Shown: positions 1 to 64,000 of the stretch, piece by piece | How positions within the stretch are numbered: position 1 is the first letter of the stretch | How the letters are laid out: the number at the start of each line of letters is the position of its first letter | Source of the DNA: Candidatus Magasanikiibacteriota bacterium | Lineage (GTDB): Bacteria > Patescibacteriota > Patescibacteriia > Magasanikbacterales > UBA922 | Reading direction: 5' to 3' | Length of the DNA stretch: 64,000 nucleotides | Assembly (NCBI GenBank): GCA_014729395.1 | Contig: WJJZ01000010.1 | Span: 23,901 to 87,900 of the forward strand | The notes under the pieces: generated by a model | What the model saw: the letters and a program-made list of their open reading frames with translations, nothing else | Told to the model about the DNA's origin: nothing | Databases searched by the model: none | Translations under genes and position numbers: made by a program

Positions 1-509
1 TTGAGTTGCATAAACTACTATCAAAAGATGATTTATTACTACAAACAGAAAAGAGAATAAAGCAAACTATATATCTACCTTTGTACGGAAGAGATAAGAC
101 AGTTTTTAAAAAAAGTGGTTTGAATCAGTGGAATGCAGGAGGAAGAGATCGACACCCTAATGAAGTCTATATTCCTATCCCAGCAGAAATTCATAAAAAC
201 TTTCCTGGATTTTTTCCAGGTAGAAATATTTCATTTTCTCTTAAATTACCAAATGGAGAAAAAATGAAATCAAAAGTCTGTCAGGACAACAACAAAGCCC
301 TCATGTCATATTCTAATAGAGAGCTTGGAGAATGGATTTTAAGAGACGTCTTGGAATTAAATGAGGGAGAGCTTTTGACCTATGAAAAGTTACAAACCTT
401 AGGGGTTGATTCCGTAAGAATTGACAAAATTAATAATTCTGAATTTGAAATAAATTTTTCCAAGACAGGAAGTTACGAAAAATTCAGAAGTACTTTTCAA
501 GTTAAGTAA
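1..509 (+). CDS. Restriction endonuclease, C-terminal fragment (ORF open to the left window edge; B3/EcoRII-N-like DNA-recognition domain, NgoFVII/BfiI-like)
   Basis: Frame is open from nt 1 and the first in-frame start is TTG at nt 6. The LNQWNAGGRDRHPNEVYIPIP motif is recalled from memory as resembling NgoFVII/BfiI-family C-terminal domains. It lies tail-to-tail with a C5-MTase and next to vsr. Family assignment is from memory, not a search. Confidence 0.4.
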   Translation, partial: ELHKLLSKDDLLLQTEKRIKQTIYLPLYGRDKTVFKKSGLNQWNAGGRDRHPNEVYIPIPAEIHKNFPGFFPGRNISFSLKLPNGEKMKSKVCQDNNKALMSYSNRELGEWILRDVLELNEGELLTYEKLQTLGVDSVRIDKINNSEFEINFSKTGSYEKFRSTFQVK

Positions 510-517
510 ATCAGCAA

Positions 518-2083
518 CTACTCTATAGCTTTTTTAATTTGTAATGCAATCGATTTTACTACTGGCACACTGACTGAATTTCCAAACTGTTTATATAGCG
601 CAGAATCAGACATATTCTTTGGCAGTTTAAAATCCATTGGAAATCCTTGAATTCTGGCACATTCAAGTGGTGTTAGTTTTCTAATTCCTTTTTTATCTCT
701 GATGATTGGAACATTGTGCCCTCCCATACCCATGTTAGCCGTAAGTGTCGGACAGACTCCTTTTTTATTTTCACGCACATATTTTCTTCGCCACTGGTAT
801 ACCGTTTCTCTGCTTTTAACTTCATCTTTTAACTTTTCATAAAGTGGTTTTCCATTATAATAGTATTTTTCATCCACTTTTTCTTCAAGTAAATCAGTGA
901 TTTTTTTTGTAAGTTTCACAGTGCCAGGAAAGTTAAATTTTTCATAGTGTTTTTTATCCTTGAAGCCAACAATATAAATTCTTTCCCTATTTTGAGGAAC
1001 ATTCCCATATTCCATGCTATTCAAAACTTTTGATTTTACATGATAACCAAGATCTTCAAGTGTCTCTAATATGATTCTAAATGTTTTTCCCTTATCATGT
1101 CCTTTTAGATTTTTCACATTTTCAAGCATAAACCCCATTGGCTGTTTTTCTTTCAAAATACGAGCAACATCATAAAACAAATTTCCCCTCCCTTTTTCAT
1201 CATCAAACCCCTGTCTATAACCAGCAATCGAGAAAGCTTGACATGGAAATCCCCCGAGTAAAAAATCAAAATCAGGAAGTTTTTTTTCATTTATCTTTTG
1301 TATATCCTCAACGAACAATTTTGTTCCATCAAAATTTAAATCATACGTATCTTTACATTGTGATTCAAAATCATTTGCAAAAACAGTTTCAAAACCAGCT
1401 TCTTCAAAACCTAACCTTATTCCCCCCACTCCTGCAAATAAATCGATTGTTTTGAAAAGTTTTGTTTTTGGTAACTGTTTTCCAAAATCTCTAATAATTT
1501 TTACTACAACCCCTTGTACTTCAACTTCTTTACGAAACATCGGTAACAAATTTTGATTTGCTGGTTGCAGTCTAAATTTATTTTTTTCACGGTATATTTT
1601 TTTAAGCGTCGCCTCATCTTTATCTATCAAAGCAACAACGGTCTGTCCATTGTCAGCAGAATCTTGTTTCTTTAAAACTACAACATCACCATCAAAAATT
1701 CCATCTTCAACCATACTATCACCGGCAACTCTCAAAGCGTATAGTTGTTCTGGATCAAAATAAGTATCTCTAGCTATGTTAATAGTTTCGCCCTTCGTCT
1801 CAAGAGCTTCAATTGGCTGACCAGCAGCGATTGTACCAACAAGTGGAATATCTATAGAATCCACTTTACCAGGTTTTCTGACACCAAGACCCCGTGTGGC
1901 ATTTTCATCTTTAGTAATGTATCCTTTTTCGATCAACGCATTTACATGTTGATAAACACCCGACAAGGCCTTCAACTTTAGATGTTTCCTCAACTCCTCA
2001 AAAGTTGGCGAGAAACCTTTTTTTTCTATAAATGACTCGATGTAATCTAAAATTTGTTTTTGTCTTTTTGTAAGATTTGGCAT
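518..2083 (-). CDS. LexA-like repressor (wHTH + S24 self-cleaving peptidase) fused to DNA (cytosine-5)-methyltransferase
   Basis: Residues 1-200 align end-to-end with LexA: LTKRQ..GYI wHTH, IPLVGTIAAGQPI with the Ala-Gly site, GDSM Ser and ATLKK Lys. Residues 205-521 carry C5-MTase motif I DLFAGVGG, IV GFPCQAFS, VI ENV, VIII QNRER and X GNSVSV. Confidence 0.85.
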   Translation of the reverse strand: MPNLTKRQKQILDYIESFIEKKGFSPTFEELRKHLKLKALSGVYQHVNALIEKGYITKDENATRGLGVRKPGKVDSIDIPLVGTIAAGQPIEALETKGETINIARDTYFDPEQLYALRVAGDSMVEDGIFDGDVVVLKKQDSADNGQTVVALIDKDEATLKKIYREKNKFRLQPANQNLLPMFRKEVEVQGVVVKIIRDFGKQLPKTKLFKTIDLFAGVGGIRLGFEEAGFETVFANDFESQCKDTYDLNFDGTKLFVEDIQKINEKKLPDFDFLLGGFPCQAFSIAGYRQGFDDEKGRGNLFYDVARILKEKQPMGFMLENVKNLKGHDKGKTFRIILETLEDLGYHVKSKVLNSMEYGNVPQNRERIYIVGFKDKKHYEKFNFPGTVKLTKKITDLLEEKVDEKYYYNGKPLYEKLKDEVKSRETVYQWRRKYVRENKKGVCPTLTANMGMGGHNVPIIRDKKGIRKLTPLECARIQGFPMDFKLPKNMSDSALYKQFGNSVSVPVVKSIALQIKKAIE

Positions 2084-2175
2084 ATTATATTTTTGACTGA
2101 TTACACTACTTGGTACTATAATATATATTATACCGAAAATTAACAGAATAAAAAAGCTCTAATTATCCACACTCC

Positions 2176-2589
2176 ATGGCCGACTGCTTTACAAAAGAAA
2201 AAAGGAGTGAAGTAATGTCGAAAATAAGAAGCAAAGAGACTGAAATAGAAAAAATGGTATTCAGACACTTGAGAAAAAATAAAATTTATTTTCAAAAGCA
2301 CTATAACAAGGCTCCTGGCAAACCCGACATTGCACTACCCCAAAAAAAGAAAGCTGTATTTATTGACGGCGACTTTTGGCATGGCTGGCAATTTTCAAAG
2401 AAAAAAAGAAAACTGCCCAAAAAGTATTGGTTACAAAAGATTGAAGGCAATATCAAGCGTGATAAAAAAAATCGCGCTAAGCTTAAGCGGGATGGGTGGA
2501 AAGTTTTAAGGGTTTGGGAGCATCAATTAAAAAAAGAGGGGGGAAAATATCTGGAAAAAATTACTAAATTTTTAAAAAATTCAATATGA
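2176..2589 (+). CDS. vsr: Very short patch repair endonuclease Vsr (T:G mismatch endonuclease partnered with m5C methylases)
   Basis: TKEKRSEVMSKIRSK N-terminus plus PGKPDIALP and FIDGDFWHGW motifs characteristic of Vsr; divergent from the C5-MTase. Confidence 0.8.
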   Translation: MADCFTKEKRSEVMSKIRSKETEIEKMVFRHLRKNKIYFQKHYNKAPGKPDIALPQKKKAVFIDGDFWHGWQFSKKKRKLPKKYWLQKIEGNIKRDKKNRAKLKRDGWKVLRVWEHQLKKEGGKYLEKITKFLKNSI

Positions 2590-2595
2590 AAAAAT

Positions 2596-3492
2596 ATGAT
2601 TACCTCTCACTATGCGTTCTCAGATGACTCTTGTCATGTCAATGGAAGATATAATAGCCTTGCTCTGGTCAGCCTTCAAAAAAAAGACCTAGAAGCAATT
2701 TCGAATTCATTTGTGGAACTACTTAATGAGTCTGGAATAAAAAAAGAATTTAAATGGGAAAAAGTAAAAAATGCAAAATATCGTTTAGCAGGCGAGAAAA
2801 TTATAAATTTAGTATTTAAATATCAAGCAAAATTAAGAATAGATGTTGTTATCTGGGATTTGGAAGATCAGCGTCATAAAAACATAAAAGGTTGTGATGA
2901 TGCAGAAAATTTAGTTAGAATGTATTATCATTTGGTTTCAACAACTCTTTCACGAAAATGGCCAGTGGCTAATAATTGTTGGCGGTGGCATCCAGACAAA
3001 CAATCTTCTGTATGTTGGAATTTATTGCAGGATTGTATAACTACAAAAAAACATCATCGCACTGCGGATTTATTAAATCAAAATCCAAATTTTGAACAAG
3101 TTAATCTAAAAAGTGTAATACCATCGGAATCATGTAAATATCCATTGATACAGCTAGCAGATTTATTTGCTGGAATGGGCTCATATTCTTATGGCCACAA
3201 TGAATTATATAAAATTTGGAAAAATCAAAATACACGACAAATATCCATGTTTGATGTACCAAAACATAAATTTAGCAATGGAGAAATGGAAAAATTCACT
3301 TTGTTGAGTAAATTTGATAAAATATCTAAAGAAAACAAATTAAAAATTGCCTTACTATCAACCTGCGGATTAAAATCACATAATCCGAACTGTTTTGTTA
3401 ACTTTTGGCCGTACACTCCACAACACAAGTTTGACAAAGCACCAACGAAAATTAGAATGTGTGATTGTTATCGAAAAGATTCACCCCTTTAA
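2596..3492 (+). CDS. DUF3800-family protein
   Basis: Size about 300 aa and a QLADLFAG motif typical of DUF3800. Embedded in the R-M/Mrr cluster. Confidence 0.45.
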   Translation: MITSHYAFSDDSCHVNGRYNSLALVSLQKKDLEAISNSFVELLNESGIKKEFKWEKVKNAKYRLAGEKIINLVFKYQAKLRIDVVIWDLEDQRHKNIKGCDDAENLVRMYYHLVSTTLSRKWPVANNCWRWHPDKQSSVCWNLLQDCITTKKHHRTADLLNQNPNFEQVNLKSVIPSESCKYPLIQLADLFAGMGSYSYGHNELYKIWKNQNTRQISMFDVPKHKFSNGEMEKFTLLSKFDKISKENKLKIALLSTCGLKSHNPNCFVNFWPYTPQHKFDKAPTKIRMCDCYRKDSPL

Positions 3493-3532
3493 ACCTTCTC
3501 CCTCTATAATTAGAAAAAATAAATAATAAAAT

Positions 3533-4429
3533 ATGTCAATGCCAAAATTTGAAGAAACTATGCTACCAATACTCAAAGTTTTACGAAACGAAAAAGTTAT
3601 GTCTATGCAAGAACTAGCTGACGAACTCTTAGAAAACTACTTTAACTTAACAGAAGAAGAAAAGAAAGAGACTGTCTCAAATGGGTACAGTCGCTTTTTT
3701 GATCGTGTCAGCTGGGGGAGAACATATTTAAAAAAGGCCGGCTTATTAGAACAACCAGAGAGAAGCAAAGTTAAAATAACAAAAGAAGGTATAAAGGTTG
3801 TTTCATCTGGGATAGATGCAATTGATGTAAATTTTTTAAATCAGTACCCTTCGTTCATCGCTTTTTTAGCAGGAGGTAAACAAAAAACAAAACAAGAGGT
3901 GGGAGAAGCTATCATAAAGCAATTTTCTCCACAAGATATGGTTGATTTAGGTTTTCAAGATATCCAAGAAACATTAAAAAGCGATCTTTTGGAAAAGTTG
4001 TATAGTACAAATCCCTACTTTTTTGAAAAGGTGGTTTTAATTTTATTTCAAAAAATGGGGTATGGAGATTTTCAGGAAACATCAAAAACTGGAGATGGCG
4101 GTATAGATGGCATAATTAGTCAGGATAAATTAGGGCTAGAAAAAATATTTATTCAAGCAAAAAGATATGCTGAAGATAACAAAGTTAGAGAACCAGCAAT
4201 TAGAAATTTTATAGGTGCGATGAGTCGCGACGTTAGTAAGGGTATTTTTGTTACAACATCCACCTTTGATGAAGCAGCTGTTAAGAAAGCACGAGACGCA
4301 AACCATAAAATAATTTTGATTGATGGAGAAAAATTGACAGAATTGATGATAAAAAATAGTGTTGGCGTTCAAGTTAAAACGGTATATCAAGTAAAGGAAA
4401 TCGATAATGATTTCTTTGAAGAAGGGTAA
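3533..4429 (+). CDS. mrr: Mrr-family type IV (modification-dependent) restriction endonuclease
   Basis: N-terminal winged-helix region followed by the Mrr catalytic core: GDGGIDGII, IFIQAKRY, GIFVTTSTFD and ILIDGEKL. Confidence 0.8.
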   Translation: MSMPKFEETMLPILKVLRNEKVMSMQELADELLENYFNLTEEEKKETVSNGYSRFFDRVSWGRTYLKKAGLLEQPERSKVKITKEGIKVVSSGIDAIDVNFLNQYPSFIAFLAGGKQKTKQEVGEAIIKQFSPQDMVDLGFQDIQETLKSDLLEKLYSTNPYFFEKVVLILFQKMGYGDFQETSKTGDGGIDGIISQDKLGLEKIFIQAKRYAEDNKVREPAIRNFIGAMSRDVSKGIFVTTSTFDEAAVKKARDANHKIILIDGEKLTELMIKNSVGVQVKTVYQVKEIDNDFFEEG

Positions 4430-4452
4430 ATCATGTCAGATTATCAATATTC

Positions 4453-4466
4453 GCCCCCCCACCCCC
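4453..4466. repeat. Homopolymeric C7-A-C5 tract 38 nt upstream of the start codon at 4504
   Basis: cgcccccccaccccctcac in an otherwise AT-rich intergenic region. Confidence 0.6.
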
Positions 4467-4503
4467 TCACAAAAAAACAAACTAACCACCATAACCACAC
4501 TAT

Positions 4504-4992
4504 ATGAACGAAAAAAACTCTGAATGTTGTCCAAAATTTAACCCTGAAAAATGGGATGAAAAAACATTCAACTGGGATAATAAAAAATTTATAAAAGAAA
4601 GCCTGCCGACCTTTTTCCATATGCCTTTTCCACCCATGATCGCCAAAAAAATAACCAAAATGTGGAAAATGGCGGAAAAAGCCCAAAAAACCGAAGAAAA
4701 CAAAGAAGATGTTTTGATTTTATTTACAGATCCGCATCCTTTTAAATCGGAAATGTATTTATCTGTAACAGGTGAAGTGCCGCAGGCAAACAACACAGAA
4801 ATTTCCGGGAATTTTATTGCCAAAGTCTTTGACGGCCAATACAACGCCATCCCAAAATTTATGAAAGAAATGAACGAGTACCTGGATAAAAAAGGCAAAA
4901 AGGCAAAAAAATATTATATTCATTATGCTTATTGCCCCAAGTGTGCCAAAAAATTCGGCAATAATTATATGATCTTATTTGCTCAAGTTTAA
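4504..4992 (+). CDS. Hypothetical Cys-rich protein (paired CC..CPKC, possible Zn site)
   Basis: ORF with N-terminal ECCPKF and C-terminal YCPKCAKKF; no family recognised. Confidence 0.35.
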   Translation: MNEKNSECCPKFNPEKWDEKTFNWDNKKFIKESLPTFFHMPFPPMIAKKITKMWKMAEKAQKTEENKEDVLILFTDPHPFKSEMYLSVTGEVPQANNTEISGNFIAKVFDGQYNAIPKFMKEMNEYLDKKGKKAKKYYIHYAYCPKCAKKFGNNYMILFAQV

Positions 4993-4995
4993 AAT

Positions 4996-5376
4996 ATGAA
5001 AAAAATCACAAAAATTGCAGTTATCTTATCTATAGTTATAATTTCCGTAGTTGTAATTTTAAGAATTGGATCTTTTATGTCTCACCAAGCTCCTGTCGGA
5101 GGCAAATTTATATCACAAGTAGGTAGCGATACTCATGTTTATAACATGACTCAAAAAGAAATCGGCTCTCTACATAGTGATTATATGTGGCAAAGCCTGG
5201 TTCGGGGAATGCCCGGTTTTTTTCAATTGTGGACAAAATACAATATCAAGCGCATTGAAATACTTGATATCAATTTTGATGATGAAAATAACTGTGGCTT
5301 TTTTCATGTCAACACTTATACTAGATTCAATCGCCTAAAATCTGATAATCTGAGAGTTAGTGAACCCTGTCCATAA
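4996..5376 (+). CDS. Hypothetical protein with N-terminal transmembrane anchor
   Basis: ORF with hydrophobic N-terminus IAVILSIVIISVVVIL. Confidence 0.35.
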   Translation: MKKITKIAVILSIVIISVVVILRIGSFMSHQAPVGGKFISQVGSDTHVYNMTQKEIGSLHSDYMWQSLVRGMPGFFQLWTKYNIKRIEILDINFDDENNCGFFHVNTYTRFNRLKSDNLRVSEPCP

Positions 5377-5533
5377 GAATAACTTATTAAATTAGATAGC
5401 AGCAATTATCCGGAGAAATAAATGATAAATTCTTGTTTATTTTAAACACTTTAATTGAGCTTTTTCTATTTTTCTTTCATAAAAAAAGAATCCCCCGCAG
5501 TGTTTACAGTACCACGGGGGATGTTTATTTGAG

Positions 5534-5561
5534 CGGCCTCCTTTTTTTTTGGCCGTTTTTT
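5534..5561 (+). terminator. Hairpin CGGCC..GGCCG followed by a T-run
   Basis: cggcctcctttttttttggccgtttttt; downstream of the + gene ending at 5376. Confidence 0.35.
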
Positions 5562-5563
5562 GT

Positions 5564-5700
5564 AAAAAAAGGGCCCGCAGGCCCTTGTTAGCGCCGTAGC
5601 GTGCCCCTTTTTGCCTTCATAAAGGCGAGGCGGGACGGTGCGACCATCACCAAGAACCTCAACCATTAGTAAGATAACTATAGCATAAAAATCATTTTTT
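5564..5700 (-). ncRNA. Candidate structured small RNA, minus strand, unassigned family
   Basis: GC-rich stretch in an AT-rich genome containing stems GGUG..CACC, GCCUU..AAGGC and GCGC..GGCGC. It ends in a minus-strand intrinsic terminator (GGGCCUGCGGGCCC + U7 at 5584-5564). A second minus-strand terminator (CCCCCG..CGGGGG + AUUCUUUUUUU) sits at 5520-5482. Confidence 0.25.
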
Positions 5701-5865
5701 GTCAAGGTCCTACACCCTATGAACCAAAAACTTCTCAAATAATGCAATAAATGTAAATTTAACACCATAAAACAGTCGATATGCGATTTATCTTTGACTC
5801 GCTACTTTCGCCCGGATTTACTTAAATTTTGATTAATTTTTCGGTGTCGGCTATACTGAAATAAT

Positions 5866-6432
5866 ATGAAAAAACATTTTTTCAACAAAGCATTGCGAGT
5901 ATTATTATCAACCAATGCCATGATTTTGCTAGCTGCCGCCATGTTGGGTCCGATTTATGCACTTTTTGTAACGGAAATCGGTGGTGATTTAATGGACGCA
6001 AGTATTGCCGGAGGTATCTTTGCCTTTGTTGCCGGTCTTGTAACATTAATTTCAGGGAAATATAGTGATAGAGTAAAAGAAAACGAACTTATAGTTGTGT
6101 TGGGATATTTTATTATGGGATTGGGTTTTTTACTATATTTCTGGGTATCTTCAATAATCTTTTTATTTATTGTTCAGGCAATTATCGGTCTCGGAGAGGC
6201 AATTTACTCACCTGCTTTTGATGCTGTATATTCCAAACACATTGACGGACATAAATCCGGAACCCAGTGGGGAGTTTGGGAATCCATGAATTACTTTGCA
6301 ACCGCAATTGGGGCGGTGGTAGGCGGGGGCTTGGCCACGTTATTCGGCTTTAGAGCATTATTTATTATAATGGCAATACTCTGCTTTAGCAGTGGATTGT
6401 ATATTTATAGATTAAAGCGTAGTGTATTATAA
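5866..6432 (+). CDS. MFS-type half-size (about 6 TM) transporter
   Basis: Hydrophobic helices throughout; the MFS motif-A-like GKYSDRV loop lies between TM2 and TM3. Confidence 0.45.
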   Translation: MKKHFFNKALRVLLSTNAMILLAAAMLGPIYALFVTEIGGDLMDASIAGGIFAFVAGLVTLISGKYSDRVKENELIVVLGYFIMGLGFLLYFWVSSIIFLFIVQAIIGLGEAIYSPAFDAVYSKHIDGHKSGTQWGVWESMNYFATAIGAVVGGGLATLFGFRALFIIMAILCFSSGLYIYRLKRSVL

Positions 6433-6437
6433 AAAAT

Positions 6438-7460
6438 ATGAAAGAATCAAAAAGATACGAACCAGGATCCCCGGAAATAGCAGAAAAAGAAAACAAACCA
6501 ATCGAAATAAGACCGGAATTGCGTCAATTTTTTGAATCGGATGCTCAAGGTAGATTTTTAAACAATTTGTATACAAAAACTACAGATTGTCCCGGTTATG
6601 AGGGTGCAAAAATTCCACCATTGCGTTTAGGTAAAAATGAAGAAGATATTATGGAAGATACTGAATGCTGTCGCTATGTATATCCGGATTACAACAACCC
6701 CATTTACGACGAATCCGGAATGGATATCGGATACACTGAGATAAAAATCAAAGGAGGTCTAAAAGAATATATTATTTACGCTCCAAAGGGAAAACCGCCA
6801 CTATATGTTTTTGACAACCACAATCATGCACTTTTTGCATGGCAAGAATGCAAAGATGCGGGTTTATTATCGGACGAATCCGTACTATTACGCTTTGACG
6901 ACCACTTAGATATGAGTAGAGTTAAACCACATCATATTGGAAAACTTTCAAGAAACAAAATTAGAGAAAATTTTAGCAATAACAGCCTGACAGGAATAGA
7001 TATTGAAAATTTTACACGTTTTGCATTTGAAGACGGACTTATCAATGAAATGCTATTTATTCATGGAAGATTATCGAAAAAAAGTGACGAGCACATGTTC
7101 AATAAAAATAATCAATTACATGATTTAAATGCAGATGAAAAATTTAAGTTTCTTTCTCCGGTTTTATTTGACAAAGGACTAGATGGGTTTAAAAAGTCCT
7201 TAAAAAAAATAAAAGATAGCGGTAAAGACATAATACTGGATATTGATTTTGACGTATTTACAAAAGATTTAAGCGAAGATAAAACCCTTTTACTTGAACA
7301 GGCAATGCGTGAAGCTATTAATTTTGCGCAAGTTATTACATGCGCGACAAGTCCGGGGTACGGCAACCACACAGACAATACCAAAAGAGTAAAAAAATTT
7401 GTGAAAAATTATCTTGAGAACAAAATAGACAAAAAACAGGATAGTCAATATAATAGATGA
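6438..7460 (+). CDS. Putative metal-dependent hydrolase with arginase/deacetylase-like metal-ligand pattern (UPF0489-like)
   Basis: Spaced motifs FDNHNHA, RFDDHLD and LDIDFDVF resemble the arginase-fold H/D metal ligands. Assignment is by pattern only. Confidence 0.3.
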   Translation: MKESKRYEPGSPEIAEKENKPIEIRPELRQFFESDAQGRFLNNLYTKTTDCPGYEGAKIPPLRLGKNEEDIMEDTECCRYVYPDYNNPIYDESGMDIGYTEIKIKGGLKEYIIYAPKGKPPLYVFDNHNHALFAWQECKDAGLLSDESVLLRFDDHLDMSRVKPHHIGKLSRNKIRENFSNNSLTGIDIENFTRFAFEDGLINEMLFIHGRLSKKSDEHMFNKNNQLHDLNADEKFKFLSPVLFDKGLDGFKKSLKKIKDSGKDIILDIDFDVFTKDLSEDKTLLLEQAMREAINFAQVITCATSPGYGNHTDNTKRVKKFVKNYLENKIDKKQDSQYNR

Positions 7461-7632
7461 AAGGCCTACCATAATATATACACAAAAATATTTATCATTA
7501 AAATCTTTACGGACAAATCTCTATAATATTTTTTTACTATAGTTTAGGATTTAAAACGCTTAATAAGATTCAACAATCATAATCTGTAATAAAGTATATA
7601 AATAAATAACTAATTCATAAATAAAAAGACTT

Positions 7633-8130
7633 ATGGAACAAGAAAAAACAAATTTGGGCATACTAATCCTCGCAGTCATAATCACAGCGATAGTTGTGGG
7701 TACGGGCGTTTATTACTTTCTCAATAAATCTAATGAACCAAACAAACCTGTTTACGAAAATAAAAATGAAGTAGAAACAACAACAGCAAACACCTATCAA
7801 ACTTCGCAAAAATCATTAATTGATTATTACGAAACAAGAGTTGACCGTGAAACACTTGGAGAAAATGATAATTTCTTGATGAAGACTCCAGATGAATTAG
7901 GATTTAAAGAAATTGCCAAAATAAAAATTGAATGCCCGGAAAATCCTGATGGACCATGCGGAGGTAATTTATTAATTTTATCACAAAAATCCCTACATTC
8001 AGGTATTCAAGAATTTTATTTTGCACAAGCAGGTGGTGCCGGTTATACCTATTACGGACCATTCTTTGACGACTTGGAAAGACTGGTTGAGGAAAGCAAG
8101 TCGATCGAATCTCTTACAGAAATTTACTAA
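7633..8130 (+). CDS. Hypothetical membrane-anchored protein
   Basis: N-terminal TM segment LGILILAVIITAIVVGTGVYYFL. Confidence 0.35.
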   Translation: MEQEKTNLGILILAVIITAIVVGTGVYYFLNKSNEPNKPVYENKNEVETTTANTYQTSQKSLIDYYETRVDRETLGENDNFLMKTPDELGFKEIAKIKIECPENPDGPCGGNLLILSQKSLHSGIQEFYFAQAGGAGYTYYGPFFDDLERLVEESKSIESLTEIY

Positions 8131-8293
8131 AATCACTGATACCGGCAAAACAATAATAACCGACAGCAATCTATTATACTGATGTCATGCTTCAGTTGTG
8201 CCCGATCGTAGATATATGAAATCTATTAAGTTGAGCTTGGATTTATTTATTCCCAGGTACTAAACCCTCTATTTTAATAAATCATACTAATTT

Positions 8294-8863
8294 ATGGCAA
8301 TAAAGTTCAAAAACCAACTTAAGGGCAAAAGACTGACGCTAAAAAGAACGAAACCAAGTTTAAAAATGGCTAAAATCATGTTTAAAGTTATAGACGAAAA
8401 TCGCAAACATCTGGAACCATGGTTTCCATGGCCAAAATTAACACTAAAAGTCGAAGATAGTTTAAAATACTTATTTGACAAAGAAGAAGAAACTGAAAAA
8501 GGTAAAAAAATTGAATATGGTATTTATATTAATAATGAATACATAGGAAATATTTCAATTTTTGACATACATGATAAAAATAAATCTGCTGAAATCGGCT
8601 ATTGGTTGTCATCTGCTCATACCAGAAATGGCTATATGACCGAAGCGTTAAAAATCCTGGAAAAAGAAGCTTTTGAAAGATTAAAATTGAATAGACTACA
8701 AATAAAAATTGATGAAAAAAATAAGGCGTCTTTAGGATTGGCCAAAAAATGTGGCTATACGTGTGAAGGAAAATATAGAGAAGATTCTTTTAGTGAGTAT
8801 TTTAATGAATTTGTTAATTCAGTGGTTTATTCAAAATTAAGGTCAGAGTATAAAAAAAGATAA
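8294..8863 (+). CDS. GNAT family N-acetyltransferase (RimJ/RimL-like)
   Basis: EIGYWL..RNGYMTEA..AF.RL.LNRLQIKIDEKNKASLGLAKKCGY is the acetyl-CoA binding core of RimL-type GNATs. Confidence 0.7.
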   Translation: MAIKFKNQLKGKRLTLKRTKPSLKMAKIMFKVIDENRKHLEPWFPWPKLTLKVEDSLKYLFDKEEETEKGKKIEYGIYINNEYIGNISIFDIHDKNKSAEIGYWLSSAHTRNGYMTEALKILEKEAFERLKLNRLQIKIDEKNKASLGLAKKCGYTCEGKYREDSFSEYFNEFVNSVVYSKLRSEYKKR

Positions 8864-8995
8864 AATAAAAAAATGATATTCGACCCTCTCCCCGTATTCT
8901 CGTTATAATCTTTTGCGTTCAGAGTTCTATTATTTTACAAGGGCAATTGGATTCTATTAATCAACTAAAAAGATAATTAAATAAAATTTATCACA

Positions 8996-11065
8996 ATGAA
9001 AAACTACAAATGTCCGAAATGCGGAATGAAATATAAAAAACCGGGAAAATGTTCTATGGATGGGGCCAAGTTGGTAAAAAATAAAAATACCGAGGATAAT
9101 AATACTTCGCATAAATCACACGACCACACTGAACATCACAAACACATGATAAAAGACTTCAAAAAACGATTTATTGTTTCCGCTATCGTCACTTTTCCGA
9201 TAATTATACTCTCACCATTAATCCAAAATTTGCTTGGTCTTTCAATAGATTTCAGAGGAGAAAAATATGTATTATGGATATTATCCACTTTCATCTTTTT
9301 TTATGGTGGGTGGCCGTTTTTAAAAGGAATTTTTGAGGAGCTAAGGAAAAAACAACCCGGAATGATGACATTGATAGCTCTTGCTATTTTTGTCGCTTTT
9401 GTTTACAGCTCGGCAGTAGTATTTGGCTTGGAAGGAAAGCTCTTTTTCTTGGAATTAGCAACACTGATTGACATCATGCTCCTTGGTCACTGGTTGGAGA
9501 TGAAATCCGTAATTGGTGCTTCCAAAGCCTTGGAAAAACTGGCCGAACTGCTACCTGATACGGCTCACCTAAAAGAAAATGGTGACATTAAAAAAATTAA
9601 AATTTCCGAGTTAAAAAAAGATGATATTGTACTGATAAAAGCCGGCGAGAAAATACCGGCCGACGGTGTAATAGTCAAAGGTGAAACTCACATTAACGAA
9701 TCAATGTTGACCGGTGAGTCCAAACCTGTAAAAAAATCAAAAAATGACGAAGTTATCGGCGGTTCAATTAATGGTGACGGCGTACTTGAAGTCAAAATAA
9801 AAAACATTGCTGATGATTCCTATCTAAACAAAGTCATAGATTTGGTAAAAAAAGCTCAGCAATCAAAATCAAAAACACAAAGATTGGCCGATACCGCCGC
9901 CAAGTGGCTTACTATTATTGCCATAGCTACCGGTGTGGTCACCTTTGTATACTGGATCATATTTGGCCCTGATTTGGCATTTGCAATAGAAAGAATGGCC
10001 ACCGTGATGGTTATCACCTGCCCTCATGCTTTGGGCTTGGCTATCCCTCTGGTGACTGCGGTCTCTACATCACTTTCCGCCAAAAACGGTTTGTTGATCA
10101 GAAACAGAACCGCTTTTGAAAATTCCAGAAAAATCACAAATATTGTTTTCGACAAAACCGGTACATTAACCAAAGCTGAATTCGGAGTAAAATCAATTAA
10201 AATATTCAATGATGATTATAATGAAAAAAAGATTATTCAACTGGCGGCCGCACTTGAAAAAAATTCAGAACATCCGATTGCAAAAGGTATTAGAGCGGAA
10301 TTGGATAAACATGAGACAGATGCGTTGGAAGTTTCAGATTTTCAAATACTAAAAGGCAAAGGGGTAAAAGGAAAAATAGATAATAAAACAATAAAACTGG
10401 TAAGTGAAAAATATCTCAGCTCAAAAAATATTAATATCCCTGAAAGCAACGAAACCGGCACTCTTGTTTATGTATTGATAGACAATGAACCTGTCGGATT
10501 AATCATCCTGGCTGACAAAATTAGAAAAGATTCCGCTGAAGCAGTGAAACAATTGCAAAAATCCGGAATTAAGTGTTGGATGCTTACCGGAGATAATGAA
10601 AAAATAGCGGAAAATGTTTCCACTGAGCTAGGTTTGGATGGTTTTTTCGCCGAGGTACTGCCGCATGAAAAACAGGAAAAAATCAAAGAACTGCAAGACA
10701 ATGGAGAATTTGTAGCTATGGCCGGAGACGGTGTAAACGATGCTCCCTCACTTGCCCAAGCCGATATTGGCATAGCGGTCGGATCAGGTACCGATGTTGC
10801 CGCGGAAACGGCTGATATTATTCTGGTTGATAGCAATCCAAAAGATATTAATTCACTGATACTCTTTGGAAAGGCAACTTACAGCAAAATGATCCAAAAC
10901 CTCTTCTGGGCAACCGGTTATAATGTAATTGCAATTCCTTTGGCAGCCGGAGTATTGTACAGTTTTGGATTTGTAATCTCACCCGCTCTTGGCGCCGCGC
11001 TGATGAGTTTAAGTACCGTAATAGTCGCTATAAATGCAAAGTTTCTTAAGGTAAAAAAAGCTTGA
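8996..11065 (+). CDS. P1B-type heavy-metal (copper, CopB-like) translocating ATPase
   Basis: DKTGTLT, TGDN and GDGVNDAP motifs, a CPH transmembrane metal motif (ITCPHALG), and a His-rich N-terminus (HKSHDHTEHHKHM) with a CxxC zinc ribbon. Confidence 0.9.
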   Translation: MKNYKCPKCGMKYKKPGKCSMDGAKLVKNKNTEDNNTSHKSHDHTEHHKHMIKDFKKRFIVSAIVTFPIIILSPLIQNLLGLSIDFRGEKYVLWILSTFIFFYGGWPFLKGIFEELRKKQPGMMTLIALAIFVAFVYSSAVVFGLEGKLFFLELATLIDIMLLGHWLEMKSVIGASKALEKLAELLPDTAHLKENGDIKKIKISELKKDDIVLIKAGEKIPADGVIVKGETHINESMLTGESKPVKKSKNDEVIGGSINGDGVLEVKIKNIADDSYLNKVIDLVKKAQQSKSKTQRLADTAAKWLTIIAIATGVVTFVYWIIFGPDLAFAIERMATVMVITCPHALGLAIPLVTAVSTSLSAKNGLLIRNRTAFENSRKITNIVFDKTGTLTKAEFGVKSIKIFNDDYNEKKIIQLAAALEKNSEHPIAKGIRAELDKHETDALEVSDFQILKGKGVKGKIDNKTIKLVSEKYLSSKNINIPESNETGTLVYVLIDNEPVGLIILADKIRKDSAEAVKQLQKSGIKCWMLTGDNEKIAENVSTELGLDGFFAEVLPHEKQEKIKELQDNGEFVAMAGDGVNDAPSLAQADIGIAVGSGTDVAAETADIILVDSNPKDINSLILFGKATYSKMIQNLFWATGYNVIAIPLAAGVLYSFGFVISPALGAALMSLSTVIVAINAKFLKVKKA

Positions 11066-11228
11066 TGAAATAAATTATTTTGACATCCTCACCCGATTGA
11101 CTATAATAGATGATATTAAGTTTTAATTATAGAAAATATAGCTATGGATGAAAAAAACCTACAAAAACTTTTGGGGAAAGCCAACAAATATATAAAAAAA
11201 TCCGGACAATATCATTGATCCCTATGAT

Positions 11229-11507
11229 ATGACCTTTGTCTGGGTAAGTGAAAGAATAAGTAAGAACGTGGATAGAAATTTAGTTGGTGAAACCGTAGCT
11301 TCCGTATCAGAAGATCCAAGAGGTATTCAAGATTTTGAAAAAATGAACATAGAGGCGACAACGGTTGATTACAATGTCAAAGAAAAAGAAATTTTTTTTA
11401 AAGCCGGACCCAATAAAAATAAAAAAGCTTTAATAAACTTTGTAGTGATAGAATTTGATGGTCAGCCCTATCTGGTAACCAAAATTAAAAAATACGAAAA
11501 AAAATAA
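11229..11507 (+). CDS. Hypothetical protein
   Basis: ORF only. Confidence 0.25.
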   Translation: MTFVWVSERISKNVDRNLVGETVASVSEDPRGIQDFEKMNIEATTVDYNVKEKEIFFKAGPNKNKKALINFVVIEFDGQPYLVTKIKKYEKK

Positions 11508-11509
11508 AT

Positions 11510-11728
11510 ATGAAAATCATCATAATATTCGCTCTTGGTATTATAATGCTGGCCGGGGCTCTTGTAATAAATATAATAGCCTCCCGCATCGGTTTTTTAA
11601 CATGGTACGATTTTTTAGATAACTATAAACAAGCGGATTTTAAAGCATATTTTTGGCTTTTTTTAATTTACCCCATGCTTTTGGGAATTATTGCCTATAT
11701 AGGGGTTAAATTATTAAATATAATATAG
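11510..11728 (+). CDS. Small membrane protein (2 TM)
   Basis: Two hydrophobic helices; immediately follows the previous ORF. Confidence 0.3.
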   Translation: MKIIIIFALGIIMLAGALVINIIASRIGFLTWYDFLDNYKQADFKAYFWLFLIYPMLLGIIAYIGVKLLNII

Positions 11729-11788
11729 TACTTTTGAGATATTTTTGTTATAATAACTATATATATTGATATATAGTTTTTTTATATT

Positions 11789-12340
11789 ATGCCCGACCAA
11801 AGCAACCAAGAACCACAAAGTAATGTTTTTAAACCCGAACCGATTAAACCAACAGCAAACATAGAACAAAATGAGCAAGTAAGTAAAGATATTATAGAAG
11901 AACCAAAAGAACTCTCTGCAACAGACGTCCAAGAACAAAAAGAATCCGAACCTAATGTCCAAGAAGCATCGCAGCAAGCTATTCAAGAGCGAAAAGATAG
12001 TGGATTGAAACACAAAATAAAGAGAAAGAAAAAAAAGACCTATAGTGCCATCCCCCAAACAAGGGATGAATTGTCATTGCAAATAGAAAAAATTATGGAA
12101 GAAGGATTGGATGAGGCTTTTGAGTCTTTAACCCCCACCCAAAAACAAGAATTTAAGATCAAAGGGGAAGAAACAGCTATAAAAATCAGAAATTTACTTC
12201 GTTCTGCCAAAGTTAAGGTAAAAGAAGTATTTACACTGATTATTGAATGGCTAAAGATATTACCCGGAGTAAATAAATTTTTTTTAGAACAAGAAGCAAA
12301 AATTAAAGCCGACAAAATACTTTCTTTAAGAAAAAAATAA
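11789..12340 (+). CDS. Hypothetical acidic/charged protein
   Basis: ORF ends 5 nt before the VirD4-like ATPase gene. Confidence 0.35.
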   Translation: MPDQSNQEPQSNVFKPEPIKPTANIEQNEQVSKDIIEEPKELSATDVQEQKESEPNVQEASQQAIQERKDSGLKHKIKRKKKKTYSAIPQTRDELSLQIEKIMEEGLDEAFESLTPTQKQEFKIKGEETAIKIRNLLRSAKVKVKEVFTLIIEWLKILPGVNKFFLEQEAKIKADKILSLRKK

Positions 12341-12344
12341 GATT

Positions 12345-14924
12345 ATGATCCAATTTACCGGATCTCCGGTTTCACAATCATTTTCCAACAACGCCGGGAT
12401 ACTTAACGATCCACTTTTTTTCTATGCAATTATAGCTGTTGTCAGCATATTCATATTTCTATCATTTCTTTTCATTTTAAGAGCTTTATTACGGTTTAAA
12501 TCCAGACAAAGCAAAGCATTTAATCGAGTTGTACTGCAAATAACCGTACCAAAAGAAAAAAAATCTGAGGGTACCGGCGGCCAAGGTTCTCAAGAAGACA
12601 GACTGGAACAAATAAAAGAAGAAATAGGTCTGACTGAAACGGTTTTTGCGGCTATTGCCGGTATAAAGCCACAGGGAGGCATCAGTAGCTGGCTGCGCGG
12701 CAGAAACGACCACACCAGTTTTGAGATGGTAATGCATGAAGGTTTGATATACTTTTATGTTTCCGTTCCCGACAGAATGCATAGCTTCATTGAACAGCAA
12801 ATTCATGCTCAATACCCTTATGCTCATATTGAAAAAATGAGTGATTATAATATTTTTTCAAAAAACAGTTCTATTGTCGGAGCATATCTAAAAAGTAGCG
12901 CCCCGGCCGTTTTCCCGCTAAAAACATACAAATCCATGGAAGCCGACCCTCTATCGACCATTCTCAACGTCTTGGCGAAAGTCAGAGAAAATAACAGCTC
13001 GGCTGCCATTCAATTTACGGTCAGACCGGCGAATAAAAACTGGCGCAGCAAAGGAGTCAGCATCGTAAGAGAAGTAAAAAAAGGAAAAAAATTCGAAGAC
13101 GTAGTATCCGGCTCCAAATTTATGAAGGCCCTGAAAATAGTTGGCCAAGGAGTTGGAGAGCAAGTAAAAAGCCCGGAAACTCTTCAGAGAGAAAAAGACA
13201 AAGATCATTACCAACTTTCCGCCATGGAAGAAGAGATGCTAAAAGGCATTGAGGAAAAAATATCCAAAGGTGGAATGCAAGCTACAATCAGGCTTATAAG
13301 TGTATCAGACGATGAAAGTACCGCTCGATTGAATTTAGACAATCTAATAAATGCCTTTTCTCAATTTAATTTGTATAGATATGGAGCCAGTTTTAAAGCG
13401 ATTGTACCCAAAACCCAGTCAAAACTGATCAGAGACTTTATTTACCGATCCTTTAGTGAAAAATACAACATGATTCTAAATACGGAGGAAATGTCCAGTT
13501 TATGGCATTTACCTCTTCACTCTACCGAAGCACCAAATATAAAGTGGCTAACAGGTCGAAAGGCTCCCCCACCCCCGAATATACCGACAGAAGGACTTTT
13601 AATCGGTTTTGTAGAGTATCGAGGACAAAAAACAAATATTTATATGAAAGAAGCCGATAGACGCCGTCATATGTATTTAATCGGTAAGTCCGGTGGTGGT
13701 AAATCCGTATTTATTGCCAAAATGGCTGTCCAAGATATCCATAATGGCAAGGGCGTCTGTGTGGTAGATCCTCATGGTGATTTGGTAGAATATGTTTTGA
13801 GTCACATTCCAAAAGAGAGAGCTGACGATGTTATTATTTTTGATCCTTCCGATGTGGAGCGCCCGATCGGTCTAAACATGCTAGAGGCAAAATCTGAAGA
13901 CCAAAAAGATTTTGCGGTGCAAGAAATGATTTCCATTTTTTACAAACTCTTCCCTCCTGAAATGATCGGCCCCATGTTTGAACATAATATGCGAAATGTC
14001 ATGCTGACTTTGATGGCTGATTTGAAAAATCCGGGAACTGTAATTGATATTCCTCGCATGTTTACGGATGACGAATATGTAAAAAAATATTTGGCAAAGC
14101 TGAAAGATCCGGTTGTACGAGCGTTTTGGGAAAAAGAAATGGCAAAAACAAGTGATTTTCATAAATCAGAAATGCTTGGTTATCTTATTTCCAAAGTCGG
14201 CCGTTTTGTGGAAAATGAAATGATGAGAAATATAATGGGCCAGCAAAAATCGGGTTTTGACTTCCGAGAAGTAATGGACCAAAACAAAATATTGCTTGTG
14301 AACTTAGCCAAAGGTAAAACCGGAGAAGTTAATGCCAAACTGCTTGGCCTGATTGTTGTAGCAAAACTGCAAATGGCCGCTTTGGCAAGAGCTGATATGC
14401 CCGAAGAACAAAGAGATGATTTTTATTTATATATAGATGAGTTTCAAAACTTTGTTACTGATTCCATTTCCACTATCCTCTCTGAAGCCAGAAAATATAA
14501 ACTAAATTTAATTATCGCCCATCAATACATGGGCCAGTTGACAGATGATAAAGGACGAGCTGATATTAGAGACGCAGTCTTGGGTAATGCCGGTACGATT
14601 TGTTCAGCCAGGATAGGTCCGGACGACGCTGAAATACTGGCAAAAGAATTTGCTCCGACCTTTGGTTCCTATGATCTTTTGAATGCTCCCGAATATTCTT
14701 GGTATACAAAGATGTTAATTGATAATACAGCCTCCAAACCGTTCTTAATGCAAACTTTCCCACCGGAAGAAGGTAGTACAGAGCTCGGCTCGGCCATCAA
14801 AGAATTATCAAGATTAAAATTTGGTCGAGACCGTCGTATTGTTGAAGCGGAAATAATGGATCGTACCAAAATCGGACAGCCCGAAAGCCAAGGCAACACA
14901 GAAGCGGCAGAAGCCAGCCTGTGA
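12345..14924 (+). CDS. VirD4/TraD/TraG-family (FtsK/HerA superfamily) P-loop ATPase with N-terminal TM segment
   Basis: Walker A GKSGGGKS, Walker B LYIDEFQNF, an N-terminal TM helix, and size 859 aa. Matches what is usually annotated as a type IV secretion system DNA-binding domain protein in CPR genomes. Confidence 0.6.
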   Translation: MIQFTGSPVSQSFSNNAGILNDPLFFYAIIAVVSIFIFLSFLFILRALLRFKSRQSKAFNRVVLQITVPKEKKSEGTGGQGSQEDRLEQIKEEIGLTETVFAAIAGIKPQGGISSWLRGRNDHTSFEMVMHEGLIYFYVSVPDRMHSFIEQQIHAQYPYAHIEKMSDYNIFSKNSSIVGAYLKSSAPAVFPLKTYKSMEADPLSTILNVLAKVRENNSSAAIQFTVRPANKNWRSKGVSIVREVKKGKKFEDVVSGSKFMKALKIVGQGVGEQVKSPETLQREKDKDHYQLSAMEEEMLKGIEEKISKGGMQATIRLISVSDDESTARLNLDNLINAFSQFNLYRYGASFKAIVPKTQSKLIRDFIYRSFSEKYNMILNTEEMSSLWHLPLHSTEAPNIKWLTGRKAPPPPNIPTEGLLIGFVEYRGQKTNIYMKEADRRRHMYLIGKSGGGKSVFIAKMAVQDIHNGKGVCVVDPHGDLVEYVLSHIPKERADDVIIFDPSDVERPIGLNMLEAKSEDQKDFAVQEMISIFYKLFPPEMIGPMFEHNMRNVMLTLMADLKNPGTVIDIPRMFTDDEYVKKYLAKLKDPVVRAFWEKEMAKTSDFHKSEMLGYLISKVGRFVENEMMRNIMGQQKSGFDFREVMDQNKILLVNLAKGKTGEVNAKLLGLIVVAKLQMAALARADMPEEQRDDFYLYIDEFQNFVTDSISTILSEARKYKLNLIIAHQYMGQLTDDKGRADIRDAVLGNAGTICSARIGPDDAEILAKEFAPTFGSYDLLNAPEYSWYTKMLIDNTASKPFLMQTFPPEEGSTELGSAIKELSRLKFGRDRRIVEAEIMDRTKIGQPESQGNTEAAEASL

Positions 14925-14967
14925 TAATTAAAAATTTAAAATTATAAATGCAAAATAATTTTATCTG

Positions 14968-14985
14968 TTTTGCATTTTTAATTTA
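14968..14985. repeat. 18-bp direct repeat, copy 1 (TTTTGCATTTTTAATTTA)
   Basis: Exact copy at 15401-15418 flanking the other side of the four-helix-bundle gene. An adjacent 8-bp inverted repeat atgcaaaa..ttttgcat lies at 14948-14975. Confidence 0.7.
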
Positions 14986-14991
14986 ATAAAA

Positions 14992-15372
14992 ATGACAAAA
15001 ATATCCAAAAATGAAGGAGTTCATTTTACAAAAATTGACATCTGGCAAAGAAGTTTTAATTTTGCAATTAAAATTATCCAATTATGTGATACACTACCAA
15101 ATAACCAAAAAACATGGATATTAACAAGACAAATTATTCGTTCATCGACATCAATTTCAGCAAATTTAGCAGAAGGTAGTGGTGGAAGCACTAAAAAAGA
15201 ATTTATTCGCTATGCAGATATATCTAGAAAATCTGCACTTGAAACATATAATTGGCTATTATTTATTGAAAAAATTTTTAAATTAAGTGAAATTAACTCT
15301 GAAATCAAAAAAGAAAATGTTGAGATAATAAAAATTCTAAGTAAAATTGTAATAAATTCTAAAAAAAGTTAA
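14992..15372 (+). CDS. Four-helix-bundle protein (23S rRNA intervening-sequence protein family)
   Basis: SISANLAEGSG..S.KEF..Y..IS..SA.E core typical of TIGR02436-type proteins; size 126 aa. Confidence 0.75.
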   Translation: MTKISKNEGVHFTKIDIWQRSFNFAIKIIQLCDTLPNNQKTWILTRQIIRSSTSISANLAEGSGGSTKKEFIRYADISRKSALETYNWLLFIEKIFKLSEINSEIKKENVEIIKILSKIVINSKKS

Positions 15373-15400
15373 AAATATATATTTTGTGAGTTATTTTGCA

Positions 15401-15418
15401 TTTTGCATTTTTAATTTA
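15401..15418. repeat. 18-bp direct repeat, copy 2 (TTTTGCATTTTTAATTTA)
   Basis: Exact match to 14968-14985. Confidence 0.7.
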
Positions 15419-15525
15419 TAATTTTAATTCACATCTTATTCCCATTTCTTCCCCTGTTTATCTTGTCAAAAGACAAAAAAAATTGCATACTTAATGGCAC
15501 AAACTAAAAATAAACATAAAAAAAT

Positions 15526-16275
15526 ATGAACTCGATCTCGGATATAATTTCGGACAAGTCTGACGATATAGCTGATGAAAATACAGGCAATACTGACTCA
15601 AAAACAATGGATTACTCAACAAATTTTTTACAAAACCAACCTGACGCACCGACTACTCCACCCCATCAAGACAGTATCAGCACACCGGCCACTGAACTTG
15701 ATGATCAAACTGATACAGATAGTCATGGTCAGGATAATATTAATACAAATAAAAACGAAAACCCAAATATTGATATAATAAAAAATAAATTATACCGATT
15801 AAAAGACGAGCTTGACTCTATAATCCGAACACTCGATAAAAACACGATATCCGAAAACACAAGTTCCAATAAAACCGATCCGGATGAAAAAATACTGGAA
15901 AGTGGTGAAAGGATTGTTGAAGGAGTGTTTGACGGAGAAAAAATGATTGGACCCGATGGCAAAGAGTATTCCGTACCTCCGAACTATGCCAGTAAATCCA
16001 AATTGGTTGAAGGAGATATGATGAAGCTTACCATCACCAATAATGGATCATTTATTTATAAACAGATCGGACCGGTGGAAAGAGATAGACTAGTGGGTGA
16101 AATAGTCGCTTTGGAAAATGATGAATACAGCGCTCTGTGTGAAGGAAAAACATATAAGATATTAACCGCATCAGTTACTTTTTATAAAGGAAAATCCGGT
16201 GATGAAGTTGTGTTGCTTGTACCAAAAGACGGCTCCAGTAATTGGGCCGCTGTGGAAAACATTATATCTTGCTAA
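15526..16275 (+). CDS. Hypothetical protein with acidic low-complexity N-terminus
   Basis: ORF only. Confidence 0.35.
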   Translation: MNSISDIISDKSDDIADENTGNTDSKTMDYSTNFLQNQPDAPTTPPHQDSISTPATELDDQTDTDSHGQDNINTNKNENPNIDIIKNKLYRLKDELDSIIRTLDKNTISENTSSNKTDPDEKILESGERIVEGVFDGEKMIGPDGKEYSVPPNYASKSKLVEGDMMKLTITNNGSFIYKQIGPVERDRLVGEIVALENDEYSALCEGKTYKILTASVTFYKGKSGDEVVLLVPKDGSSNWAAVENIISC

Positions 16276-16277
16276 GT

Positions 16278-18062
16278 TCAAGTATAAATTATATCTGCCG
16301 CTCTTTGTTTGGAACCGCGTAATATCATCACATCTTTCTTTTCTCCATCAATTTCACGTTCGCCTATTTTAATAGGCCAACTCTTATCGTCAGCATAATA
16401 ATCCATTGGTGAAATTCCGTAATTATACGGAAATATTTTTTTTAATAAAGTCTTCCAAGTTAAAGCATCTTCCTCTTGCATTACGGTTGAAAACTTATTC
16501 AATGACTCCGAAACTTCTCTGTATACTTTATTCCCTTCTTCGGACATACTAATAACTGTTGGTAATTTTAAATCGCTGATTACCTGAAGTAATTCGGTGA
16601 CTGCTTCTCTGCCATCCTTTTGTTTGCTGATTTCCAAAATTTTCTTTACAACTTCTTTTACTAATTTTTCAATCAATAAGCTGAATGTATTGTCTTTATT
16701 TTTACTGCCTTTACAAAAATCATTAACAAATGTAAGTTTATCAAGGTCATTTTTCTCCATTGCTCTTTCCGCCAAAACATCAGCCAGTTCATTTACTTCC
16801 AAACTATTCTCATCTTTCTTATCATATTCATCACCGATTGTAATCAGGTCTTCGTTGCCGTGAGTGTTTAAGTAAATTACAGAATCACCTTCGCTATATT
16901 TTATAAAATTCAATATGCCATTTACATATTTATCCGCCTTGCCACCGGAAGCGGCATCTAAAAGACTTATTTTTTCCACTCCGGCCGCCTTTATACTTTC
17001 TTCGATCTGTAAAATATCAAACTCGGGTATATAATTTCCATATTCGTCTACATCCAATTTTTTTGAACCATAACCGAATAAAAGAAAATTGTTTGTTTCA
17101 GGACCAAAAATCTCTTTTTCATTTTCTAATAAATTATTATAATCTTGCAATTCCTCCATCAATAATGACGGTAAATGTTCTTCGTCTTCATCTAAAAAGC
17201 GTCTTTTGACTATTGCCTTTTTCAACAATAAATAGGATTCAGCCAGTTTTAAATTATTTTCACTTGATTGCAAAATTTTTCTAATCTCTGGGTTGTCCAA
17301 ACTATTTCTAAATTCCGCCATTTTTTCTTTGTCAGACCAACCCGGATACTCGGTAATATTAGCTTTGATCTCTTGTTTTGAATACCTTGCACTCAAATTT
17401 CTTGGTCTATAATTTAAATTCCTTCTCGGGTCAATTTCCCAGGATTCGATCTCGTCTGATTTCGGTAAAAAATCAGTACTATAAACACTGCCATGTTCAT
17501 ACGGCAAAACGTCTCTATCTATTACGCTCCTTTTCTTGTCATACATTTGTTTTTTTGAGAAAAATTCATATACAAAATGGTGACAACCTAAATCAGCCAA
17601 GTGTCTGTAGATTTCATTCAGCCTGTCAAATGTACTGGCATCCAGCCCCTCTTCATAATCCAATTCATATGCTTTTTCCAAAAATCCGGAAATATTGCCG
17701 CCAAGTTTGTCTGACATGATTTTTTTTATCTCCAATTCATTTTCAACCGTTCTTTCAAGCTTTGAGCCGTAATTTCTATTTGTCTCATGCACCAATCCTT
17801 CTAAAAGTTCCTTATATTCTTTAAATTCAGCTTCGGTCATTTCTTTTTCTGATATAAATTCAACCAACCTCTCCAAATACGGCCCTAACGTGCCGGCTCC
17901 AATTGCTGCACCGGCCGCTCCATAACCCATTAATTTCAAAAATTTGCGTCGACTCATGTCCGCTTCGGGTGTTTTTTCAATTTTTTTCTCTTCAACATTT
18001 TCTACATCCTCTGATATCTTTTCCCAGTTCTTTTTTCCAAATATTTTTTCAAAAAAGGCCAT
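16278..18062 (-). CDS. Secreted protein with twin-arginine (Tat) signal; caspase-like Cys peptidase signature possible
   Basis: MSRRKFLKLMGYGAAGAAIGAGTL Tat signal at residues 36-60, so the true start is probably near 17957. An HG (YLNTHGNE) followed about 50 aa later by DFCKGS resembles a clostripain/caspase-type His-Cys dyad. Confidence 0.45.
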   Translation of the reverse strand: MAFFEKIFGKKNWEKISEDVENVEEKKIEKTPEADMSRRKFLKLMGYGAAGAAIGAGTLGPYLERLVEFISEKEMTEAEFKEYKELLEGLVHETNRNYGSKLERTVENELEIKKIMSDKLGGNISGFLEKAYELDYEEGLDASTFDRLNEIYRHLADLGCHHFVYEFFSKKQMYDKKRSVIDRDVLPYEHGSVYSTDFLPKSDEIESWEIDPRRNLNYRPRNLSARYSKQEIKANITEYPGWSDKEKMAEFRNSLDNPEIRKILQSSENNLKLAESYLLLKKAIVKRRFLDEDEEHLPSLLMEELQDYNNLLENEKEIFGPETNNFLLFGYGSKKLDVDEYGNYIPEFDILQIEESIKAAGVEKISLLDAASGGKADKYVNGILNFIKYSEGDSVIYLNTHGNEDLITIGDEYDKKDENSLEVNELADVLAERAMEKNDLDKLTFVNDFCKGSKNKDNTFSLLIEKLVKEVVKKILEISKQKDGREAVTELLQVISDLKLPTVISMSEEGNKVYREVSESLNKFSTVMQEEDALTWKTLLKKIFPYNYGISPMDYYADDKSWPIKIGEREIDGEKKDVMILRGSKQRAADIIYT

Positions 18063-18113
18063 AATTTTGTTTTATATTAATGTTATTTTACCCTATTTTA
18101 ACCTATTTTTCAA

Positions 18114-18145
18114 TAAAAAAAGACCACACAAAATAAAATGGTGGT
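18114..18145 (-). terminator. Intrinsic terminator (GACCAC..GUGGUC + U-run)
   Basis: Hairpin plus T7 on the minus strand downstream of the gene ending at 18172. Confidence 0.45.
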
Positions 18146-18171
18146 CTAAAGCATCGAAAGAGCGGAAACAA

Positions 18172-18591
18172 TTATCCGACTTTCTCCCGTGCCGCCATTG
18201 ATGCGGCATTGTGATACAGGCCGTGAGCTTCTTCTGAGTCAAGGCAAACTTTCAGAGGGACTACGTCGCTTCTTTCTCTTTCAAGCATCATGACCAAGCG
18301 AGAAATATTACTCTTCATCCCCAGCATAAGTTTTCCCGAATCATCCAATAAATTCCTATAGTTCTCAATTTCTTGATCACACTCATCAAGGTCTTCAGGA
18401 TGAAGGATTTTGGGTTTCTTGTGTAAACCGGATGAAATGTATATACCTTGCAAAATTTTCGTTATCTCACACAAATGTCGCTTGACCCTGCGAAGTTCCA
18501 GTACGAGTTCTTTTTTCTCGTTCACGGTGCACCTCCTATGCACAAAGGTTTGTAAAAAACTGTTGTTTATTATATAATCATGGTTTATCAT
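18172..18591 (-). CDS. Hypothetical protein
   Basis: ORF downstream of folD on the same strand. Confidence 0.35.
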   Translation of the reverse strand: MINHDYIINNSFLQTFVHRRCTVNEKKELVLELRRVKRHLCEITKILQGIYISSGLHKKPKILHPEDLDECDQEIENYRNLLDDSGKLMLGMKSNISRLVMMLERERSDVVPLKVCLDSEEAHGLYHNAASMAAREKVG

Positions 18592-18606
18592 AAAAAAGTC
18601 AATCTG

Positions 18607-19458
18607 TCAAGATCCCTTTACATCTCGCCCGGCACACATTACTGTGTTCAAAAGCAATCTTGCTACAGTAATCGGACCGATTCCGCCCGGGGTTGGAGTT
18701 ACATAGTCGGCCTTTTTTTTCACCTCTTCAAAATCAACATCACCGCGAATTTTATTTTCATCAAAGTGGATACCGGTATCGATTACTATCGTACCATCAC
18801 TCACCATGTCGGCCGACAAAATATCTTTCTTTCCAACTGCTGTTGCTATTACATCAGCTCGCAAGCATTTTTCTTTTATATTTTTTGTAAATTCATTGCA
18901 GGTGGTTACACTCGCCCCGGCATTTATCATCATAATGGCCAAAGGTTTACCAACCAAGGCTCCTGTCCCGATGATTATCACCTCTTTCCCTTTGACATTA
19001 AAATTTATTTCTTCAAGAACATTCATAACAGCGGCCGGTGTGGGTGGAGTAATATAGTTGGTGTGCTTAACCAGTTTACCCAAATTAGCATCGGTCAAAC
19101 AGTCAACATCAAGCTCCGGTTTTATGGCGTTTAAGACTCTGGGTGTGTATAGGTGATCCGGTAATGGAATTTGTACAATTAGTCCGCTTAAAGTTTTATC
19201 AGACTGAATTTTTTCTATTTCTTTTACAATATCTTCCATAGAAATATCAGCGTCAAAATGAAATAGTTCAAACTCAATCCCAACACTGCCGGCAGCTTGT
19301 TCTTTTTTCTTTACATATTTTTTTGAAGGCTTGTCATCACCAATCAAAACAACCGCCAGCTTGGTATTAATCCCCTGCTTTTTCAGCTCTTTTACTTTTG
19401 TCGCTGTTTTCTGATTGATTTTTTTTGCAATCGCCTTGCCGTCAATAATATTATTCAT
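18607..19458 (-). CDS. folD: Bifunctional methylenetetrahydrofolate dehydrogenase/cyclohydrolase
   Basis: Full-length FolD: KKYV, PLP..L, GTGALVGKP and TPTPGGIGP motifs. Confidence 0.9.
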   Translation of the reverse strand: MNNIIDGKAIAKKINQKTATKVKELKKQGINTKLAVVLIGDDKPSKKYVKKKEQAAGSVGIEFELFHFDADISMEDIVKEIEKIQSDKTLSGLIVQIPLPDHLYTPRVLNAIKPELDVDCLTDANLGKLVKHTNYITPPTPAAVMNVLEEINFNVKGKEVIIIGTGALVGKPLAIMMINAGASVTTCNEFTKNIKEKCLRADVIATAVGKKDILSADMVSDGTIVIDTGIHFDENKIRGDVDFEEVKKKADYVTPTPGGIGPITVARLLLNTVMCAGRDVKGS

Positions 19459-19513
19459 ATTTTATTACAATATAGAGGTCTCTATACTAGCACAAGAATA
19501 TAATTATTTCAAG

Positions 19514-19544
19514 TAAAAAACCGCTCTGTAGAGCGGTTTATTTT
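19514..19544 (-). terminator. Intrinsic terminator (ACCGCUC-UACA-GAGCGGU + U-run)
   Basis: Downstream of the minus gene ending at 19547. Confidence 0.5.
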
Positions 19545-19546
19545 AT

Positions 19547-20191
19547 CTAGCAACCCAATTCCGACAGACAATTTTGTCTTCCTTCCTCGCTTTGTTCAAA
19601 ATCGCATATCGAGCACATATCCTCTGAATTACTAAAATCCATATTCTCTAAAGTATTGGTAAAATTTTCAATCTGATCCAGAAAATCCGCAAACTCAACA
19701 TCTTTTGGCGGAATCAATAGTGAACTGTCTTTTTTCCATTTTTTACAACTAAAATCAAATTTTTCCTCCAAATCAACTTTTCCACCTTGGGCCAAATCTG
19801 AATTTTCTTTATATTTCTCTCCCATATCCTCCATTTCTTTTATGTTCATTTTTAAACCACTCTCCTGCTCGGTTGACCAAGTATAAATCCATTCGCCATC
19901 GCTTATCATATGGAACTTCATATCCTGCATACCTTCTCCGGTCATTGTGATTTCGCTATCCACTCTAAATCTTTCTCCATCTATATACATTGTTTGTTTA
20001 TACTCCCCTTCTGTTTCTTCATCCAATAAATTCATCTCACATTTTAAAGTTTTACCCATGCTCATCATTTCTTTTAATGATGTTTGATCATAATCTTTAT
20101 ATTCTTCTTCTTGTTCCACCTGAGGCTGATTAGCGTTATTTGATGAAGTCTCATCATTTTTATCACAGGCTCCGCCGACACTGATTCCCAA
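19547..20191 (-). CDS. Hypothetical secreted/lipoprotein-like protein
   Basis: ORF; the in-frame upstream extension encodes a signal-peptide-like KITLLISIIFVLGISVGGAC, so the start is probably upstream of the reported TTG with a non-ATG codon. Confidence 0.35.
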   Translation of the reverse strand: MGISVGGACDKNDETSSNNANQPQVEQEEEYKDYDQTSLKEMMSMGKTLKCEMNLLDEETEGEYKQTMYIDGERFRVDSEITMTGEGMQDMKFHMISDGEWIYTWSTEQESGLKMNIKEMEDMGEKYKENSDLAQGGKVDLEEKFDFSCKKWKKDSSLLIPPKDVEFADFLDQIENFTNTLENMDFSNSEDMCSICDFEQSEEGRQNCLSELGC

Positions 20192-20440
20192 AACGAATAT
20201 TATTGATATTAATAGTGTAATTTTTTCATATATATTTAATTAATAATACAAAGATGAATATATTTAAATTTATTTGCGAAATTTATTATATCATATACAA
20301 ATAAACAGCGCACGCTAAGCTATAGTTATAAAAAAATAATAAAAGCTGTTTTTTTGTTGAAGTTTTATACTGGAATAATAACACCTGTTCTGGACAAAGG
20401 CAAGAATGGTAAGTTAAAATCTATTTTTTAAAGTGTCTAG

Positions 20441-20465
20441 GCAAAAACCGACTCTTCAGTCGGTT
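20441..20465 (-). terminator. Intrinsic terminator (AACCGACU..AGUCGGUU + U5)
   Basis: Minus-strand hairpin downstream of the gene ending at 20510. Confidence 0.4.
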
Positions 20466-20509
20466 ATGTACTCCGCTCCCTATGTAGGACGATTTTCGAA
20501 CTGTTTTGG

Positions 20510-21088
20510 CTAATTTAGATATTCATTAATTTGTTTAAGTGCTTCATCATGTTCCTTTTTATGTCCCCCTATTCCAGTTGTTATTTCCAATATTTCTTTT
20601 GCTCTTTGAACATATTCTTTCCAATCCTCTTCTTCATTAAGATACTTGCACTCACCAATAGCAAACCAAGTAAACGGAAACTTGGGATAATCTACAATTG
20701 CAATCTTGTACTTATTCATTGATTCTTTTGTACATCTATATTTTATCAAATCATTTTGTTTAAAATAAGTACCTTCTAGTAGTTTGTACAACGAGTCATT
20801 TGTGCCAAATCCCGTATTGTCCAAATCTTGGGTAAAGCCATTAAAACCAAGCTTTGATATATAAAAATATTCTTTAACATCATCTATTTCTTTATCCTTT
20901 TTTGTTAAATCATCTTTTAATCTTTCGATCTCTGTATGAGTGCTGGCGATATTAATCACAGCGATTGTGGCGGACAAAATTATAATTATTGCAAATAATA
21001 TTTTAACCATTTTTTTATTTGCAAATTTTGTCAATCCCACCAAAGACACCGACGTTGCAAATATAACTACTAAAAATTCCAAAAACAT
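20510..21088 (-). CDS. Hypothetical membrane protein
   Basis: Two N-terminal TM helices. Confidence 0.35.
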   Translation of the reverse strand: MFLEFLVVIFATSVSLVGLTKFANKKMVKILFAIIIILSATIAVINIASTHTEIERLKDDLTKKDKEIDDVKEYFYISKLGFNGFTQDLDNTGFGTNDSLYKLLEGTYFKQNDLIKYRCTKESMNKYKIAIVDYPKFPFTWFAIGECKYLNEEEDWKEYVQRAKEILEITTGIGGHKKEHDEALKQINEYLN

Positions 21089-21148
21089 ATTTTAATATAA
21101 AACAATCGAGCGCAACCTCGTTTGTTTTTAACCCAAACGGGTCACTAG

Positions 21149-21219
21149 CTCGGGAGCAGGGATTTGAACCCCGATAGCCAGGACCAGAACCTGGAGTCCT
21201 ACCATTAGACGACTCCCGA
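21149..21219 (-). tRNA. tRNA-Gln (anticodon CUG)
   Basis: Hand-folded cloverleaf with 7-bp acceptor UCGGGAG/CUCCCGA, D-arm GUCU/GGAC, anticodon stem CCAGG/CCUGG with loop UUCUGGU, T-arm CGGGG-UUCAAAU-CCCUG and discriminator G; CCA is not encoded. Confidence 0.75.
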
Positions 21220-21240
21220 ATTTTTTTACAATAACGCTAT

Positions 21241-22842
21241 TCAGACTACTTCTCCGCCAAAAGCGGCAGCCAATTTATGAATTTCATCATTATTGTCATT
21301 TGATTTTAACGAATCTTCCGGACTATCCATTTCAACTTCAAAACAAATTTCGCAATCAAGCAGTTTGCCCAATTTAGTCCTAACACTTTCACAAAAACTA
21401 CCACTATCCAGTTTATCTTTGTAAATCGCAAAAGCGGTACTTAGTTTAATATTATTATCCGTTACCGCCTTTGGTGTACAATTTTTCAAAACTATGGCCA
21501 ATGATGGCGACTCTGATTCGGTTTGTATTATTAATTCTTTCCATTTTTTAACCACTTTGTCAAGGTCAAGGTTTGTTTTTGTAGATTTTTTATTACTTGT
21601 GAGCTCTTTATCTTCGATAGTATTCTTGACTGAATTATTTGGATTATCGTTATTTGTACTCAGCTCTTCTTTTTCAGAATTAGCATCTTTACTGTCTTTT
21701 TTATTGTTTTCATCGGTATTATCATCTTTTTTGTCCAAATTCTCTTCCGGCTGATTTTCTGCCGCTCTATCCAACAATAATAATTCCAAAGGCAGTTGCG
21801 GCAATGGAGAGCTGCTGATATTGTTTTTTCTTGCTATTGCCATATCAATTATTTTCACCAATTCACTATCATCAATCATCGTTGATAATTCTTTTATTTT
21901 TTTTAATACAGTCTTGCTCAAATCCAGTCCAATACTTTGCATTTTTATATTATGTTTGGCAATAACCATAACTCGCAGCAATTCAATTAAATCATGAAAA
22001 AACTGTTTAATGTTGACACCTTCTTGGACTTGTCTGTTAATCAACTCCAACCCGTCGCCAATTCTCTTATTTATTAATATTTCCAAAAAATCATATACAT
22101 CTTCCACATTGGAAATCGGCAAAACAAGTGCTGCTATGTCGGTTGATATATTCTTTTCACCTGTTGCCATAATTTGATCCAGCAAACTGACCGCATCTCT
22201 CACACAACCATCGCTTTTATTTATTATTCTCTCAACCACATCTTTATCGATTTTTACTCCTTCTTTTTTACTGATATTTTTTAAGTGTGCAGCTAACTCA
22301 TCATATGGAACTTTATGAAAATTAAATCGCTGACACCGAGAAATTATTGTTTCCGGAATCTTGTGCAATTCGGTTGTCGCCAAAACAAATATCACATGCT
22401 CGGGTGGTTCTTCCAGTGTCTTCAAAAGCGCATTAAACGCACTGGTCGAAAGCATGTGAACTTCGTCTATTATAAAAACCTTATATTTTGATTTTGTAGG
22501 TTTAAACTGTGCATTATCTATAATATTTTCCCGAACATTATCTACTCCCGTATGACTGGCCGCATCTATTTCTATTATATCGATCGCTCTTGAATTTTTG
22601 ATATCAACGCAGGAATCACAATCATTACAAGGTTCGGACTCGTTTTCCTTTCTTTTTTCGCAATTTACCGCCATAGCCAAAATACGAGCAATTGTAGTTT
22701 TACCAATACCCCTGGCTCCGGAAAAAAGATAAGCATGGCTGATAGTGTTAGCCATAACCTGGTTGGATATTGTTTTGGTAACATGAGATTGTCCTACGAC
22801 TTCAGTGAATTTTTGTGGTCGATGAGTGTGATATAGGGCCAT
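21241..22842 (-). CDS. dnaX: DNA polymerase III subunit gamma/tau
   Basis: GARGIGKTT Walker A, CxxC zinc module, DEVHML and SRCQ motifs; low-complexity C-terminal region. Confidence 0.9.
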   Translation of the reverse strand: MALYHTHRPQKFTEVVGQSHVTKTISNQVMANTISHAYLFSGARGIGKTTIARILAMAVNCEKRKENESEPCNDCDSCVDIKNSRAIDIIEIDAASHTGVDNVRENIIDNAQFKPTKSKYKVFIIDEVHMLSTSAFNALLKTLEEPPEHVIFVLATTELHKIPETIISRCQRFNFHKVPYDELAAHLKNISKKEGVKIDKDVVERIINKSDGCVRDAVSLLDQIMATGEKNISTDIAALVLPISNVEDVYDFLEILINKRIGDGLELINRQVQEGVNIKQFFHDLIELLRVMVIAKHNIKMQSIGLDLSKTVLKKIKELSTMIDDSELVKIIDMAIARKNNISSSPLPQLPLELLLLDRAAENQPEENLDKKDDNTDENNKKDSKDANSEKEELSTNNDNPNNSVKNTIEDKELTSNKKSTKTNLDLDKVVKKWKELIIQTESESPSLAIVLKNCTPKAVTDNNIKLSTAFAIYKDKLDSGSFCESVRTKLGKLLDCEICFEVEMDSPEDSLKSNDNNDEIHKLAAAFGGEVV

Positions 22843-23016
22843 AAAATGGCTTAATTAAGCGTAAAAAAAATTTATAAATTCAATATTGAATTACAGTCAA
22901 AGCAATCGCTATTATATAACAAATTATCCAGTTGGTAAATGGCTATATTTTTTTATTGCCTTTAGGTATATGTTGTGTTATACTGTGGATAAGTTTATTT
23001 TTAATATAAAAAACTT

Positions 23017-23274
23017 ATGCCAAGGAAAGCTAATCCAGCTCTAATGAAGCCAATGAAGTTGAGTGAAGAATTAGAAGCTGTAGTTGGTAAAGGTCCGATG
23101 CCACGCTCCCAAGTGGTCAAGAAAATGTGGGAATATATTAAGAAGCATGATTTACAAAATCCTGAAAACAAAAGAAATATCATGGCTGACGATAAATTAA
23201 GACCAATATTCAATGGCAAAGATGAGGTTAGCATGTTTGAAATGACAAAATTGGTATCCGGTCATTTGAGCTAA
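23017..23274 (+). CDS. SWIB/MDM2 domain protein
   Basis: 85 aa; MKPMKLSEELEAVVG..MPRSQVVKKMWEYIKKHDLQNPENKR is a classic SWIB domain. Confidence 0.7.
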   Translation: MPRKANPALMKPMKLSEELEAVVGKGPMPRSQVVKKMWEYIKKHDLQNPENKRNIMADDKLRPIFNGKDEVSMFEMTKLVSGHLS

Positions 23275-23290
23275 ATAAAATAATAAATTA

Positions 23291-23314
23291 CCCCGCTCTT
23301 ATGCGGGGTTTTTT
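23291..23314. terminator. Intrinsic terminator CCCCGC-UCUUAU-GCGGGG + U6
   Basis: Lies between convergent SWIB (+) and dus (-) genes. Confidence 0.6.
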
Positions 23315-24261
23315 ATTTTTCTCAATATTATCTCCAAATCTTTCCGACTCCTTACTTTCACCAACTCGGATCTGATTTTTTTTATATTCCTGATTCCGGG
23401 CATTCTGTTAGCTTTGAAATACCATAAAAGATGCTTCCTAAAACTGATAAGACTACCCTCTCCATAGTGTTTTTCGTGAAGCTCGCCATGTCGCAAAATT
23501 ACATTTATCTTTTGGTCCGAACTGATTTGTCGCTCCCCCTCTAAAAAAATCCAGGGATTACCCAAAGCTCCACGCCCGATCATTATCCCGTCCACCCCAC
23601 TCTGCCGAATGCATTCTTCCATATCGAAATTATTTTTAATATCCCCGTTAGCAATTACCGGTATGGACAAAATATTTTTGACTTTGCCGATTTGCTTCCA
23701 ATCCGATTGACCTTGAAAACCTTGTTTTCTTGTTCTTCCGTGGATACATATCAAATCTGCCCCCGCCTCTTGGAGCTTTGGTGCAAATTTTAAAATTTCC
23801 GCTTTGTCAGACCAGCCCAACCTGGTTTTTACACTTATTTCAACACCCAAATCCGCCCGTTTAAGAGATTTTATGATTGATACCGCCCTGTTATGGTCTT
23901 TTAGCAATGCCGCCCCCGCCAGACCTTTCTTTGCAATCTTAGGTACGGGACAACCCATGTTAATATCAATTCCATCAGGGGAAAACCTATCCATGATAAT
24001 TTTTGCGGATTCAGTTATTACTTTTGGCTCTGATCCGAACACTTGTTGAATAATTGGTCTTTCTTTATTACTAATTTTACACATCTTCAGTGTTTTTTCA
24101 TTTTCTCTAACAATTGCTTCACTGCTTACCATTTCACGATATATTATAAAATCATTTCCAGCAACTTCTCTACACACTGTACAAAAAGGAGCATCCGTCA
24201 TATCAGCCATGGGAGCAAGTATTTTTAAATATTTATTTTTTGTATTTTTTTCAAACCACAT
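23299..24261 (-). CDS. dus: tRNA-dihydrouridine synthase
   Basis: LAPMADMTD, NMGCP and HGRTR motifs of the Dus family. Confidence 0.85.
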   Translation of the reverse strand: MWFEKNTKNKYLKILAPMADMTDAPFCTVCREVAGNDFIIYREMVSSEAIVRENEKTLKMCKISNKERPIIQQVFGSEPKVITESAKIIMDRFSPDGIDINMGCPVPKIAKKGLAGAALLKDHNRAVSIIKSLKRADLGVEISVKTRLGWSDKAEILKFAPKLQEAGADLICIHGRTRKQGFQGQSDWKQIGKVKNILSIPVIANGDIKNNFDMEECIRQSGVDGIMIGRGALGNPWIFLEGERQISSDQKINVILRHGELHEKHYGEGSLISFRKHLLWYFKANRMPGIRNIKKIRSELVKVRSRKDLEIILRKIKNPA

Positions 24262-24318
24262 ACAATAATATGCTATAATTAAAACAATATATCATTATTC
24301 CTTAATATTCAAGTATCT

Positions 24319-25488
24319 ATGGAATTTACTGGAAACACTTTGTTAATTTTATTAATTATATTGTCAATCGGACTTATCGTTCCGGAACTGGTAAAAAGAA
24401 TCCGCCTACCCTATGTATCCGTAATCATTTTGGCCGGCGCATTGCTGGGACCAAACGGTTTAAATTACATTGAATTTAATGAAACAATATATTTTCTCGG
24501 CTTTTTGGGAATGACATTTCTTATGTTAATGGCCGGTTTGGAAAGTGATTTGGATAATATTACAAAATCAAAGTATAAAATATTTATAATGGCTTTTTTG
24601 AACGGTTTTATACCTTTTATATCAGGCATAGTAATTGCCACTTTATTCGGTTATGATATCGCTACCAGCCTACTCATCGGAGTTGTTTTTATTTCGTCCT
24701 CGGTAGCTGTCATTGTACCCCTTTTGGAAGGTAAAGGCGGCATTAAAAAAAGCTCAGCCAATCTCATGCTTTCGGCTGTCATGGTAACCGATATTATCTC
24801 TCTTATCGCGCTAGGTTTTATCTTTCAAAATACAGATAAAATAACGCTATTACCCCTACCCTTTTATTATATTATTCTTTTTATATCTTTACCCGTACTA
24901 TTTTATATTGTACCAAAATTTACCAATTTTGAATTAAGAAAAAGATTCCACAAACAAGACAAATTAGAAAGTAGAATAAGATTTATTATAGTAATTTTAA
25001 TAGGTGTACTGGTTTATTTTAGCGTACTAGGAATGCACCCAATATTAGCTGCGTTTTTGGCGGGATTATCTCTTTCCGGAGTTATTAAAAAAGATAAATC
25101 AGGTTTAATCTTTGCCAAGATACATACTATTGGCTACGGTTTGTTCGTACCGGTATTCTTTTTTATCGTTGGTATGGACATTGACTTATCAATATTTACA
25201 GAATTAAATTATTCATTATTGCTTATTTTTGCAATAATTGCCGGATCTATTCTAAGTAAGTTTTTTAGCGGTTTTATCGCCGGAAAATTGGCAAAACTCA
25301 ACAACAAAGAATCCACCCTATTCGGATCAATAACCACCACTCAGCTCACAACCACTCTTGCGGTAACCTATACCGCTTCTTCACTCGGTCTCATAGACTC
25401 AAATTTAAATACCGCAATCGTATTGCTCGCGGTTATAACAACATTTATGGGACCAACTATGTTTTTGTGGTTTTCAAAAAATAAATAA
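24319..25488 (+). CDS. Cation:proton antiporter (CPA family, Kef/NhaP-like)
   Basis: About 12 TM helices; the N-terminal LGPNGL..MAGLE region is typical of CPA1/2. Confidence 0.7.
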   Translation: MEFTGNTLLILLIILSIGLIVPELVKRIRLPYVSVIILAGALLGPNGLNYIEFNETIYFLGFLGMTFLMLMAGLESDLDNITKSKYKIFIMAFLNGFIPFISGIVIATLFGYDIATSLLIGVVFISSSVAVIVPLLEGKGGIKKSSANLMLSAVMVTDIISLIALGFIFQNTDKITLLPLPFYYIILFISLPVLFYIVPKFTNFELRKRFHKQDKLESRIRFIIVILIGVLVYFSVLGMHPILAAFLAGLSLSGVIKKDKSGLIFAKIHTIGYGLFVPVFFFIVGMDIDLSIFTELNYSLLLIFAIIAGSILSKFFSGFIAGKLAKLNNKESTLFGSITTTQLTTTLAVTYTASSLGLIDSNLNTAIVLLAVITTFMGPTMFLWFSKNK

Positions 25489-25589
25489 ACTTATCCACAA
25501 TTAAAAAATAATTTATTTAAGTCCAGCAAAAAATTTTTATATTTGCATAAAAGAATTCTACATGTCATAATATAAACATTAAAACTACG

Positions 25590-25828
25590 ACTTACCTGTG
25601 GAAGTTGGGTTAAATTCCCACACTGTGCCGCAACGGTAATCCGTCTTCGTCACGCTTTGAAGTGACTATACCGGACAAGATCTCATCTCACTGGGACTTG
25701 ACCGGGCAGCCCTATACAAAGTTTAGGGTGAAGTCGGGAGTCCGGTCTTCAGATAAGTTAATTGATCCTCTGGATCAATCCCGAGCAGGATATATATACA
25801 CACAACTTGCCTTCCGGGAAGTTTTTTA
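25590..25828 (+). promoter_or_regulatory. Candidate cobalamin riboswitch-like leader with intrinsic terminator expression platform
   Basis: GC-rich 240 nt in an AT-rich genome. Resembles the cobalamin core: GGUUAAAUUCC (cf. GGUGnnAAUCC), CACACUGU / CUCACUGGGA (cf. GCCACUG) and GACUUGACCGGGCAGCC (B12-box-like). Ends in hairpin AACUUGCCUUCCGGGAAGUU + U6 (25804-25827), 25 nt before the ATG at 25851. Downstream genes are DUF4430 and alpha/alpha-toroid proteins. Confidence 0.35.
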
Positions 25829-25850
25829 GTTGCTTATTTAAGAAAAAAAC

Positions 25851-26519
25851 ATGATCAAAAAATTTATTCAAAATAATAAATTTACATTGTTCATTTGGTT
25901 TAGCATGTTAATTTTAATGTTTGTAACAGGATATTATACTTATGAGGATAAAATTAACTTTTACAAAGCTCTTTCAAAAATAAATATAGAAGCTAAAAGT
26001 ATACAAAACTCTATACAAAATATAGAAATAGACAAAAATTCAGAAAATGCTCTTTTAGAAAATAATTTAGATGAAAGTAGCTCTTATCTTAAGCCATCCT
26101 CAACGAAAGTATACACTACTGTAGACAATTTTAAGATATCACAGGATGGTTCTGTTGCTACAAGTAATCCAAAAACAAACAATAATACAGAAAATAAGAC
26201 AAATCTTACATCCACTGAAAATTTGTCTATCACTCTCAAGGTCAATAATAAACAATATTTGGCTAAACTAAACAACAGCAGTACTGTATACGATCTAATG
26301 GAACACTTGCAAGAAGAAAGTGATTTTAAATTTAGTGGAGTTGAGTATGATTATTTAGGCTTTTTCGTTGAGTCTATAGCGAATATAAAAAATGATCCTT
26401 ACACCGGAAAATATTGGATATACTATGTAAACAATAAAAAAGCGACCATGGGCATATCCAATAGGCTATTAAAAAATAATGACGTAATCGAATGGAAATA
26501 TGAACAAGAGGAACTATAA
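25851..26519 (+). CDS. DUF4430-domain protein (beta-domain like that of transcobalamin/intrinsic factor), N-terminal TM anchor
   Basis: C-terminal 80 aa (LKVNNKQY..YWIYYVNNKKATMGIS..NNDVIEWKYE) fit the DUF4430 beta-grasp pattern; N-terminal TM helix. Confidence 0.5.
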   Translation: MIKKFIQNNKFTLFIWFSMLILMFVTGYYTYEDKINFYKALSKINIEAKSIQNSIQNIEIDKNSENALLENNLDESSSYLKPSSTKVYTTVDNFKISQDGSVATSNPKTNNNTENKTNLTSTENLSITLKVNNKQYLAKLNNSSTVYDLMEHLQEESDFKFSGVEYDYLGFFVESIANIKNDPYTGKYWIYYVNNKKATMGISNRLLKNNDVIEWKYEQEEL

Positions 26520-28986
26520 AAGTCCTGTCCTCGTTGCCCTTTTTACAATTATAATAATACTTTTTTCTGCAGAATCCGCATTTGCCAGTACCAATACCAC
26601 TTCAACAGATTCAAATTTGGAAACAAGTTCAAGTACCACTATTACCGATAACTCAATTGAGCTTGAAAGTTCATCAACCACCGAACAATTAAGTATAAAC
26701 ACATTGATGAATTCAAGTACTTCAACTGTTGACAGCACTAGCTCGAGTACCACAAATTCCTTTATAAGTTTGGGATCAAAATCTGATGAGATCATATCAT
26801 CAGAGGCCAGTGTCGAAGAAGCCACTGATTTATACACAAAACATATAAGTTTCAATCTGCGCTTAGGTGATGAATATGTGATAACTGAGGAGATTAATCT
26901 AAGTACGACCACCTACTCAGACCAAATCAATAATATTGAATACGACTTGGCTACTACCGGTACGGTTTTTTCCGCTCTTGTGCAAGCTGATAATTTATCT
27001 GAAAAATTCAGTATTAGTAATGCACAGTATAACGCAGAATTTGATAGTTTTTATATTGCCTGCCTGGAAATTGATGAAAATGGAGAAAACACTGAATACT
27101 GCGATAATTGGAATTATGTGGTTGACGATGAATACCCTTCAATCGGAATGGATAAATATGAACTGAATGGCGAAGAAAATGTTTATGTATATTTTTCTAC
27201 ACCATGGAAAATTACGACAAAGCATAATGAAGTCGAGGTTAATAGCACAACCACTGTTAAAACATGGCGCTATGCCTATAATGATCCCAATACCGAATGG
27301 GAAGCAGATCCTAATACGATGATTGACATTTCTCAGCCAAACGCAAGTTCTACCGGTTGGTGGGATGAGAATTTAACAGTATCTACCACTTATTCAAACG
27401 AAGATGGGTTTGCAGAACTGATTTTTTCAGAGCCGGGTATTTACAATATTAAAATCACTTCTTCCGACTGGACTAAATGGAGTCAGCCGGTACAAATAAA
27501 TGTTATTAATCAAACCAACCAAACTGTAACTTCCACCCTACAAACCGATTCCGCTACGGTTTCTACACAATCGACAAATTCTTATTCATCTACTTCCGAT
27601 AATGAATTGATTTCCAACACTGATATCGAAGAAGCAGCTAATCGAATATTATCATTTTTGGAATCAGAACAAGACCAATCGGGAAAAATCAAAGATGGCG
27701 GTACAAGTGACTGGAGTACGATTTCTTTCGGAGCAGCCGATATTGACTCGGATACCATAAAAAAAGAAGGTAAGTCATTGATTGATTATGTAAAAGACCG
27801 CGAATTGACCGAAACTAACGAGATTAATCTTTGTGCTGCTTATCCCAGACATATATTGGCTTTGTTGGCCGGCGGAATCGAGTCTGATGATCAACAAATA
27901 AAAAATTTAAGAGAAAAAATTGAAAATGACTGCTACGAATTGGAGAATGATAATAATTATGGGGAAATCGGAATCAATGACGATGTTTTTGCTCTTATTG
28001 CTTTAATTGCAAGTGGTTCTGACACCAAAGACAATCAAATATTAACTGATATATTAAACGAAATTAGCGATGACCAGACAGAAGATGGTGCATTTACTTG
28101 GGTAGGATTTCCTAGCGCTGATATTACCGGAGCTGTAATAAACACTCTTATCTACTCCAAAGAAAATGATATTGAAATTGATGAAAATTTGATTGATAAT
28201 GCACGCCAATACTTAAAAGAAACCCAGCTGGATGATGGCGGTTGGGGTATGGATGATAGTGATGTTCTCACAACATCATGGGTAATGATGGGAATAAACG
28301 CCCTTGGTGAAGATCAGCTTGATTGGCAGACCGATAGCGGAAAAAACCCTTGGTATGTACTGGTACAAAATTTGAATGATGAAGGATATTATGAATCCGA
28401 ATACTATACGGATGAAGTGGATTGGTTTGCAACCAAACATGCTGTTCCGGCTCTTTTGGGTAAAAGTTGGCCGATAGTATTTGAATCCGATAATGAGGAA
28501 AACCCAAACTCAAATACTACCCCATCTGAGACAAAGCCTGAAAACACCTCCGACGAAATAACCGACAACACTAGCACATCCACCACAGACAACATAACGA
28601 CCGATGATTCTGTTACCACTGAAAAAGATGAGCATACGAAATCCCCCACTTCCACACCGGCAGACGATGTAATTACAGATCCCAAAGAATATACTCCTCA
28701 AAACAACTTAAACATCAAAGGTTCAGGTGATTATAATTATGAACCTGCTATCGAAAAAAGTGATGACGCAAGTGATGAAAATGAAGTATTTGAAACGGTT
28801 GAACCGGATAAAATCGGACCCGAAGCAATAGATAAACCAACCACAACCAATAGTGATTTGGACCTGGATATAATAGGATTAATAAGAGAAAATCTACGAA
28901 AAATATTCTTTCTCATTACCGCCCTAACCGGAATTATGACAGTTCATGTAATCGGTAAATACATTCAACATAGAAAAAATAAATAA
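26500..28986 (+). CDS. Large surface protein: signal peptide, S/T-rich linker, alpha/alpha-toroid (prenyltransferase/terpene-cyclase-like) repeats, C-terminal TM anchor
   Basis: Signal peptide VLVALFTIIIILFSAESAFA; repeated Q..DG.W-type motifs (QDQSGKIKDGGTSDWS, QTEDGAFTW, QLDDGGWGMDD); T/D-rich stalk; C-terminal TM IFFLITALTGIMTVHVIG. Start overlaps the upstream gene by 20 nt. Confidence 0.55.
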   Translation: MNKRNYKSPVLVALFTIIIILFSAESAFASTNTTSTDSNLETSSSTTITDNSIELESSSTTEQLSINTLMNSSTSTVDSTSSSTTNSFISLGSKSDEIISSEASVEEATDLYTKHISFNLRLGDEYVITEEINLSTTTYSDQINNIEYDLATTGTVFSALVQADNLSEKFSISNAQYNAEFDSFYIACLEIDENGENTEYCDNWNYVVDDEYPSIGMDKYELNGEENVYVYFSTPWKITTKHNEVEVNSTTTVKTWRYAYNDPNTEWEADPNTMIDISQPNASSTGWWDENLTVSTTYSNEDGFAELIFSEPGIYNIKITSSDWTKWSQPVQINVINQTNQTVTSTLQTDSATVSTQSTNSYSSTSDNELISNTDIEEAANRILSFLESEQDQSGKIKDGGTSDWSTISFGAADIDSDTIKKEGKSLIDYVKDRELTETNEINLCAAYPRHILALLAGGIESDDQQIKNLREKIENDCYELENDNNYGEIGINDDVFALIALIASGSDTKDNQILTDILNEISDDQTEDGAFTWVGFPSADITGAVINTLIYSKENDIEIDENLIDNARQYLKETQLDDGGWGMDDSDVLTTSWVMMGINALGEDQLDWQTDSGKNPWYVLVQNLNDEGYYESEYYTDEVDWFATKHAVPALLGKSWPIVFESDNEENPNSNTTPSETKPENTSDEITDNTSTSTTDNITTDDSVTTEKDEHTKSPTSTPADDVITDPKEYTPQNNLNIKGSGDYNYEPAIEKSDDASDENEVFETVEPDKIGPEAIDKPTTTNSDLDLDIIGLIRENLRKIFFLITALTGIMTVHVIGKYIQHRKNK

Positions 28987-28989
28987 TGC

Positions 28990-29541
28990 TTGTCTTTAAT
29001 AAATATGTTCGATAAAACAAATATTTGGATTATGGTGGCACTGCTTATGTTACTTGGTTTCGCAACCAGATTACTGCCCCATCCACCAAATTTCACACCG
29101 ATAGCGGCAATAGCCATTTTTGGAGGTTTGTATTTACCAAAATACTTGTCTGTTGTAATTCCCATTGCGGTGATGCTGGTTGGAGATATAGTTATTGGAT
29201 TTTATAATCCCTACGTTATGATATCGGTCTATGTAGGCTTTATATTATGTGTTGTATTAGCCTTGATTATTCGTAAAAAGAAAAAAATTCACTACATACT
29301 TGGTACAACCGTCTTCGGATCCATATTATTTTTTTTACTTACGAATATGGCTGTATGGGCTTTTGGTACACTCTATCCACATAGTTTGGCAGGATTGATA
29401 GAGAGCTATACCATGGCCATTCCTTTTTTTAGGAATAGTTTGTTGGGAGACTTGTTTTATGTAGGTGTGCTGGTTGGTGGATTTGAAACGGTCAAATATT
29501 TTTTGTTAAATAATAAAAAAATAGAGCAAAAAATAATCTGA
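28990..29541 (+). CDS. Small polytopic membrane protein (5-6 TM), ECF S-component/BtuM-like candidate
   Basis: 183 aa with LLPHPPNFTPIAAIAIFGG followed by 4-5 further TM helices; last gene of the putative operon before the terminator. Confidence 0.4.
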   Translation: MSLINMFDKTNIWIMVALLMLLGFATRLLPHPPNFTPIAAIAIFGGLYLPKYLSVVIPIAVMLVGDIVIGFYNPYVMISVYVGFILCVVLALIIRKKKKIHYILGTTVFGSILFFLLTNMAVWAFGTLYPHSLAGLIESYTMAIPFFRNSLLGDLFYVGVLVGGFETVKYFLLNNKKIEQKII

Positions 29542-29566
29542 TCTAAAAAAAATAAGAATAAAAAAA

Positions 29567-29604
29567 CCCCGGACCAGTGAAATGGTGCGGGGTTTGTGGT
29601 TTTT
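29567..29604. terminator. Bidirectional intrinsic terminator (CCCCG..CGGGG flanked by A7 and U-run)
   Basis: aaaaaaaccccggaccagtgaaatggtgcggggtttgtggttttt between convergent genes. Confidence 0.6.
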
Positions 29605-29621
29605 GTATCTTTCACACCTCC

Positions 29622-29819
29622 TTACTTTGTACCAAGGAAACCAGGCCAACCGCCCTTTTTCTTCCAAACATCTGAATAGGTTTGGTGTGGACCAGACGGG
29701 AGACGGAGGTCCTGTTTGTAGCCTTTGATATATCCTCTAGAGGTTTTAAACCCCAAAGCCTGGGCAGCTTTGGAAGCTTCTTCCCAAGTTTCGTAGAAAC
29801 TAATTATTTTTTTACCCAA
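29622..29819 (-). pseudogene. Frameshift-separated fourth copy of the helicase C-terminal repeat
   Basis: Encodes GKKIISFYETWEEASKAAQALGFKT..GGWPGFLG, identical in pattern to repeats 1-3 of the upstream helicase. Separated by a +1 frameshift in a G3 (vs G2) run near 29835. Confidence 0.5.
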
Positions 29820-31392
29820 GAAACCAGGCCAACCGCCCTTTTTCTTTCCAGACCTCGGAGTAACTATTATTCGGGTCAGATGGAAGACGGAGGTCTTTTC
29901 TGTAGTGTTCTTGGTATTCTGTTTTAGTTTTAAACCCCAAAGCCTGGGCAGCTTTGGAAGCTTCTTCCCAGGTTTCGTAGAAACTAATTATCTTCTTACC
30001 CAAGAAACCAGGCCAACCGCCTTTTTCTTTCCAGACCTCGGAGTAACTCTTATTCGGGTAAGATGGAAGACGGAGGTCTTTTCTGTAGTGTTCTTTGTAT
30101 TCTGTTACAGTTTTAAACCCCAAAGCTTGTGCAGCTTTGGAGGCTTCTTCCCAGGTAGGGTAGAAATTCCGAGACAGCATAACATCAACATAGTCGAGAA
30201 TCCCGACAACCTCTTCCAAGTACTCATCATAGAACACCTTAAAGCCGGTTGAGACCTCTCTCACATCGGTGTCATAATCATCCCGAAGGCCGACAGAAAC
30301 CAGCTGTCCGATGAATTCCAAGCGCCGGTAGGTGCCGACAAAGTCCATGACAACCACTTTTTGCTTGTCTCTGGTCTTGCGCAGACCTCGACCGAGCTGC
30401 TGGTACCAGACTACGGCGCTTCTGGTTGAACGCAGGAAGACGATCAGGTCAACAGTGGGGATGTCAATTGCTTCATTGAACATATCCACCGTGAGTAGTG
30501 TCCGAATCTCTCCTCTTTGAAACGCTTGGAAGCGCTCTTTGAGAGTCTTTGTCTTGAGGCCCGAATGGTATGACACAGCCTCGGGAAAGTATTTGTTGAC
30601 TCTCCTAAGGTGGCTGATCGAACGACAGAAAATGACCGCCTGTTTGTCAGCAACCGACTGCTCGGCTTTGACAGTTTCGGCAATCGCTTCCAGTTTTTCA
30701 ACTAGAAAGAGATTTTTGTCAAGTTTTGTCTTTGAAATGGAGCGGTCCTCTTGCCTGACTCTCTCGATGAGATCTTGTATAACCTCTCTTGAGATGTTGT
30801 CGGTCAAGAGCCGGTACTCCACCTCAGCCAGCCACTCGTTGTCAGCGAGTGCCTCTTTCAAGCCGTAGGAGTATACCTCGTCTCCAAAGATATCCCTGAT
30901 ATCAAGACCATCTCCCCTGAAAGGAGTAGCGGTCATACCAAGCATGAACCGGGGTGTGAAGTAGTCGATGATTTCCTTGTAGGTCTCTGCATGAGAATGA
31001 TGAGCCTCGTCTACGATGACAAGAGAAAACTCATCCTCTTCCAGCTCCCAAACAAGGCTTTCCTGCATGGTCTGAAAAGTACTAAGGAGCACCGTGGCAT
31101 CCTTATCTTCTTTGACCACGCCATTGACAATCGAGATGCCGGGCTTGTCCTCAAGACTGAAGAGAGCCTCTTCAAACTCCTGTTTGGCCTGATACAGCGG
31201 GTCGGTCATATGAAGGATAAAGAGAACTTTACCTCCATAATTTTCCAACCAATAGCGAATGATGTTGCCGGCGAGCACTGTCTTGCCCAAGCCGGAGGCC
31301 ATGGAAATTAGAACAGTTTTGAATCCACTGCTCACGGCCTCAAGGATAGCCGACTTAGCTTCTTCCTGATAAGGTCTGAGTGTTTTCATCAC
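29812..31392 (-). CDS. SF2 (DEAH/ResIII-type) helicase with C-terminal tandem 60-aa repeats
   Basis: Motif I MASGLGKT, motif II VIVDEAHH, motif III TATP, motif VI QQLGRGLR; followed by three repeats of ETWEEASKAAQALGFKT..EY..YRKDLRLPS.PN.SYSEVWKEKGGWPGFLG. Confidence 0.8.
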   Translation of the reverse strand: MMKTLRPYQEEAKSAILEAVSSGFKTVLISMASGLGKTVLAGNIIRYWLENYGGKVLFILHMTDPLYQAKQEFEEALFSLEDKPGISIVNGVVKEDKDATVLLSTFQTMQESLVWELEEDEFSLVIVDEAHHSHAETYKEIIDYFTPRFMLGMTATPFRGDGLDIRDIFGDEVYSYGLKEALADNEWLAEVEYRLLTDNISREVIQDLIERVRQEDRSISKTKLDKNLFLVEKLEAIAETVKAEQSVADKQAVIFCRSISHLRRVNKYFPEAVSYHSGLKTKTLKERFQAFQRGEIRTLLTVDMFNEAIDIPTVDLIVFLRSTRSAVVWYQQLGRGLRKTRDKQKVVVMDFVGTYRRLEFIGQLVSVGLRDDYDTDVREVSTGFKVFYDEYLEEVVGILDYVDVMLSRNFYPTWEEASKAAQALGFKTVTEYKEHYRKDLRLPSYPNKSYSEVWKEKGGWPGFLGKKIISFYETWEEASKAAQALGFKTKTEYQEHYRKDLRLPSDPNNSYSEVWKEKGRLAWFLG

Positions 31393-31535
31393 TGACTCTC
31401 CTATGTGAAAGTTTTGTTTTTGAATGTACGATTAACGGCTAAGTTTAGTATAAAATTGAAATTTTGTCAAGTTAAATAAAATATCCCTATTTTTAGGGAT
31501 ATTTTTGAATAATTTTTGTCTAATTATAGCCTAAT

Positions 31536-33161
31536 TTACTTATCAATCGCTGCCTTTATAAACTCTCGAAACAGCGGATGTGGCTTCATCGGACGAGATT
31601 TGAATTCCGGATGAAACTGAGTACCCACAAAGAAAGGATGATTTTCTAACTCGACTATTTCCACTAAATCGGCATCTTTGTTCATACCAACCACTTTCAA
31701 GCCGGCTTTATCCACTTCATCTCGATAATCATTATTAAATTCGTATCTGTGACGATGACGTTCGCTGATTTTTTCTTCACCATAGGCGCGCTTTACCATC
31801 GAAGATTCTTTCAGACTGCAATCATAAGCACCTAAACGCATAGTTCCTCCATATCTATTTTCTTTTACATTTTTTGCCTGATTTGGATTTATGTGAATTA
31901 CAGGTTCAGGTGTATCCGGATCCATCTCAACCGTATTTGCATTTGTTTTACCCAGTACATTTCTCACAAACTCTACCGAAGCTAATTGCATACCATAACA
32001 CAATCCCAAATACGGTACTTTATTTTCTCTTGCATAACGGATTGCTTCGATAATTCCCTCCACACCTCTTGTACCAAAACCACCAGGAACAATAATCCCA
32101 TGATAATCTGATAATTTTTTTATACTATCGGATTCATTTTCAAAATCTTCTGAATCCACCCAATCCAATTCAGGCTCGACACCATTAAACCAGGCAGCAT
32201 GTTTTATTGCTTCGATTACCGATATATATGAATCAGCCAAAGTAAATTCTCCAGTTCCGAAGTATTTTCCAACTACGGCGATCTTTATTTTTTTATCCAA
32301 ATTATCTATTTTTGAAACAAAAGATTGCCAGGTCGACATGTCACTTTCTCTATTGTCAATTTTCAACTTGTTTAAGAGTTTATTACCAATATCCTGTTCT
32401 TCTAATTTCAAAGGAATTTCATAAATGGAAGAGACATCCGGTGCGGAAATACAATTATCACGAGGGATACCACAGTGTATTGCCAATTTCTCTCTTCGTG
32501 GCTGATCCAATTCAAACTGGCCTCTAGCTATCAACATGTCAGCATTCAAACCGGCACTGTTTAAGGCTCTTGAAGCATGCTGGGTCGGCTTGGTTTTCAT
32601 TTCACCCAGATGTTTTGGTACAGGCAAATAGCTAACCAGAACAAAGGCTACATTATCCGGATTTTTCAATCTCATTCTTCTTCCTGCTTCTAAAAATAAA
32701 ATATTTTCATATTCACCCACGGTTCCGCCAACTTCAATGATTGTAATATCCGCATCATGCATATCCGCAGAGGTTTCAATTCGTCTTATTATTTCTTCCG
32801 GAATATGGGGTACAACCTGAACACATTTTCCATTGTATTTCATTGTTCGTTCATTCTCTATTACAGTCAAATAAACACGTCCGGTTGTCATATAATTTAT
32901 GGAGCCCAGACTGGTGTCCAAAAAGCGTTCATAGTTGCCCATATCCTGATCCGTCTCATCGCCATCATCTGTTACAAATACTTCACCATGCTCTGTAGGG
33001 TTCATCGTACCGGCATCAACATTCACATAAGGGTCCACCTTTAATGCGGTTACCTTAAAACCTTTGGTTCTAAAAATTGCCCCCAAAGATGCCGTGGTTA
33101 CACCTTTTCCAACACCACTCAATACACCTCCCACTACAAATATGTACTTTCTTTGTTTCAT
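31536..33161 (-). CDS. pyrG: CTP synthase
   Basis: GVGKG P-loop, synthetase domain and C-terminal GATase (GLCYGMQ, H..E). Start taken at MKQRKY, 9 codons inside the ORF. Confidence 0.9.
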   Translation of the reverse strand: MKQRKYIFVVGGVLSGVGKGVTTASLGAIFRTKGFKVTALKVDPYVNVDAGTMNPTEHGEVFVTDDGDETDQDMGNYERFLDTSLGSINYMTTGRVYLTVIENERTMKYNGKCVQVVPHIPEEIIRRIETSADMHDADITIIEVGGTVGEYENILFLEAGRRMRLKNPDNVAFVLVSYLPVPKHLGEMKTKPTQHASRALNSAGLNADMLIARGQFELDQPRREKLAIHCGIPRDNCISAPDVSSIYEIPLKLEEQDIGNKLLNKLKIDNRESDMSTWQSFVSKIDNLDKKIKIAVVGKYFGTGEFTLADSYISVIEAIKHAAWFNGVEPELDWVDSEDFENESDSIKKLSDYHGIIVPGGFGTRGVEGIIEAIRYARENKVPYLGLCYGMQLASVEFVRNVLGKTNANTVEMDPDTPEPVIHINPNQAKNVKENRYGGTMRLGAYDCSLKESSMVKRAYGEEKISERHRHRYEFNNDYRDEVDKAGLKVVGMNKDADLVEIVELENHPFFVGTQFHPEFKSRPMKPHPLFREFIKAAIDK

Positions 33162-33215
33162 AAATACTTTTTTTATATAAAAAAACAAAAACCCCTCCGT
33201 GAGGAGGTAGTTTTA

Positions 33216-33662
33216 TTAGGCTTCGTTGATAATTATTGATAAGCTCGCTTCCAAGCCGTGAGACAATGTAACTTTTGCCTCGTGCTCGCCCAAATCCTTT
33301 ATCGGGCTTGGCAGATCTATTTGTCTTGGTTTTATAGTAACACCCAACTTTTCTTTTATATTTTGAGCTATTTTATTTGTTGATAATGCGGCATACAACG
33401 TTCCGTTGCTATTTACTTTGGCATCAATCTCCAACTCGGCACCATCAAGTTTGGCGGCCTTTTTTTGCTCTTCTTTCAAATCTCTTTCCATTTGTTTTAC
33501 TTTCTTTTTGGTTTCTTGCTGAAGTCTATTCATTACGTGATCACTAGCCGGCTTTGCCAAACCTTTTTTTAACAAAAAATTACGAGCGTATCCATCGGCT
33601 ACCTCTTTAATGTCACTTTTCTTTCCTGTTCCGGGAACATCTTTTAATAATATTACCTTCAT
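33216..33662 (-). CDS. rplI: 50S ribosomal protein L9
   Basis: [28 protein letters not shown]-domain of L9. Confidence 0.9.
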
Positions 33663-33874
33663 ACTTTGTTATAATAGCATAAAGCTTGAAAATAGTGCAA
33701 GGAGGTGATAGTATAGTTTTAAAAGAAACGAATACTATTGATGTAAGAAATATGAAAACTACGAAATTACGAAAAAACATTTAAGAAGGTTTTCGTGATT
33801 TTGTAATGACCTAAGGCTGATTTGTATTTAATATATTACTTTTTACACTAAAAATTACAAAGAATAATTCTTAT

Positions 33875-34723
33875 ATGAAATCAGGTTTTGTTGTCCTTGT
33901 CGGACGCTCAAATGTGGGTAAATCTACACTATTAAACACACTGGTGGGTACAAAAATAGCTGCTACCAGTTTTAGGGCCCAGATGACCCGCCACATCATT
34001 CACGGAGCCATGAACACCCCCGAGGGTCAGGCAGTTTTTTTGGATACTCCGGGAGTTTTTAAGGATAAAAAAAATTTACTAAGTGCCAAGCTCACAAACA
34101 AAGCCAAAGAAGCTTTGGAAGGCATTGACCTGATCATTTATGTTGTTGACCCTACTCGAGAAATTGGTGACGAAGAACGAGCTGTCTATGGTATGATTCG
34201 TCATCTTGATATACCAAAATTGCTTGTAATAAATAAAAGTGACTTACCGGAACTGCAAAGAAAGCATCAAAAAAGTTATGAACTTTGGAAAAAAGACTTT
34301 GATGAAATGTTTATCCTATCTGCATTAAAAGCAAGCCACATCAAACCTCTAAAAGACAAAGTAATTGAACTTTTGCCGGAAGGAGAACCTATTTACAAAG
34401 AAAACCAGATCACTAATGTAGATAACTACTTTTGGGTCGCTGAAATAATACGTGAAAAAATATTCTCTGTATTGGAAAAAGAAATTCCCTATGCAGTTAC
34501 GGTGGAAGTGGATAATATTGAAGAAAAGCCGGATATAATTGTAATTTCAGCTCGCATTTTGACTGAAGCCGATCGCTATAAAAAAATAATAATTGGCCGA
34601 AAGGGTCTAAAAATTAAAGAAATCGGTCAGATGGCCAGAAAAGAACTGGAACAAGCCCTAAATAAAAAAATCTTCCTGGAATTGGAAGTGGAGATTGATA
34701 AACATTGGGTAGAGAGGGTTTGA
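33875..34723 (+). CDS. era: GTPase Era
   Basis: G1 GRSNVGKST, G3 DTPG, G4 NKSD and a C-terminal KH domain. Confidence 0.9.
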   Translation: MKSGFVVLVGRSNVGKSTLLNTLVGTKIAATSFRAQMTRHIIHGAMNTPEGQAVFLDTPGVFKDKKNLLSAKLTNKAKEALEGIDLIIYVVDPTREIGDEERAVYGMIRHLDIPKLLVINKSDLPELQRKHQKSYELWKKDFDEMFILSALKASHIKPLKDKVIELLPEGEPIYKENQITNVDNYFWVAEIIREKIFSVLEKEIPYAVTVEVDNIEEKPDIIVISARILTEADRYKKIIIGRKGLKIKEIGQMARKELEQALNKKIFLELEVEIDKHWVERV

Positions 34724-34752
34724 GAACTATGTAAAATCGAGATCAACAATTC

Positions 34753-35163
34753 ATGGAACTGGCAATAGATGAGGCCTTGCATTCAAATGAACCTCTAAAG
34801 TGTGGGGTTGTTATTACCAGGGATGATATTGTAATAGCCAAACAACATAATTCTCAAAGACTCTCTAATGATGCGACTTCACATGCTGAAATTAGAGCTG
34901 TTAGAAAAGCTGGACAAAAATTACAAAACAAAAATTTAAACGGATGTACAGCTTTTTGTACTTGTGAACCATGTATCATGTGCCTTTCGGCTCTTTGTTT
35001 TGCGAAAATTGATAAATTATTTTATGGTCTATCACTTAAAGACGTTTCACCAAAAGAAAAATCTATAAGTATAGATATATACACCTTTTTAAAAGAAGCA
35101 CCTTATAAATTTGAAGTGGTCAAAAATTTTATGAAAGATGAATGTAAAAAAACACTTTTATAA
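34753..35163 (+). CDS. CMP/dCMP-type zinc deaminase (TadA/RibD-deaminase-like)
   Basis: HAEIRAV and CEPCIMC zinc-binding motifs; adjacent to rib genes, so a RibD-deaminase role is possible. Confidence 0.6.
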   Translation: MELAIDEALHSNEPLKCGVVITRDDIVIAKQHNSQRLSNDATSHAEIRAVRKAGQKLQNKNLNGCTAFCTCEPCIMCLSALCFAKIDKLFYGLSLKDVSPKEKSISIDIYTFLKEAPYKFEVVKNFMKDECKKTLL

Positions 35164-35634
35164 ATCTTTTTGCATTTTTCCCAATAAAGCCATTTCAATC
35201 GCGCTTAATCCCCACTCATAACCATTATTTTTCTTTCCGCTTGATCTTTCAATTGCTTGTTCTTCTGTAAGGCAGGTCAAAACTCCAAAAATTACCGGTA
35301 TGTCTGTTTCCAAATTCAGACGAGTTATGCCTTGTGTCACAGCTTCGGCAATATATTCAAAATGCATTGTTTCTCCTTTTATGAGAGACCCCAAACAAAC
35401 AACAGCATCAACCTGTTGTTTTTTTATCAATTTAGAAGCTGCAAAAGGCAATTCATAAGAGCCGGGAACTTCATAAACAATTATATTTTCTTCCTTTACA
35501 TTGGAATCAAGCAAAGCCTGCTTACATTTTTCCAGCAATGGATCTGTAATAAAAGAATTCCATCGGGATTTTGCAATCCCAATTTTTAAGTCACTCCCAT
35601 CCAAGTTTTTAAACTCAATTCCTTTCATACACAA
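35158..35634 (-). CDS. ribH: 6,7-dimethyl-8-ribityllumazine synthase
   Basis: KIGIAKSRWN..VPGSYELP..VVCLGSLIKGETMHFEYI is the RibH core. Confidence 0.85.
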   Translation of the reverse strand: MCMKGIEFKNLDGSDLKIGIAKSRWNSFITDPLLEKCKQALLDSNVKEENIIVYEVPGSYELPFAASKLIKKQQVDAVVCLGSLIKGETMHFEYIAEAVTQGITRLNLETDIPVIFGVLTCLTEEQAIERSSGKKNNGYEWGLSAIEMALLGKMQKDL

Positions 35635-35736
35635 CCAACAGTCGGCAGTTCACAGCCTGCAGACGTTGTTTTAATTATATATTAATTGTGAATAATACAC
35701 TGTTGTTAATTCTTCCTTACGGTCTATGACCAACAA

Positions 35737-36348
35737 TCAACAACGTCTGTTGGCTGCTGGCGGTTGGCGGTTGGCTGTAATGACATACTTTGCCAACATA
35801 TCAAATTCAATATTAACTTTATCGCCTATTTTTAATCGCCCCAGAGTTGTGTTTTTCAAAGTATATTCAATCAGTGAAACCGTAAATCCACTTTCTTCAA
35901 CTCTTGCCACTGTCAAACTCACCCCATCAACCGCAACTGACCCTTCCGGGGTAATGTATTGCATCCACTCTGATGGAATTTTGATACTCACGAGCTTATT
36001 ATCTCCTTCCGCAACAATATTTTCCACCTTACCTACACAATCAACATGACCATAAACAAAATGACCACCGATTTCATCACCAACTTTAAGTGAAGTTTCC
36101 AGATTTACTTTATCACCAATTTTTTTTTGCCCAAGAGAAGTCTTTCGCAAAGTCTCGGGCATAACTTCAAAAAAAATTTTACCATCTTTTTTTTCAAAAA
36201 CTGTTAAGCAAACACCGCTATTACAAATACTTGCCCCAAATTCAACTCTCGAAGCTGCGTCAAGCTCTTTTATAACAAAAATAAAGCCTTGAGCTTTTGG
36301 CTTTATCTCAACTATCTCCCCCATTTCTTTAATTATTCCTGAAAACAT
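35737..36348 (-). CDS. ribE: Riboflavin synthase alpha subunit
   Basis: MFSGII N-terminus and duplicated lumazine-binding barrels (GASICNSGVCLTV / GSVAVDGVSLTV). Confidence 0.85.
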   Translation of the reverse strand: MFSGIIKEMGEIVEIKPKAQGFIFVIKELDAASRVEFGASICNSGVCLTVFEKKDGKIFFEVMPETLRKTSLGQKKIGDKVNLETSLKVGDEIGGHFVYGHVDCVGKVENIVAEGDNKLVSIKIPSEWMQYITPEGSVAVDGVSLTVARVEESGFTVSLIEYTLKNTTLGRLKIGDKVNIEFDMLAKYVITANRQPPAANRRC

Positions 36349-36447
36349 ACTACAAATACTTTAATATCCTGATATTCGGATAATTCAGATTTTCGTATTT
36401 ACTAATGATCTTATTATAAAACCTGTTGGATATATCCATAGATCCGC

Positions 36448-36469
36448 ACCTGCCTGCCGGCAGGCAGGT
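36448..36469. repeat. Perfect 22-bp GC-rich palindrome ACCTGCCTGCCGGCAGGCAGGT (copy 1 of 2), flanked by GATCCG direct repeats (36441-36446 and 36478-36483)
   Basis: Exact palindrome; the 20-bp core recurs at 44008-44027. Confidence 0.7.
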
Positions 36470-36499
36470 TATCAAAAGATCCGAATCTCAATGTCAAAA

Positions 36500-36844
36500 T
36501 TACTCAAATATTCCCCTTATCATTTCCAAATCTCTTTCTATTTTTTCTTTTAATTCATATTGAGAATTATAGCGACACATTTCACTCACTTTTTGAATCG
36601 GCTCAACTTCTATATATGTTCCATAGAAATCTCCACCTTTATAATCGATCAAATGAACCTCAACTTTCCAAGGACTGCTCTGAATAGCCAATGCCCCCTG
36701 GTATTTTTTTCGTCTTAAACCAACCCACACCGCGTAGACACCACTTTCCAGGTCAATTTTTCTTTTCGGTGTATCAAGATTGGCTGTCGGATAGCCTATT
36801 TTTTTACCTATCTCATCACCGCGTATTACAATACCGCTAAACAT
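36500..36844 (-). CDS. Riboflavin kinase (monofunctional RibF C-terminal-domain homolog)
   Basis: GDEIGKKIGYPTANL..E.HL pattern of riboflavin kinase; 114 aa. Confidence 0.65.
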   Translation of the reverse strand: MFSGIVIRGDEIGKKIGYPTANLDTPKRKIDLESGVYAVWVGLRRKKYQGALAIQSSPWKVEVHLIDYKGGDFYGTYIEVEPIQKVSEMCRYNSQYELKEKIERDLEMIRGIFE

Positions 36845-36908
36845 AATGTAGAATCTAAAATTTGGTATTTGGAATCCGGAATAATCTTAAAATAAAAACA
36901 TCTAAATT

Positions 36909-38168
36909 CTATTGTTTTAATATTTCAATTGCTTTTTCCATACCTTTATCATTAATAATATTTTCACCATCAGTCCCTTCGGCCACAAACATCTCTTCAA
37001 CAATAACATCCGGCATTATACCTTCCTCATCAATTTGTCTGTCATTTGGAGTATACCATCTGGCTACTGTCAATTTAAGGGCGGATCCGTCAGATAATGT
37101 TTCAAAATCTTGTACAGATCCTTTTCCAAAAGTCTGCACACCAACAATGGTTGCCAAGCTGTAATCTTGCAGAGCACCGGCAACTATTTCAGATCCGGAG
37201 GCGGTTCCGCCATCTACCAAAATAACAGTTGGTATATCGGCAAATCTATGCTTACCTCTGCTTTTATATTCATTGACTCGTCCGTCGCTGTATCTTTCCC
37301 GAACTATAACACCGCTTTCCACCCACTCTCCGGCCACATCTACCGATGTTTGAAGGAAACCTCCCGGGTTGCTGCGCAAATCAAGAATCACCCCTTTTGG
37401 AGAATTCATGATTATTTCTCTAACCGCTTTATCAAACTCAGTCCATGTGTCCTCATTAAAATAACTGATTCTCAAATAATATAAATCATTTTCTTTTTGT
37501 TCCCAAGATACGGTTGGTACGTTAATTGTGTCCCTCACAATACTAACTTCTTCGATTTCATCATACCCATCATGGCTGACAGTCAAGACTACCTCACTAC
37601 CCTTTGGACCGCGTATTTTGCTGACAGCCTCGTCAAGAGATAATTCAAAAGTATCTTCTCCATCAATTGCATAAACCTTATCACCGGCTTGTAAACCGGA
37701 TTTTTCCGCCGGTGAATCCGGCAACGGAGCAATAATTGTCAATTGTTCATTTCTAATTCCAATTTCCGCACCAATGCCCTCAAATTCACCCGCTAAATCC
37801 TTTACAAATTCTTCTGCCTTTTTTGGTCTAAAATAAACAGAATAAGGGTCTTTAAGCCCTGAAACCAAGCCCTCCATTGCTCCATAATATAAATCTTCAT
37901 CATTTACAGGCTGTACTACATATTTTTCCTTAATTTTATCCCATAATTCCCAAAACTGATCAAAGTCCAATTCATCGGATTTTCCATTTTTATATAAATT
38001 TAAAACCTGGGCTACTTCCACACTACCATCATCATTTATTATTTTTTGATCATTATTCCAAGATAAACCAACTAAAAGTCCAAATCCAAAAGTCAGTATA
38101 GCCAAACTTACAGGTATAATTGTTTTCGTTGTATATTTTTTTACAAAAAATTTCATATTAATCGTCAA
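36909..38168 (-). CDS. Carboxyl-terminal processing (S41) protease
   Basis: N-terminal TM, PDZ domain, GVILDLRSNPGG and FGKGSVQ catalytic motifs. Confidence 0.85.
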   Translation of the reverse strand: MTINMKFFVKKYTTKTIIPVSLAILTFGFGLLVGLSWNNDQKIINDDGSVEVAQVLNLYKNGKSDELDFDQFWELWDKIKEKYVVQPVNDEDLYYGAMEGLVSGLKDPYSVYFRPKKAEEFVKDLAGEFEGIGAEIGIRNEQLTIIAPLPDSPAEKSGLQAGDKVYAIDGEDTFELSLDEAVSKIRGPKGSEVVLTVSHDGYDEIEEVSIVRDTINVPTVSWEQKENDLYYLRISYFNEDTWTEFDKAVREIIMNSPKGVILDLRSNPGGFLQTSVDVAGEWVESGVIVRERYSDGRVNEYKSRGKHRFADIPTVILVDGGTASGSEIVAGALQDYSLATIVGVQTFGKGSVQDFETLSDGSALKLTVARWYTPNDRQIDEEGIMPDVIVEEMFVAEGTDGENIINDKGMEKAIEILKQ

Positions 38169-39459
38169 TTCTCTTAATATTTACACCGATTGTTTGTAAT
38201 CGACCGGCTAAGTCCTCATAACCCCTCTCGATTACATAAATGTTTCGCATAATAGATTTTCCTTTGGCCGCAATCATTCCAATCAAAAGAGCCATGGCCG
38301 GCCTTATCCCATCGGGGGCAATCAGTTCTCTTGCCTTTAAATCGGTTTTACCTTCTACAAACACCCTGTGCGGATCCAGTAATGTTACATTTGCCCCCAG
38401 TTTGGAAAATTCTAAAAAATAGATAGTTCTGTTTTCAAAAACCCAATCATGGATCAATGTTCTTCCTTCTGCTTGGGTGGCGATTGGGACAAAAAATGGA
38501 ACATTGTCTATATTTATACCCGGAAAAGGCATTCCGTGAATTTTATCCGGCAATGCGGTTAATTTTGATGGTAAAATTTCAATATCAACTATATTGAACT
38601 TTTTATTTTTTGATAATCTTTTATTTTTTAATTTGAATTCTTGACCCATTACTCTTAGCTTCTCCAACTCAAGTTCCAAAAAATCGAGTGGACAATTTTC
38701 AATTAATAATTTTGAATTTGTAGTTATGGCAAGAGCAATAAAAGCCATAGCCTCCAGCGGATCCGGCATAATGCTGTACTCAATCGGATTTAAATTCTCA
38801 ACTCCTTCAATTTCCAGAGTATTGGTACCAATTCCCTTTATTTTCGCTCCGGCTTTATTTAAAAAATAACACAGATCCTGAACCATATAATTTGCCGATG
38901 CGAATTTTATCGTAGTCTTGCCTTTGGCCATAGCTGCGGCCATGATTGTATTTTCACTCGGAGTATCTCCGGATTCATACATAACTACTTCCGTCCCTCT
39001 TATCTTACCATTCTCAACTAAATAATGATCATCCTTTGACTCTATGTTTATACCCATTTTCTCCAACGCAAACAAATGGGGTCTAATTGTTCTCAAACCC
39101 AATTTACAACCCCCGGATCGATACAATTTATATTTTTTTACACGAGCAGACAGTGCTCCAAAAAACATTAATGATGAACGCACTTTCATGCATGCATCTT
39201 TGTCTATTTTTTCCAATTTTAATTTAGCACTACTATCAATTTCCAGACTATGATCATCTAGCCAATCATATTTAACACCGATACTTGACAAAATTTCTAA
39301 AATTCTGTTGACTTCTTCAATCTTAGGCATATCATGTAAAATCAGCTTTCCTTTTATCATTGTACTGGCACAAAGAATAGCAACAGCCGAATTTTTGGCT
39401 GTGTTGACTTTAATTGAACCTTTGACTTGTTTACCGCCCTCAATAACAAATGTTGCCAT
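38158..39459 (-). CDS. murA: UDP-N-acetylglucosamine 1-carboxyvinyltransferase
   Basis: EPSP-synthase-fold protein with MurA N-terminus (G.VKGSIKV.TAKNSAVAIL) and the RP..H and DLxGR-like segments. Confidence 0.85.
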   Translation of the reverse strand: MATFVIEGGKQVKGSIKVNTAKNSAVAILCASTMIKGKLILHDMPKIEEVNRILEILSSIGVKYDWLDDHSLEIDSSAKLKLEKIDKDACMKVRSSLMFFGALSARVKKYKLYRSGGCKLGLRTIRPHLFALEKMGINIESKDDHYLVENGKIRGTEVVMYESGDTPSENTIMAAAMAKGKTTIKFASANYMVQDLCYFLNKAGAKIKGIGTNTLEIEGVENLNPIEYSIMPDPLEAMAFIALAITTNSKLLIENCPLDFLELELEKLRVMGQEFKLKNKRLSKNKKFNIVDIEILPSKLTALPDKIHGMPFPGINIDNVPFFVPIATQAEGRTLIHDWVFENRTIYFLEFSKLGANVTLLDPHRVFVEGKTDLKARELIAPDGIRPAMALLIGMIAAKGKSIMRNIYVIERGYEDLAGRLQTIGVNIKRIDD

Positions 39460-39544
39460 AATAATTGATAAATACTGATAAATACGCTATGATTATATCG
39501 TAGATAAAATAATAAATCAAATAAAAAAACTATAAAATTTATTT

Positions 39545-40882
39545 ATGTCTCCGAATAAAAATCGTCTAAATCGACCTATTAGATTGGCAATAATGATCAG
39601 TCTGATTTTTTTATTTTTTATAATATCACCAATTGTTATTCTATATACTACGGGTTATAGATATGATTTTAATAATCGAGAAATATATAAAACAGGTGTG
39701 ATCAGTATCGATGCGGAACCGGAAGATGCCAAAGTTTATCTAAATGATGTTCAGATAAATAAATCCATGCCGATAAGGTTGACTAATCGTGCACCGGGTA
39801 CTTATAAACTGAAAATTCAAAAAGAGGGATATAAAGATTGGGAAAAAGACATCACAGTTGAAAGCACAAAGACAACCTATATAAGAGATATAACTCTTTT
39901 CAAAGATGCTCTGCCTGTCAATATATTGGAAAATATTACCGGAAATATAAAAGATGTGTATTCATCCTATGATGGAAAATATATTCTATTAATAATCGAA
40001 GAAGAAGGTCTTCATGAAATTAAAATTTATAATACCGAGACAGAAGAAATCAATACAATAGCAAGGCGAAACGATGACGATGAAATTGATATCAGCTGGT
40101 CTCCATATAGTAATTATGTATTGATAAAAACCATAAAAAATAATACCACACAAATACAAATACTAAATGTGGAAGACCTGCACTCGGCAAATAACATAAC
40201 AACGGAAAATTTTCAAAATGTTGATTATCAATGGCAAGAAAATACTTTGGCACCTTCTCTTTTTATCAATGACAATGGTATTATTTACCGCATGACAGCT
40301 AACTTTATTAATGAATTTGCCAAAGTTACTTCCACCGATATATGGTATTTTGACAATAATAACGAACTCTGGGTTTATAAAAACAATCCTTCAAGTCTGC
40401 AAAATACCGGTAGAGATAATTTATATTATTCAGTACCTAAAAATATAAATAAAATCGTTGATATAAACGACAGCAGAGCCATTCTTGCATCAGAAAATCA
40501 AGTGTATGTGCTTAATTTAAATGATGATAATGAAAATAATATAACCAAAATTGACTCAAAAGAAATGTTTTTCAACAATAACACCAAAGAGTGGATTTGT
40601 TGGTCAGATTTCGAAATTTGGTCAATTTATGAAAATGGCAATATAAAACTTCTAAATCGAACCGGAGACAAAAATAAATTTATTCGGCCCATGGATGAAT
40701 ACGGCGTTTTGGTGGTTGCCACAGAAAACTCCATTTACGGTTTTAATCCCGGATATTATATAACCCATCAATTATTCTACGGCGAACAAATTGATAAAAT
40801 CGCTGTAAACAAAAAAACCAGGTATATTTATTTCCTGGGAAAAGTCGGACAAAAAAAAGGTTTGTTTAAACTGGAGTATTAA
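39545..40882 (+). CDS. PEGA-domain membrane-anchored protein with beta-rich C-terminal region
   Basis: N-terminal TM; ISIDAEPEDAKVYLNDVQ is a PEGA motif. Confidence 0.5.
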   Translation: MSPNKNRLNRPIRLAIMISLIFLFFIISPIVILYTTGYRYDFNNREIYKTGVISIDAEPEDAKVYLNDVQINKSMPIRLTNRAPGTYKLKIQKEGYKDWEKDITVESTKTTYIRDITLFKDALPVNILENITGNIKDVYSSYDGKYILLIIEEEGLHEIKIYNTETEEINTIARRNDDDEIDISWSPYSNYVLIKTIKNNTTQIQILNVEDLHSANNITTENFQNVDYQWQENTLAPSLFINDNGIIYRMTANFINEFAKVTSTDIWYFDNNNELWVYKNNPSSLQNTGRDNLYYSVPKNINKIVDINDSRAILASENQVYVLNLNDDNENNITKIDSKEMFFNNNTKEWICWSDFEIWSIYENGNIKLLNRTGDKNKFIRPMDEYGVLVVATENSIYGFNPGYYITHQLFYGEQIDKIAVNKKTRYIYFLGKVGQKKGLFKLEY

Positions 40883-40939
40883 ATACTTATACTACGCAGC
40901 CCAATAGTATTTGCTTATTGCAGTCAAGTTGTTTTTTTA

Positions 40940-42025
40940 TTATATCTCAATAATAGTCTTATCACCGATAATCATTTTATGTCCTTCAACATCGGTTTGA
41001 CTTCTTTTAACAAGATTGGCTCCCTTTCCAATTAAACTCTCAAAAATTCTCTTTTCACAGTCAATATTCGCATTTTCCAAAATAATGGAATCATTAATTT
41101 TGGCTTTTTTTACAGTTGAACCTTGCCCAAGACTGACATATGGTCCTATAGTACAATCTTCCAAAACACAATTCGCACCGATAATAACCGGCCCTATTAT
41201 TTTTACATTCTCGGCAATTTTTGTACCAATACCAATCTCAACATTTCCTTTTATATCACAGTTATCATAATTTTGTGCCTGATTGTTGTTAAAATCAAAT
41301 TTATCAAGCAATAACTTACTGGCAATCAGTAAATCAGCCGGTTTACCCGTATCTTTCCACCAACCGGTAATTTCTTTATAACCGACTTTTTTACCGGTTT
41401 TCAAAAAATGTGAATGGATACTTGATATTTCATACTCACCTCGATCGCTTTTCTCTATATTTTCATAAGCTTCAAAGAAAACTTCGGGTCCATATATATA
41501 AATACCGGTCACCGCATAATTATTTGGTGGTGTATCCGGTTTTTCCCAAACATCAACCAAGCGACCGCTATCATCAAACACTGGCACACCAAATCGCTCA
41601 GGGTCATTTACTTTTGACAATGCCAACATACAATCATGATTTCCGCTATTAAACTCTTTTACCATATCGACTACACCCCCCAACAAAACATTATCGGATA
41701 AATAAAACATAAAAGGATCATCGCCAATAAATCTTTCAGCCTGTTTTACAACATGTGCAATTCCCTGAGGCCCGCCTGTTTGTTCAAAAAATTTTATCTT
41801 TATACCCCAGTGACCGCCATCCCCGATATTTTGCCGCAGAGAATCTTCACCCGGATTGGTATTGATATATATTTCTTCAATTCCGGCTTCCACCGCTTTT
41901 TCGATAGCATGAAAAATCATTGGTTTATTGGCAAGCGGCAATAAGTGCTTATTTATTGTTGTCGTGATCGGGTGCAGCCTGGTGGCCCTGCCTCCTCCCG
42001 TTAAAATTGCTTTTCTAATTCTCAT
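40940..42025 (-). CDS. Sugar-phosphate nucleotidyltransferase, long form with C-terminal left-handed beta-helix (glucose-1-P thymidylyl/uridylyltransferase-like)
   Basis: AILTGGGRATRL and L..P..K.M signature; C-terminal hexapeptide repeats. Confidence 0.75.
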   Translation of the reverse strand: MRIRKAILTGGGRATRLHPITTTINKHLLPLANKPMIFHAIEKAVEAGIEEIYINTNPGEDSLRQNIGDGGHWGIKIKFFEQTGGPQGIAHVVKQAERFIGDDPFMFYLSDNVLLGGVVDMVKEFNSGNHDCMLALSKVNDPERFGVPVFDDSGRLVDVWEKPDTPPNNYAVTGIYIYGPEVFFEAYENIEKSDRGEYEISSIHSHFLKTGKKVGYKEITGWWKDTGKPADLLIASKLLLDKFDFNNNQAQNYDNCDIKGNVEIGIGTKIAENVKIIGPVIIGANCVLEDCTIGPYVSLGQGSTVKKAKINDSIILENANIDCEKRIFESLIGKGANLVKRSQTDVEGHKMIIGDKTIIEI

Positions 42026-42067
42026 AATTTTTATTTCACTAGTACATCTAAATTTGTGTAGATTATA

Positions 42068-43168
42068 TTACCAAAAAATTATTCTGATTATTATACTGTA
42101 ATAAACTTTCATTATAGGGTTGGCAAAATTTGTCAGTAAAGGATTTTTCATTTCTTTTTCCTGAAACAATATTTCAGATTTGGTATTTTTTAATAATATT
42201 TTATCTTTTACTTTTCTTAATTTTTGTATTTTTTTTCTTTTCTTTAGCCATTTTTTCAAATTGCTTATGTTCAGCCAGTATTTATAAACACGCAACCTCT
42301 CTCTGCTATAACCTTTTTTTAAACTAAAATACCACAAACCCAACTCCAAAACAAAGGCCATTGGCAACAACATTATCAACGTAGCAAATTTAAAGTAAAG
42401 CAGCATTACAGCATGACGATTCCTTTCCATCAAAAAAAATTTTTTCATGCTGCGACCAAATTGATATTTATGAAAAAATACTGAATCACTGGAAAGCATA
42501 ATTTTATATCCGGCCAAACGCATCCTCAGAGATATTTCCAAATCCTCGTGATACATAAAAAAATCTTCATCCCATAAACCCATCTTATCGACCAGGCTAA
42601 GCCTCAACATCATCGCTGCACCGCTCGCATAATCAATTTTTTTGAGTTTAGGTAAATCCACTTCATTTTTCTTTTTACCATACTTATCACAAAAACCGAA
42701 ACCGAGATAATGAAAACTATTGCCGGCACTATTTATCAATTCCGTGTCCGGATAAAGAAGCATAAGTGACTGTAAAATAGCGATTTGTTTATCATGCTCC
42801 ATAGCGTCTACCAACGGTCTGATTGCATTGGAAGCTAAAAAGCCATCGTTATTGTGAAAATATATATAATCAAAATCATTTTTTACCGCCCACTCGGCAC
42901 CTTTGTTATTGCCCCCCGCAAAACCTAAATTTTCCTTTTGCGACAAAATTGTAATAGAAGGTAGTTCATTACCGGACAATGGCATTACATGCTCGTTAAT
43001 ATAGCGGACAAAAGATCCGTCTTCCGGGTGCGGGTTACTTACGATAATCAACTCCATTCTATCTTTAGGATAATCAATTTTTTTTAAAGCGGAAACAGCA
43101 TCATTTATATATGACTCATTATGATAATACAATAAATATACGATTGCCACTTTAGGATTTTGATTCAT
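42068..43168 (-). CDS. Family 2 glycosyltransferase
   Basis: GT2 DxD context (HNNDG) and the Q..R..LAGY region. Confidence 0.65.
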   Translation of the reverse strand: MNQNPKVAIVYLLYYHNESYINDAVSALKKIDYPKDRMELIIVSNPHPEDGSFVRYINEHVMPLSGNELPSITILSQKENLGFAGGNNKGAEWAVKNDFDYIYFHNNDGFLASNAIRPLVDAMEHDKQIAILQSLMLLYPDTELINSAGNSFHYLGFGFCDKYGKKKNEVDLPKLKKIDYASGAAMMLRLSLVDKMGLWDEDFFMYHEDLEISLRMRLAGYKIMLSSDSVFFHKYQFGRSMKKFFLMERNRHAVMLLYFKFATLIMLLPMAFVLELGLWYFSLKKGYSRERLRVYKYWLNISNLKKWLKKRKKIQKLRKVKDKILLKNTKSEILFQEKEMKNPLLTNFANPIMKVYYSIIIRIIFW

Positions 43169-43985
43169 AATACTTTTTATTACCCTTCCATTTCCACATA
43201 TAGCGAAACCAGCTTTTTATATGAATTCTGGCTAATTTATTTTTTAACAGAGCCCTTACGACTCCGGGAACTTTGGCCGAACCACGACCGTGTGAATGCT
43301 TTATTACTATATCATGTACATAATATACAGGCCAACCTGATTCCCACATACGCCTGCACAAGTCACTGTCTTCGGCATACATAAAAAAACTTTCATCAAA
43401 TAAGCCAACCTCTTCCAATGCTGCGCTTCTTGCAAACATTGCCGAACCCATTACCCAATCTACCGGTATGGTTTGTTTATGGTCAAAGTCCATCATCAAA
43501 AATTTATTTTTAATTTTCTTGCCCATACCCCGTTCACCCAGCTTGGTGCGGCTGAATATTGGTTGAAAGAAAACCGGAAAACGATAGCATGAATATTGTA
43601 ATGACCCGTCCGGATATATAATTTTTGGTCCAATTAATCCGATTTTTGTATTTTTTTCCATAAAATCATACATTTTTCGAATTGTATTTGCATTTTCAGG
43701 AAATATCGTATCCGGATTTAGTATAAATTGATATTTGGCTGCATGACGTTTTATACCAATATTCTGAGACATACCAAAACCCAAATTCTTTGATTGAGCT
43801 ACAAAATCCATATTCGGGTATTTTTTTCTTATAAATTCACCCACATCATCATTGGAATCATTATCAATCAAAACAATATTTACGTTCAAAGCCGAATTTT
43901 TTATATCATTGGACAATGAAGCAAGACATTTTTCAATGTCATCTTTCATCTTGTAGTTTACAATTGATATGTTTATGTCCTTCAT
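43152..43985 (-). CDS. Family 2 glycosyltransferase
   Basis: ISIVNY..IDNDSND..GF..N.G GT2 motifs. Start taken at MKDINIS; the longer ORF would run through the upstream palindrome. Confidence 0.7.
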   Translation of the reverse strand: MKDINISIVNYKMKDDIEKCLASLSNDIKNSALNVNIVLIDNDSNDDVGEFIRKKYPNMDFVAQSKNLGFGMSQNIGIKRHAAKYQFILNPDTIFPENANTIRKMYDFMEKNTKIGLIGPKIIYPDGSLQYSCYRFPVFFQPIFSRTKLGERGMGKKIKNKFLMMDFDHKQTIPVDWVMGSAMFARSAALEEVGLFDESFFMYAEDSDLCRRMWESGWPVYYVHDIVIKHSHGRGSAKVPGVVRALLKNKLARIHIKSWFRYMWKWKGNKKYYESKS

Positions 43986-44007
43986 AATATTATAATGCGG
44001 ATATACG

Positions 44008-44027
44008 CCTGCCTGCCGGCAGGCAGG
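44008..44027. repeat. Perfect 20-bp GC-rich palindrome CCTGCCTGCCGGCAGGCAGG (copy 2 of 2), flanked by CGGAT direct repeats
   Basis: Identical to the core at 36449-36468; CGGAT at 43998-44002 and 44044-44048. Confidence 0.7.
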
Positions 44028-44200
44028 GATGCATCCAGATTTACGGATTGTTTGGTGTATAACCCGATAATATATATTGTTATCCAATATTCGTATCAAC
44101 AAAATTTTCGAATTTGTTAATAATACCTTGGACCAAAATTATACTATCCATGAATCCGGACCTGTCCCGCTGTGGCGGGATTATCTGTATATCCGAATCG

Positions 44201-45280
44201 TTACATCCACCAACGGCGCAACTCACGCCAATTGCTTTTTTTCATCTTATTTACCGCGGAGCGTCTTTTTTTCAAAAAATCCATAGAATTGAACAGATCC
44301 TTCAATCCAAGCAATACTCTTCTATCAATAAATAGATAATACATGAACTTTTGTAATTCATACCATAAAATCCAAGGAAAATCAAGTATAAAATTTTGCC
44401 AGTATTCATTTTTATATAAGGTAGCCAGATGATTTTTATAGCTATAATACTTTACAAAAAAACTTTGTTTTGCCTTCCTCCTATGATTCGATATTCGATT
44501 GTCATTTAAAAATCTTTCGCATGTTCTATCATGAAAAGCTACTGACGATAGCAACATTACAGATTGTCGTCCACTAATTCGTAACCTGTAGGCCAAATCA
44601 ACATCCTCTTTATAGGATTTATAAGACTCATCGAACAATTTAGCATTTTCATAAACTATATTTTCGATATCTGATTTTCTATAAAAAACCAATGCCCCTG
44701 ATAAACCAAATACTTCAATATTGTTCAAACTTCTCAATTTTGCGATCATTTTATTTTTTGATTGGTTTGACCAAATCTCACCGCTTAATTGGTCTACCAC
44801 TTGTCTATTTCTTCTAACTTTTAAACCAAGGGAGTCTATTTTTAAACTAAAACTTTTGTGAAGTCCGCTTTTTTTATTGTTGTCTGGATCTGATGCAACT
44901 TTATTAAAATTCCATTTCAATAATCTGGGTGCGACAGCTGTAATATGAGGGTGATCATCAAGATATTTAACCATGTTATGAATGCAATTCGAAGGTAAAT
45001 AAATATCTTGGTTTATTATTGCAAAATAATCTGTATTTGTTTTTTTATATAACTTATTATGACCCCCGGAAAAACCGCTATTATCTTTACTTTCATATAT
45101 TTTTGTTTGAACACCTAAATTACTCGCTTCATTTTCAATCAATTTAAGGGTATCATCTTCAGAATTATTATCCCATACTTGCAATTTCCAATCCTTAAAA
45201 CTTTGCTTTTTAAGAGAATCAAAAAGATAAGGGATATATTTTGATCCGTTCCAGGTAACAAGATTTACGGTTAACTTCAT
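44201..45280 (-). CDS. Family 2 glycosyltransferase
   Basis: VTWNGSKY..DNNSED GT2 N-terminal motifs. Confidence 0.65.
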   Translation of the reverse strand: MKLTVNLVTWNGSKYIPYLFDSLKKQSFKDWKLQVWDNNSEDDTLKLIENEASNLGVQTKIYESKDNSGFSGGHNKLYKKTNTDYFAIINQDIYLPSNCIHNMVKYLDDHPHITAVAPRLLKWNFNKVASDPDNNKKSGLHKSFSLKIDSLGLKVRRNRQVVDQLSGEIWSNQSKNKMIAKLRSLNNIEVFGLSGALVFYRKSDIENIVYENAKLFDESYKSYKEDVDLAYRLRISGRQSVMLLSSVAFHDRTCERFLNDNRISNHRRKAKQSFFVKYYSYKNHLATLYKNEYWQNFILDFPWILWYELQKFMYYLFIDRRVLLGLKDLFNSMDFLKKRRSAVNKMKKSNWRELRRWWM

Positions 45281-46122
45281 AATGATTTATTGAACCATGC
45301 AAGTAGCAACCCCACCGGCCTAAACATAGCAATCCATACCCAACTGTACCATGGTTTCCATTTTTTAAAATATTTAAACATACTTTTTGTAAACTGTTTT
45401 TGTTTCCAGAGAGATTCGCGTTTCTTAAAACTTGAACCCACGTAATCAACGCATGTTATTATCGGAGTATAAACAACTTTATAACCATGTTTTTTGGCTT
45501 CCCGACAAAGATCCACATCTTCAAACCAAATAAAATACCGTGGATCAAAACCCCAACCAAGTTCTTCTATCAATTCTCTGCGTACCAACATAAATGAACC
45601 CCGAAGCGAATCCACCTCTTGCTCTAACTCCGGATCAAAATTTTTCATTAAATAATTATCTAAAATATTTGGAAAAATATGATGGATTTTAAAAATCATA
45701 GCGAGCATCTCCCGGGTTTTTGGAAACCTTCTTGGTCCGGCATCAAAATCAAATTCTCCATTTTTATCTATCAATTTACATCCGGCAATTCCAACGTCAT
45801 TTTTTTCTTCCATCCAGTCAACTATTTTTTTAAGACTGTCTTCCTTTAATCTCATATCGGGATTTAAAAATAGAATAAATTTTCCGGATGAAGTTTTTAC
45901 TCCCTGATTATTAGCCGCTGAAAAGCCTTTATTCCCTTTATTTTTAATTAATTTAACATTTTTAAATTTATCTTCAATTATTTGTGTTGTATTATCTGTG
46001 GAACCATTGTCAACTATAATTTGTTCATAATTTAGCCCGGCTGCGCCTAAAACAACCGAACTAATTTGTTCAGCTATTTTATCTGCCGAATTCCATGTGA
46101 CCGTAATAATAGATAAATCCAT
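45277..46122 (-). CDS. Family 2 glycosyltransferase
   Basis: SIITVTWNSADKI..IVDNGSTD..DMRL GT2 motifs. Confidence 0.75.
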   Translation of the reverse strand: MDLSIITVTWNSADKIAEQISSVVLGAAGLNYEQIIVDNGSTDNTTQIIEDKFKNVKLIKNKGNKGFSAANNQGVKTSSGKFILFLNPDMRLKEDSLKKIVDWMEEKNDVGIAGCKLIDKNGEFDFDAGPRRFPKTREMLAMIFKIHHIFPNILDNYLMKNFDPELEQEVDSLRGSFMLVRRELIEELGWGFDPRYFIWFEDVDLCREAKKHGYKVVYTPIITCVDYVGSSFKKRESLWKQKQFTKSMFKYFKKWKPWYSWVWIAMFRPVGLLLAWFNKSL

Positions 46123-46224
46123 AAGTAATTGGTATTTTAGACTAAATTTAGGATAATTTCAAGATTAAAAAACAGCTAGAATATCTTAGCTGAAGTATTT
46201 AAAATGTTAGCTATTATTATTTTA

Positions 46225-46632
46225 TTAATTTTTTTTCTTATTAGATATCAAATTCTCTAAAAAAACAATGTCTTCTTTAGATCCTATCTCATATTGCTTA
46301 AATAATTCAATTTGCTTTTTCTTAAATTCTTTTTCTCTCTTTTGACTTCTGTCTAATCGCTTAAATATTTCAGAGGTCTGGTCCGCTAGCTTATCGTCTA
46401 TGTATGACTTTAAGTCATGCTCCTGTGTATAAAATCGTTTATCGATCTGTTCGAAGCGATCATCCACCATATCGAATCGTTTATCGATCTGTTCGAAGCG
46501 ATCATCAATCAAATCGGATATTTTCGGAATTAAAAATTGATCTGTGTATTCTAATAAAACTTCCAGGGTCACAGCCCTATTCAAATCTGATTCATTACGT
46601 GATTCTTTTTTATTGTCTTTAATATAATTCAT
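46225..46632 (-). CDS. Hypothetical coiled-coil protein with internal tandem repeat (DDRFEQIDKRF x2)
   Basis: ORF; 33-bp tandem DNA repeat at about 46440-46510. Confidence 0.35.
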   Translation of the reverse strand: MNYIKDNKKESRNESDLNRAVTLEVLLEYTDQFLIPKISDLIDDRFEQIDKRFDMVDDRFEQIDKRFYTQEHDLKSYIDDKLADQTSEIFKRLDRSQKREKEFKKKQIELFKQYEIGSKEDIVFLENLISNKKKN

Positions 46633-46697
46633 ACAAATAAATTATATCCCGATGATATAATTCGGTCAAATAAAATTCGTATAAATTTTTTCTAAAT

Positions 46698-47567
46698 TTA
46701 ACAACTCAAGACTTCATCTGAATTTTTTCCTTGTTTTTTCATTCTCGCATATTTTTCCATTACATCTCTCATTGCTTCGTGGACTTCACGCATTTCTATA
46801 CCGATTTTTTCTAAATTTTCCGAATTCAAAAAATTGTTTGATCGGCCCTTTTTTGCCAGACCTTGCTCAACAAGTTCTTCATTATTTATCCACTTATTAC
46901 TATGGCTTGGATCAACAAATTCTTTGTAGAGCTCTATTATTTCACGGTGTTTTAAAGTACCCGGATTTGTAACATGAAAAATTCCACTCGCTTTTTTTTC
47001 CATCAACTTGTAAAAAACATCTACCATATCGTCTATTATGGTCACGCTGTTTTCCACATCAATTACTTTGGGGAAACTAGCCAACTTGTCTATCATGTTA
47101 TTTGCCGAAGGAATATAATCAATCGGCATTCTAATTCGCGCTATGCCAATATTTTCCATAGTGGAAAGTACCAGATCGGCAGCCCATTTGGCTTTTGAAT
47201 AAACCGCTTTTGGATTGCCAAAATCAGACTCTCGCCATTTTTTATCTTTGTGTGGCGAGTCGCCATAAAAAATACATCCCGAACCAATATGTAATAAATA
47301 AACTCCTCTTTTTTGACAGGCTTCCGCCAAAATAATCGGCAATTTGGTATTTCCAACTATTGTTTCCATTTGGTGGTCTTCACACCAATCAACATTTGGC
47401 TTTCCTCGAACACCGGCGGCATTTAAAATTGCGTCCGGCTGGTGCTCGTCAATCAAATCCAAGACATCTTTTTTAGAATTGATGTGCTTTTCTGCCAAAA
47501 CAGAACCGGGCCATGCTTTTGCACACCTGTTTCCAATATAACCTTTACCGATTATTAGTATTTTCAT
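46698..47567 (-). CDS. NAD(P)-dependent sugar epimerase/reductase (dTDP-4-dehydrorhamnose reductase-like)
   Basis: Rossmann N-terminus MKILIIGKGYIG and YSKAK catalytic pair; follows rmlB. Confidence 0.6.
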   Translation of the reverse strand: MKILIIGKGYIGNRCAKAWPGSVLAEKHINSKKDVLDLIDEHQPDAILNAAGVRGKPNVDWCEDHQMETIVGNTKLPIILAEACQKRGVYLLHIGSGCIFYGDSPHKDKKWRESDFGNPKAVYSKAKWAADLVLSTMENIGIARIRMPIDYIPSANNMIDKLASFPKVIDVENSVTIIDDMVDVFYKLMEKKASGIFHVTNPGTLKHREIIELYKEFVDPSHSNKWINNEELVEQGLAKKGRSNNFLNSENLEKIGIEMREVHEAMRDVMEKYARMKKQGKNSDEVLSC

Positions 47568-47572
47568 ACAAC

Positions 47573-48580
47573 TTATCTATTAATATACTGTTTTTTATAA
47601 TAATCACGATAATCACCTGAACGAACATCGTCTATCCAATTTTTATTATTTTGATACCAGTCAACAGTTGACCGCAAACCATCCTTAAAACCTATCAATG
47701 GTTCCCACCCCATTTCGGAGGCTATTTTACCATAATCAATAGAATATCTTCTATCATGACCGGGTCTGTCTTTTACATATTCAATATATGAATCATCTTT
47801 ATCCATTAGCTGGATCAGTGTCTTTGTTAGATATAGATTGGTTATTTCACTGTCCTTGCCACCAAGACAATAAGTCTCCCCTTCTTTTCCTTTGTGAATA
47901 ATCATATCAATACCCCTCACATGATCATCTACATGAATCCAGTCTCTTATTTGCTGCCCATCTCCATATACCGGTACTTTTTTATCTTCAAACAAATTAC
48001 AAATAAAAAGAGGTATGATTTTTTCCGGAAATTGATATGGTCCGTAATTATTTGAGCAATTTGATATCGTAACAGGTACTTTGAATGTATGAAAATATGC
48101 CCTTACCAAGTGGTCGGCCGCCGCTTTTGAAGCGGAATAAGGGTTTCGCGGATTGTATGGCGTCATTTCATCAAACGAAGGATCATCAGGACCCAATGCG
48201 CCAAAAACCTCGTCAGTAGAAATATGATGAAATCTCTTATCATATTCTTTTGCCGCCTCCAATAATACCTGTGTGCCCTGAACATTGCTTTTAATAAAAA
48301 TACTCGAATCCATTATTGACCTATCCACATGTGTTTCAGCAGCAAAATTTACCACTACATCAACATCTTTTACCAAATCAAAAACTAAATTCTTGTCACA
48401 AATATCACCTTTAATAAATTTATAATTGGCGCTTCCTTCCAATTTTTTTACATTTTTTAAATTGGCGGCATAATTCAGCTTATCCAAATTAATTATATTG
48501 TAATCCGGATATTTTTCCGCCAAATAAAGTATAAAATTTGATCCTATAAATCCGGCTCCGCCACAAATTAAAATTTTCAT
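47573..48580 (-). CDS. rfbB: dTDP-glucose 4,6-dehydratase
   Basis: GGAGFIGSN, STDEVFG and YSASKAAADHL motifs of RmlB. Confidence 0.85.
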   Translation of the reverse strand: MKILICGGAGFIGSNFILYLAEKYPDYNIINLDKLNYAANLKNVKKLEGSANYKFIKGDICDKNLVFDLVKDVDVVVNFAAETHVDRSIMDSSIFIKSNVQGTQVLLEAAKEYDKRFHHISTDEVFGALGPDDPSFDEMTPYNPRNPYSASKAAADHLVRAYFHTFKVPVTISNCSNNYGPYQFPEKIIPLFICNLFEDKKVPVYGDGQQIRDWIHVDDHVRGIDMIIHKGKEGETYCLGGKDSEITNLYLTKTLIQLMDKDDSYIEYVKDRPGHDRRYSIDYGKIASEMGWEPLIGFKDGLRSTVDWYQNNKNWIDDVRSGDYRDYYKKQYINR

Positions 48581-48634
48581 AAATAATTTTTAGACAAAAA
48601 AATTATATCATGCAATATACAAATATTCAAACCA

Positions 48635-49036
48635 TTATTTTTTTATTATATATTCAAAATCATCCCCGGACCTAAGTCTTTTATTGCTAAACATAACCAA
48701 AACCGCCGAATCTAAACCCACATTTGCAGTCGCATGAGAAACCAAGGGCGGTATGTGAATGACTTGCTTAGCCGGTAAAATATTTATATCTGTTCTTTTT
48801 TTAGTCTTAACATGTTCAAAGTATCCTTTTATGGATCCGGACTCTGCATACATCATCAAAAAAGTATCTCGATGATAATAATTTCCCGTTACCACTCCGG
48901 GCTCAATCATCAATCTGGATATATAGACACCGCCGACTTTCACGGAAGATAGAATTCTGCCACTTTTTTGTTCGTCAGGCACAAATTCAAAAACCTTTAC
49001 AAAATGACCGCCGGGAGTCTTTTTTTTAGAGGCCAT
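48635..49036 (-). CDS. Cupin-fold sugar-nucleotide ketoisomerase/epimerase-like protein (WxcM/FdtA-like)
   Basis: 133-aa cupin following the rml genes; the H-rich YYHRD segment is a possible metal site. Confidence 0.45.
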   Translation of the reverse strand: MASKKKTPGGHFVKVFEFVPDEQKSGRILSSVKVGGVYISRLMIEPGVVTGNYYHRDTFLMMYAESGSIKGYFEHVKTKKRTDINILPAKQVIHIPPLVSHATANVGLDSAVLVMFSNKRLRSGDDFEYIIKK

Positions 49037-49054
49037 ATATTTAGGTCTTAATGC

Positions 49055-49975
49055 TTATTTTTTATAAATATAATCTTTAATATCTGCCAGAGGGTATTCA
49101 TTATGAAAAGCAATTTTTTCAGGTAAATCATCCAATGGAAAATAATCAAAATCATCCATTTCCACATTTTTTATAAAATTATGTGATTTAATTTTAGCAA
49201 AATAAAATGATACAACATCTGCGGCTTTGGGATGTTTGGCCCTATCTGAATATACTTGAAACAATACACCCATTTCACTTTCTACCCCAAGCTCTTCTCT
49301 AATCTCTCTTTTTAGGCAATCTTCAATTGTTTCGCCAACATAAATATGACCACCGGGAAAATCCCAAAAACCCACATATGGAGGTTGAATTCTCCTTGCC
49401 AATAAAATTTCCTTTTTTTCGTTTAAAATAATGGCGTTAGTCGCAAATCGAGGATATTCGTTTTGAACTATATATGTATAATCTTTATTAAAATATTCAC
49501 TGTATATTCTTCTGTTGCTGGGAATTAATTGCCCTTCTTTTTTCTTTTTCAAATAAGTAAGTGCGATCAAGCCATGATTAAACGCCAGAGGGTGCTCTGC
49601 CAGTTTTTCCAATGTGAGCCATTTAAAATCACTCACTTCGGGATTGATTTTTAACTCTCCTTTTTTTATTTTAACTTCAAAAGCCACCTGAACTACAAAA
49701 AATCTTGGATCCGGAGGAGGATTCATAGACGGATCAGCAAATATATCTATTAAATTTTTAATTTCTACATCAAGTCCGGTTTCTTCTTTTACTTCACGAA
49801 GTACTGTATGTTCAATATTATTGTCACCAACCTCAACTCTCCCCCCAACCAAAGTCCAAAAACCCTTAAATGGAGACACATCTCTTTTAACCAATAAAAT
49901 CTCATCCTTTTCATTGAGAATGACAGCATCTATGCATGGAACCGGATGATCTGATTGTTCTGTATATTTATACAT
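49055..49975 (-). CDS. Tandem-Nudix hydrolase (two Nudix boxes)
   Basis: GGRVEVGDNNIEHTVLREVKEETGL and GGHIYVGETIEDCLKREIREELGV. Start taken at MYKYTEQ. Confidence 0.7.
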   Translation of the reverse strand: MYKYTEQSDHPVPCIDAVILNEKDEILLVKRDVSPFKGFWTLVGGRVEVGDNNIEHTVLREVKEETGLDVEIKNLIDIFADPSMNPPPDPRFFVVQVAFEVKIKKGELKINPEVSDFKWLTLEKLAEHPLAFNHGLIALTYLKKKKEGQLIPSNRRIYSEYFNKDYTYIVQNEYPRFATNAIILNEKKEILLARRIQPPYVGFWDFPGGHIYVGETIEDCLKREIREELGVESEMGVLFQVYSDRAKHPKAADVVSFYFAKIKSHNFIKNVEMDDFDYFPLDDLPEKIAFHNEYPLADIKDYIYKK

Positions 49976-49976
49976 A

Positions 49977-50516
49977 TTATTTACTAAGAAAATAATGCCT
50001 GGTGATAGACCATGCGGCCATGGTCTGTCCGCACCAGATATCATTGTTTATTACCATTCTGTCCACCTCTTCCGGGTACCTGCAAATCACTTCGATCTCC
50101 TCCTCATCATCAGATTCTATTTCTGTTTGATTTTCCACTTTTGCCAAAAAAATATGTGACTTATCTTTGAATAGACCGTTCGAAGCTTGAAATTCACCAA
50201 CTTTTATAAAATCAGAAGCTATATAACCGGTTTCTTCTTGTAACTCCGATGCTGCGGTTTTGACAGGACTGGAACCCTGTCTTATTCCCCCGCCCGGAAA
50301 TTCAATACTGTTTTTGCTTTCCAGATATCTATATTGCATTACTAGCACCAAACGCCCATCAGATAAGATCGGCACAACCATGGACATTCCGTTTGTTAAA
50401 CCGTAATAGTAATCACCATATTTGCCGTTCGCATATACAAGCCGATCATGCATATATTTCCACCAAGGATTCTCATCTATTATTTCTTCGCTGATTTTTT
50501 TTATCTTATTTAGCAT
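49977..50516 (-). CDS. Nudix hydrolase (ADP-ribose pyrophosphatase-like)
   Basis: Nudix box GGGIRQGSSPVKTAASELQEETGY. Confidence 0.7.
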   Translation of the reverse strand: MLNKIKKISEEIIDENPWWKYMHDRLVYANGKYGDYYYGLTNGMSMVVPILSDGRLVLVMQYRYLESKNSIEFPGGGIRQGSSPVKTAASELQEETGYIASDFIKVGEFQASNGLFKDKSHIFLAKVENQTEIESDDEEEIEVICRYPEEVDRMVINNDIWCGQTMAAWSITRHYFLSK

Positions 50517-50547
50517 AAATTAATAAAAATAATCCATCTAAAATGGA

Positions 50548-50958
50548 TTATTGCGCATTAAAATATTTTGCTACCTCCTCTACTGTTTCGTCACCCGGGT
50601 GGTTTACAATGGAATGCATGTTTCCACCGCCATCGTCTCGCCAGCGAGGTAAAATATGAACATGCATATGTGGTACCACTTGACCGCCGGCTGAATTTTG
50701 ATTCCAGCCGACATTGTACCCGTCGGGCTTTAATTTTTCATCTATACGCTGCATAGTTTTTTTGGTAGCAACGAATAGTAACTTTAAAGACTCATCACTT
50801 AGTCCAAAGGGATTTTTCGCATGTTCTTTGGGAATTACGACCGTATGACCTTTGCATCTGGGGTTAACATCCAAAAAAGCAAGATTATTTTCATCTTCAT
50901 ATATAATATGCGCAGGGATTTCCTTATTTATTATTTTACAAAAAATACATTCTTCCAT
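50548..50958 (-). CDS. HIT-family hydrolase
   Basis: CIFCKI zinc-ribbon-like N-terminus and HMHVHILPR histidine triad. Confidence 0.8.
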   Translation of the reverse strand: MEECIFCKIINKEIPAHIIYEDENNLAFLDVNPRCKGHTVVIPKEHAKNPFGLSDESLKLLFVATKKTMQRIDEKLKPDGYNVGWNQNSAGGQVVPHMHVHILPRWRDDGGGNMHSIVNHPGDETVEEVAKYFNAQ

Positions 50959-50964
50959 AAGACA

Positions 50965-53244
50965 TTAAAACTTCCAAATTATTATATTTTCTTCATAAAT
51001 TGCCTCCGAACCTATTATAACATCAATTGACTGTCTTTTGTCAATTGATTTTACATATTGTGAATCCAAGACTAAAAAGCAGTTATTTTTTTGTGATATT
51101 TCCTTTGCTTTTGCCAAAAATTCTTTGTTCGGTTTATTTTTTAATTTATTAAAAATTTCCACTCTTTCGGATTGCCCAAATTGATAATCAATTGGAAAAC
51201 CACCGCCAACAATGCGCGAGCCGGAAACCCCTTCAAGAGCCAACAAAAACCAAGTATCAGCCACAACACAGACACTATTGATACTATTATTTTGGATATG
51301 CTTATTCAAAAATAATGCGGCTTCATGTTCATTTTGTGATACCACTCTCATATCCGGACCGGATGTATAACTAACAGTGGCAAAAAGCGAGGAAATTAAT
51401 AATGAAATAGTCACTATTATTTTGTGTTTATAGCTATTTTTATACAGATGCGAAGAAGATTTTAGAAGGGAAAATACAGCCGTTAATAATAAGATAATAA
51501 AAACTAAAGCCAATATATGGTCCAATCTGCGCACAAATAATCGATCCCCGGACATAAAAAACCAGCCTATTATATAGGCGCCAAAACTTAAGCAAAAAAA
51601 TGCCGATATGAAAAAATTGTGCAGTCTGTATTTTTTGACGACCAGAATATAAAAACCATAAAAAATTAACAACCAAAAAATAATCATTAGCGGAATCAAA
51701 AAATAACGCCAACTGTTAAATAAATTACTTACGAAAGCATAATCCGGTGTATGATTGTAAAAAATATTTCCAATAACAATGTCATGCGACCTGATTGCTG
51801 TTGCATAGTACCATCCGCTAAATACTCCTATGAATTTTTTAAACTGATCCATCCAATTGAAATTTAAATCAATTATACTGATCTTGCTGATAAGTTCTAT
51901 CACAGGAATGAGAGTGCCTAATAAAATCAACAAACCGATTTTAAAAGCTACAAATATATGGTCGTTCTTTATTTTATTTATTGCCTTGTAAATTAAAACC
52001 GATAACAATAGAATTACCAACAAAACCAAATGCAAGGTATAACCCAATAACAAAATAGCTGTAAGTCCAAGGCAAAAATATAATTGTCTTTTTTGTTTTT
52101 CTTGAAAATATTGAATCCAAAATATTATCGCAAGCATAAAAAAAATAAAACCCAAACTAACCGGCACTGATAAAGAACCCAAGGCCTGAAAAGTAAATAA
52201 AAATGTACTCACCCAAGCTAAAATTACACCGGCCCGCCAATTTCTGAATATTAAATGACCCAGCCTAAATAACATTAAGGGAAGAAAAAAAGACCAAAGA
52301 ATCGGCATTAACCAGCGATTAATATCTACCAAATCAATATGTAAGCTTTGAGATAATAATGAATTCGCCGACCAAAAATGTGAGTAAGCAAATTTTTGCG
52401 GTACAAAAAAAACTTCCGGTAAATCAATATTCATAACTTCGATCCAACGCGCTTCGGGACCAATTAAAACCGGAGGAACAAACTCCTCAGACAATATTGC
52501 TTTTTCCGTTCCCAACAAACGCCAAACATCTCCTCCCCAAGGCAAACTATGAGACAGAGGTAGATATGAATGCAGCAACAGACTGAAGGAAAACAAAAAA
52601 ATTAAAAGTTTTTTAATACCAGTATTTGAAAATATCAAAAGACCCAATATAAATATCAACAAAAAAAATACTACGGGGTAATATTGATTTATTGCCTGCC
52701 AAGGAGACATTAAAGCCTCATTACTTTTTGAATCGAATAACAAATAAAAACCACAAAATAAAAGTGATAAAAAAATAATTTGCAGAGGCCAAACACCACT
52801 AAAGACCTTCAGGCTGTTGTTGTCTATATGAGAAATAATTTTTTTATTCTTTATTTTTTTGTAATTTTCTATGGTCAGCAGATCGAGTAAAAAAATAAAT
52901 AAAAAAGAAATTCCAAAGCATAACCACACAATGAAGTAAGTGGATTTATAAAAGCTAACAAATATAGAAAGACAAAAAACAAGTGACGCAAAAGACAGTA
53001 AAAGCGCCAAAATTTGTTTCTCAAAATAGATTGATTTTATGTGAAAAAACTTTTGAATTACAGATTGCCAGTACAATGATGTACAAAATATATAAACTGC
53101 AAAAACCAATACACCTATATAAGCAATCTGCCAAAAAAACATATTTAAATACAAAAAAAACAAACTTAACAATAAGACTGCTGCGTAAATATATTTATTT
53201 TTTTTGTTTTTAAATGCCATGAGCGAACAAACTAATGATGGCAA
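50965..53244 (-). CDS. Large polytopic membrane protein (more than 12 TM plus C-terminal soluble domain), GT-C-like glycosyltransferase candidate
   Basis: Architecture only. Confidence 0.35.
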   Translation of the reverse strand: MPSLVCSLMAFKNKKNKYIYAAVLLLSLFFLYLNMFFWQIAYIGVLVFAVYIFCTSLYWQSVIQKFFHIKSIYFEKQILALLLSFASLVFCLSIFVSFYKSTYFIVWLCFGISFLFIFLLDLLTIENYKKIKNKKIISHIDNNSLKVFSGVWPLQIIFLSLLFCGFYLLFDSKSNEALMSPWQAINQYYPVVFFLLIFILGLLIFSNTGIKKLLIFLFSFSLLLHSYLPLSHSLPWGGDVWRLLGTEKAILSEEFVPPVLIGPEARWIEVMNIDLPEVFFVPQKFAYSHFWSANSLLSQSLHIDLVDINRWLMPILWSFFLPLMLFRLGHLIFRNWRAGVILAWVSTFLFTFQALGSLSVPVSLGFIFFMLAIIFWIQYFQEKQKRQLYFCLGLTAILLLGYTLHLVLLVILLLSVLIYKAINKIKNDHIFVAFKIGLLILLGTLIPVIELISKISIIDLNFNWMDQFKKFIGVFSGWYYATAIRSHDIVIGNIFYNHTPDYAFVSNLFNSWRYFLIPLMIIFWLLIFYGFYILVVKKYRLHNFFISAFFCLSFGAYIIGWFFMSGDRLFVRRLDHILALVFIILLLTAVFSLLKSSSHLYKNSYKHKIIVTISLLISSLFATVSYTSGPDMRVVSQNEHEAALFLNKHIQNNSINSVCVVADTWFLLALEGVSGSRIVGGGFPIDYQFGQSERVEIFNKLKNKPNKEFLAKAKEISQKNNCFLVLDSQYVKSIDKRQSIDVIIGSEAIYEENIIIWKF

Positions 53245-53833
53245 AGCCGATGGCTATACCAAAAATCCAGGCAGCAATTGTGAGTAAAAGTGGAAATTCA
53301 AGTAATAATGCCAATAAAGTAACAAAAACAGCCGTAACTTGCAAAATCATTTTTATTTTACCCCAAACATTAGCCATTCGAACCGTTTTAAACTTGTATT
53401 TGGCTACGAGAGCGGAAAAAATAAAAACTATTTCAATTATTAAAATTGTTACACCCAAGACAAAAGAAAAATTCTCAAAAACCAGAAGTATAACCATTGA
53501 ACCTACCAAAAATTTATCGGCCAACGGATCAATTAATTTACCAAATTGTGTTATTTTGTTTTTGGTTCTGGCCAAAGATCCGTCAATCGCATCAGTGCTG
53601 GCCACTAATAAAAAAAATACTATTCCAATTTTATAGCTTCCAAATACAATAATCAAAAAAACTACCGGTGTAGCAATAATTCGAAAAATACTGATTTTAT
53701 TTGGTGTTATTGACTCGGGAAAATATTGCAATAATCCTTTGTATAGCAACTTGTCATGGATATGAACCTCTTCGGCCTTCATGAATCTAAACAAATCACT
53801 ATGATTTCTTATAAATTTGTCTATATAAAACAT
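53210..53833 (-). CDS. CDP-alcohol phosphatidyltransferase
   Basis: DAIDGSLAR..GKLIDPLAD matches D-x2-DG-x2-AR..G-x3-D-x3-D. Confidence 0.75.
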   Translation of the reverse strand: MFYIDKFIRNHSDLFRFMKAEEVHIHDKLLYKGLLQYFPESITPNKISIFRIIATPVVFLIIVFGSYKIGIVFFLLVASTDAIDGSLARTKNKITQFGKLIDPLADKFLVGSMVILLVFENFSFVLGVTILIIEIVFIFSALVAKYKFKTVRMANVWGKIKMILQVTAVFVTLLALLLEFPLLLTIAAWIFGIAIGFAIISLFAHGI

Positions 53834-53873
53834 ATCAGTCCTGATTGGATAGAAAAATTTGCCTTAATATGCT

Positions 53874-55967
53874 ATGATTTTAGTATATTTCAAAGGCATG
53901 TCTTACATAAAATATATCACAATCAATTGTATTTGCCTAGCCGGAATTGCCGTCGGTTTGTATTTTGATCAATTTACTTTGCCGGGTTTATTTTTCGCCA
54001 TTTTTTTATTGATTTTAATATCTTTTTATATAACAAAATTAAATTTCTTAAAATTGGCAAAATGGAATTTTTTTTGGACGATAACAATGATGATTTTGAT
54101 TTTAATAATCATTCACTCAACAATATATTTTTTTTATAAAAGCAATCCCTTCACAATATTTATTACTTTTTTAATCTTATCTTTTATTGGGCTATTTTTT
54201 TATCAAAAAAAATATCGATTTCATTTGACAAAACCTAAGTTTAATTTAAAAAATAAATTTAATCGTTTGGATTTATTATTTCTTTTAATCTTATTATGTC
54301 AAATCATTTTATTATATGTTCTCCAAAACAAAGCCACAACAGATGCTCTGGGATCACCATGGCCCATATTCGGTTCAAGGTTTTTTTGGTTTTACGGATT
54401 TAGTACTGCTATTTTAATTTTTTACAGTTTTGTAAAAACCAATAAATATTTATGGTTAGTATCGGTATCCATTCATTATTTAATCAGTCTGGGAATTATT
54501 ACTTTTGTATACCCGCTTGGCTGGGGATATGATCCATTTTTGCATCGAGCTGCGGAAAAGTATATTTTTGAATTTGGCGCAGCCATTCCAAAAACGCCTT
54601 TTTATATCGGTCAATATGTTATTGTCAATATTTTAGCTCACCTAACAAATCTACCAATAAAAATCATAGATATTTATTTGGTTCCCGTTCTAAGCTCGAT
54701 CTTGTTACCCATTTCCGTTTATTTTGGGACAAGATACGGCTTAAAATTAAGTGAAAAATTATCACGACTTTCGGCAATAATCATTTTGTTGTATCCGTTC
54801 AAAACAATGGTAGTTACCACGCCATATAATTTGGCAAACACTTTTACATTGACAAGCATTTTTTTGTCATTGTTAATGATTAATAATAAAAAAAATTGGA
54901 TACCGTCATTGCTATTTGCTGTGCTGGCAGTACTAACACACCCACTGGTTGGTATTTTTGCCATAATTTTATTTATACTTATCTTATTAAATAAAATCTT
55001 AATAAACAAAAAAAGAATTGTTTTATCCGTGATATCAGTAGTGTCATTTTTTATAATTCCCATTCTATTTATCATTTATGGACAAATTGGCGGAACAAAT
55101 ATTGAAATTGTATTTAATTTGGATAATTTTATAAATTTATTTCGTGAACCATACTATTTTATTAATCGCCCGGCTCATTGGATTTTGGATCTTGTTTATT
55201 TATACAGATTTTTTATTCCAGGGATAATAATAGCCTTCTCTATATCCGTGTTCATGTACAAAGAAAAAAAAGGTTTATATTTATATTTACTAATGTCTCT
55301 GATAATTTTAATAAATGTTTTTATCTTAAGCTCATTTATTAAATTTAAACAGCTAAACAGCTTTGAACAAATACAGTACTCGCAAAGACTCATCCACTCA
55401 TGTTTATTTTTTATTCTTCCGTTGTTTATTATCGGATTAATAAAAACGATCAGATTGGTCAAGAATAAAAAAAATATTTATTTTGTCACTTTGTTTGCTC
55501 TTTCGATCCCGCTTACAACTTCCCTCTACTTAAGCTACCCCCAAAAAAACCCAATTGTTCATTTTCCGGCTTACAATGTAACCGATTCTGACTATACTGC
55601 TATCGAATATATTAACAATAGCGCAGGCGATCATGACTATGTTGTGTTGTCGAATATCTTAACCGCAGCCGCAGCTATTGAAAAATATGGCTTTTCAAAT
55701 TATTTTGACACAGACAAAGGAAAATTATTTTACTATTCAATACCATCAGGAAGTCCTCTGGCGGAACTGTATTCCAAAATGCTATATAAAGGACAACAGC
55801 GCATTTATATGGAAAAAGCAATGGAGCTCACAAAAACAAATAAATCTTTTTTTGTAATGACATCTTATTGGCATAATTCAAAAGAAATTATTAATGGCGC
55901 CAAAAATACTGCGGATAGCTGGTATTCGATAGATAATAAAGTATGGGTATTTGAGTATTTTAAGTAA
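53874..55967 (+). CDS. Large polytopic membrane protein, paralogous in architecture to 50965-53244 (GT-C-like candidate)
   Basis: About 13 TM helices plus a C-terminal soluble domain. Confidence 0.35.
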   Translation: MILVYFKGMSYIKYITINCICLAGIAVGLYFDQFTLPGLFFAIFLLILISFYITKLNFLKLAKWNFFWTITMMILILIIIHSTIYFFYKSNPFTIFITFLILSFIGLFFYQKKYRFHLTKPKFNLKNKFNRLDLLFLLILLCQIILLYVLQNKATTDALGSPWPIFGSRFFWFYGFSTAILIFYSFVKTNKYLWLVSVSIHYLISLGIITFVYPLGWGYDPFLHRAAEKYIFEFGAAIPKTPFYIGQYVIVNILAHLTNLPIKIIDIYLVPVLSSILLPISVYFGTRYGLKLSEKLSRLSAIIILLYPFKTMVVTTPYNLANTFTLTSIFLSLLMINNKKNWIPSLLFAVLAVLTHPLVGIFAIILFILILLNKILINKKRIVLSVISVVSFFIIPILFIIYGQIGGTNIEIVFNLDNFINLFREPYYFINRPAHWILDLVYLYRFFIPGIIIAFSISVFMYKEKKGLYLYLLMSLIILINVFILSSFIKFKQLNSFEQIQYSQRLIHSCLFFILPLFIIGLIKTIRLVKNKKNIYFVTLFALSIPLTTSLYLSYPQKNPIVHFPAYNVTDSDYTAIEYINNSAGDHDYVVLSNILTAAAAIEKYGFSNYFDTDKGKLFYYSIPSGSPLAELYSKMLYKGQQRIYMEKAMELTKTNKSFFVMTSYWHNSKEIINGAKNTADSWYSIDNKVWVFEYFK

Positions 55968-56034
55968 ATATAATCTAATTAAAAAACCCACTTTTACGCA
56001 GGTTTTAAAAAAAGAACATCTATTCTTGATCGAC

Positions 56035-56721
56035 TTAGCCCCAACTTTTCCTAAGATTTGATATTATCTGTTCCTGGATAACCTTAGATAAACCTCTGCA
56101 ACCGTTGAAAGTCGCTTCTGAAATATCAGTTCCGGCAAGAGAAGCCTTTTCAAAATTAGCCTCGTCAAATCGTGTATTTACTGCGGAAACTCTTTGCAGA
56201 GTAGCAGACTTCAAATTCGCTCCAAAAAACTCACTATCATCTAAGAATGATCCATTAAAATTTGCCTCCTGAAATTGACCACCGGCCATAAAAGCATGGT
56301 AAAGCTTGGCTCTGCTAAAAATTGTATACCTACCTTGTGCTTCTACCAAACATGCGCCATACAAATTAGCGTTAGTAAAATTACATCCGGTAATCACACT
56401 GCAATAAAGATTGCAATGCCTCATATCAGCGTTAGAAAAATTAACATCCGCTAAGCTCGCATCATCAAGATGCGCTCGAACCAAGCTTGCACCCACAAAA
56501 CTACATCCATCCATCACAGTATCTTGCAGCAGAGCACCATCAAGGATTACTCCATCAAAATTTACACCCAACAACACCGTCCTTTGTAAATCCACTCCGA
56601 TTAGATCAAGTTGTCCGATGTTATTTTGTGACCTCCAATGTTCAAATTCATCCACATCACCATGCTTTAACATGGAAACGGCTAAATTTTTGACTTCTTT
56701 GGTTCTTCCGCCGTTTTTCAT
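56035..56721 (-). CDS. Pentapeptide-repeat protein
   Basis: Continuous A(D/N)LxG-type pentapeptide repeats (ANLYGACLVEAQ, ANFNGSFLDDSEFFGANLKSATL); GC content visibly higher than flanks. Confidence 0.8.
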   Translation of the reverse strand: MKNGGRTKEVKNLAVSMLKHGDVDEFEHWRSQNNIGQLDLIGVDLQRTVLLGVNFDGVILDGALLQDTVMDGCSFVGASLVRAHLDDASLADVNFSNADMRHCNLYCSVITGCNFTNANLYGACLVEAQGRYTIFSRAKLYHAFMAGGQFQEANFNGSFLDDSEFFGANLKSATLQRVSAVNTRFDEANFEKASLAGTDISEATFNGCRGLSKVIQEQIISNLRKSWG

Positions 56722-56913
56722 TTTGCACCTCCTTTGTTTGTGAATTTATATTAATATACAAATGTAATCACTGTCAACAATAAAAAATAATTTTTTTTAA
56801 ATTTATTATTCTGAAGACAAATTTATTTGTTTAATAAAATTCACACATATTCGATTTAAAAAAGCCACCAACCGTTTAATAACGGTGGTGGCTGTAAGTG
56901 TCAAACTGTCAAT

Positions 56914-57642
56914 TCAAGCCGCCCAGCTCTCGTTAAGAGCTTTTTGGGCGGCATGGCGGACTTCGCCACAAAGACCTACACACCCGTACAGGTTTGCCTG
57001 TTCAGGTGAAAGATCCCCCGGGTCAGACCCGGTGAAGTCAGCCCACCTCAAGTCAACATTGATAAATGTTGCAGACCCGAGGTGTGAATTGAAAAAACTT
57101 GTTGACCGGAGCGTCGTCATCACGAAATCGACGCTTTCAAGGCAAGCCCTGAAAAACTCAACTTCGATCATACTGCTCTCCTGGAATTTCGCGTGCCCCA
57201 ATAGGGCCTCTGCGAAATTGCTCCGCGAGAGTTCGCAATTTAGAAAATTGCAAAACTCCAAATTGGATTTTGACAAATTTGCATTTAGCAGGTTGCAATT
57301 CACAAAGGAACTGCCCTGCAAATTAGCACCCCCTAAATTGACACTGCGCAAGTTTACTGACTCAAAATTTAATCCGCTTAGATCAACCCACTCCAGATTG
57401 ATCCCTACGAGACAAACACTCGAAATGTCAAGGCGAAAAATTTCACCATAATCTTCCAGACTTTTTCTCCAACGGTTGAACTCCTCGACCATCCCATTCT
57501 TGAGGAAATGGAGGGCCTTTCGGGAATTCGTCCAGCGATGGATTGTAGCTATAGTGACGATAATCCAAGTTTTCAAAAGGGTCATGTCTTCCTCCTTGTT
57601 TTGTTGTTTTGAAATAACAAATGACTGTAAATAATAGCACAA
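56914..57642 (-). CDS. Pentapeptide-repeat protein (paralog of 56035-56721)
   Basis: Pentapeptide repeats (VNLRSVNLGGANLQGSSFVNCNLLNANLSKSNLEFCNF); GC-rich; start may be at MTLLKTW (about 57585). Confidence 0.75.
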   Translation of the reverse strand: MCYYLQSFVISKQQNKEEDMTLLKTWIIVTIATIHRWTNSRKALHFLKNGMVEEFNRWRKSLEDYGEIFRLDISSVCLVGINLEWVDLSGLNFESVNLRSVNLGGANLQGSSFVNCNLLNANLSKSNLEFCNFLNCELSRSNFAEALLGHAKFQESSMIEVEFFRACLESVDFVMTTLRSTSFFNSHLGSATFINVDLRWADFTGSDPGDLSPEQANLYGCVGLCGEVRHAAQKALNESWAA

Positions 57643-57697
57643 ATAATGCCCATTGTCAAGGGATTTATCTAAATATGTTACTAAATTTAGTATAATT

Positions 57698-58894
57698 TTA
57701 AGCTATATATAATTTTTCCAATCTTTCAACATACTCTTTTTGTCCCAGTCCTTCTAAAAATTTGGCGGTACCATTGCTCATTTGATCAACTCTATCCCTG
57801 TTTTTAAAACACCACTCTATTCTTTCTTTTAGGGAATCCTTGTCACCGGCTTTAAAAGTCCAGCCGTTTTCTCCGGCTTGAATTAGCTCGGCAATACCTT
57901 CTATATCACTCGCCAAGACCGGAATACCAAAAGAAAAACTCTCAAATATTACAGTCGGTGAATTCTCATAGCATAAAGAAGGTACAATCATAACATCCAT
58001 TTTTTTAAATATTTCAGGCAAATTTTCTCTTGCTATGCGACCATAAATTTTTATATCGGATGAATTGGCCGGAATCTTTTTTATATCCTTAAGTTTTGAG
58101 CCATCACCAACAACATGAAGGTTTACCGGAACAAAATTTTCCTTTTTAAATTCCAAAAAAGTATCCACTAAAAAAGGAACGCCCTTGTGTTCTTCAATTT
58201 GGCCTAAATACAAAAAATTCAATATTTCGCTATCTTTGTATCCTTGTATCTTGGCGTGCTGCTCAAACGTTATCGGATTTCTAAGCATCACCCTTTTTGA
58301 ATTGGGGAAAAAACCTCGTTTATGATAAAAATCCAACAAAAACTGAGATGGAGAAATTACTACGTCAGGTGAACCAAGCAATACCTTCATAAGCCAGGAA
58401 TAAATTTTTACATGAATTCCCGTATAACGCCAATCGTCTTGTTTTTCTTTTAAAATTATACCGCTCGGTTCAACCAGCTGAACGTCGTGAACAGTATGAA
58501 AATGTCTTAAATTAAGTCTTCTAATTATCCATGGTGTTAAAAATCCCAAACCCATAAAATTATGAGTATGAACGACATCGGGATTTTCTTTTATTAAAAT
58601 TTTTTTAATATATCCGGCTGATCCGAAATGAAAAATATCTATGACATGCCAAATTAACCTTTTAAACCAATGGTAATTATGAGCTTCAGTATAAAAAAAG
58701 AGGTTTTTTGGTCTAAACCTATACGTTGTCAACCTTGTATCCATTTCACAATACGAACCTCCGGCCGGTGATGTGGTAATTACAACCACTTCATGATCCT
58801 TTTTTAACAAACCATTCACAGTTTTTGCCACTACTTGCTCAGCGCCTCCACGGGCATATGGCGGATAAAGATTGTTTATTATACATATTTTCAT
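57698..58894 (-). CDS. Family 1 (GT4) glycosyltransferase
   Basis: ARGGAEQVV N-terminus and C-terminal E..FGI..LEA-type GT4 motif (ESFSFGIPVLASD). Confidence 0.8.
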   Translation of the reverse strand: MKICIINNLYPPYARGGAEQVVAKTVNGLLKKDHEVVVITTSPAGGSYCEMDTRLTTYRFRPKNLFFYTEAHNYHWFKRLIWHVIDIFHFGSAGYIKKILIKENPDVVHTHNFMGLGFLTPWIIRRLNLRHFHTVHDVQLVEPSGIILKEKQDDWRYTGIHVKIYSWLMKVLLGSPDVVISPSQFLLDFYHKRGFFPNSKRVMLRNPITFEQHAKIQGYKDSEILNFLYLGQIEEHKGVPFLVDTFLEFKKENFVPVNLHVVGDGSKLKDIKKIPANSSDIKIYGRIARENLPEIFKKMDVMIVPSLCYENSPTVIFESFSFGIPVLASDIEGIAELIQAGENGWTFKAGDKDSLKERIEWCFKNRDRVDQMSNGTAKFLEGLGQKEYVERLEKLYIA

Positions 58895-59096
58895 ACAAAA
58901 CTAATTATAGGCAGTTGTGGGCTTTTTTGCAACTTGAACACAGTTTGAACACAATGTATCAAGATTTCCGTTGAAGAAAAAAAGGAAATCAGGTAAGATA
59001 TTAAAACAAAACCGTTAACTAGAGAATGGAAACCGGCTGATTGGTTTTTTATAACTGATCAAGCTTCAATCACCAGCCACTAATCATCCAACTTAT

Positions 59097-60542
59097 ATGC
59101 CCGACATCACCGACATAGAAAAAATTCCCCCACAAAACCTGGAAGCGGAAATGTCTTTACTGGGCTCTATTTTGCTTGATAAAGATGCTATGATAAAAAT
59201 TGCCGATATGGTTGATATGGCTGATTTTTACAGTAATGCCAATGCAAACATATTTGAAACCATGACCGAATTGTACAATAAAAATGAGGTTATTGATGTA
59301 TTAACTTTAGGTAACAGATTGGAAGAAAAAGGCTTATTAAAAAAAATAGGCGGACGCAGCTATTTGGTAGAATTATCAAATACTACACCAACCGCCACTC
59401 ATATAAAACAATACGCTGAAATAATTAGACGCAAGTCCACATTAAGAAAATTATTAAAGGCTGCGCATGAAATTACGGGCTTGGGCTACAAAGAAGATGT
59501 TGAGGATGTTGATTCTTTATTGGACGAAGCTCAACAATCTATTTATTCAGTCACACAAAAGCATCTTAAAAAAACATTCTCACCCATTAGAGGTGTATTA
59601 AATAATGCATTTGAAAGAATTGATGAATTACACCGAGAAAAAGGTAAATTACGCGGTGTACCGACAGGTTTTTCACAACTTGATAATCTGTTGGCCGGTA
59701 TGCAGAAATCAGATCTCATAATTTTGGCGGCCAGGCCCTCTGTTGGTAAAACCGCCTTTGTCTTGGACATTGCCAGAAATGTTGCTGTCAGATCAAAAAA
59801 GACTGTTGGAATTTTTTCACTTGAAATGAGCAAGGAGCAGCTGGTAGATAGAATGCTTTGTGCGGAAGCGGGTGTTGATTTGTGGAAAATGAGAACGGGA
59901 AATTTGTCTGATAAACCGGGTAGTGATGATTTCCCCAAGATTGGTCAAGCAATGGGTGTTTTGTCAGAAGCTTCGGTGTTTATCGATGACACGCCCGGAA
60001 ATACAGTCATGCAAATACGAACCAAAGCCAGGCGACTCCAAGCTGAACACGGTCTGGGCCTAATGATAATCGACTATATGCAGCTCATGGAATCTCATTC
60101 AAGGCGATCATCGGATAGCCGAGTTCAAGAGGTGGCTGAAATGAGTAGAAATTTAAAGGGAATAGCCAGAGAATTGAATGTTCCGGTTCTGGCTTTGTCT
60201 CAGCTTTCTAGAGCTGTAGAACAAACAAAACCGGCCATACCAAAGTTGTCACATCTCCGTGAATCTGGTAGTATTGAACAAGATGCAGACGTTGTGATGT
60301 TTATATATAGAAAAGCGGCTGACCGTAATTATCGTCTTGAGGACATACCACCTGATGAAAGACATATCGCTGAAATTCATATTGCAAAGCATAGAAACGG
60401 GCCTACCGGACAGGTAAAATTATTCTTTGATGAAACCAGAGCCAGTTTCAAAAATCTGGATACGCATTTTGAAAAAACAGCCCCACCTCCACCGCAAAAT
60501 CAAGCAAAACCCCATTCAGAACCGGCAGTACCAAAGTTTTAA
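59097..60542 (+). CDS. dnaB: Replicative DNA helicase
   Basis: DnaB N-domain (NLEAEMSLLGSIL), Walker A ARPSVGKTAF, Walker B IIDYMQL and the arginine finger region. Confidence 0.9.
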   Translation: MPDITDIEKIPPQNLEAEMSLLGSILLDKDAMIKIADMVDMADFYSNANANIFETMTELYNKNEVIDVLTLGNRLEEKGLLKKIGGRSYLVELSNTTPTATHIKQYAEIIRRKSTLRKLLKAAHEITGLGYKEDVEDVDSLLDEAQQSIYSVTQKHLKKTFSPIRGVLNNAFERIDELHREKGKLRGVPTGFSQLDNLLAGMQKSDLIILAARPSVGKTAFVLDIARNVAVRSKKTVGIFSLEMSKEQLVDRMLCAEAGVDLWKMRTGNLSDKPGSDDFPKIGQAMGVLSEASVFIDDTPGNTVMQIRTKARRLQAEHGLGLMIIDYMQLMESHSRRSSDSRVQEVAEMSRNLKGIARELNVPVLALSQLSRAVEQTKPAIPKLSHLRESGSIEQDADVVMFIYRKAADRNYRLEDIPPDERHIAEIHIAKHRNGPTGQVKLFFDETRASFKNLDTHFEKTAPPPPQNQAKPHSEPAVPKF

Positions 60543-60651
60543 AAAGCCTAAAAAATCAGAAAGGCCAAAAAGGCTTGAAAGGCTCCGGTTACCAACCGTT
60601 TTGTAGCCTTTTAAGCATTTCCGGCATTTTAAGCCTTTTAAGTATTTATAT

Positions 60652-60954
60652 ATGTTCAACAAACTAAAACAATTTAAAGATTTACGCTCACAAGCAAAAG
60701 ATCTTCAAAGCAAATTAGCCGAAGAGACAATTACTGTTTCTGAAGCAGGTGGAAAAGTAAAAATGACCATGGATGGTAATCTAAAAATTACCGACTTGGA
60801 TATTGATAAAGAAATGCTGAATCCCGATAAAAAACAAAAACTTGAATCAGCCATTAAGGACGCCCATGCAAGTGCTACAAAGAAAATGCAAAGAACAATG
60901 GCGACCAAAATGAAAGAAATGGGCGGACTCCCGGAAATACCGGGAATGTCCTAA
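60652..60954 (+). CDS. ybaB: Nucleoid-associated protein YbaB/EbfC
   Basis: 100 aa; the KMQ..L...E..G.AGGG-V pattern of YbaB. Confidence 0.85.
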   Translation: MFNKLKQFKDLRSQAKDLQSKLAEETITVSEAGGKVKMTMDGNLKITDLDIDKEMLNPDKKQKLESAIKDAHASATKKMQRTMATKMKEMGGLPEIPGMS

Positions 60955-61006
60955 GCATACGAAATAAAAAAACACAGATACTCACTCCTGTTATGTTTTG
61001 TAAATT

Positions 61007-61609
61007 ATGGCTTATTCAAGTCCGATAGAAAATTTAATACAAGCTTTTTCCAAACTTCCTTCAGTGGGTCAAAAAACTGCTGAAAGGTTTGTTTTTTATT
61101 TACTGAAATCAGGTAAAAAAGATGTTGCACAATTAACTCTGGCTCTAAAAGAATTAATTCAAAATATAAAAAGTTGTGAACAATGTTGGGATTTTACTGA
61201 TTCTGAAATTTGCAGTGTATGTTCGGATAGATCGAGAGATCAATCCATTATCTGCGTAGTTAGCGAACCCCAAGGTGTCCAGGTAATAGAAAAAACAAAT
61301 GAATATAATGGACTTTATCATGTATTACGCGGCACAATTAGAGCTGACGATATAGATAGTCATAAATATTTAAAAATTGATGAGTTAATGAAAAGAATCA
61401 AATTGCAAAAAACCAAAGAAATTGTCTTGGCAATGAACCCCGACATCAATGGAGAAACTACGATGATGTTTTTGGAAAATCAGATAAAACAACTGGATCC
61501 CGGTGCCAAAGTAACCAGACTTGTGCGTGGCCTGCCCATGGGGGCGGATTTGCATTATGCCGATGAAATAACTCTAGCCAGTGCATTGAAAAACAGAATT
61601 GAAAACTAA
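61007..61609 (+). CDS. recR: Recombination protein RecR
   Basis: HhH LPSVGQKTAERF, C4 zinc finger CEQC..CSVC, and a Toprim domain. Confidence 0.9.
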   Translation: MAYSSPIENLIQAFSKLPSVGQKTAERFVFYLLKSGKKDVAQLTLALKELIQNIKSCEQCWDFTDSEICSVCSDRSRDQSIICVVSEPQGVQVIEKTNEYNGLYHVLRGTIRADDIDSHKYLKIDELMKRIKLQKTKEIVLAMNPDINGETTMMFLENQIKQLDPGAKVTRLVRGLPMGADLHYADEITLASALKNRIEN

Positions 61610-61620
61610 AAAAAGTAAAA

Positions 61621-61660
61621 ACCGTTGCAGTACAACGGTTTTATTATTACTCTTTTATTT
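61621..61660. terminator. Bidirectional intrinsic terminator (AACCGUUG-CAGUA-CAACGGUU with U-runs both sides)
   Basis: Between convergent recR and rplU. Confidence 0.6.
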
Positions 61661-61969
61661 TGCTTCTTTGACTTTGATTTTGGTGTAATGCTGCCTGTGC
61701 CCTTTTACTCGTTTATATCGGACCTTTCTTTTAAACTTAACGACCCTGACTTTTTTATTTCTACCCTGTTCCTCTACTGTTGCGGCAATACTGACACCAT
61801 CCAAATAAGGTTTACCGATTTTTACATCTGAACCATCATCTTTGGCAAGTAGCAAAACTTTATCAAAAACAATATCTTGACCGGGTTCGCCTTCAACTTT
61901 TTCAATCTTTATACTATCTCCGGTCTTTATTAAGTATTGCTTTCCACCATTATCTATTACTGCAATCAT
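61655..61969 (-). CDS. rplU: 50S ribosomal protein L21
   Basis: MIAVIDNGGKQYLIK..G..IK.EK and a basic C-terminus. Confidence 0.9.
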   Translation of the reverse strand: MIAVIDNGGKQYLIKTGDSIKIEKVEGEPGQDIVFDKVLLLAKDDGSDVKIGKPYLDGVSIAATVEEQGRNKKVRVVKFKRKVRYKRVKGHRQHYTKIKVKEAK

Positions 61970-62069
61970 ATTTAGTAAAATTATTTATAATATTGGGAAA
62001 CGCGAATATTATACATAATCAAGGCAAAAATGTCAAGAATAAAGCAACAAACAATATAATATATAATAA

Positions 62070-62540
62070 TTATTCGCTTATGACTTTGATATTATCGCCT
62101 ATATTTAGATTATTTTCATCAACCCACCCGGCCGGTATTTCCAGTACAATATTTGCCTCGGTTCGTGGTGCGTATTTTTTCAAAGCCCCTTCACTTACAT
62201 TCGGTTCAACAGGCACATTTGGTGCTATATCGACAATAGTATTTCCTTTTATCCACACAATATCGATTGAAAACTTCATATCCCTCATTACAATTATCGG
62301 TTTCTCCTCACCTCTAAATAAAAACAACATAGCGTCTTTATCACCAAGTGATTCTCGTCCACCCAGACCCTTATACAAATGATAAGGTGTCTTGGCTACC
62401 AGTACCTCTAGCTCCTCACCTTTTAATTCAATTACCGCTTCAGGCCATCGTAATTGAAGTAAGTTAATAATCAAAAAAGAAAGTAGAAATAATCCAAGTA
62501 TTATTAACTGAAATTTTGTTAATTTTCTTTTCTTTTTCAT
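62070..62540 (-). CDS. DUF192-domain protein with N-terminal TM anchor
   Basis: AMLFLF..MRDMKFSIDIVWI..G.IVDI and LEIPAGW fit the DUF192 pattern. Confidence 0.55.
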   Translation of the reverse strand: MKKKRKLTKFQLIILGLFLLSFLIINLLQLRWPEAVIELKGEELEVLVAKTPYHLYKGLGGRESLGDKDAMLFLFRGEEKPIIVMRDMKFSIDIVWIKGNTIVDIAPNVPVEPNVSEGALKKYAPRTEANIVLEIPAGWVDENNLNIGDNIKVISE

Positions 62541-63616
62541 GACAATTTTCTATTATTTTTCTCTTTTAATGAAAACCAAAAACCGACCAGCAACATAAGT
62601 AATAACAAGAACATCAGTGCAATCAATTTTTGAGAGCTTTGTAAAAACAATGTCGTTAAACCAAACAAAAAAGATATTGAATACATTAATAAAACCGCCT
62701 GTTTTTGCGAAAGACCGGACTCCAACAATTTAAAATGTAAATGTTCTTTGTCACCGATATAAATCGGCTGTTTTCTTTGAAATCTTTTGATGAAAACTCT
62801 GACTACATCAAGCATAGGAATACCTACAACCAATAAAGTGGTGGCAATTTTACCACCTGATATTATTGCCAATGAACCCAACATAAAACCCGTAAACAAA
62901 CTCCCGCCTTCACCTAAAAAAATTTTAGCCGGATGCCAATTCCATACCAAAAACCCCAAAACCGCACCGGTTAAAATAATTGACAACAAGGCAATCTCGG
63001 GTTGAAACCATTGTTTTTGTAAACTCAGAAAAAAAACCATCAAAGCCCCAATACTAACAATTCCGGCCACCAGTCCATCCAAGCCATCTAAAAATTTTGT
63101 TGTAAACATCATGCCCAAAAGCCAAAAAAATACCAATATATCCGCAACTACTACCCAATTACCCAATCCATCAATCGGTATTTTAATTATATCCAAAGAA
63201 ATAACACCCCCAAGTGGATTGGTAATAATATGAGGGCCAATCCCAAAGGCAATAATACTTAGGGCTGCTAAAATTGGAAAAATGATTTGAATTCTAGCTC
63301 TCAGAGAATATTTATCATCCAAAAAACCACCAATCATTAAAATAATACTCCCTACAAAAAGTCCATAAATCTGCTTTGCTGTAATATCACCACCGAATTT
63401 ATTACCTACAAAGTGTAAATAAAAAATCACTATAAAGAAAGATGAAAAAATTGCCAAACCACCCCCCAAAGGAATTTTTTTCTTGTGAATTTTTCGAGAT
63501 TTTGCCTTTGGTTTATCAATTATTTGCCAAGTGATCATTATATGCCGGACTACCGCTGTCAAAATAACCGATAACAAAAAAGTTAACAGGAAATAACCAA
63601 TATACATAACTATCAA
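62537..63616 (-). CDS. MraY/WecA-family polyprenyl-phosphate sugar-1-phosphate transferase
   Basis: 10-11 TM helices; DDKYSL and LDGLDGLVAG motifs. Confidence 0.75.
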   Translation of the reverse strand: MIVMYIGYFLLTFLLSVILTAVVRHIMITWQIIDKPKAKSRKIHKKKIPLGGGLAIFSSFFIVIFYLHFVGNKFGGDITAKQIYGLFVGSIILMIGGFLDDKYSLRARIQIIFPILAALSIIAFGIGPHIITNPLGGVISLDIIKIPIDGLGNWVVVADILVFFWLLGMMFTTKFLDGLDGLVAGIVSIGALMVFFLSLQKQWFQPEIALLSIILTGAVLGFLVWNWHPAKIFLGEGGSLFTGFMLGSLAIISGGKIATTLLVVGIPMLDVVRVFIKRFQRKQPIYIGDKEHLHFKLLESGLSQKQAVLLMYSISFLFGLTTLFLQSSQKLIALMFLLLLMLLVGFWFSLKEKNNRKLS

Positions 63617-63717
63617 TGTTTTAGGTTCCTCGAACTTTACTAAATTAGTATTATTTGGTATTTTCTAATATATCGCAACATCAAAGATCTTTCAATTTTA
63701 AATCAAAGGAGTGAGTC

Positions 63718-64000
63718 ATGTCTCAAGAACATAGAAAAAATACGTCAGAAAACCAGAATAATTTCTATCTTTTTGTTGATTATGAACGAATCGTTCGTGT
63801 ATTCTTTCATCCTAGAGATATCACATGCGCAGTAATGGCATTATTTAAAATATCCGGAGTACTGAATGAAAAAAATGATTCAGAAAAACTAAAAAAGATA
63901 GAAGTTGAAAAAGGAGATCCGGAAACTATTATAATAGCTGTTCATTTTATTAAATCTGTCAGTATTGATGAGGACAACAACGAAACCTGCATGGAGATAG
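63718..64000 (+). CDS. Hypothetical protein (3' end truncated by the window)
   Basis: ORF open to the right edge. Confidence 0.3.
   Translation, partial: MSQEHRKNTSENQNNFYLFVDYERIVRVFFHPRDITCAVMALFKISGVLNEKNDSEKLKKIEVEKGDPETIIIAVHFIKSVSIDEDNNETCMEI

What the first reader, a model, noticed from the sequence alone, without database searches (positions are those of the whole stretch)
25590..25828. Candidate cobalamin riboswitch controlling the downstream operon
This is the second GC-rich island of the window. Its 3' end is a textbook intrinsic terminator (AACUUGCCUUCCGGGAAGUU + U6) placed 25 nt before the ATG. That is the arrangement of a transcription-attenuating riboswitch expression platform. 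Alternative pairings (UUGAUCC-UCU-GGAUCAA and AUCC-CGAGCA-GGAU) lie just upstream.

The aptamer region resembles cobalamin-riboswitch core elements: GGUUAAAUUCC, two CACUG-containing segments and a B12-box-like GACUUGACCGGGCAGCC. I could not reproduce the full consensus, so the class assignment is tentative.

Two family associations are recalled from memory, not verified here. DUF4430 is the beta-domain family of transcobalamin/intrinsic factor. DUF4430 genes frequently sit behind B12 riboswitches.
Basis: partly seen in the sequence, partly recalled or inferred. Interest (0 to 1): 0.7.

Follow-up and report, generated by a model that had tools for sequence, protein, structure and literature searches.

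The report
Cobalamin riboswitch with enlarged P6 arm
This leader is a genuine vitamin-B12-sensing riboswitch that most likely switches off, by premature transcription termination, an operon for B12 capture and import in a Magasanikbacteria (candidate phyla radiation) genome; the kind of element is ordinary, and standard Rfam thresholds miss it only because one arm carries a ~100-nt insertion.

Summary
Window 25589-25827 (+) is a cobalamin-clan riboswitch followed by an intrinsic terminator, 23 nt before the ATG of a B12-uptake operon.

- **Rfam:** it does not call the element. The best hit is RF00174 at 20.4 bits, against a gathering score of 31.5.
- **Custom model:** a covariance model built only from seven RF01482-positive leaders of orthologous DUF4430 genes gives one hit in the 64 kb. 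That hit is 25586-25795, full length, 82.2 bits, E 2.7e-16.
- **Conservation:** the same model finds the element upstream of the DUF4430 gene in 75 of 80 CPR loci.
- **Covariation:** 94% of cells are paired and 19 of 23 pairs show compensatory changes. An unfitted RNAalifold run recovers the same helices.

The Rfam miss is explained by a 97-nt four-way-junction insertion in P6, the longest of 76 leaders.

- The "B12-box-like" string lies inside that insertion. The real J6/3 is AGUCCGGUCUUC (25739-25750).
- AUCC-CGAGCA-GGAU is the conserved P13/L13 kissing-loop hairpin.
- The terminator has a G·G mismatch.

The operon encodes a protein with a transcobalamin-β-like domain and a BtuM-like membrane protein.

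Verdict: a new member of a known kind, of modest interest.

The parts
25542..25571 (+). Promoter-like site: -35 TTTGCA (25542-25547), 18-nt spacer, TG-extended -10 CATAAT (25566-25571). The transcript would start about 10-20 nt before P1.
   Evidence: Consensus scan. Orthologous leaders carry a TACAAT-like hexamer at the equivalent distance upstream of P1. Consensus match only; the transcription start site was not determined.
25589..25598 (+). P1/P3 helix, 5' strand (GACUUACCUG). It pairs with 25750-25759, giving 9 pairs and one C25595·A25753 mismatch. There is no P2 stem-loop module between it and the GGAA junction.
   Evidence: CM alignment. All 8 modelled pairs of this helix show compensatory changes among 76 leaders. 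It is also recovered by RNAalifold on a plain MAFFT alignment.
25599..25621 (+). J3/4 (UGGAA) followed by P4/L4: G25604-C25621 and U25606-G25609 paired with C25617-A25620, loop UUAAAUU.
   Evidence: Matches the RF00174 and RF01482 consensus GGAA..GGU.aAAuCC. 4 of 5 P4 pairs covary and 99.2% of cells are paired.
25622..25636 (+). ACUGUGCCGCAACGG: P5/L5 (25624-25632, with L5 UGCCG at 25626-25630) and the 5' strand of P6 (CGG, 25634-25636).
   Evidence: Nearly invariant in 76 leaders. P5 pair 81-89 switches U-A/A-U in 26 sequences.
25641..25737 (+). Lineage-specific P6 extension, a four-way junction.
- Basal stem: 25641-25648 x 25730-25737, with a U·U mismatch.
- Hairpin 1: 25649-25666.
- Hairpin 2: 25671-25705.
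- Hairpin 3: 25710-25728.

   Evidence: - It appears as a 98-nt insertion relative to the model.
- It is the longest of the 76 leaders (105 nt between the P6 strands, against 19-39 nt in 71 of them).
- It folds alone at -38.7 kcal/mol, z -4.46, with MFE frequency 0.41.
- L164 and L049 share the basal stem and hairpins, with compensatory differences.
25739..25750 (+). AGUCCGGUCUUC: the 3' strand of P6 (CCG, 25742-25744), J6/3 (25745-25749) and the first P1/P3 3' base (C25750). This is the B12-box equivalent of this clade.
   Evidence: Aligned to AAGUCAGGUCUUU of RF01482 in orthologs and to the model in the window. P6 pairs are 100% paired.
25750..25759 (+). P1/P3 helix, 3' strand (CAGAUAAGUU).
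25761..25779 (+). Optional linker hairpin (A)UUGAUCC-UCU-GGAUCAA(U) between the aptamer and P13.
   Evidence: MFE. A hairpin of unrelated sequence occupies this linker in about 15 other leaders, and the linker is only 4-7 nt in most.
25778..25791 (+). P13/L13: AUCC-CGAGCA-GGAU.

L13 can pair with L5 as follows, with A25784 bulged:
- U25626-A25787
- G25627-C25786
- C25628-G25785
- C25629-G25783
- G25630-C25782
   Evidence: - CGAGCA is present in 72 of 76 leaders.
- The P13 stem covaries (UCC/GGA, UUC/GAA, CUU/AAG).
- The kissing-loop helix is 99.5% paired, with double changes at 2 of 5 pairs (L003, L035).
- The RF01482 consensus has CCCG x CG(A)GG where this clade has GCCG x CG(A)GC.
25780..25818 (+). 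Candidate antiterminator: 25780-25783 (CCCG) x 25815-25818 (CGGG), and 25785-25789 (GCAGG) x 25806-25810 (CUUGC). It is mutually exclusive with both P13 and the terminator.
   Evidence: It is the MFE of 25760-25832 (-17.1 kcal/mol), against -16.2 for P13 plus terminator. The equivalent pairing is the MFE in 70/74 truncated orthologous leaders. In the window the complementarity is weak and not significant on its own.
25804..25827 (+). Intrinsic terminator: AACUU-G-CC UUCC GG-G-AAGUU (25804-25823) with a U-run at 25822-25827.
   Evidence: -6.1 kcal/mol. 74/76 leaders have a hairpin plus U-tract after P13, a median of 26 nt downstream. The simple consensus scan does not call it.
25851..26519 (+). 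Gene 1: a 222-aa protein with an N-terminal helix/TM, a disordered linker and a C-terminal DUF4430 domain that resembles the transcobalamin beta domain.
   Evidence: Pfam PF14478, 56.5 bits. AF2 gives pLDDT >90 for the domain. Foldseek top hits are transcobalamin, haptocorrin and intrinsic factor.
26500..28986 (+). Gene 2: an 828-aa S/T-rich protein with a weak DUF4430 match (155-233), a squalene-hopene-cyclase-like alpha/alpha toroid region (534-637) and a C-terminal hydrophobic segment.
   Evidence: Both Pfam matches are below the gathering score (21.3 and 18.8 bits). Homologs follow the DUF4430 gene in 72/80 loci.
29005..29541 (+). Gene 3: a DUF6580 membrane protein of 178 aa from the ATG. 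The longest ORF starts at TTG 28990. It has an ECF S-component fold and is closest to the cobalamin transporter BtuM.

Best explanation
Window 25589-25827 (+) is a cobalamin (B12) riboswitch of a clade that is conserved across Patescibacteria/CPR genomes in front of a B12-scavenging operon.

**Aptamer.**
- The core is the usual P3-P4-P5-P6 junction, with a continuous P1/P3 helix and no P2 module, as in the RF01482 / Cbl-IIb type.
- In this genome P6 carries an extra 97-nt four-way junction.

**Proposed mechanism (inferred, not shown).**
- With enough corrinoid (probably adenosylcobalamin) bound, loop L5 kisses loop L13. This locks the small P13 hairpin (25778-25791).
- The downstream hairpin plus U-run (25804-25827) is then free to form, and transcription terminates 23 nt before the ATG. 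The switch is an OFF switch.
- Without ligand, the P13/L13 nucleotides instead pair with the 5' arm and loop of the terminator (25780-89 x 25806-18). Polymerase then reads into the three genes: a membrane-anchored protein with a transcobalamin-beta-like domain, a large surface protein, and a BtuM-like transporter.

**What is shown here:** sequence and structure homology, conservation, covariation, presence of the terminator, and the B12-related folds of the products.

**What is inferred:** ligand identity, the kissing loop as the trigger, and the antiterminator.

**Confidence.** The stated confidence of 0.85 is for the element being a cobalamin-clan riboswitch that controls this operon. For the specific termination/antitermination mechanism in this genome I would say about 0.65.
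For: 1. **Independent model.** CM R1 was built only from seven orthologous leaders that pass Rfam RF01482 at gathering score. It gives a single hit in 64 kb on both strands: 25586-25795, 82.2 bits, E 2.7e-16, model 1-130/130.
2. **Conservation.** The same model hits 75/80 CPR loci. Every hit is on the gene's strand, upstream of the DUF4430 gene match.
3. **Covariation.**
   - 94.2% of cells are paired and 19/23 pairs have double changes.
   - The covariation score is 0.521, against 0.142 in shuffles (0/500 reach it) and <=0.105 with slid partners.
   - RNAalifold on an unfitted MAFFT alignment of 30 leaders recovers P1, P4, P5, P6, the P6 hairpin and P13, with 19/24 pairs compensatory.
4. **Core intact.** The window agrees with 31 of the 33 columns that are >=90% conserved. 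The two misses are an alignment artefact beside the insert.
5. **Rfam miss explained.** The extended-P6 relatives L164, L049 and L024 give no cobalamin-clan match at E<=0.1. L016 and L014 fall below gathering score.
6. **Kissing loop.** L5 x L13 is 99.5% paired. L003 and L035 show compensatory swaps, and there is a further swap relative to the RF01482 consensus. The L5-L13 kissing loop is common to all cobalamin riboswitch classes (PMC7367189).
7. **Terminator.** It is present in 74/76 leaders.
8. **Antiterminator.**
   - The P13/L13 element is complementary to the terminator's 5' arm. Median duplex energy is -10.7 kcal/mol against -5.2 for shuffles, and 69% of leaders reach p<=0.05.
   - In 70/74 truncated leaders the MFE pairs the two elements.
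   - In the window the two states are nearly isoenergetic (-17.1 vs -16.2).
9. **Regulated genes.**
   - The DUF4430 domain has the transcobalamin beta-domain fold.
   - Synteny is conserved.
Against: - No Rfam family reaches its gathering score on the window. RF00174 gives only 20.4 of 31.5 bits, and RF01482 scores lower still.
- The window's own P13-to-terminator complementarity is among the weakest in the clade. The duplex is -6.2 kcal/mol with p 0.30, and 5 pairs form in the truncated transcript with p 0.4.
- The terminator is weak (-6.1 kcal/mol, one G·G mismatch) and is missed by the consensus scan.
- Kissing-loop covariation rests on only one or two sequences, because L5 and L13 are almost invariant.
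- Covariation was counted partly on an alignment fitted to the model.
- No binding or expression data exist. Ligand selectivity (AdoCbl versus other corrinoids) cannot be read from sequence.
- The effect of the large P6 insertion on folding and ligand binding is unknown.
Confidence: 0.85

Rival explanations
1. It is a cobalamin riboswitch, but it senses a corrinoid other than adenosylcobalamin (methyl- or hydroxocobalamin, or another cobamide), or it is promiscuous. On this reading the large P6 extension changes selectivity relative to the short-P6 relatives.
For: - Selectivity in this clan depends on peripheral elements, and small changes can alter it. The B. subtilis yvrC hybrid is promiscuous (PMC7367189).
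- The window combines the absence of a P2 module with a large P6 extension. That combination is not among the four architectures described there.
Against: - Most relatives match the AdoCbl model RF01482. Cbl-IIb-type architecture is reported to be AdoCbl-specific.
- The core junction nucleotides of the window are identical to those relatives.
- P6 and L4 insertions differ between leaders, as expected of neutral expansion segments.
Confidence: 0.2
2. It is a cobalamin riboswitch, but control is mainly translational or works through mRNA stability. On this reading the hairpin plus U-run is a constitutive or leaky attenuator, not the regulated step.
For: - The window's terminator is weak and its antiterminator complementarity is not significant on its own.
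- Kissing-loop cobalamin riboswitches often regulate translation. This is my own recollection of the Cbl-IIa env8 system and was not checked here.
Against: - P13 does not contain the ribosome-binding region. It ends 59 nt before the ATG, and the terminator lies between them.
- A terminator follows P13 in 74/76 leaders, and the P13-terminator complementarity is a property of the clade.
- No pairing that would sequester the 25828-25850 region was seen in the folds.
Confidence: 0.1
3. It is a decayed, non-functional relic of a riboswitch, disabled by the 97-nt insertion in P6.
For: - No Rfam hit at threshold.
- It has the longest insertion of the 76 leaders.
- Its antiterminator is the weakest class in the clade.
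Against: - Every highly conserved core position is intact, and P1, P4, P5, P6 and P13 can all form.
- The insertion is itself a stable, well-defined four-way junction (z -4.46).
- Two relatives (L164, L049) share its architecture with compensatory differences, which argues for selection.
- The operon behind it is intact.
Confidence: 0.05
4. It is not a riboswitch at all, but a chance GC-rich structured leader or some other class of cis-regulatory RNA or sRNA.
For: Only the failure of Rfam gathering thresholds.
Against: - E 2.7e-16 against a model that excludes the window.
- 75/80 orthologous loci carry the element.
- Covariation is strong.
- No other Rfam family scores meaningfully; the rest have E >1.
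- There is no ORF of >=60 aa in 25489-25850 on either strand.
Confidence: 0.01

Closest known systems
AdoCbl riboswitch, Rfam RF01482 (Cbl-IIb-type architecture as defined in PMC7367189)
   Same: - The core matches: P1/P3 continuous helix without a P2 module, GGAA J3/4, P4 with a 7-nt loop, P5/L5, and P6 closed by CGG/CCG.
- J6/3 is AGUC.GGUCUU.
- A downstream P13 hairpin has a CGAG-type L13 that can kiss L5.
- Seven of 20 orthologous leaders tested pass its gathering score.
   Different: - The window itself scores below 20.4 bits, against a gathering score of 50.
- P6 carries a 97-nt four-way junction instead of a short hairpin.
- L5/L13 read GCCG x CG(A)GC rather than the consensus CCCG x CG(A)GG.
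Classical cobalamin riboswitch, Rfam RF00174 (Cbl-I, e.g. T. tengcongensis 4GMA)
   Same: - The same clan and the same four-way-junction core.
- P6 is greatly extended.
- It is the best Rfam match to the window (20.4 bits, E 0.0034).
   Different: - It falls below the gathering score of 31.5.
- There is no P2 loop-stem-loop between P1 and P3.
- The extension did not align to the model's P7-P11 region; it was skipped as a 71-nt local insert.
- The RF00174 register of the B12 box (AGUCGGGAGUC) produces non-canonical pairs and conflicts with the 75 orthologs.
B. subtilis yvrC cobalamin riboswitch (structural hybrid, PMC7367189)
   Same: It is a precedent for cobalamin riboswitches that mix Cbl-I and Cbl-II peripheral elements. 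It also uses a terminator/antiterminator platform with P13.
   Different: yvrC has a P2 module plus a small P6 hairpin. The window has the converse: no P2 module plus a large P6 extension.
Cbl-IIa / AdoCbl-variant riboswitch (env8, RF01689)
   Same: It lacks the P2 module, and the L5-L13 kissing loop is the regulatory switch.
   Different: Cbl-IIa has only a loop on P6 and a bulged J1/3, and it binds hydroxo-/methylcobalamin. The relatives of the window match RF01482 rather than RF01689.

Membership tests
Cobalamin riboswitch clan (Rfam CL00101) | Score at or above the curated gathering threshold of one of the clan's models (RF00174 31.5; RF01482 50; RF01689) | tested here: not met
   There is no clan hit on the whole window at gathering score. 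The best is RF00174 at 20.4 bits, and the other clan models score lower. This is an operational threshold rather than a structural definition. The miss is explained by the 98-nt P6 insertion.
Cobalamin riboswitch clan (Rfam CL00101) | Homology of sequence and structure to bona fide members: P3-P6 junction core with GGAA J3/4, P4/L4, P5/L5, P6 and J6/3 (B12 box) | tested here: met
   A CM built from seven RF01482-positive orthologous leaders, with the window excluded, gives 82.2 bits, E 2.7e-16, full length. 31/33 conserved columns are identical. Helices are supported by covariation.
Cobalamin riboswitch clan (Rfam CL00101) | L5-L13 kissing-loop potential linking aptamer and expression platform | tested here: met
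   Five possible pairs join 25626-25630 with 25782-25787. The helix is 99.5% paired over 76 leaders, with double changes at 2 of 5 pairs in L003/L035. This is by sequence only, and the covariation rests on very few sequences.
Cobalamin riboswitch clan (Rfam CL00101) | Direct, selective binding of a cobalamin and ligand-dependent gene control | not testable with these tools
   Requires in-line probing or ITC and transcription or reporter assays.
Cobalamin riboswitch clan (Rfam CL00101) | Association with B12 metabolism or transport genes | tested here: met
   [not shown]
Cbl-IIb subclass (PMC7367189) | No P2 module; short paired or mismatched segment between P1 and P3 | tested here: met
   25589-25598 pairs continuously with 25750-25759 apart from one C·A mismatch. 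Only U25599 separates the helix from GGAAG.
Cbl-IIb subclass (PMC7367189) | Small P6 extension (a short hairpin) | tested here: not met
   The window has a 97-nt four-way junction. 71 of the 76 related leaders do have a short hairpin.
Cbl-I subclass (PMC7367189) | P2 loop-stem-loop module between P1 and P3 | tested here: not met
   There is no sequence available for it. RF00174 model positions 1-46 are unmatched.
Cbl-I subclass (PMC7367189) | Large P6 extension homologous to P7-P11 that folds back on the core | tested here: inconclusive
   A large extension is present, but it did not align to the RF00174 extension. Tertiary contacts cannot be assessed.
Rho-independent (intrinsic) terminator | GC-containing hairpin immediately followed by a U-tract | tested here: met
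   25804-25823 plus the U-run to 25827, -6.1 kcal/mol. It fails the stricter consensus scan because of the internal G·G mismatch. An equivalent is present in 74/76 leaders.

The most novel reading that the evidence does not exclude
The window element, together with L164 and L049, may represent an undescribed architectural subtype of cobalamin riboswitch. It has a Cbl-II-type P1/P3 without a P2 module, combined with a large branched P6 domain unrelated to P7-P11. That extra domain might tune corrinoid selectivity or folding.

It would sit at the head of a Patescibacteria-wide B12-scavenging system (transcobalamin-like binders plus a solitary BtuM-like S component) that has not been described in the literature I could search.
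Probability: 0.2. Interest if true: 0.5.

Novelty: new member of a known kind. Interest (0 to 1): 0.3.

Why it matters
**Annotation.** Rfam's curated thresholds detect only about a third of this CPR clade: 7 of 20 leaders, against 17 of 20 with a clade-specific model. They miss every member with an enlarged P6 or L4. B12 regulons in Patescibacteria are therefore under-called.

**Biology.** A near-universal B12 riboswitch precedes an operon for a protein with a transcobalamin-beta-like domain, a large surface protein and a BtuM-like membrane protein. This points to regulated corrinoid scavenging in these reduced-genome bacteria, and it supplies a functional hypothesis for DUF4430 and DUF6580.

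**RNA structure.** The clade offers natural pairs of otherwise near-identical aptamers with and without a large P6 domain. These would be useful for testing how peripheral elements affect cobalamin selectivity.

None of this overturns current understanding.

Tried and rejected
- **Rfam at gathering score on the whole window:** only a tRNA was found.
- **RF00174's register**, which treats AGUCGGGAGUC (25731-25741) as the B12 box. I rejected it because it needs several non-canonical pairs and disagrees with the alignment to 75 orthologs. In those, AGUCCGGUCUUC is the conserved element.
Both lie in the non-conserved insertion.
- **Whole-leader MFE.** It pairs the 5' AAAACU with the terminator's U-tract. 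I did not pursue this, because the 5' flank is outside the conserved element and the pairing uses the U-run itself.
- **Metagenome pattern scan CCGCAACGGTN{0,3}CCGNCTTCG.** The pattern was too loose. Almost all of the 120 stretches are chance matches in GC-rich coding DNA. Only L164 is a true relative.
- **The closest protein homolog P0002 (66% identity).** It sits on a 1-kb contig with 132 nt of unrelated upstream sequence, so it gives no information about the leader.
- **Sequence searches of the three operon proteins against PDB sequences:** nothing significant. Only fold comparison was informative.
- **NCBIfam:** no useful name.
- **Literature searches:** 'cobalamin riboswitch' with Patescibacteria, and DUF6580, each returned no papers. 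My recollection that BtuH contains DUF4430 was not supported by a text search of PMC8941943, so I do not use it.
- **First-pass terminator detection by 'first U-run'.** It picked up spacer U-runs and was replaced by the search.
Full report
**Context.** The protein encoded at 25851-26519 is 100% identical to a protein of a Candidatus Magasanikbacteria MAG, a member of the Patescibacteria/CPR. The finding lies in the 362-nt gap between a Na+/H+ exchanger gene (24319-25488) and three co-directional genes:
- a DUF4430 protein (25851-26519);
- an 828-aa protein with weak DUF4430 and squalene-hopene-cyclase-like matches (26500-28986);
- a DUF6580 membrane protein (28990/29005-29541).

**Checking the observation.**
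- The leader is GC-enriched relative to its flanks.
- It folds better than all 200 dinucleotide shuffles (z -3.75).

Rfam does not call it. At gathering thresholds the only hit in the 64 kb is a tRNA at 21149-21219. With relaxed thresholds on 25480-25900 the best match is RF00174 Cobalamin. That match is local (model 47-167 of 189), 20.4 bits against a gathering score of 31.5, E 0.0034, and it skips 71 nt as an unaligned insert. The simple terminator scan finds nothing. The hairpin AACUUGCCUUCCGGGAAGUU has an internal G·G mismatch, and the six-U run partly overlaps the stem.

**Comparative evidence.** I aligned the few close homologs of the DUF4430 protein and used the alignment to fetch 80 loci from one-genome-per-species contigs. 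Nearly all are labelled Patescibacteria or are unclassified MAGs.

Rfam at gathering score on the first 20 loci found RF01482 (AdoCbl riboswitch) at 50-65 bits, upstream of the DUF4430 gene match, in seven of them. Their alignments show that the window leader shares an almost identical core with them: GUGGAAG-P4-CACUGUGCCGCAACGGUAA ... AGUCCGGUCUUC-P1' ... CCCGAGCAGGA. A regular expression for that core found it in 24 loci plus the window, with obvious P4 covariation.

**An independent model.**
- I aligned the seven Rfam-positive leaders (A2) and wrote P1, P4, P5, P6 and P13 by hand.
- From this I built covariance model R1, without the window sequence.
- R1 gives exactly one hit in the window on either strand: 25586-25795, 82.2 bits, E 2.7e-16, model 1-130 of 130. 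It has a 98-nt insertion where the model has 18 nt, in the P6 loop.
- Over all 80 loci it hits 75. Every hit is on the gene's strand, upstream of the DUF4430 gene match. Two of the five misses have truncated upstream flanks.

**Structure support.**
- On the model-fitted alignment A3, 94.2% of cells form standard pairs and 19 of 23 pairs show changes on both sides.
- The covariation score is 0.521. Column shuffles give 0.142 (0 of 500 reach the observed value), and shifting partners by 1-3 columns gives at most 0.105.
- Because A3 is fitted to the model, I also ran RNAalifold on a plain MAFFT alignment of 30 leaders. It predicts the same P1, P4, P5, P6, P6 hairpin and P13, with 19 of 24 pairs compensatory.
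- The window agrees with 31 of 33 columns that are >=90% conserved in the other 75 leaders. The two exceptions are 'AG' residues placed in insert columns next to the P6 insertion.

**Anatomy in window coordinates.**
- P1/P3: 25589-25598 with 25750-25759, with one C·A mismatch.
- J3/4: UGGAA, 25599-25603.
- P4/L4: 25604-25621.
- P5/L5: 25624-25632.
- P6: CGG 25634-25636 with CCG 25742-25744.
- P6 extension: 25641-25737.
- J6/3: within AGUCCGGUCUUC, 25739-25750.
- Linker hairpin: 25761-25779.
- P13/L13: AUCC-CGAGCA-GGAU, 25778-25791.
- Terminator: 25804-25823, with the U-run to 25827.
- ATG: 25851.

**Why Rfam misses it.** The stretch between the two P6 strands is 105 nt in the window, the longest of 76 leaders. 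It is 19-39 nt in 71 of them. Other leaders with enlarged P6 or L4 are also missed or sub-threshold: L164, L049 and L024 give nothing at E<=0.1, L016 scores 33.5 bits on RF01482, and L014 scores 27.2 bits on RF00174.

The window's extension folds on its own into a four-way junction (-38.7 kcal/mol, z -4.46, MFE frequency 0.41). L164 (a metagenome contig) and L049 share parts of this extension:
- Both share the basal stem CCG(U/A)CUUC/GAAG(U/A/G)CGG.
- Both have the first hairpin, with compensatory differences: GUCAC/GUGAC, CCC/GGG and GUCCCG/CGGGAC.
- Both have the CCGGA-initiated second hairpin.
- L164 also has a third hairpin, of different sequence.

Three sequences are too few for statistics.

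**Classification.** PMC7367189 defines four architectures:
- Cbl-I has a P2 module plus a large P7-P11 extension.
- Cbl-IIa and Cbl-IIb lack the P2 module and have a small P6 addition.
- B. subtilis yvrC is a hybrid with a P2 module plus a small P6 hairpin.

Most leaders of this CPR clade fit Cbl-IIb/RF01482. The window has no P2 module but a large P6 domain, which did not align to RF00174's extension. I therefore place it in the cobalamin clan by homology, as a Cbl-IIb-derived aptamer with an expansion segment. I do not assign it strictly to either subclass.

**Expression platform.**
- A hairpin plus U-tract follows P13 in 74 of 76 leaders. The median start is 26 nt downstream and the median energy is -7.6 kcal/mol. 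The window's is -6.1.
- The commonest terminator is AAUUCUGC...GCAGAAUU+U6-7. Its 5' arm is complementary to the GAGCAGGA of L13/P13.
- The best duplex between the P13/L13 element and the terminator's 5' arm plus loop has median -10.7 kcal/mol, against -5.2 for shuffled arms. 69% of leaders reach p<=0.05.
- In transcripts truncated before the terminator's 3' arm, the MFE pairs at least four nucleotides of the element with the terminator arm in 70 of 74 leaders. The mean is 8.1 pairs against 4.0 with shuffled arms.
- L5 and L13 are almost invariant. The proposed kissing loop is UGCCG x CG(A)GCA, and it is 99.5% paired. L003 and L035 carry compensatory swaps, as does the RF01482 consensus (CCCG x CG(A)GG).

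Together these support a three-element switch. When the ligand-stabilised L5-L13 kiss holds P13 closed, the terminator forms. Otherwise P13/L13 invades the terminator.

In the window this is less clear-cut. The duplex is only -6.2 kcal/mol (p 0.30). However, folding 25760-25832 gives an antiterminator (25780-83 x 25815-18 and 25785-89 x 25806-10) at -17.1 kcal/mol, against -16.2 for P13 plus terminator. That is a near-degenerate pair of states, as expected for a switch.

**The regulated genes.**
- The AF2 model of the 222-aa protein has an N-terminal helix, a disordered linker and a confident C-terminal domain (pLDDT >90).
- The best PDB matches of that domain are transcobalamin, its isolated beta domain (5no0/5np4, TM ~0.83, rmsd 1.6 A), haptocorrin and intrinsic factor.
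- PMC4350170 notes that TCN proteins carry a C-terminal DUF4430.
- Homologs of the 828-aa protein follow the DUF4430 gene in 72 of 80 loci. DUF6580 is seen in 17, limited by the 2.5-kb flank.

The operon is therefore coherent with B12 capture and import, which fits an OFF-type B12 riboswitch.

**Verdict.** The element is a new member of a known kind. It belongs to a CPR clade of cobalamin riboswitches that Rfam only partly detects, and it is distinguished here by an unusually large P6 domain. Ligand binding, ligand selectivity and the termination mechanism remain inferences.

Noticed in passing
[not shown]
   Followed up: partly
window 26500-28986 (+): This 828-aa S/T-rich protein combines a weak DUF4430 match with a squalene-cyclase-like alpha/alpha toroid. 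From memory, not tested here, the alpha domain of transcobalamin is also an alpha/alpha barrel, so these would be its two fold types in the opposite order. Homologs follow the DUF4430 gene in 72/80 CPR loci. It may be a surface B12-capture protein.
   Followed up: partly
L001-L080, L202 (leaders upstream of DUF4430 genes): The CPR cobalamin leaders have two insertion hot spots: L4 (e.g. L016, L063, L060, L051, L202) and P6 (window, L024, L014, L049, L016, L164). Rfam gathering thresholds find 7 of 20 leaders, whereas a clade-specific model finds 17 of 20.
   Followed up: partly
window 518-2083 (-): A single ORF combines a LexA DNA-binding domain, an S24 peptidase domain and a C-5 cytosine DNA methyltransferase domain. 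This is an unusual fusion.
   Followed up: no
window 29812-31392 (-): A ResIII/Helicase_C superfamily-2 helicase carries two C-terminal 'integrase repeat unit' (INT_rpt) copies. It is convergent with the end of the B12 operon.
   Followed up: no
window 12345-14924 (+): An 859-aa protein matches type IV secretion coupling proteins (TraG/VirD4/TrwB). It may be part of a mobile element or a DNA-uptake system.
   Followed up: no
window 21149-21219 (-): A tRNA gene (56.7 bits).
   Followed up: no
L009 22-113 (-): A TPP riboswitch (71.1 bits) lies about 1.7 kb upstream of the cobalamin leader in a related Magasanikbacteria contig.
   Followed up: no
L058 terminator, about 38-58 nt after P13: In some leaders the terminator (AAUUCUGCCCGAGCAGGAUU) contains a second copy of the CCCGAGCAGGA motif of P13/L13. 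The terminator and P13 are therefore near-duplicates competing for the same 5' arm.
   Followed up: no

Follow-up and report, generated by a model that had tools for sequence, protein, structure and literature searches.

The eukaryotic B12 carriers transcobalamin, intrinsic factor and haptocorrin (Pfam Cobalamin_bind plus DUF4430) hold one B12 molecule between two modules, an alpha/alpha-toroid and a beta-grasp SLBB domain. These carriers are soluble and are taken up by receptor-mediated endocytosis; they are not partners of permeases. Transcobalamin-like SLBB surface proteins of bacteria were described by Burroughs, Balaji, Iyer and Aravind in 2007 (Biol Direct 2:4; PMC1796856), who predicted that they scavenge B12. 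The proteins are secreted or surface-anchored, with an alpha/alpha-toroid N- or C-terminal to the SLBB domain (now DUF4430), and their operons contain a second, paralogous SLBB protein along with CbiO-like and CbiQ-like (ECF A and T) genes. The hosts usually lack B12 biosynthesis. That study, a prediction without experiments, covers Gram-positive bacteria and archaea and no CPR, and does not mention riboswitches.

Two membrane proteins are relevant to the uptake step. BtuM of Thiobacillus denitrificans (PDB 8OVV, 8C7P) is a solitary B12 transporter of the S-component type, for which the cobalt ligand Cys80 is required (PMC6072759); it occurs mostly in proteobacteria and is not accompanied by SLBB or toroid proteins. 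CbrT of Lactobacillus delbrueckii (ECF-CbrT; PDB 6FNP) is an S-component specific for B12 and cobinamide, but needs an ECF module, and growth is not supported by solitary CbrT (PMC5997447). Furthermore, the Lactobacillus sakei operon lsa1836-1840 contains the genes of an S-component, an ECF A/A' fusion and a T component as well as those of a transcobalamin divided into two separate secreted proteins, the beta-like Lsa1839 and the alpha-like Lsa1840; its authors argue for heme uptake (bioRxiv 10.1101/864751).

The locus analysed here belongs to a Candidatus Magasanikbacteria (CPR/Patescibacteria) genome and comprises a leader and three tightly packed genes, g1 to g3 (Table 1). All positions refer to the window, i.e. 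the whole 64-kb stretch of DNA that was analysed. We consider the locus to be a probable B12-repressed operon for corrinoid capture and scavenging. The open reading frames reproduce the gene coordinates and order given by the first-pass annotation, as well as the 20-nt overlap between the g1 stop codon TAA (26517-26519) and the g2 ATG. The products of g1 and g2 have 222 and 828 residues, respectively, and that of g3 has 183 residues counted from TTG, or 178 in the NCBI record, where it starts at ATG 29005. The strong terminator claimed behind g3 is also borne out, as are all the other sequence-level statements of that annotation: its free energy is -26.8 kcal/mol, with a z of -4.14 against shuffles, although a consensus scanner did not report it. 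It looks bidirectional, shutting the operon off from the convergent minus-strand gene.

Table 1. Features of the operon and its leader in window coordinates (aa, residues of the encoded protein).
Feature	Position	Strand	Basis or remark
Cobalamin-class riboswitch (CPR variant)	25588-25790	+	sub-threshold Rfam match, model R1, covariation
Putative intrinsic terminator of the expression platform	25804-25827	+	AACUUGCCUUCCGGGAAGUU and U-run
g1, type-II membrane-anchored DUF4430/SLBB protein	25851-26519	+	Pfam PF14478, TM prediction, ortholog profile
g2, 828-aa surface protein	26500-28986	+	Pfam, hhalign, PDB profile, AlphaFold, Foldseek
g2 signal-peptide-like N-terminus	aa 5-31 (signal peptide aa 1-~30)	+	...AFA/S, then Ser/Thr-rich region
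g2 SLBB/DUF4430 domain	aa ~150-233; nt ~26947-27198	+	Pfam sub-threshold and hhalign
g2 beta-sandwich	aa ~227-336	+	disordered linker follows
g2 alpha/alpha-toroid	aa ~366-665; nt ~27595-28494	+	AlphaFold, Foldseek
g2 Thr/Asp/Glu/Pro-rich stalk	aa 666-790	+	
g2 C-terminal TM anchor	aa 801-820; nt 28900-28959	+	basic tail
g3, DUF6580 membrane protein, ECF S-component fold	28990-29541	+	Pfam
Intrinsic terminator 3' of g3	29552-29606	.	A-tract, GC-rich hairpin 29564-29595, U-tract

As first annotated, g1 encodes a TM-anchored DUF4430 protein, with a single N-terminal TM segment (aa 10-29), an Asn/Ser/Thr-rich linker and a beta-grasp domain (aa 144-218) that matches the Pfam family at 56.5 bits (gathering score 23.8; E 3.8e-15). 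When a profile of 36 g1 orthologs was compared with the PDB, the top of the list was occupied only by the beta-domains of intrinsic factor (C-terminal; E 4e-6), haptocorrin (3e-5) and transcobalamin (8e-5), and the alignment extends over the entire beta-domain. The matched entries include 3KQ4/2PMV (residues 306-397), 4KKI, 2BB6 and 5NO0, the last being a 108-residue transcobalamin-2 chain of beta-domain size. The transcobalamin-like beta-domain that had been proposed is therefore present. Among solved structures of known function, only B12 carriers are matched by the DUF4430 profile; the annotation of PDB 3U7Z goes no further than 'putative metal binding protein'.

The second gene encodes a secreted protein with QW-like toroid motifs (QTEDGAFTW and QLDDGGW), a stalk and a C-terminal anchor, in agreement with the original description. 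The proposed alpha/alpha-toroid is supported by the family profile, by an AlphaFold model with a pLDDT of 87 and by Foldseek, which retrieves terpene cyclases, complement TED domains, intrinsic factor (E 8.5e-6) and transcobalamin (E 1.3e-5), with a TM score of 0.64 for 8PAK when normalised to the target. Thus the B12 carriers are significant structural matches of the toroid, though not the closest ones. Pfam Cobalamin_bind gives no match in g2 at E <= 0.1. This absence, together with a closer likeness to terpene cyclases and complement TED domains, counts against the B12 reading.

A DUF4430/SLBB domain of its own, missing from the first-pass annotation, was also found in g2. As a single sequence it scores 21.3 bits (E 3.6e-4), under the Pfam gathering score, but hhalign of the g1-family and g2-family profiles gives a probability of 96.6% and an E of 5.5e-10, and PF14478 is present in many g2 homologs. 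The idea of a split transcobalamin consequently stands in part: both modules are present, but the split is not clean, because g2 carries the SLBB/DUF4430 domain as well as the toroid, with beta ahead of alpha, and g1 adds another SLBB protein, a paralog. The g1-g2 pair fits the systems of Burroughs et al. exactly. Compared with the eukaryotic carriers, the order in g2 is reversed (SLBB, beta-sandwich, toroid), a beta-sandwich is inserted, and membrane anchors and stalks are added. In the capture proteins of two related loci (L027 and L070) the toroid precedes DUF4430, which is the transcobalamin order.

The third gene encodes a member of DUF6580 (PF20221; 168 bits against a threshold of 27, E 2.6e-49), an uncharacterised family of ~6,000 clusters at 50% identity, and is most likely a small membrane permease. 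Its six-helix S-component fold agrees with the S-component likeness noted before, and is closest to the B12 transporters BtuM and CbrT. By sequence, the DUF6580 profile has CbrT as its sole significant match in the PDB, a remote one over TM1-TM5 (E 1.1e-4), and DUF6580 is a Pfam family separate from it. There is no sequence match to BtuM, with which identity is only 17%. The L1 loop carries an invariant motif, P-H-x-x-N-F-x-P (aa 30-37). No invariant cysteine occurs in the DUF6580 alignment, and the sole cysteine of g3 (C87) is not conserved; hence Cys80 of BtuM has no conserved counterpart. The lack of this essential ligand and the remoteness of the CbrT likeness argue against the B12 reading, yet we predict g3 to be a corrinoid permease. 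In place of the CbiO-like and CbiQ-like genes of the systems of Burroughs et al., the membrane partner here is DUF6580.

Upstream of g1, in a leader of 362 nt, lies a cobalamin-class riboswitch that the first-pass annotation did not report. It comprises the P1 5' strand, a GGAAG hairpin, CACUGUGCCGCAACGGUAA and a long variable extension, then the B12-box-like GAAGUCGGGAGUCCGGUC and the P1 3' strand; downstream of these come a small hairpin and an invariant switching sequence, CCCGAGCAGGA (25780-25790). The score of the element with RF00174, 20.4 bits, falls short of the gathering score of 31.5 (E 0.003 for the intergenic region), and the GGAAG...CACUGUGCCGCAACGGUAA and GAAGUCGGGAGUCCGGUC segments align with positions 47-167 of that model. 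Model R1, trained on 21 other loci with the window left out, finds this element, with 85.9 bits (E 1.2e-21), and nothing else in the 64 kb. Covariation over four helices in 36 leaders, whose alignment had been fitted to the model, shows 90.4% of cells paired as opposed to 64.4% in shuffles, and both-side changes in 16 of 18 pairs; the score of 0.641 exceeds that of every slid register (<=0.146) and is reached by none of 500 shuffles.

The element shares with the Rfam clan CL00101 (RF00174, RF01482, RF01689) the aptamer core, the B12 box, the covarying P1 and hairpins, and the placement ahead of B12 uptake genes. It differs in that the window copy and related CPR leaders fall under the Rfam score and carry the invariant CCCGAGCAGGA downstream of P1. 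These leaders, L001, L004 and L020, reach 87-96 bits with the model built here, yet are unreported by Rfam. Six homologous leaders do pass Rfam thresholds (L006, L034, L039, L040, L042 and L061), including L006 on RF01482 (54.3 against 50), L034 and L042 on RF00174, and L039 on RF01689.

The switching logic appears to be of the terminator/antiterminator type, as judged from the leader sequence. The 5' half of the putative terminator can pair alternatively with CCCGAGCAGG (25780-25789), which would form an antiterminator; this pairing (CCCGA.GCAGG with CUUGC...CGGG) has a free energy of -10.2 kcal/mol. In several related leaders, too, the CCCGAGCAGGA motif is followed by a terminator-like hairpin and a T-run before the DUF4430 gene starts. 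On the other side, the terminator hairpin alone is weak (-6.7 kcal/mol) and the leader folds no better than shuffles (z -0.58), both of which count against the B12 reading.

Among 80 related DUF6580 loci, the DUF4430-toroid-DUF6580 triplet occurs in 31. In 54 of them DUF6580 has a DUF4430 gene upstream, and in 22 this gene is directly adjacent (within 200 nt). The arrangement is therefore not due to chance. A cobalamin-class riboswitch was found in 52 of the 80 loci, in each case on the strand of the operon, and the core motif in 45, on the plus strand only. All 47 matches of the model search and all 45 core-motif loci have the riboswitch on the operon strand. The operon and its orthologs are thus preceded by B12 signals. 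Of the 63 loci whose upstream sequence is complete, six lack both a riboswitch and a DUF4430 gene, which counts against the B12 reading. In Ignavibacteria and Bacteroidota, the unit consists of the riboswitch, a TonB-dependent receptor and DUF6580, and the receptor matches the BtuB model best, with E values as low as 2e-103. A BtuB-like receptor thus stands in for the surface proteins in these diderm lineages, where the DUF4430 protein is sometimes kept, so that DUF6580 remains the fixed partner while the device for B12 capture varies.

No ABC ATPase adjoins DUF6580 here or in 83 related loci. Only three ORFs with an ABC signature occur in 866 kb of loci, all of them non-adjacent, and no ECF genes lie within 10 kb in L081-L083. 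Neither an ECF module nor a B12-dependent enzyme was found among the 30 largest ORFs of the window, which also stands against the B12 reading.

We propose that the riboswitch would sense intracellular cobalamin. With ligand bound, the terminator just ahead of g1 would most likely form and switch the operon off, whereas without ligand the invariant CCCGAGCAGGA would pair with the 5' half of the terminator and transcription would go on. The g1 product would present a membrane-tethered transcobalamin-like SLBB domain, and g2 would hold a second SLBB domain, the beta-sandwich and the toroid away from the membrane on its long stalk. Presumably, g2 captures free or host-derived corrinoid, and g3 in the membrane would then receive it, perhaps with g1 as an intermediary. 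The g3 protein may move it across, working alone in the manner of the solitary S-component BtuM or relying on an ECF module whose genes lie elsewhere. The binding of ligand to g1 and g2, its hand-over, and transport by g3 together with the energisation of this step are all inferred.

The ligand might be something other than complete cobalamin. Import of a precursor or fragment, be it cobinamide or some other incomplete corrinoid, or else the lower ligand, seems unlikely. Cobinamide is transported by ECF-CbrT besides cobalamin, 'B12 or its precursors' was left open by Burroughs et al. (PMC1796856), and a B12 riboswitch would suit such a system equally; against this, the TonB-dependent BtuB-like partner and the transcobalamin-like binders indicate a large corrinoid and no small base, and the salvage enzymes that would be required were not found in the 64-kb window. 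Uptake of heme or another tetrapyrrole, as proposed for L. sakei, is less likely still. The cobalamin-class riboswitches ahead of this and most orthologous operons speak against it, as do the restriction of the DUF4430 profile matches to B12 carriers and the diderm receptors, which fit BtuB far better (E 1e-98 to 1e-103) than heme receptors (~1e-47). The L. sakei operon shares with the present one the split transcobalamin idea and an S-component, and the case made for heme there does count against the B12 reading. In favour of heme are the model in which it occupies a groove formed by the alpha-like and beta-like proteins of that operon (10.1101/864751), the BtuM cysteine ligand missing from DUF6580, and the invariant L1-loop histidine H31, which could ligate either Fe or Co. 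However, the present locus has no ECF module, combines beta and alpha modules in one large protein, and carries a cobalamin riboswitch.

Other readings concern the surface proteins themselves. It is very improbable that g1 and g2 serve an episymbiotic CPR cell for adhesion or attachment to its host, leaving g3 alone as a transporter. The long low-complexity stalks and beta-sandwich domains are adhesin-typical, and TED domains of complement and alpha-2-macroglobulin are likewise similar to the toroid; nevertheless, the thioester motif CGEQ occurs nowhere in g2, SLBB and toroid are the two modules through which transcobalamin contacts B12, and the replacement of the surface proteins by a BtuB-like receptor in diderms argues for a role in ligand capture. 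Finally, g2 could be an enzyme, a class-II terpene cyclase or prenyltransferase, whose neighbourhood with g1 and g3 is incidental. By sequence the toroid is indeed nearer to terpene cyclases than to transcobalamin: the family profile matches squalene-hopene cyclase 1GSZ (E 3e-12), SQHop_cyclase_C matches below the Pfam threshold, squalene-hopene-cyclase-like proteins lead the Foldseek list, and NCBI names several homologs accordingly, e.g. 'terpene cyclase/mutase family protein'. Although g2 shares the QW repeats and the toroid fold with these enzymes, the catalytic DxDD motif is absent throughout (the conserved motif is GINDDVF), and its scores of 16-19 bits with TIGR01507 and TIGR01787 lie far under the curated cutoffs of 323-431. 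In addition, g2 is predicted to be extracytoplasmic from its signal peptide, stalk and anchor, is fused to SLBB, translationally coupled to g1 and controlled by a B12 riboswitch, with conserved synteny, all of which makes the enzyme reading extremely improbable.

The surface-exposed system for corrinoid capture and uptake that was first suggested is thus supported, as a prediction, by the transcobalamin-like beta-domain, the toroid and the B12 riboswitches. The concept of such capture operons is already known from the prediction of 2007 (PMC1796856), while the link to DUF6580, the lack of an ECF module close by and the variant riboswitch of CPR appear to be new. In this bacterium with a tiny genome, a B12-sensing RNA switch would precede three genes whose products most likely take up B12 after capturing it on the cell surface.

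The three open reading frames of the first-pass annotation are present exactly as described there, including the 20-nt overlap between g1, which encodes a DUF4430/SLBB protein, and g2, which encodes an SLBB and toroid surface protein; g3 encodes a DUF6580 membrane protein. Since these genes are tightly packed, preceded by a gap of 362 nt and followed by a hairpin, the three form a compact operon whose leader is long. The downstream hairpin faces a convergent helicase gene, and a consensus promoter and terminator scanner missed both terminators, 5' of g1 and 3' of g3. The g2 and g3 products are identical to the hypothetical proteins GF349_03080 and GF349_03085 of a Candidatus Magasanikbacteria MAG (CPR/Patescibacteria).

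Positions of the features discussed, in the window unless a locus of a DUF6580 relative (L number) is named
Feature	Position	Strand	Remarks
LexA-S24-methylase ORF	518-2083	-	520 aa
Defence/mobile-element-type cluster	~2600-15000	+	
TraG/VirD4-like coupling protein	12345-14924		within the cluster
Large ORF	16278-18062	-	594 aa
CPA2 Na+/H+ exchanger gene	24319-25488		upstream of the operon, before the 362-nt gap
Match of 21-leader model	25588-25790	+	
Sub-threshold RF00174 match	25600-25742	+	
CCCGAGCAGGA	25780-25790		
CCCGAGCAGG	25780-25789		
Short terminator	25804-25827		
g1	25851-26519	+	222 aa
g2	26500-28986	+	828 aa; ATG 20 nt inside g1
g3	28990-29541	+	183 aa from TTG; NCBI start is ATG at 29005
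GC-rich hairpin	29564-29595		downstream of g3; A- and U-tracts on flanks; dG -26.8 kcal/mol, z -4.1
Small INT_rpt ORF	29622-29819		
Helicase gene	29622-31392	-	
Large ORF	50965-53244	-	759 aa
Large ORF	53874-55967	+	697 aa
Proteins behind second riboswitch	L050:7253-8545; L055:7309-8391; L077:5990-7285; L057:2575-2976		
P0256 (fusion protein)	L084:173-1186		337 aa

The GC content of the window is low, about 0.29-0.45 per 2-kb window and mostly 0.31-0.39. The convergent helicase is of the ResIII/SNF2 type with C-terminal 'integrase repeat units' (INT_rpt), and its region has a GC content of 0.445, whereas all other 2-kb windows lie at 0.29-0.40, a hint of foreign origin; a small ORF there repeats the INT_rpt unit of the helicase (…YETWEEASKAAQALGFKT…). 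Near the start of the window, one ORF combines LexA DNA-binding, S24 peptidase and C5 cytosine DNA methylase (E 2.4e-97) domains and so joins, unusually, a methyltransferase to a repressor of the SOS type. The cluster of defence or mobile-element-type genes is possibly an integrated element; it encodes DUF3800, an Mrr restriction endonuclease, a UPF0489 protein, a P-type ATPase and the TraG/VirD4-like type IV coupling protein. Three large ORFs have no Pfam match at E <= 1e-5.

The leader upstream of g1 is a cobalamin-class riboswitch, which was absent from the first-pass annotation. At the curated Rfam thresholds, a tRNA is the sole match in the whole 64 kb. Below threshold, the Rfam Cobalamin model RF00174 matches the leader with 20.4 bits versus 31.5 (E 0.003 for the intergenic region in E-value mode), and this match has a correct aptamer core and the B12 box. 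A covariance model trained on 21 Magasanikbacteria-type leaders, from which the window was left out, gives a single match in the whole window (85.9 bits, E 1.2e-21) and 47 matches across the DUF6580 loci, every one on the plus strand. In an alignment of 36 leaders that is model-based, i.e. fitted to the model, 90.4% of the cells are paired versus 64.4% in shuffles, 16 of 18 pairs have changes on both sides, and the covariation score is 0.641 versus 0.179 in shuffles (0 of 500 reach 0.641) and at most 0.146 in slid registers. Fold energies of the window leader are no better than those of shuffles. The alignment trouble in the leaders was solved by a hand-annotated covariance model; MAFFT with RNAalifold aligned the mixed riboswitch classes poorly, and with the CPR-type leaders alone its result contained the hairpins and lacked P1 because of register shifts between sequences.

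Magasanikbacteria-type leaders share one common layout that comprises, from 5' to 3', the 5' strand of P1, a GGAAG hairpin, CACUGUGCCGCAACGGUAA, a variable hairpin, AGUCCGrUCUUC with the 3' strand of P1, and then CCCGAGCAGGA. This last element is essentially invariant and occupies the same position in about 26 related CPR-type leaders, and in several Magasanikbacteria-type leaders a terminator-like hairpin with a U-run stands directly before the DUF4430 start codon. In the window, CCCGAGCAGG can pair with the 5' half of the short terminator (-10.2 versus -6.7 kcal/mol). The pairing alternatives suggest a transcriptional OFF switch, of which we infer the switching step. In the CPR-type leaders, the window included, CCCGAGCAGGA can pair as an antiterminator with the 5' half or the loop of the terminator, and a by-eye search within the aptamer revealed no obvious complement of the element. 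The 5' half of the terminator is its only supported partner.

As an independent test of the riboswitch, we fetched 80 genomic loci encoding DUF6580 relatives. A search for the aptamer core motif was positive for 45 loci, with every occurrence on the operon strand and none on the opposite one, and a cobalamin-class riboswitch is present in 52 of the 80. Where at least 3 kb of upstream sequence is available (63 loci), the riboswitch is present in 48, and at least one of the two, riboswitch or DUF4430 gene, in 57. Related leaders that pass the Rfam thresholds do so as AdoCbl (L006), AdoCbl-II (L039) or Cobalamin (L034 and L042, as well as L040 and L061 with 94-99 bits), and those of L001, L004 and L020 are unreported at the Rfam gathering level and reach 87-96 bits with the lineage-specific model. 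Since the Rfam thresholds miss the CPR-type variant, the B12 regulons of CPR genomes are probably under-annotated.

Several CPR loci have a second cobalamin-type riboswitch just 3' of DUF6580, which controls an uncharacterised and apparently cytoplasmic protein of 360-430 aa. None of these proteins (L050, L055, L077, L057) has a Pfam or NCBIfam match; the full-length ones, of L050, L055 and L077, carry a C-terminal Gly/Cys motif (GGGGC, GSCG, AGCAGGG) followed by a CxxC...CxxC zinc-ribbon. Such a protein might act in B12 processing, or be an enzyme that is repressed by B12 and works independently of it.

As single sequences, g1 and g2 had no meaningful match in the PDB, and family profiles were needed. 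A single N-terminal TM segment (aa 10-29) anchors the g1 protein, and an Asn/Ser/Thr-rich linker connects it to the DUF4430 domain (aa 144-218, E 3.8e-15). The g1-family profile, composed of 36 orthologous domains, matches intrinsic factor (E 4e-6, residues 306-391), haptocorrin (3e-5) and transcobalamin (8e-5) in their C-terminal, B12-contacting beta-domain, as well as a DUF4430-like structural-genomics protein. The g2 protein starts with a signal peptide that looks cleavable and has a TM segment followed by a basic tail at its C-terminus. Its AlphaFold model (aa 110-705, pLDDT 87) consists of two beta domains, a disordered linker and an alpha/alpha-toroid of about a dozen helices, and hhalign identifies the first of the beta domains as a DUF4430/SLBB paralog of g1 (96.6%, E 5.5e-10).

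By sequence, the g2 toroid matches squalene-hopene cyclase (E 3e-12), and by structure terpene cyclases, complement TED domains, intrinsic factor (E 8.5e-6) and transcobalamin (E 1.3e-5). The reading of g2 as a terpene cyclase was rejected because the DxDD cyclase motif is absent and the predicted location is extracytoplasmic, and that as a thioester-containing alpha-2-macroglobulin-like protein because the CGEQ motif is likewise absent. The first-pass annotation had proposed a transcobalamin-like module split between two genes. Both the beta-domain and the toroid have indeed been found, the latter confirmed by AlphaFold and structure matches although only distantly transcobalamin-like. The term "split" is not quite right, however, since the two modules of a transcobalamin-type binder lie together in g2, in the order beta then alpha, and g1 provides a second SLBB protein.

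The g3 product is a DUF6580 protein (168 bits). This family, of about 6,000 sequence clusters, has an invariant P-H-x-x-N-F-x-P in the loop after helix 1, and a conserved cysteine is absent. A DUF4430 gene lies upstream of DUF6580 in 54 of the 80 loci (immediately, i.e. within 200 nt, in 22 of these), a toroid gene occurs in 37, and the full triplet in 31. The DUF4430-toroid-DUF6580 triplet is also found in a Parcubacteria genome, with an 11-nt g1/g2 overlap, and the capture protein of L027 and L070 has the toroid first and DUF4430 second, in the transcobalamin order. In the Ignavibacteria/Bacteroidota loci L061, L068, L073, L080 and probably L040, the riboswitch is followed by a TonB-dependent receptor and then DUF6580; for this receptor the BtuB model is best by far (E down to 2e-103, others about 1e-50), with scores below the equivalog cutoff. 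Since receptor or SLBB/toroid partners vary around it, DUF6580 is the constant element, paired with envelope-appropriate B12 capture devices, and this constancy is the strongest argument for a cytoplasmic-membrane corrinoid permease.

No ECF A/T genes were found within 10 kb in L081-L083 or among the 30 largest ORFs of the window, and the three ABC-signature ORFs in 866 kb of loci are not adjacent to DUF6580. On a single 1.9-kb metagenomic contig, P0256 fuses DUF6580, one extra TM helix and DUF4430, a topology consistent with an outward-facing SLBB domain. We gave it little weight as Rosetta-stone evidence, because it may have arisen by loss of the stop codon between two neighbouring genes and only one contig carries it, with no second DUF6580-DUF4430 fusion among the 120 best homologs.

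The kind of system is already known, since bacterial transcobalamin-like SLBB surface proteins were predicted to scavenge B12 (Burroughs et al. 2007, PMC1796856), and the B12 S-component transporters ECF-CbrT (PMC5997447) and BtuM (PMC6072759) are experimentally established. A toroid is often fused to these SLBB proteins, N- or C-terminally, and a second SLBB paralog and CbiO/CbiQ-like genes are frequent companions (PMC1796856). In Lactobacillus sakei, beta-like and alpha-like proteins are separate and heme was argued (10.1101/864751); that operon is an ECF operon, whereas no co-localised ECF module was seen around the DUF6580 loci. Our literature search found no relevant description of DUF6580/PF20221, of CPR with a cobalamin riboswitch, of SLBB with ECF, or of B12 acquisition by CPR/Patescibacteria, and no paper attached to the DUF6580 family. 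Apparently new, as we did not find them described, are DUF6580 as the permease partner, its consistent control by B12 riboswitches across phyla, the absence of an ECF module from its neighbourhood and the CPR leader variant below Rfam thresholds.

The genomes of CPR/Patescibacteria are very small, and these organisms are commonly regarded as incapable of synthesising most cofactors. We consider it probable that g1-g3 form a B12-responsive corrinoid capture and uptake operon, for which we infer ligand binding, hand-over, transport and energisation. The first-pass proposal of such a role is supported, amended for the SLBB domain of g2 itself and the distant likeness of its toroid to transcobalamin. 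ECF-type systems are by definition thought to need no substrate-binding protein. Far more tentatively, DUF6580 might be a third, hitherto unrecognised family of corrinoid-specific S-component-type transporters beside CbrT and BtuM, widespread in CPR, Ignavibacteria and Bacteroidota, which would work without an ECF module and take over its substrate from a DUF4430/SLBB binding protein that is tethered to the membrane on its outer face and may have a toroid partner. If so, DUF6580 would be an S-component using a substrate-binding protein and would gain a testable function, and these bacterial proteins would be working counterparts of animal transcobalamin. B12 front-ends would then be interchangeable on one permease, with SLBB/toroid surface proteins serving CPR and BtuB-like receptors the diderm lineages, and the evolution of the SLBB-toroid B12 sandwich could be studied in bacterial, riboswitch-validated transcobalamin relatives.

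Follow-up and report, generated by a model that had tools for sequence, protein, structure and literature searches.

The closest described relatives of the gene studied here are SF2 helicases of Patescibacteria (CPR), in which ResIII and Helicase_C domains are followed by a tandem array of INT_rpt repeats. More than 1,000 homologues have this architecture, nearly all of them from Patescibacteria; those with 35–50% identity to our protein come from Magasanikbacteria, Falkowbacteria, Paceibacteria, and Saccharibacteria, and share its domain order (e.g. P0002–P0120, 'DEAD/DEAH box helicase family protein'). The repeat, Pfam PF14882 INT_rpt ('Integrase repeat unit', formerly PHINT_rpt), occurs in 5,565 clusters at 50% identity, and NCBI gives relatives the title 'integrase repeat-containing protein'. 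Among the best 57 INT_rpt proteins, the partner domain was Integrase_2 in 19, Phage_integrase in 4, ResIII/Helicase_C in 3, Mrr_cat in 2, and PDDEXK_4 in 1, and many INT_rpt proteins are arrays of this domain only. According to literature and structure searches, the family is without assigned function, without a solved structure, and essentially without literature: no functional study of INT_rpt was found in the literature, and a modelling paper merely lists the domain with a low-quality score.

Resemblances to other systems concern the array, the motor, and the frameshift described below. The predicted fold of the INT_rpt array matches the non-motor regions of giant-virus SF2 helicases (Klosneuvirus KNV1, A0A1V0SLK7; Bodo saltans virus, A0A2H4UVX6; Terrestrivirus, A0A3G4ZSX7) with a Foldseek probability of 1.00 and E values of 3e-4 to 5e-3; sequence identity is only 17–22%, and the likeness rests on predicted fold. 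This match suggests that the helicase-plus-repeat combination also occurs in mobile and viral genomes. The motor is most like ResIII-type DNA translocases, namely the type I restriction R subunits, type IV methyl-directed restriction helicases, RadD, and XPB. In the poly-G/C contingency loci of Neisseria, Haemophilus, and Campylobacter, and in prfB-type +1 recoding, the length of a G run sets the C-terminus that is made, as it does here. Known contingency loci are driven by tracts of roughly 7 or more, whereas the run in our gene has 3 bases, with neither a conserved shift site nor clear stimulatory elements.

The gene lies in a 64,000-nucleotide stretch of a Candidatus Magasanikiibacteriota contig (the window). 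It stands at the low end of its family in array length, with 3 units (2 as translated) against a CPR-family mode of 4–5, and it differs from the family in carrying a frameshift and in lying within a GC island that is missing from the nearest relative.

Results

As it stands, the helicase ORF occupies positions 29812–31392 on the minus strand and encodes 526 aa from the GTG at 31392 (the NCBI call is 525 aa from the ATG at 31389), with the C-terminal end ...WKEKGRLAWFLG* in the ORF list. The identical database protein (P0001) is titled 'MAG: DEAD/DEAH box helicase [Candidatus Magasanikbacteria bacterium]' at NCBI. An earlier note, made from the letters of this stretch, had called the product an SF2 helicase, and Pfam bore this out: the core, residues 1–362 (30307–31392, minus strand), contains ResIII at residues 4–159 (122.9 bits against a cut-off of 22.5, 1.6e-35) and Helicase_C at residues 233–338 (51.6 bits against a cut-off of 23.5, 1.3e-13). 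Motifs I (SGLGKT), II (VDEAHH), III (MTATP), and VI (QQLGRGLR) are all intact, and the columns Q9, G36, K37, D128, E129, H131, T154, T156, R159, Q331, Q332, G334, R335, and G336 are invariant in a 41-sequence alignment. The pLDDT of the core in an AF2 model is mostly 85–97. In the repaired protein (see below), the helicase core is followed by a helical linker of ~45 aa and an INT_rpt array that extends up to the C-terminus. The family, from uncultured tiny bacteria, is large and had already been catalogued; this helicase is an ordinary member of it.

In other databases, the motor matched NCBIfam EcoAI (3e-38) and RadD (1e-25), PADLOC mREase_IV (2e-47), and PHROG 16 'DNA helicase' (4e-68). Three more specific identities were considered and rejected. 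The match to a type I restriction R subunit (EcoAI/FtnUII) reached 131.7 bits against a cut-off of 550, and the protein has no nuclease domain and the gene no adjoining hsdM/hsdS; that to the DNA repair helicase RadD (YejH) reached 89.8 bits against a cut-off of 720. For a known anti-phage defence helicase, the PADLOC matches were confined to the motor and covered parts of 950–1100-aa models, and no partner genes flank the locus.

At the 3′ end of the gene, TRF detected a minus-strand tandem array at 29743–30156 (period 183, 94% matches), and a repeat search returned three 184-nt copies (29632–29815, 29816–29999, and 29999–30182) with spacings of 184 and 183. These results and the ORFs confirm the tandem array, encoding a module of ~60 aa, that the earlier note had described. 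It had counted 3–4 units; a repeat HMM found only residues 409–466, 471–527, and 532–588 in the repaired helicase, giving three. Unit 1 (FYPTWEEASKAAQALGFKTVTEYKEHYRKDLRLPSYPNKSYSEVWKEKGGWPGFLGKKIIS; 183 nt, 29983–30165, minus strand) scored 85.2 bits against the family-built repeat HMM. Unit 2 (29799–29982, minus strand), which at 184 nt is one base too long, scored 86.1 bits when repaired and 72.0 bits unrepaired. Unit 3 (29625–29798, stop at 29622–29624, minus strand) scored 82.6 bits, at about the 95th percentile among 551 family repeats, and contains no stops; it is not decayed. The description of the units as near-identical holds for units 1 and 2 (170/183 positions, 92.9%, with the extra base removed) but not for unit 3, which is 72–75% identical to the other two and differs from unit 2 at ~45 of 183 positions. 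All of unit 3, preceded by the inter-unit linker, lies within a 65-aa ORF with a TTG start (29622–29819, minus strand), an out-of-frame continuation of the helicase. The intact, out-of-frame repeat that had been reported in this ORF is real, but it is the third unit and not a fourth. Unit 2 equals unit 3 at 8 sites, and unit 1 equals unit 3 at 2. The idea that unit 2 is a unit-1/unit-3 mosaic was downgraded, as this pattern also fits simple divergence in which unit 1 changed more.

Against PF14882 INT_rpt, the repaired protein scored 171.2 bits (5e-51; cut-off 26.5) and one repeat unit alone 59.2 bits, and all three units share the family signature Y..Y..D.RLP..P...Y...W.GW..FLG. The 60-aa module, which had been regarded as unplaceable, is thus a catalogued, functionally uncharacterised domain; by the earlier note's own yardstick, a match of the repeat to a known domain, the original finding is largely deflated. 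Each module is predicted to form a small five-helix unit with high confidence (pLDDT 94). A search of solved structures (PDB) yielded no relative of this predicted fold, and searches of PHROGs and PADLOC gave no match for the repeats. In joining a tandem array to a DNA enzyme, the helicase resembles the INT_rpt family; its partner is an SF2 helicase, whereas the family is named after integrases (Integrase_2 / Phage_integrase). Since INT_rpt arrays are found elsewhere with integrases, helicases, and PD-(D/E)XK nucleases, the array may act as a DNA- or partner-targeting accessory.

The array is interrupted at 29836–29838, where the sequence, the unit alignment, and the repair place a plus-strand CCC, that is, GGG in the sense of the gene on the minus strand. 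Unit 2 reads AAAAAGGGCGG in the sense direction, whereas unit 1 reads AAAAAGGCGG, with a plus-strand CC at 30020–30021. Unit 3 has CCC at 29653–29655, and one fewer A upstream compensates. The one-base difference (CCC versus CC) that had been pointed out at this place was thus confirmed by unit comparison. So was its consequence, a single-base frameshift within the array: deleting one C fuses the 526-aa and 65-aa ORFs into a protein of 589 aa and about 67 kDa, which ends 2 residues past the last repeat. The peptide in the repaired frame across the unit 2 site is GGWPGFLGKKIISFYETWEE (longer, ...WKEKGGWPGFLGKKIISFYETWEE...), and the unit-2-specific flanks of the site are GACCCGAATAATAGTTACTCC / GACCCGAATAATAGTTACTCCGAGGTCTGGAAAGAAAAAG upstream and TTGGGTAAAAAAATAATTAG / CGGTTGGCCTGGTTTCTTGGGTAAAAAAATAATTAG downstream. 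In the unrepaired frame, a premature TAA stop (29812–29814, minus strand) is met 8 codons past the extra G, where unit 2 meets unit 3 at GGT-AAA (Gly-Lys), and the truncated product ends in W-FLG just before it. An exact 24-nt stretch with the GGG in it (AAAAAGGGCGGTTGGCCTGGTTTC) is common to units 2 and 3, while the junction AAAGAAAAAGGGCGG is absent from unit 1 and from unit 3.

The base-level quality of the window looks high: 90% of it is coding, with 64 long ORFs, and 159 long homopolymers (A/T of at least 7, G/C of at least 6) lie inside intact ORFs. Among ORF pairs of the window that overlap or adjoin, a search for other split genes found none, each pair holding complete domains, and the helicase frameshift is the sole apparent one in 64 kb. 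No comparable split at this position was present among the listed homologues, the arrays of which are in a single frame.

The gene coincides with a GC island at 29600–31400 (47.5% GC against 34.6 ± 2.5% elsewhere; z = 5.2), and its GC3 is 55%, compared with 31–34% in neighboring genes. It is flanked by pyrG and a gene for a DUF6580 membrane protein. The nearest relative has the syntenic block Era-L9-pyrG-[slot]-DUF6580-DUF4430, with the slot empty of the helicase. The single-gene GC island and the empty pyrG-DUF6580 slot indicate that the gene was acquired horizontally, and by these sequence features the gene is dispensable or foreign. Direct repeats at the borders of the GC island, including target-site duplications, were looked for and not found. 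An intrinsic terminator hairpin at 29557–29595 (arms 29564–29576 and 29583–29595, 92% complementary, with T-runs on both strands; −21.3 kcal/mol, z = −2.3) is common to the convergent helicase and DUF6580 genes; it lies after the stop of unit 3, not after the premature stop. A consensus scan detected a promoter-like site, TTGACA-17-TAAACT (31442–31470, minus strand), just 5′ of the helicase start. Since this site follows a terminator-like hairpin that ends pyrG (31478–31505, inverted repeat 100% complementary), the helicase is probably a monocistronic unit. This copy is a clean case of a single gene inserted horizontally into a housekeeping block that is otherwise conserved, in a CPR genome of reduced size.

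The 118 homologues listed share, for the most part, this layout of core, linker, and array and have mostly 3–8 repeats (1–2 in five proteins), and in most of them the last repeat lies within a few residues of the C-terminus. Three pairs are 100% identical save for one unit of 59 or 61 aa: P0002 (893 aa) and P0123 (954 aa), P0139 (709 aa) and P0140 (650 aa), and P0086 (697 aa) and P0138 (638 aa). Together with the range of 3–8 units, these pairs support the earlier suspicion that repeat number is unstable. Arrays of this family also coincide with assembly breaks: contig L002 contains an N-gap and a frame change within the array, and two cluster members end at contig ends in the array. No assembly of the same species was found, the next-best match of the helicase being less than 50% identical and the best match of pyrG 77%. 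A scan of metagenome contigs with the repaired protein recovered no close relatives, only two distant stand-alone repeat proteins. A scan of GTDB genomes with the family alignment returned, among the matches listed (at least 600), mostly distant repeat-less SF2 helicases and nothing close; L001 and L002 were the sole informative ones among them.

Discussion

Since unit 3 is undecayed and the terminator follows unit 3, the lesion is either recent or artefactual. We favor, with a probability of about one half, a horizontally acquired Patescibacteria-type SF2 helicase with three INT_rpt units, in which the extra G is a genuine, very recent, unprogrammed mutation. With one base inserted in unit 2 (GG to GGG), the frame would shift, and the ribosome would read 8 altered codons (GRLAWFLG) before halting at the TAA that the Gly-Lys junction of the units conceals. 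The helicase made would keep its motor and one repeat intact and have a second repeat slightly altered, with unit 3 untranslated. The insertion could have arisen by simple duplication of a G, or unit 3, which has the same 24-nt stretch, could have supplied it through gene conversion or a short template switch; either way, it would be one further event in an array evolving by unit gain, loss, and exchange. On this reading, the extra base is real rather than a consensus error, and the truncated helicase would still work.

The chief rival, a serious possibility that we nonetheless do not expect to hold, is an assembly or consensus artefact: the true gene would be an intact 589-aa three-repeat helicase, or one with more units that have been collapsed, and the extra G would come from reads of paralogous units misplaced in assembly or polishing. 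An undecayed unit 3 (82.6 bits) and a terminator beyond it are exactly what an artefact would leave, too. The 24-nt stretch shared by units 2 and 3 could have allowed mis-mapped unit-3 reads to 'correct' GG to GGG, whereas the ~45 differences between these units make mis-mapping of ordinary reads unlikely. Family arrays do break other assemblies, as the N-gap in L002 and the contig-end partials show, and such errors reach public data, for instance in the frameshift-ridden long-read contig L083. In contrast, our shift is the only apparent one in the 64 kb, and the 159 much longer homopolymers within intact ORFs indicate that generic homopolymer error was not the cause. As the junction AAAGAAAAAGGGCGG occurs in neither other unit, a k-mer assembler could not have made it by joining units, and a de Bruijn assembler must have met it in reads; this argument fails if a long-read consensus was polished.

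An improbable extension of the preferred reading is that the extra G is both real and polymorphic in the population, the INT_rpt arrays of CPR helicases being diversity hot spots that tune the number of targeting modules. If so, unit gain and loss, gene conversion between units, and frame breaks at 'hidden' Gly-Lys stops would jointly set module number, forming a modular, recombination-driven analogue of a contingency locus on an uncharacterised domain that lacks a relative of solved structure.

Replicative slippage proper, in which the G-run (with the adjacent A5) would toggle two- and three-repeat helicases across a population, we judge very improbable. The lesion is an indel in a homopolymer, and the W-FLG-then-stop end makes both forms plausible family members, but G3 and A5 are far shorter than the tracts of known contingency loci, equivalent short runs in units 1 and 3 bring no shift, and no listed homologue is split comparably at the site. 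The earlier proposal of a slippage-prone site that varies module number finds no support when this G3 beside A5 is compared with the 159 much longer runs in intact genes of the same window. Of the three options in the earlier note, a truncating mutation, apparently recent, and a sequencing or assembly error both stay plausible for the extra G, which does not look like a genetic switch.

Recoding that yields short and full-length helicase is scarcely credible, whether by a programmed +1 ribosomal frameshift (tRNA-Lys moving from AAA to AAG over a slow GGG) or by transcriptional slippage. The required shift is indeed +1 at AAA-GGG-C, AAA can re-pair with AAG, and GGG is the rarest Gly codon here (10%). 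The helicase nevertheless uses GGG 5 times, and the A site holds neither a stop nor a truly starved codon; the only SD-like sequence, GAGG ~14 nt upstream, is found just as well in unit 1, where no shift is required. Nor is the site conserved: the arrays of the listed homologues (mostly 3–8 units) are wholly in one frame. For transcriptional slippage, runs of A5 and G3 are too short. Equally hard to credit are two genes by design, a two-repeat helicase and a separately translated 65-aa single-repeat protein: stand-alone INT_rpt proteins exist (the L081 and L082 ORFs and many domain-only arrays), but those seen have at least 3 repeats and start at an ATG of their own, whereas the 65-aa ORF starts at a TTG within the upstream coding sequence, lacks a Shine-Dalgarno-like sequence ahead of it, and opens with 9 residues of the normal inter-unit linker.

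The frameshift itself matters very little, being a lone lesion in one MAG and in a family whose array length varies anyway; annotation should simply mark the helicase as probably truncated or possibly misassembled. Two side results have modest value, namely the single-gene insertion described above and INT_rpt, which is widespread (CPR helicases, integrases, nucleases, giant-virus helicases). Since its fold is confidently predicted and has no PDB relative, it is a reasonable target for structural work, as well as for DNA-binding work.

Elsewhere in the family, stand-alone three-repeat INT_rpt ORFs of 200 and 213 aa lie beside a UvrD-exonuclease fusion in L081 and L082, and helicase remnants and split copies are present in other lineages, in keeping with a dispensable or foreign gene.

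A three-unit array interrupted by one extra base

The SF2 helicase is encoded on the minus strand by a 526-aa ORF (29812–31392), and a 65-aa minus-strand ORF lies downstream in a different frame (29622–29819). Tandem Repeats Finder detected a single array at 29743–30156 (period 183, 94% matches), and a repeat search resolved three copies (29632–29815, 29816–29999, and 29999–30182) spaced by 184 and 183 nt. In gene sense, units 1, 2, and 3 start at 30165, 29982, and 29798, respectively, and each is translated as FY(P/E)TWEEASKAAQALGFKT...LRLPS.P...YS.VWK.KGGWPGFLG. Unit 2 has one base more than either of the other two, reading AAAGAAAAAGGGCGG where unit 1 reads AAAGAAAAAGGCGG; on the plus strand, this corresponds to CCC (29836–29838) versus CC (30020–30021). 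Beyond the extra G, the frame runs through GRLAWFLG to a TAA at 29812–29814. With one C deleted from the CCC run, the protein extends to 589 aa and contains all three units in full, its C-terminus lying two residues past the last. The repeat HMM found exactly three domains in this repaired protein (residues 409–466, 471–527, and 532–588), indicating that there are three units rather than four and that the out-of-frame "fourth" unit of the earlier note is the third; apart from this count, the note's observation is real. After removal of the extra base, units 1 and 2 were 92.9% identical at the DNA level, and unit 3 was 72–75% identical to either.

The translated product retains the whole motor, unit 1, and a unit 2 whose last eight residues are changed from GGWPGFLG to GRLAWFLG; the W and FLG are kept by chance, and the altered unit still scored 72 bits. 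Since intact relatives work with just three units, and a few of the listed proteins have one or two, the truncated helicase is probably still active. The frameshifted tail (29812–29840) finishes in W...FLG as an ordinary unit does, and its TAA is concealed in GGT-AAA, the Gly-Lys junction between units; an identical hidden stop occurs at the boundary between units 1 and 2. Late in a unit, any insertion of +1 nt would therefore trim the array cleanly at the unit end, although these hidden stops probably arose by coincidence from AT-rich codon usage.

Domain identity and variation among relatives

The repeat, which had seemed impossible to place from sequence, is a catalogued domain, Pfam PF14882 (INT_rpt, "Integrase repeat unit"), matched with 171 bits (cut-off 26.5; E = 5e-51). 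N-terminal to the repeats, the motor consists of ResIII and Helicase_C with every SF2 motif intact. Among NCBIfam and PADLOC models, this motor comes closest to RadD and to the restriction translocases of types I and IV, with scores far under the family cut-offs; the window's helicase has neither a nuclease domain nor partner genes. A search of 5.8 billion proteins with the helicase returned 1,397 matches, the best 120 of which all share the ResIII, Helicase_C, and INT_rpt layout (for P0100, by our own repeat HMM alone), showing that the architecture is common. Nearly all of these are from Patescibacteria, and several bear the name "integrase repeat-containing protein." The window's own protein, P0001 (on a 295,853-bp contig of a Candidatus Magasanikbacteria MAG), has the same frameshifted tail.

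Among these 120 homologues, five (42 proteins) or four (38) units were most frequent, followed by three (14), six (12), seven (8), and eight (2), a few carrying just one or two; in most of them, no more than a few residues follow the last repeat. The suspected instability of repeat number was borne out at the family level by three pairs inside 90%-identity clusters that were 100% identical except for exactly one unit (P0002/P0123, 893/954 aa, 61-aa unit; P0139/P0140, 709/650 aa, 59-aa unit; P0086/P0138, 697/638 aa, 59-aa unit), bearing in mind that assemblers can collapse identical units. Broken copies, too, turn up repeatedly among relatives. One helicase copy was split into 290- and 378-aa parts on one contig. 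Fifteen contigs (several samples) carry a 155-aa N-terminal fragment of a related helicase; this fragment is a fixed pseudogene remnant and shows that some CPR lineages can dispense with the family. At L084 4001–4468 (also L085–L087), it ends just past motif II.

Origin of the gene

The helicase gene forms the window's highest-GC stretch (29600–31400; 47.5% versus 34.6 ± 2.5%, z = 5.2), with a GC3 of 55% compared with 31–34% in the flanking genes, and the edges of this sharp single-gene island coincide with those of the gene. The nearest relative (17 contigs, pyrG 77% identical) has the same order of Era, L9, pyrG, DUF6580, and two DUF4430 genes, but its helicase slot (L088 7626–8041) holds an 81-aa ORF alone; a second relative has other genes downstream of pyrG. 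The GC island and this gap in the conserved block together argue strongly for horizontal insertion of a single gene. A search of the island's flanks revealed neither direct repeats nor an integrase. The two adjoining DUF4430 genes (25851–28986) are kept as a pair in L088 (187 and 968 aa); the second protein in the window (828 aa) is Ser/Thr-rich, with a signal-peptide-like segment, a weak squalene-hopene-cyclase-type repeat match, and a C-terminal membrane anchor.

Nature of the frameshift

Unit 3 is undecayed: among 551 family repeats, its score of 82.6 bits ranks near the 95th percentile. An intrinsic terminator hairpin (29564–29595, −21.3 kcal/mol) lies past the stop of unit 3, not past the premature one. 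The lesion is thus either very recent or not real. The terminator region (29557–29595), which escaped a simple terminator scan, is bidirectional, with T-runs on both strands, and is common to the helicase and the convergent DUF6580 gene (28990–29541, plus strand).

We put the probability that the extra G arose by a real mutation at about 0.5. Apart from this site, the window is clean (90% coding, with no other ORF-free gap resembling a broken gene), its suspicious ORF pairs each hold complete domains, and units 2 and 3 have diverged too far for reads to be easily mis-mapped between them. In addition, the junction sequence of unit 2 is absent from the other units, so a k-mer assembler could have taken it only from reads. 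An assembly or consensus artefact, against which the same observations count, is nevertheless a serious possibility at odds short of even, as repeat arrays are a classic site of consensus errors and an identical 24-nt stretch, GGG included, occurs in both unit 2 and unit 3. The INT_rpt arrays of this helicase family are assembly trouble spots: a SPAdes-assembled MAG (L002, about 1320–1420) has an N run and a frame change exactly within the array. This MAG is labelled Gammaproteobacteria and is probably a mis-binned CPR genome. On L083, a long contig full of frameshifts, the breaks are clearly errors. Scans and look-ups yielded no second assembly and no relative closer than a helicase < 50% identical and a pyrG 77% identical.

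Unit 3 can be reached only by a +1 shift at AAA-GGG-C, and of the glycine codons GGG is the least used (10%), as recoding might favour; however, the helicase itself uses GGG five times, and unit comparison revealed no stop or stimulator particular to the unit 2 site. The slippage-prone switch, one of the options raised earlier, fares no better, since the run is a G3 adjoining A5, tracts at known contingency loci are far longer, 159 longer homopolymers sit within intact ORFs of the same 64 kb, and no homologue among the best 120 of 1,397 is split at this point. Phase variation and recoding, taken together, are thus very improbable; the frameshift is most likely a lesion or error of one base, without any programmed role.

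Elsewhere in the window, overlapping minus-strand ORFs of 329 and 179 aa (49055–50516) jointly encode three NUDIX domains; their 68-nt overlap may be a mere effect of choosing the most upstream start codon.

Distribution of INT_rpt

The array profile matched 5,565 clusters at 50% identity. In the best 57, the partners were Integrase_2 (19), Phage_integrase (4), ResIII/Helicase_C (3), Mrr_cat (2), and PDDEXK_4 (1), the remainder being mostly stand-alone arrays. Stand-alone three-INT_rpt proteins of 200 and 213 aa (L081 4034–4636 and L082 3986–4627) lie next to, and divergent from, an apparent UvrD-exonuclease fusion, a UvrD-like helicase of ~820 aa in which a DnaQ-like exonuclease part seems, judged by eye, to be present; this is a further link of INT_rpt with DNA-repair enzymes. 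No functional literature on INT_rpt was found; its occurrence beside DNA enzymes suggests that it is an accessory module that targets DNA or a partner. In BFVD, the giant-virus SF2 helicases A0A1V0SLK7, A0A2H4UVX6, and A0A3G4ZSX7 (Klosneuvirus, Bodo saltans virus, and Terrestrivirus) contain the same predicted repeat fold, a hint that nucleocytoplasmic large DNA viruses and CPR bacteria may have exchanged the helicase-plus-repeat architecture.
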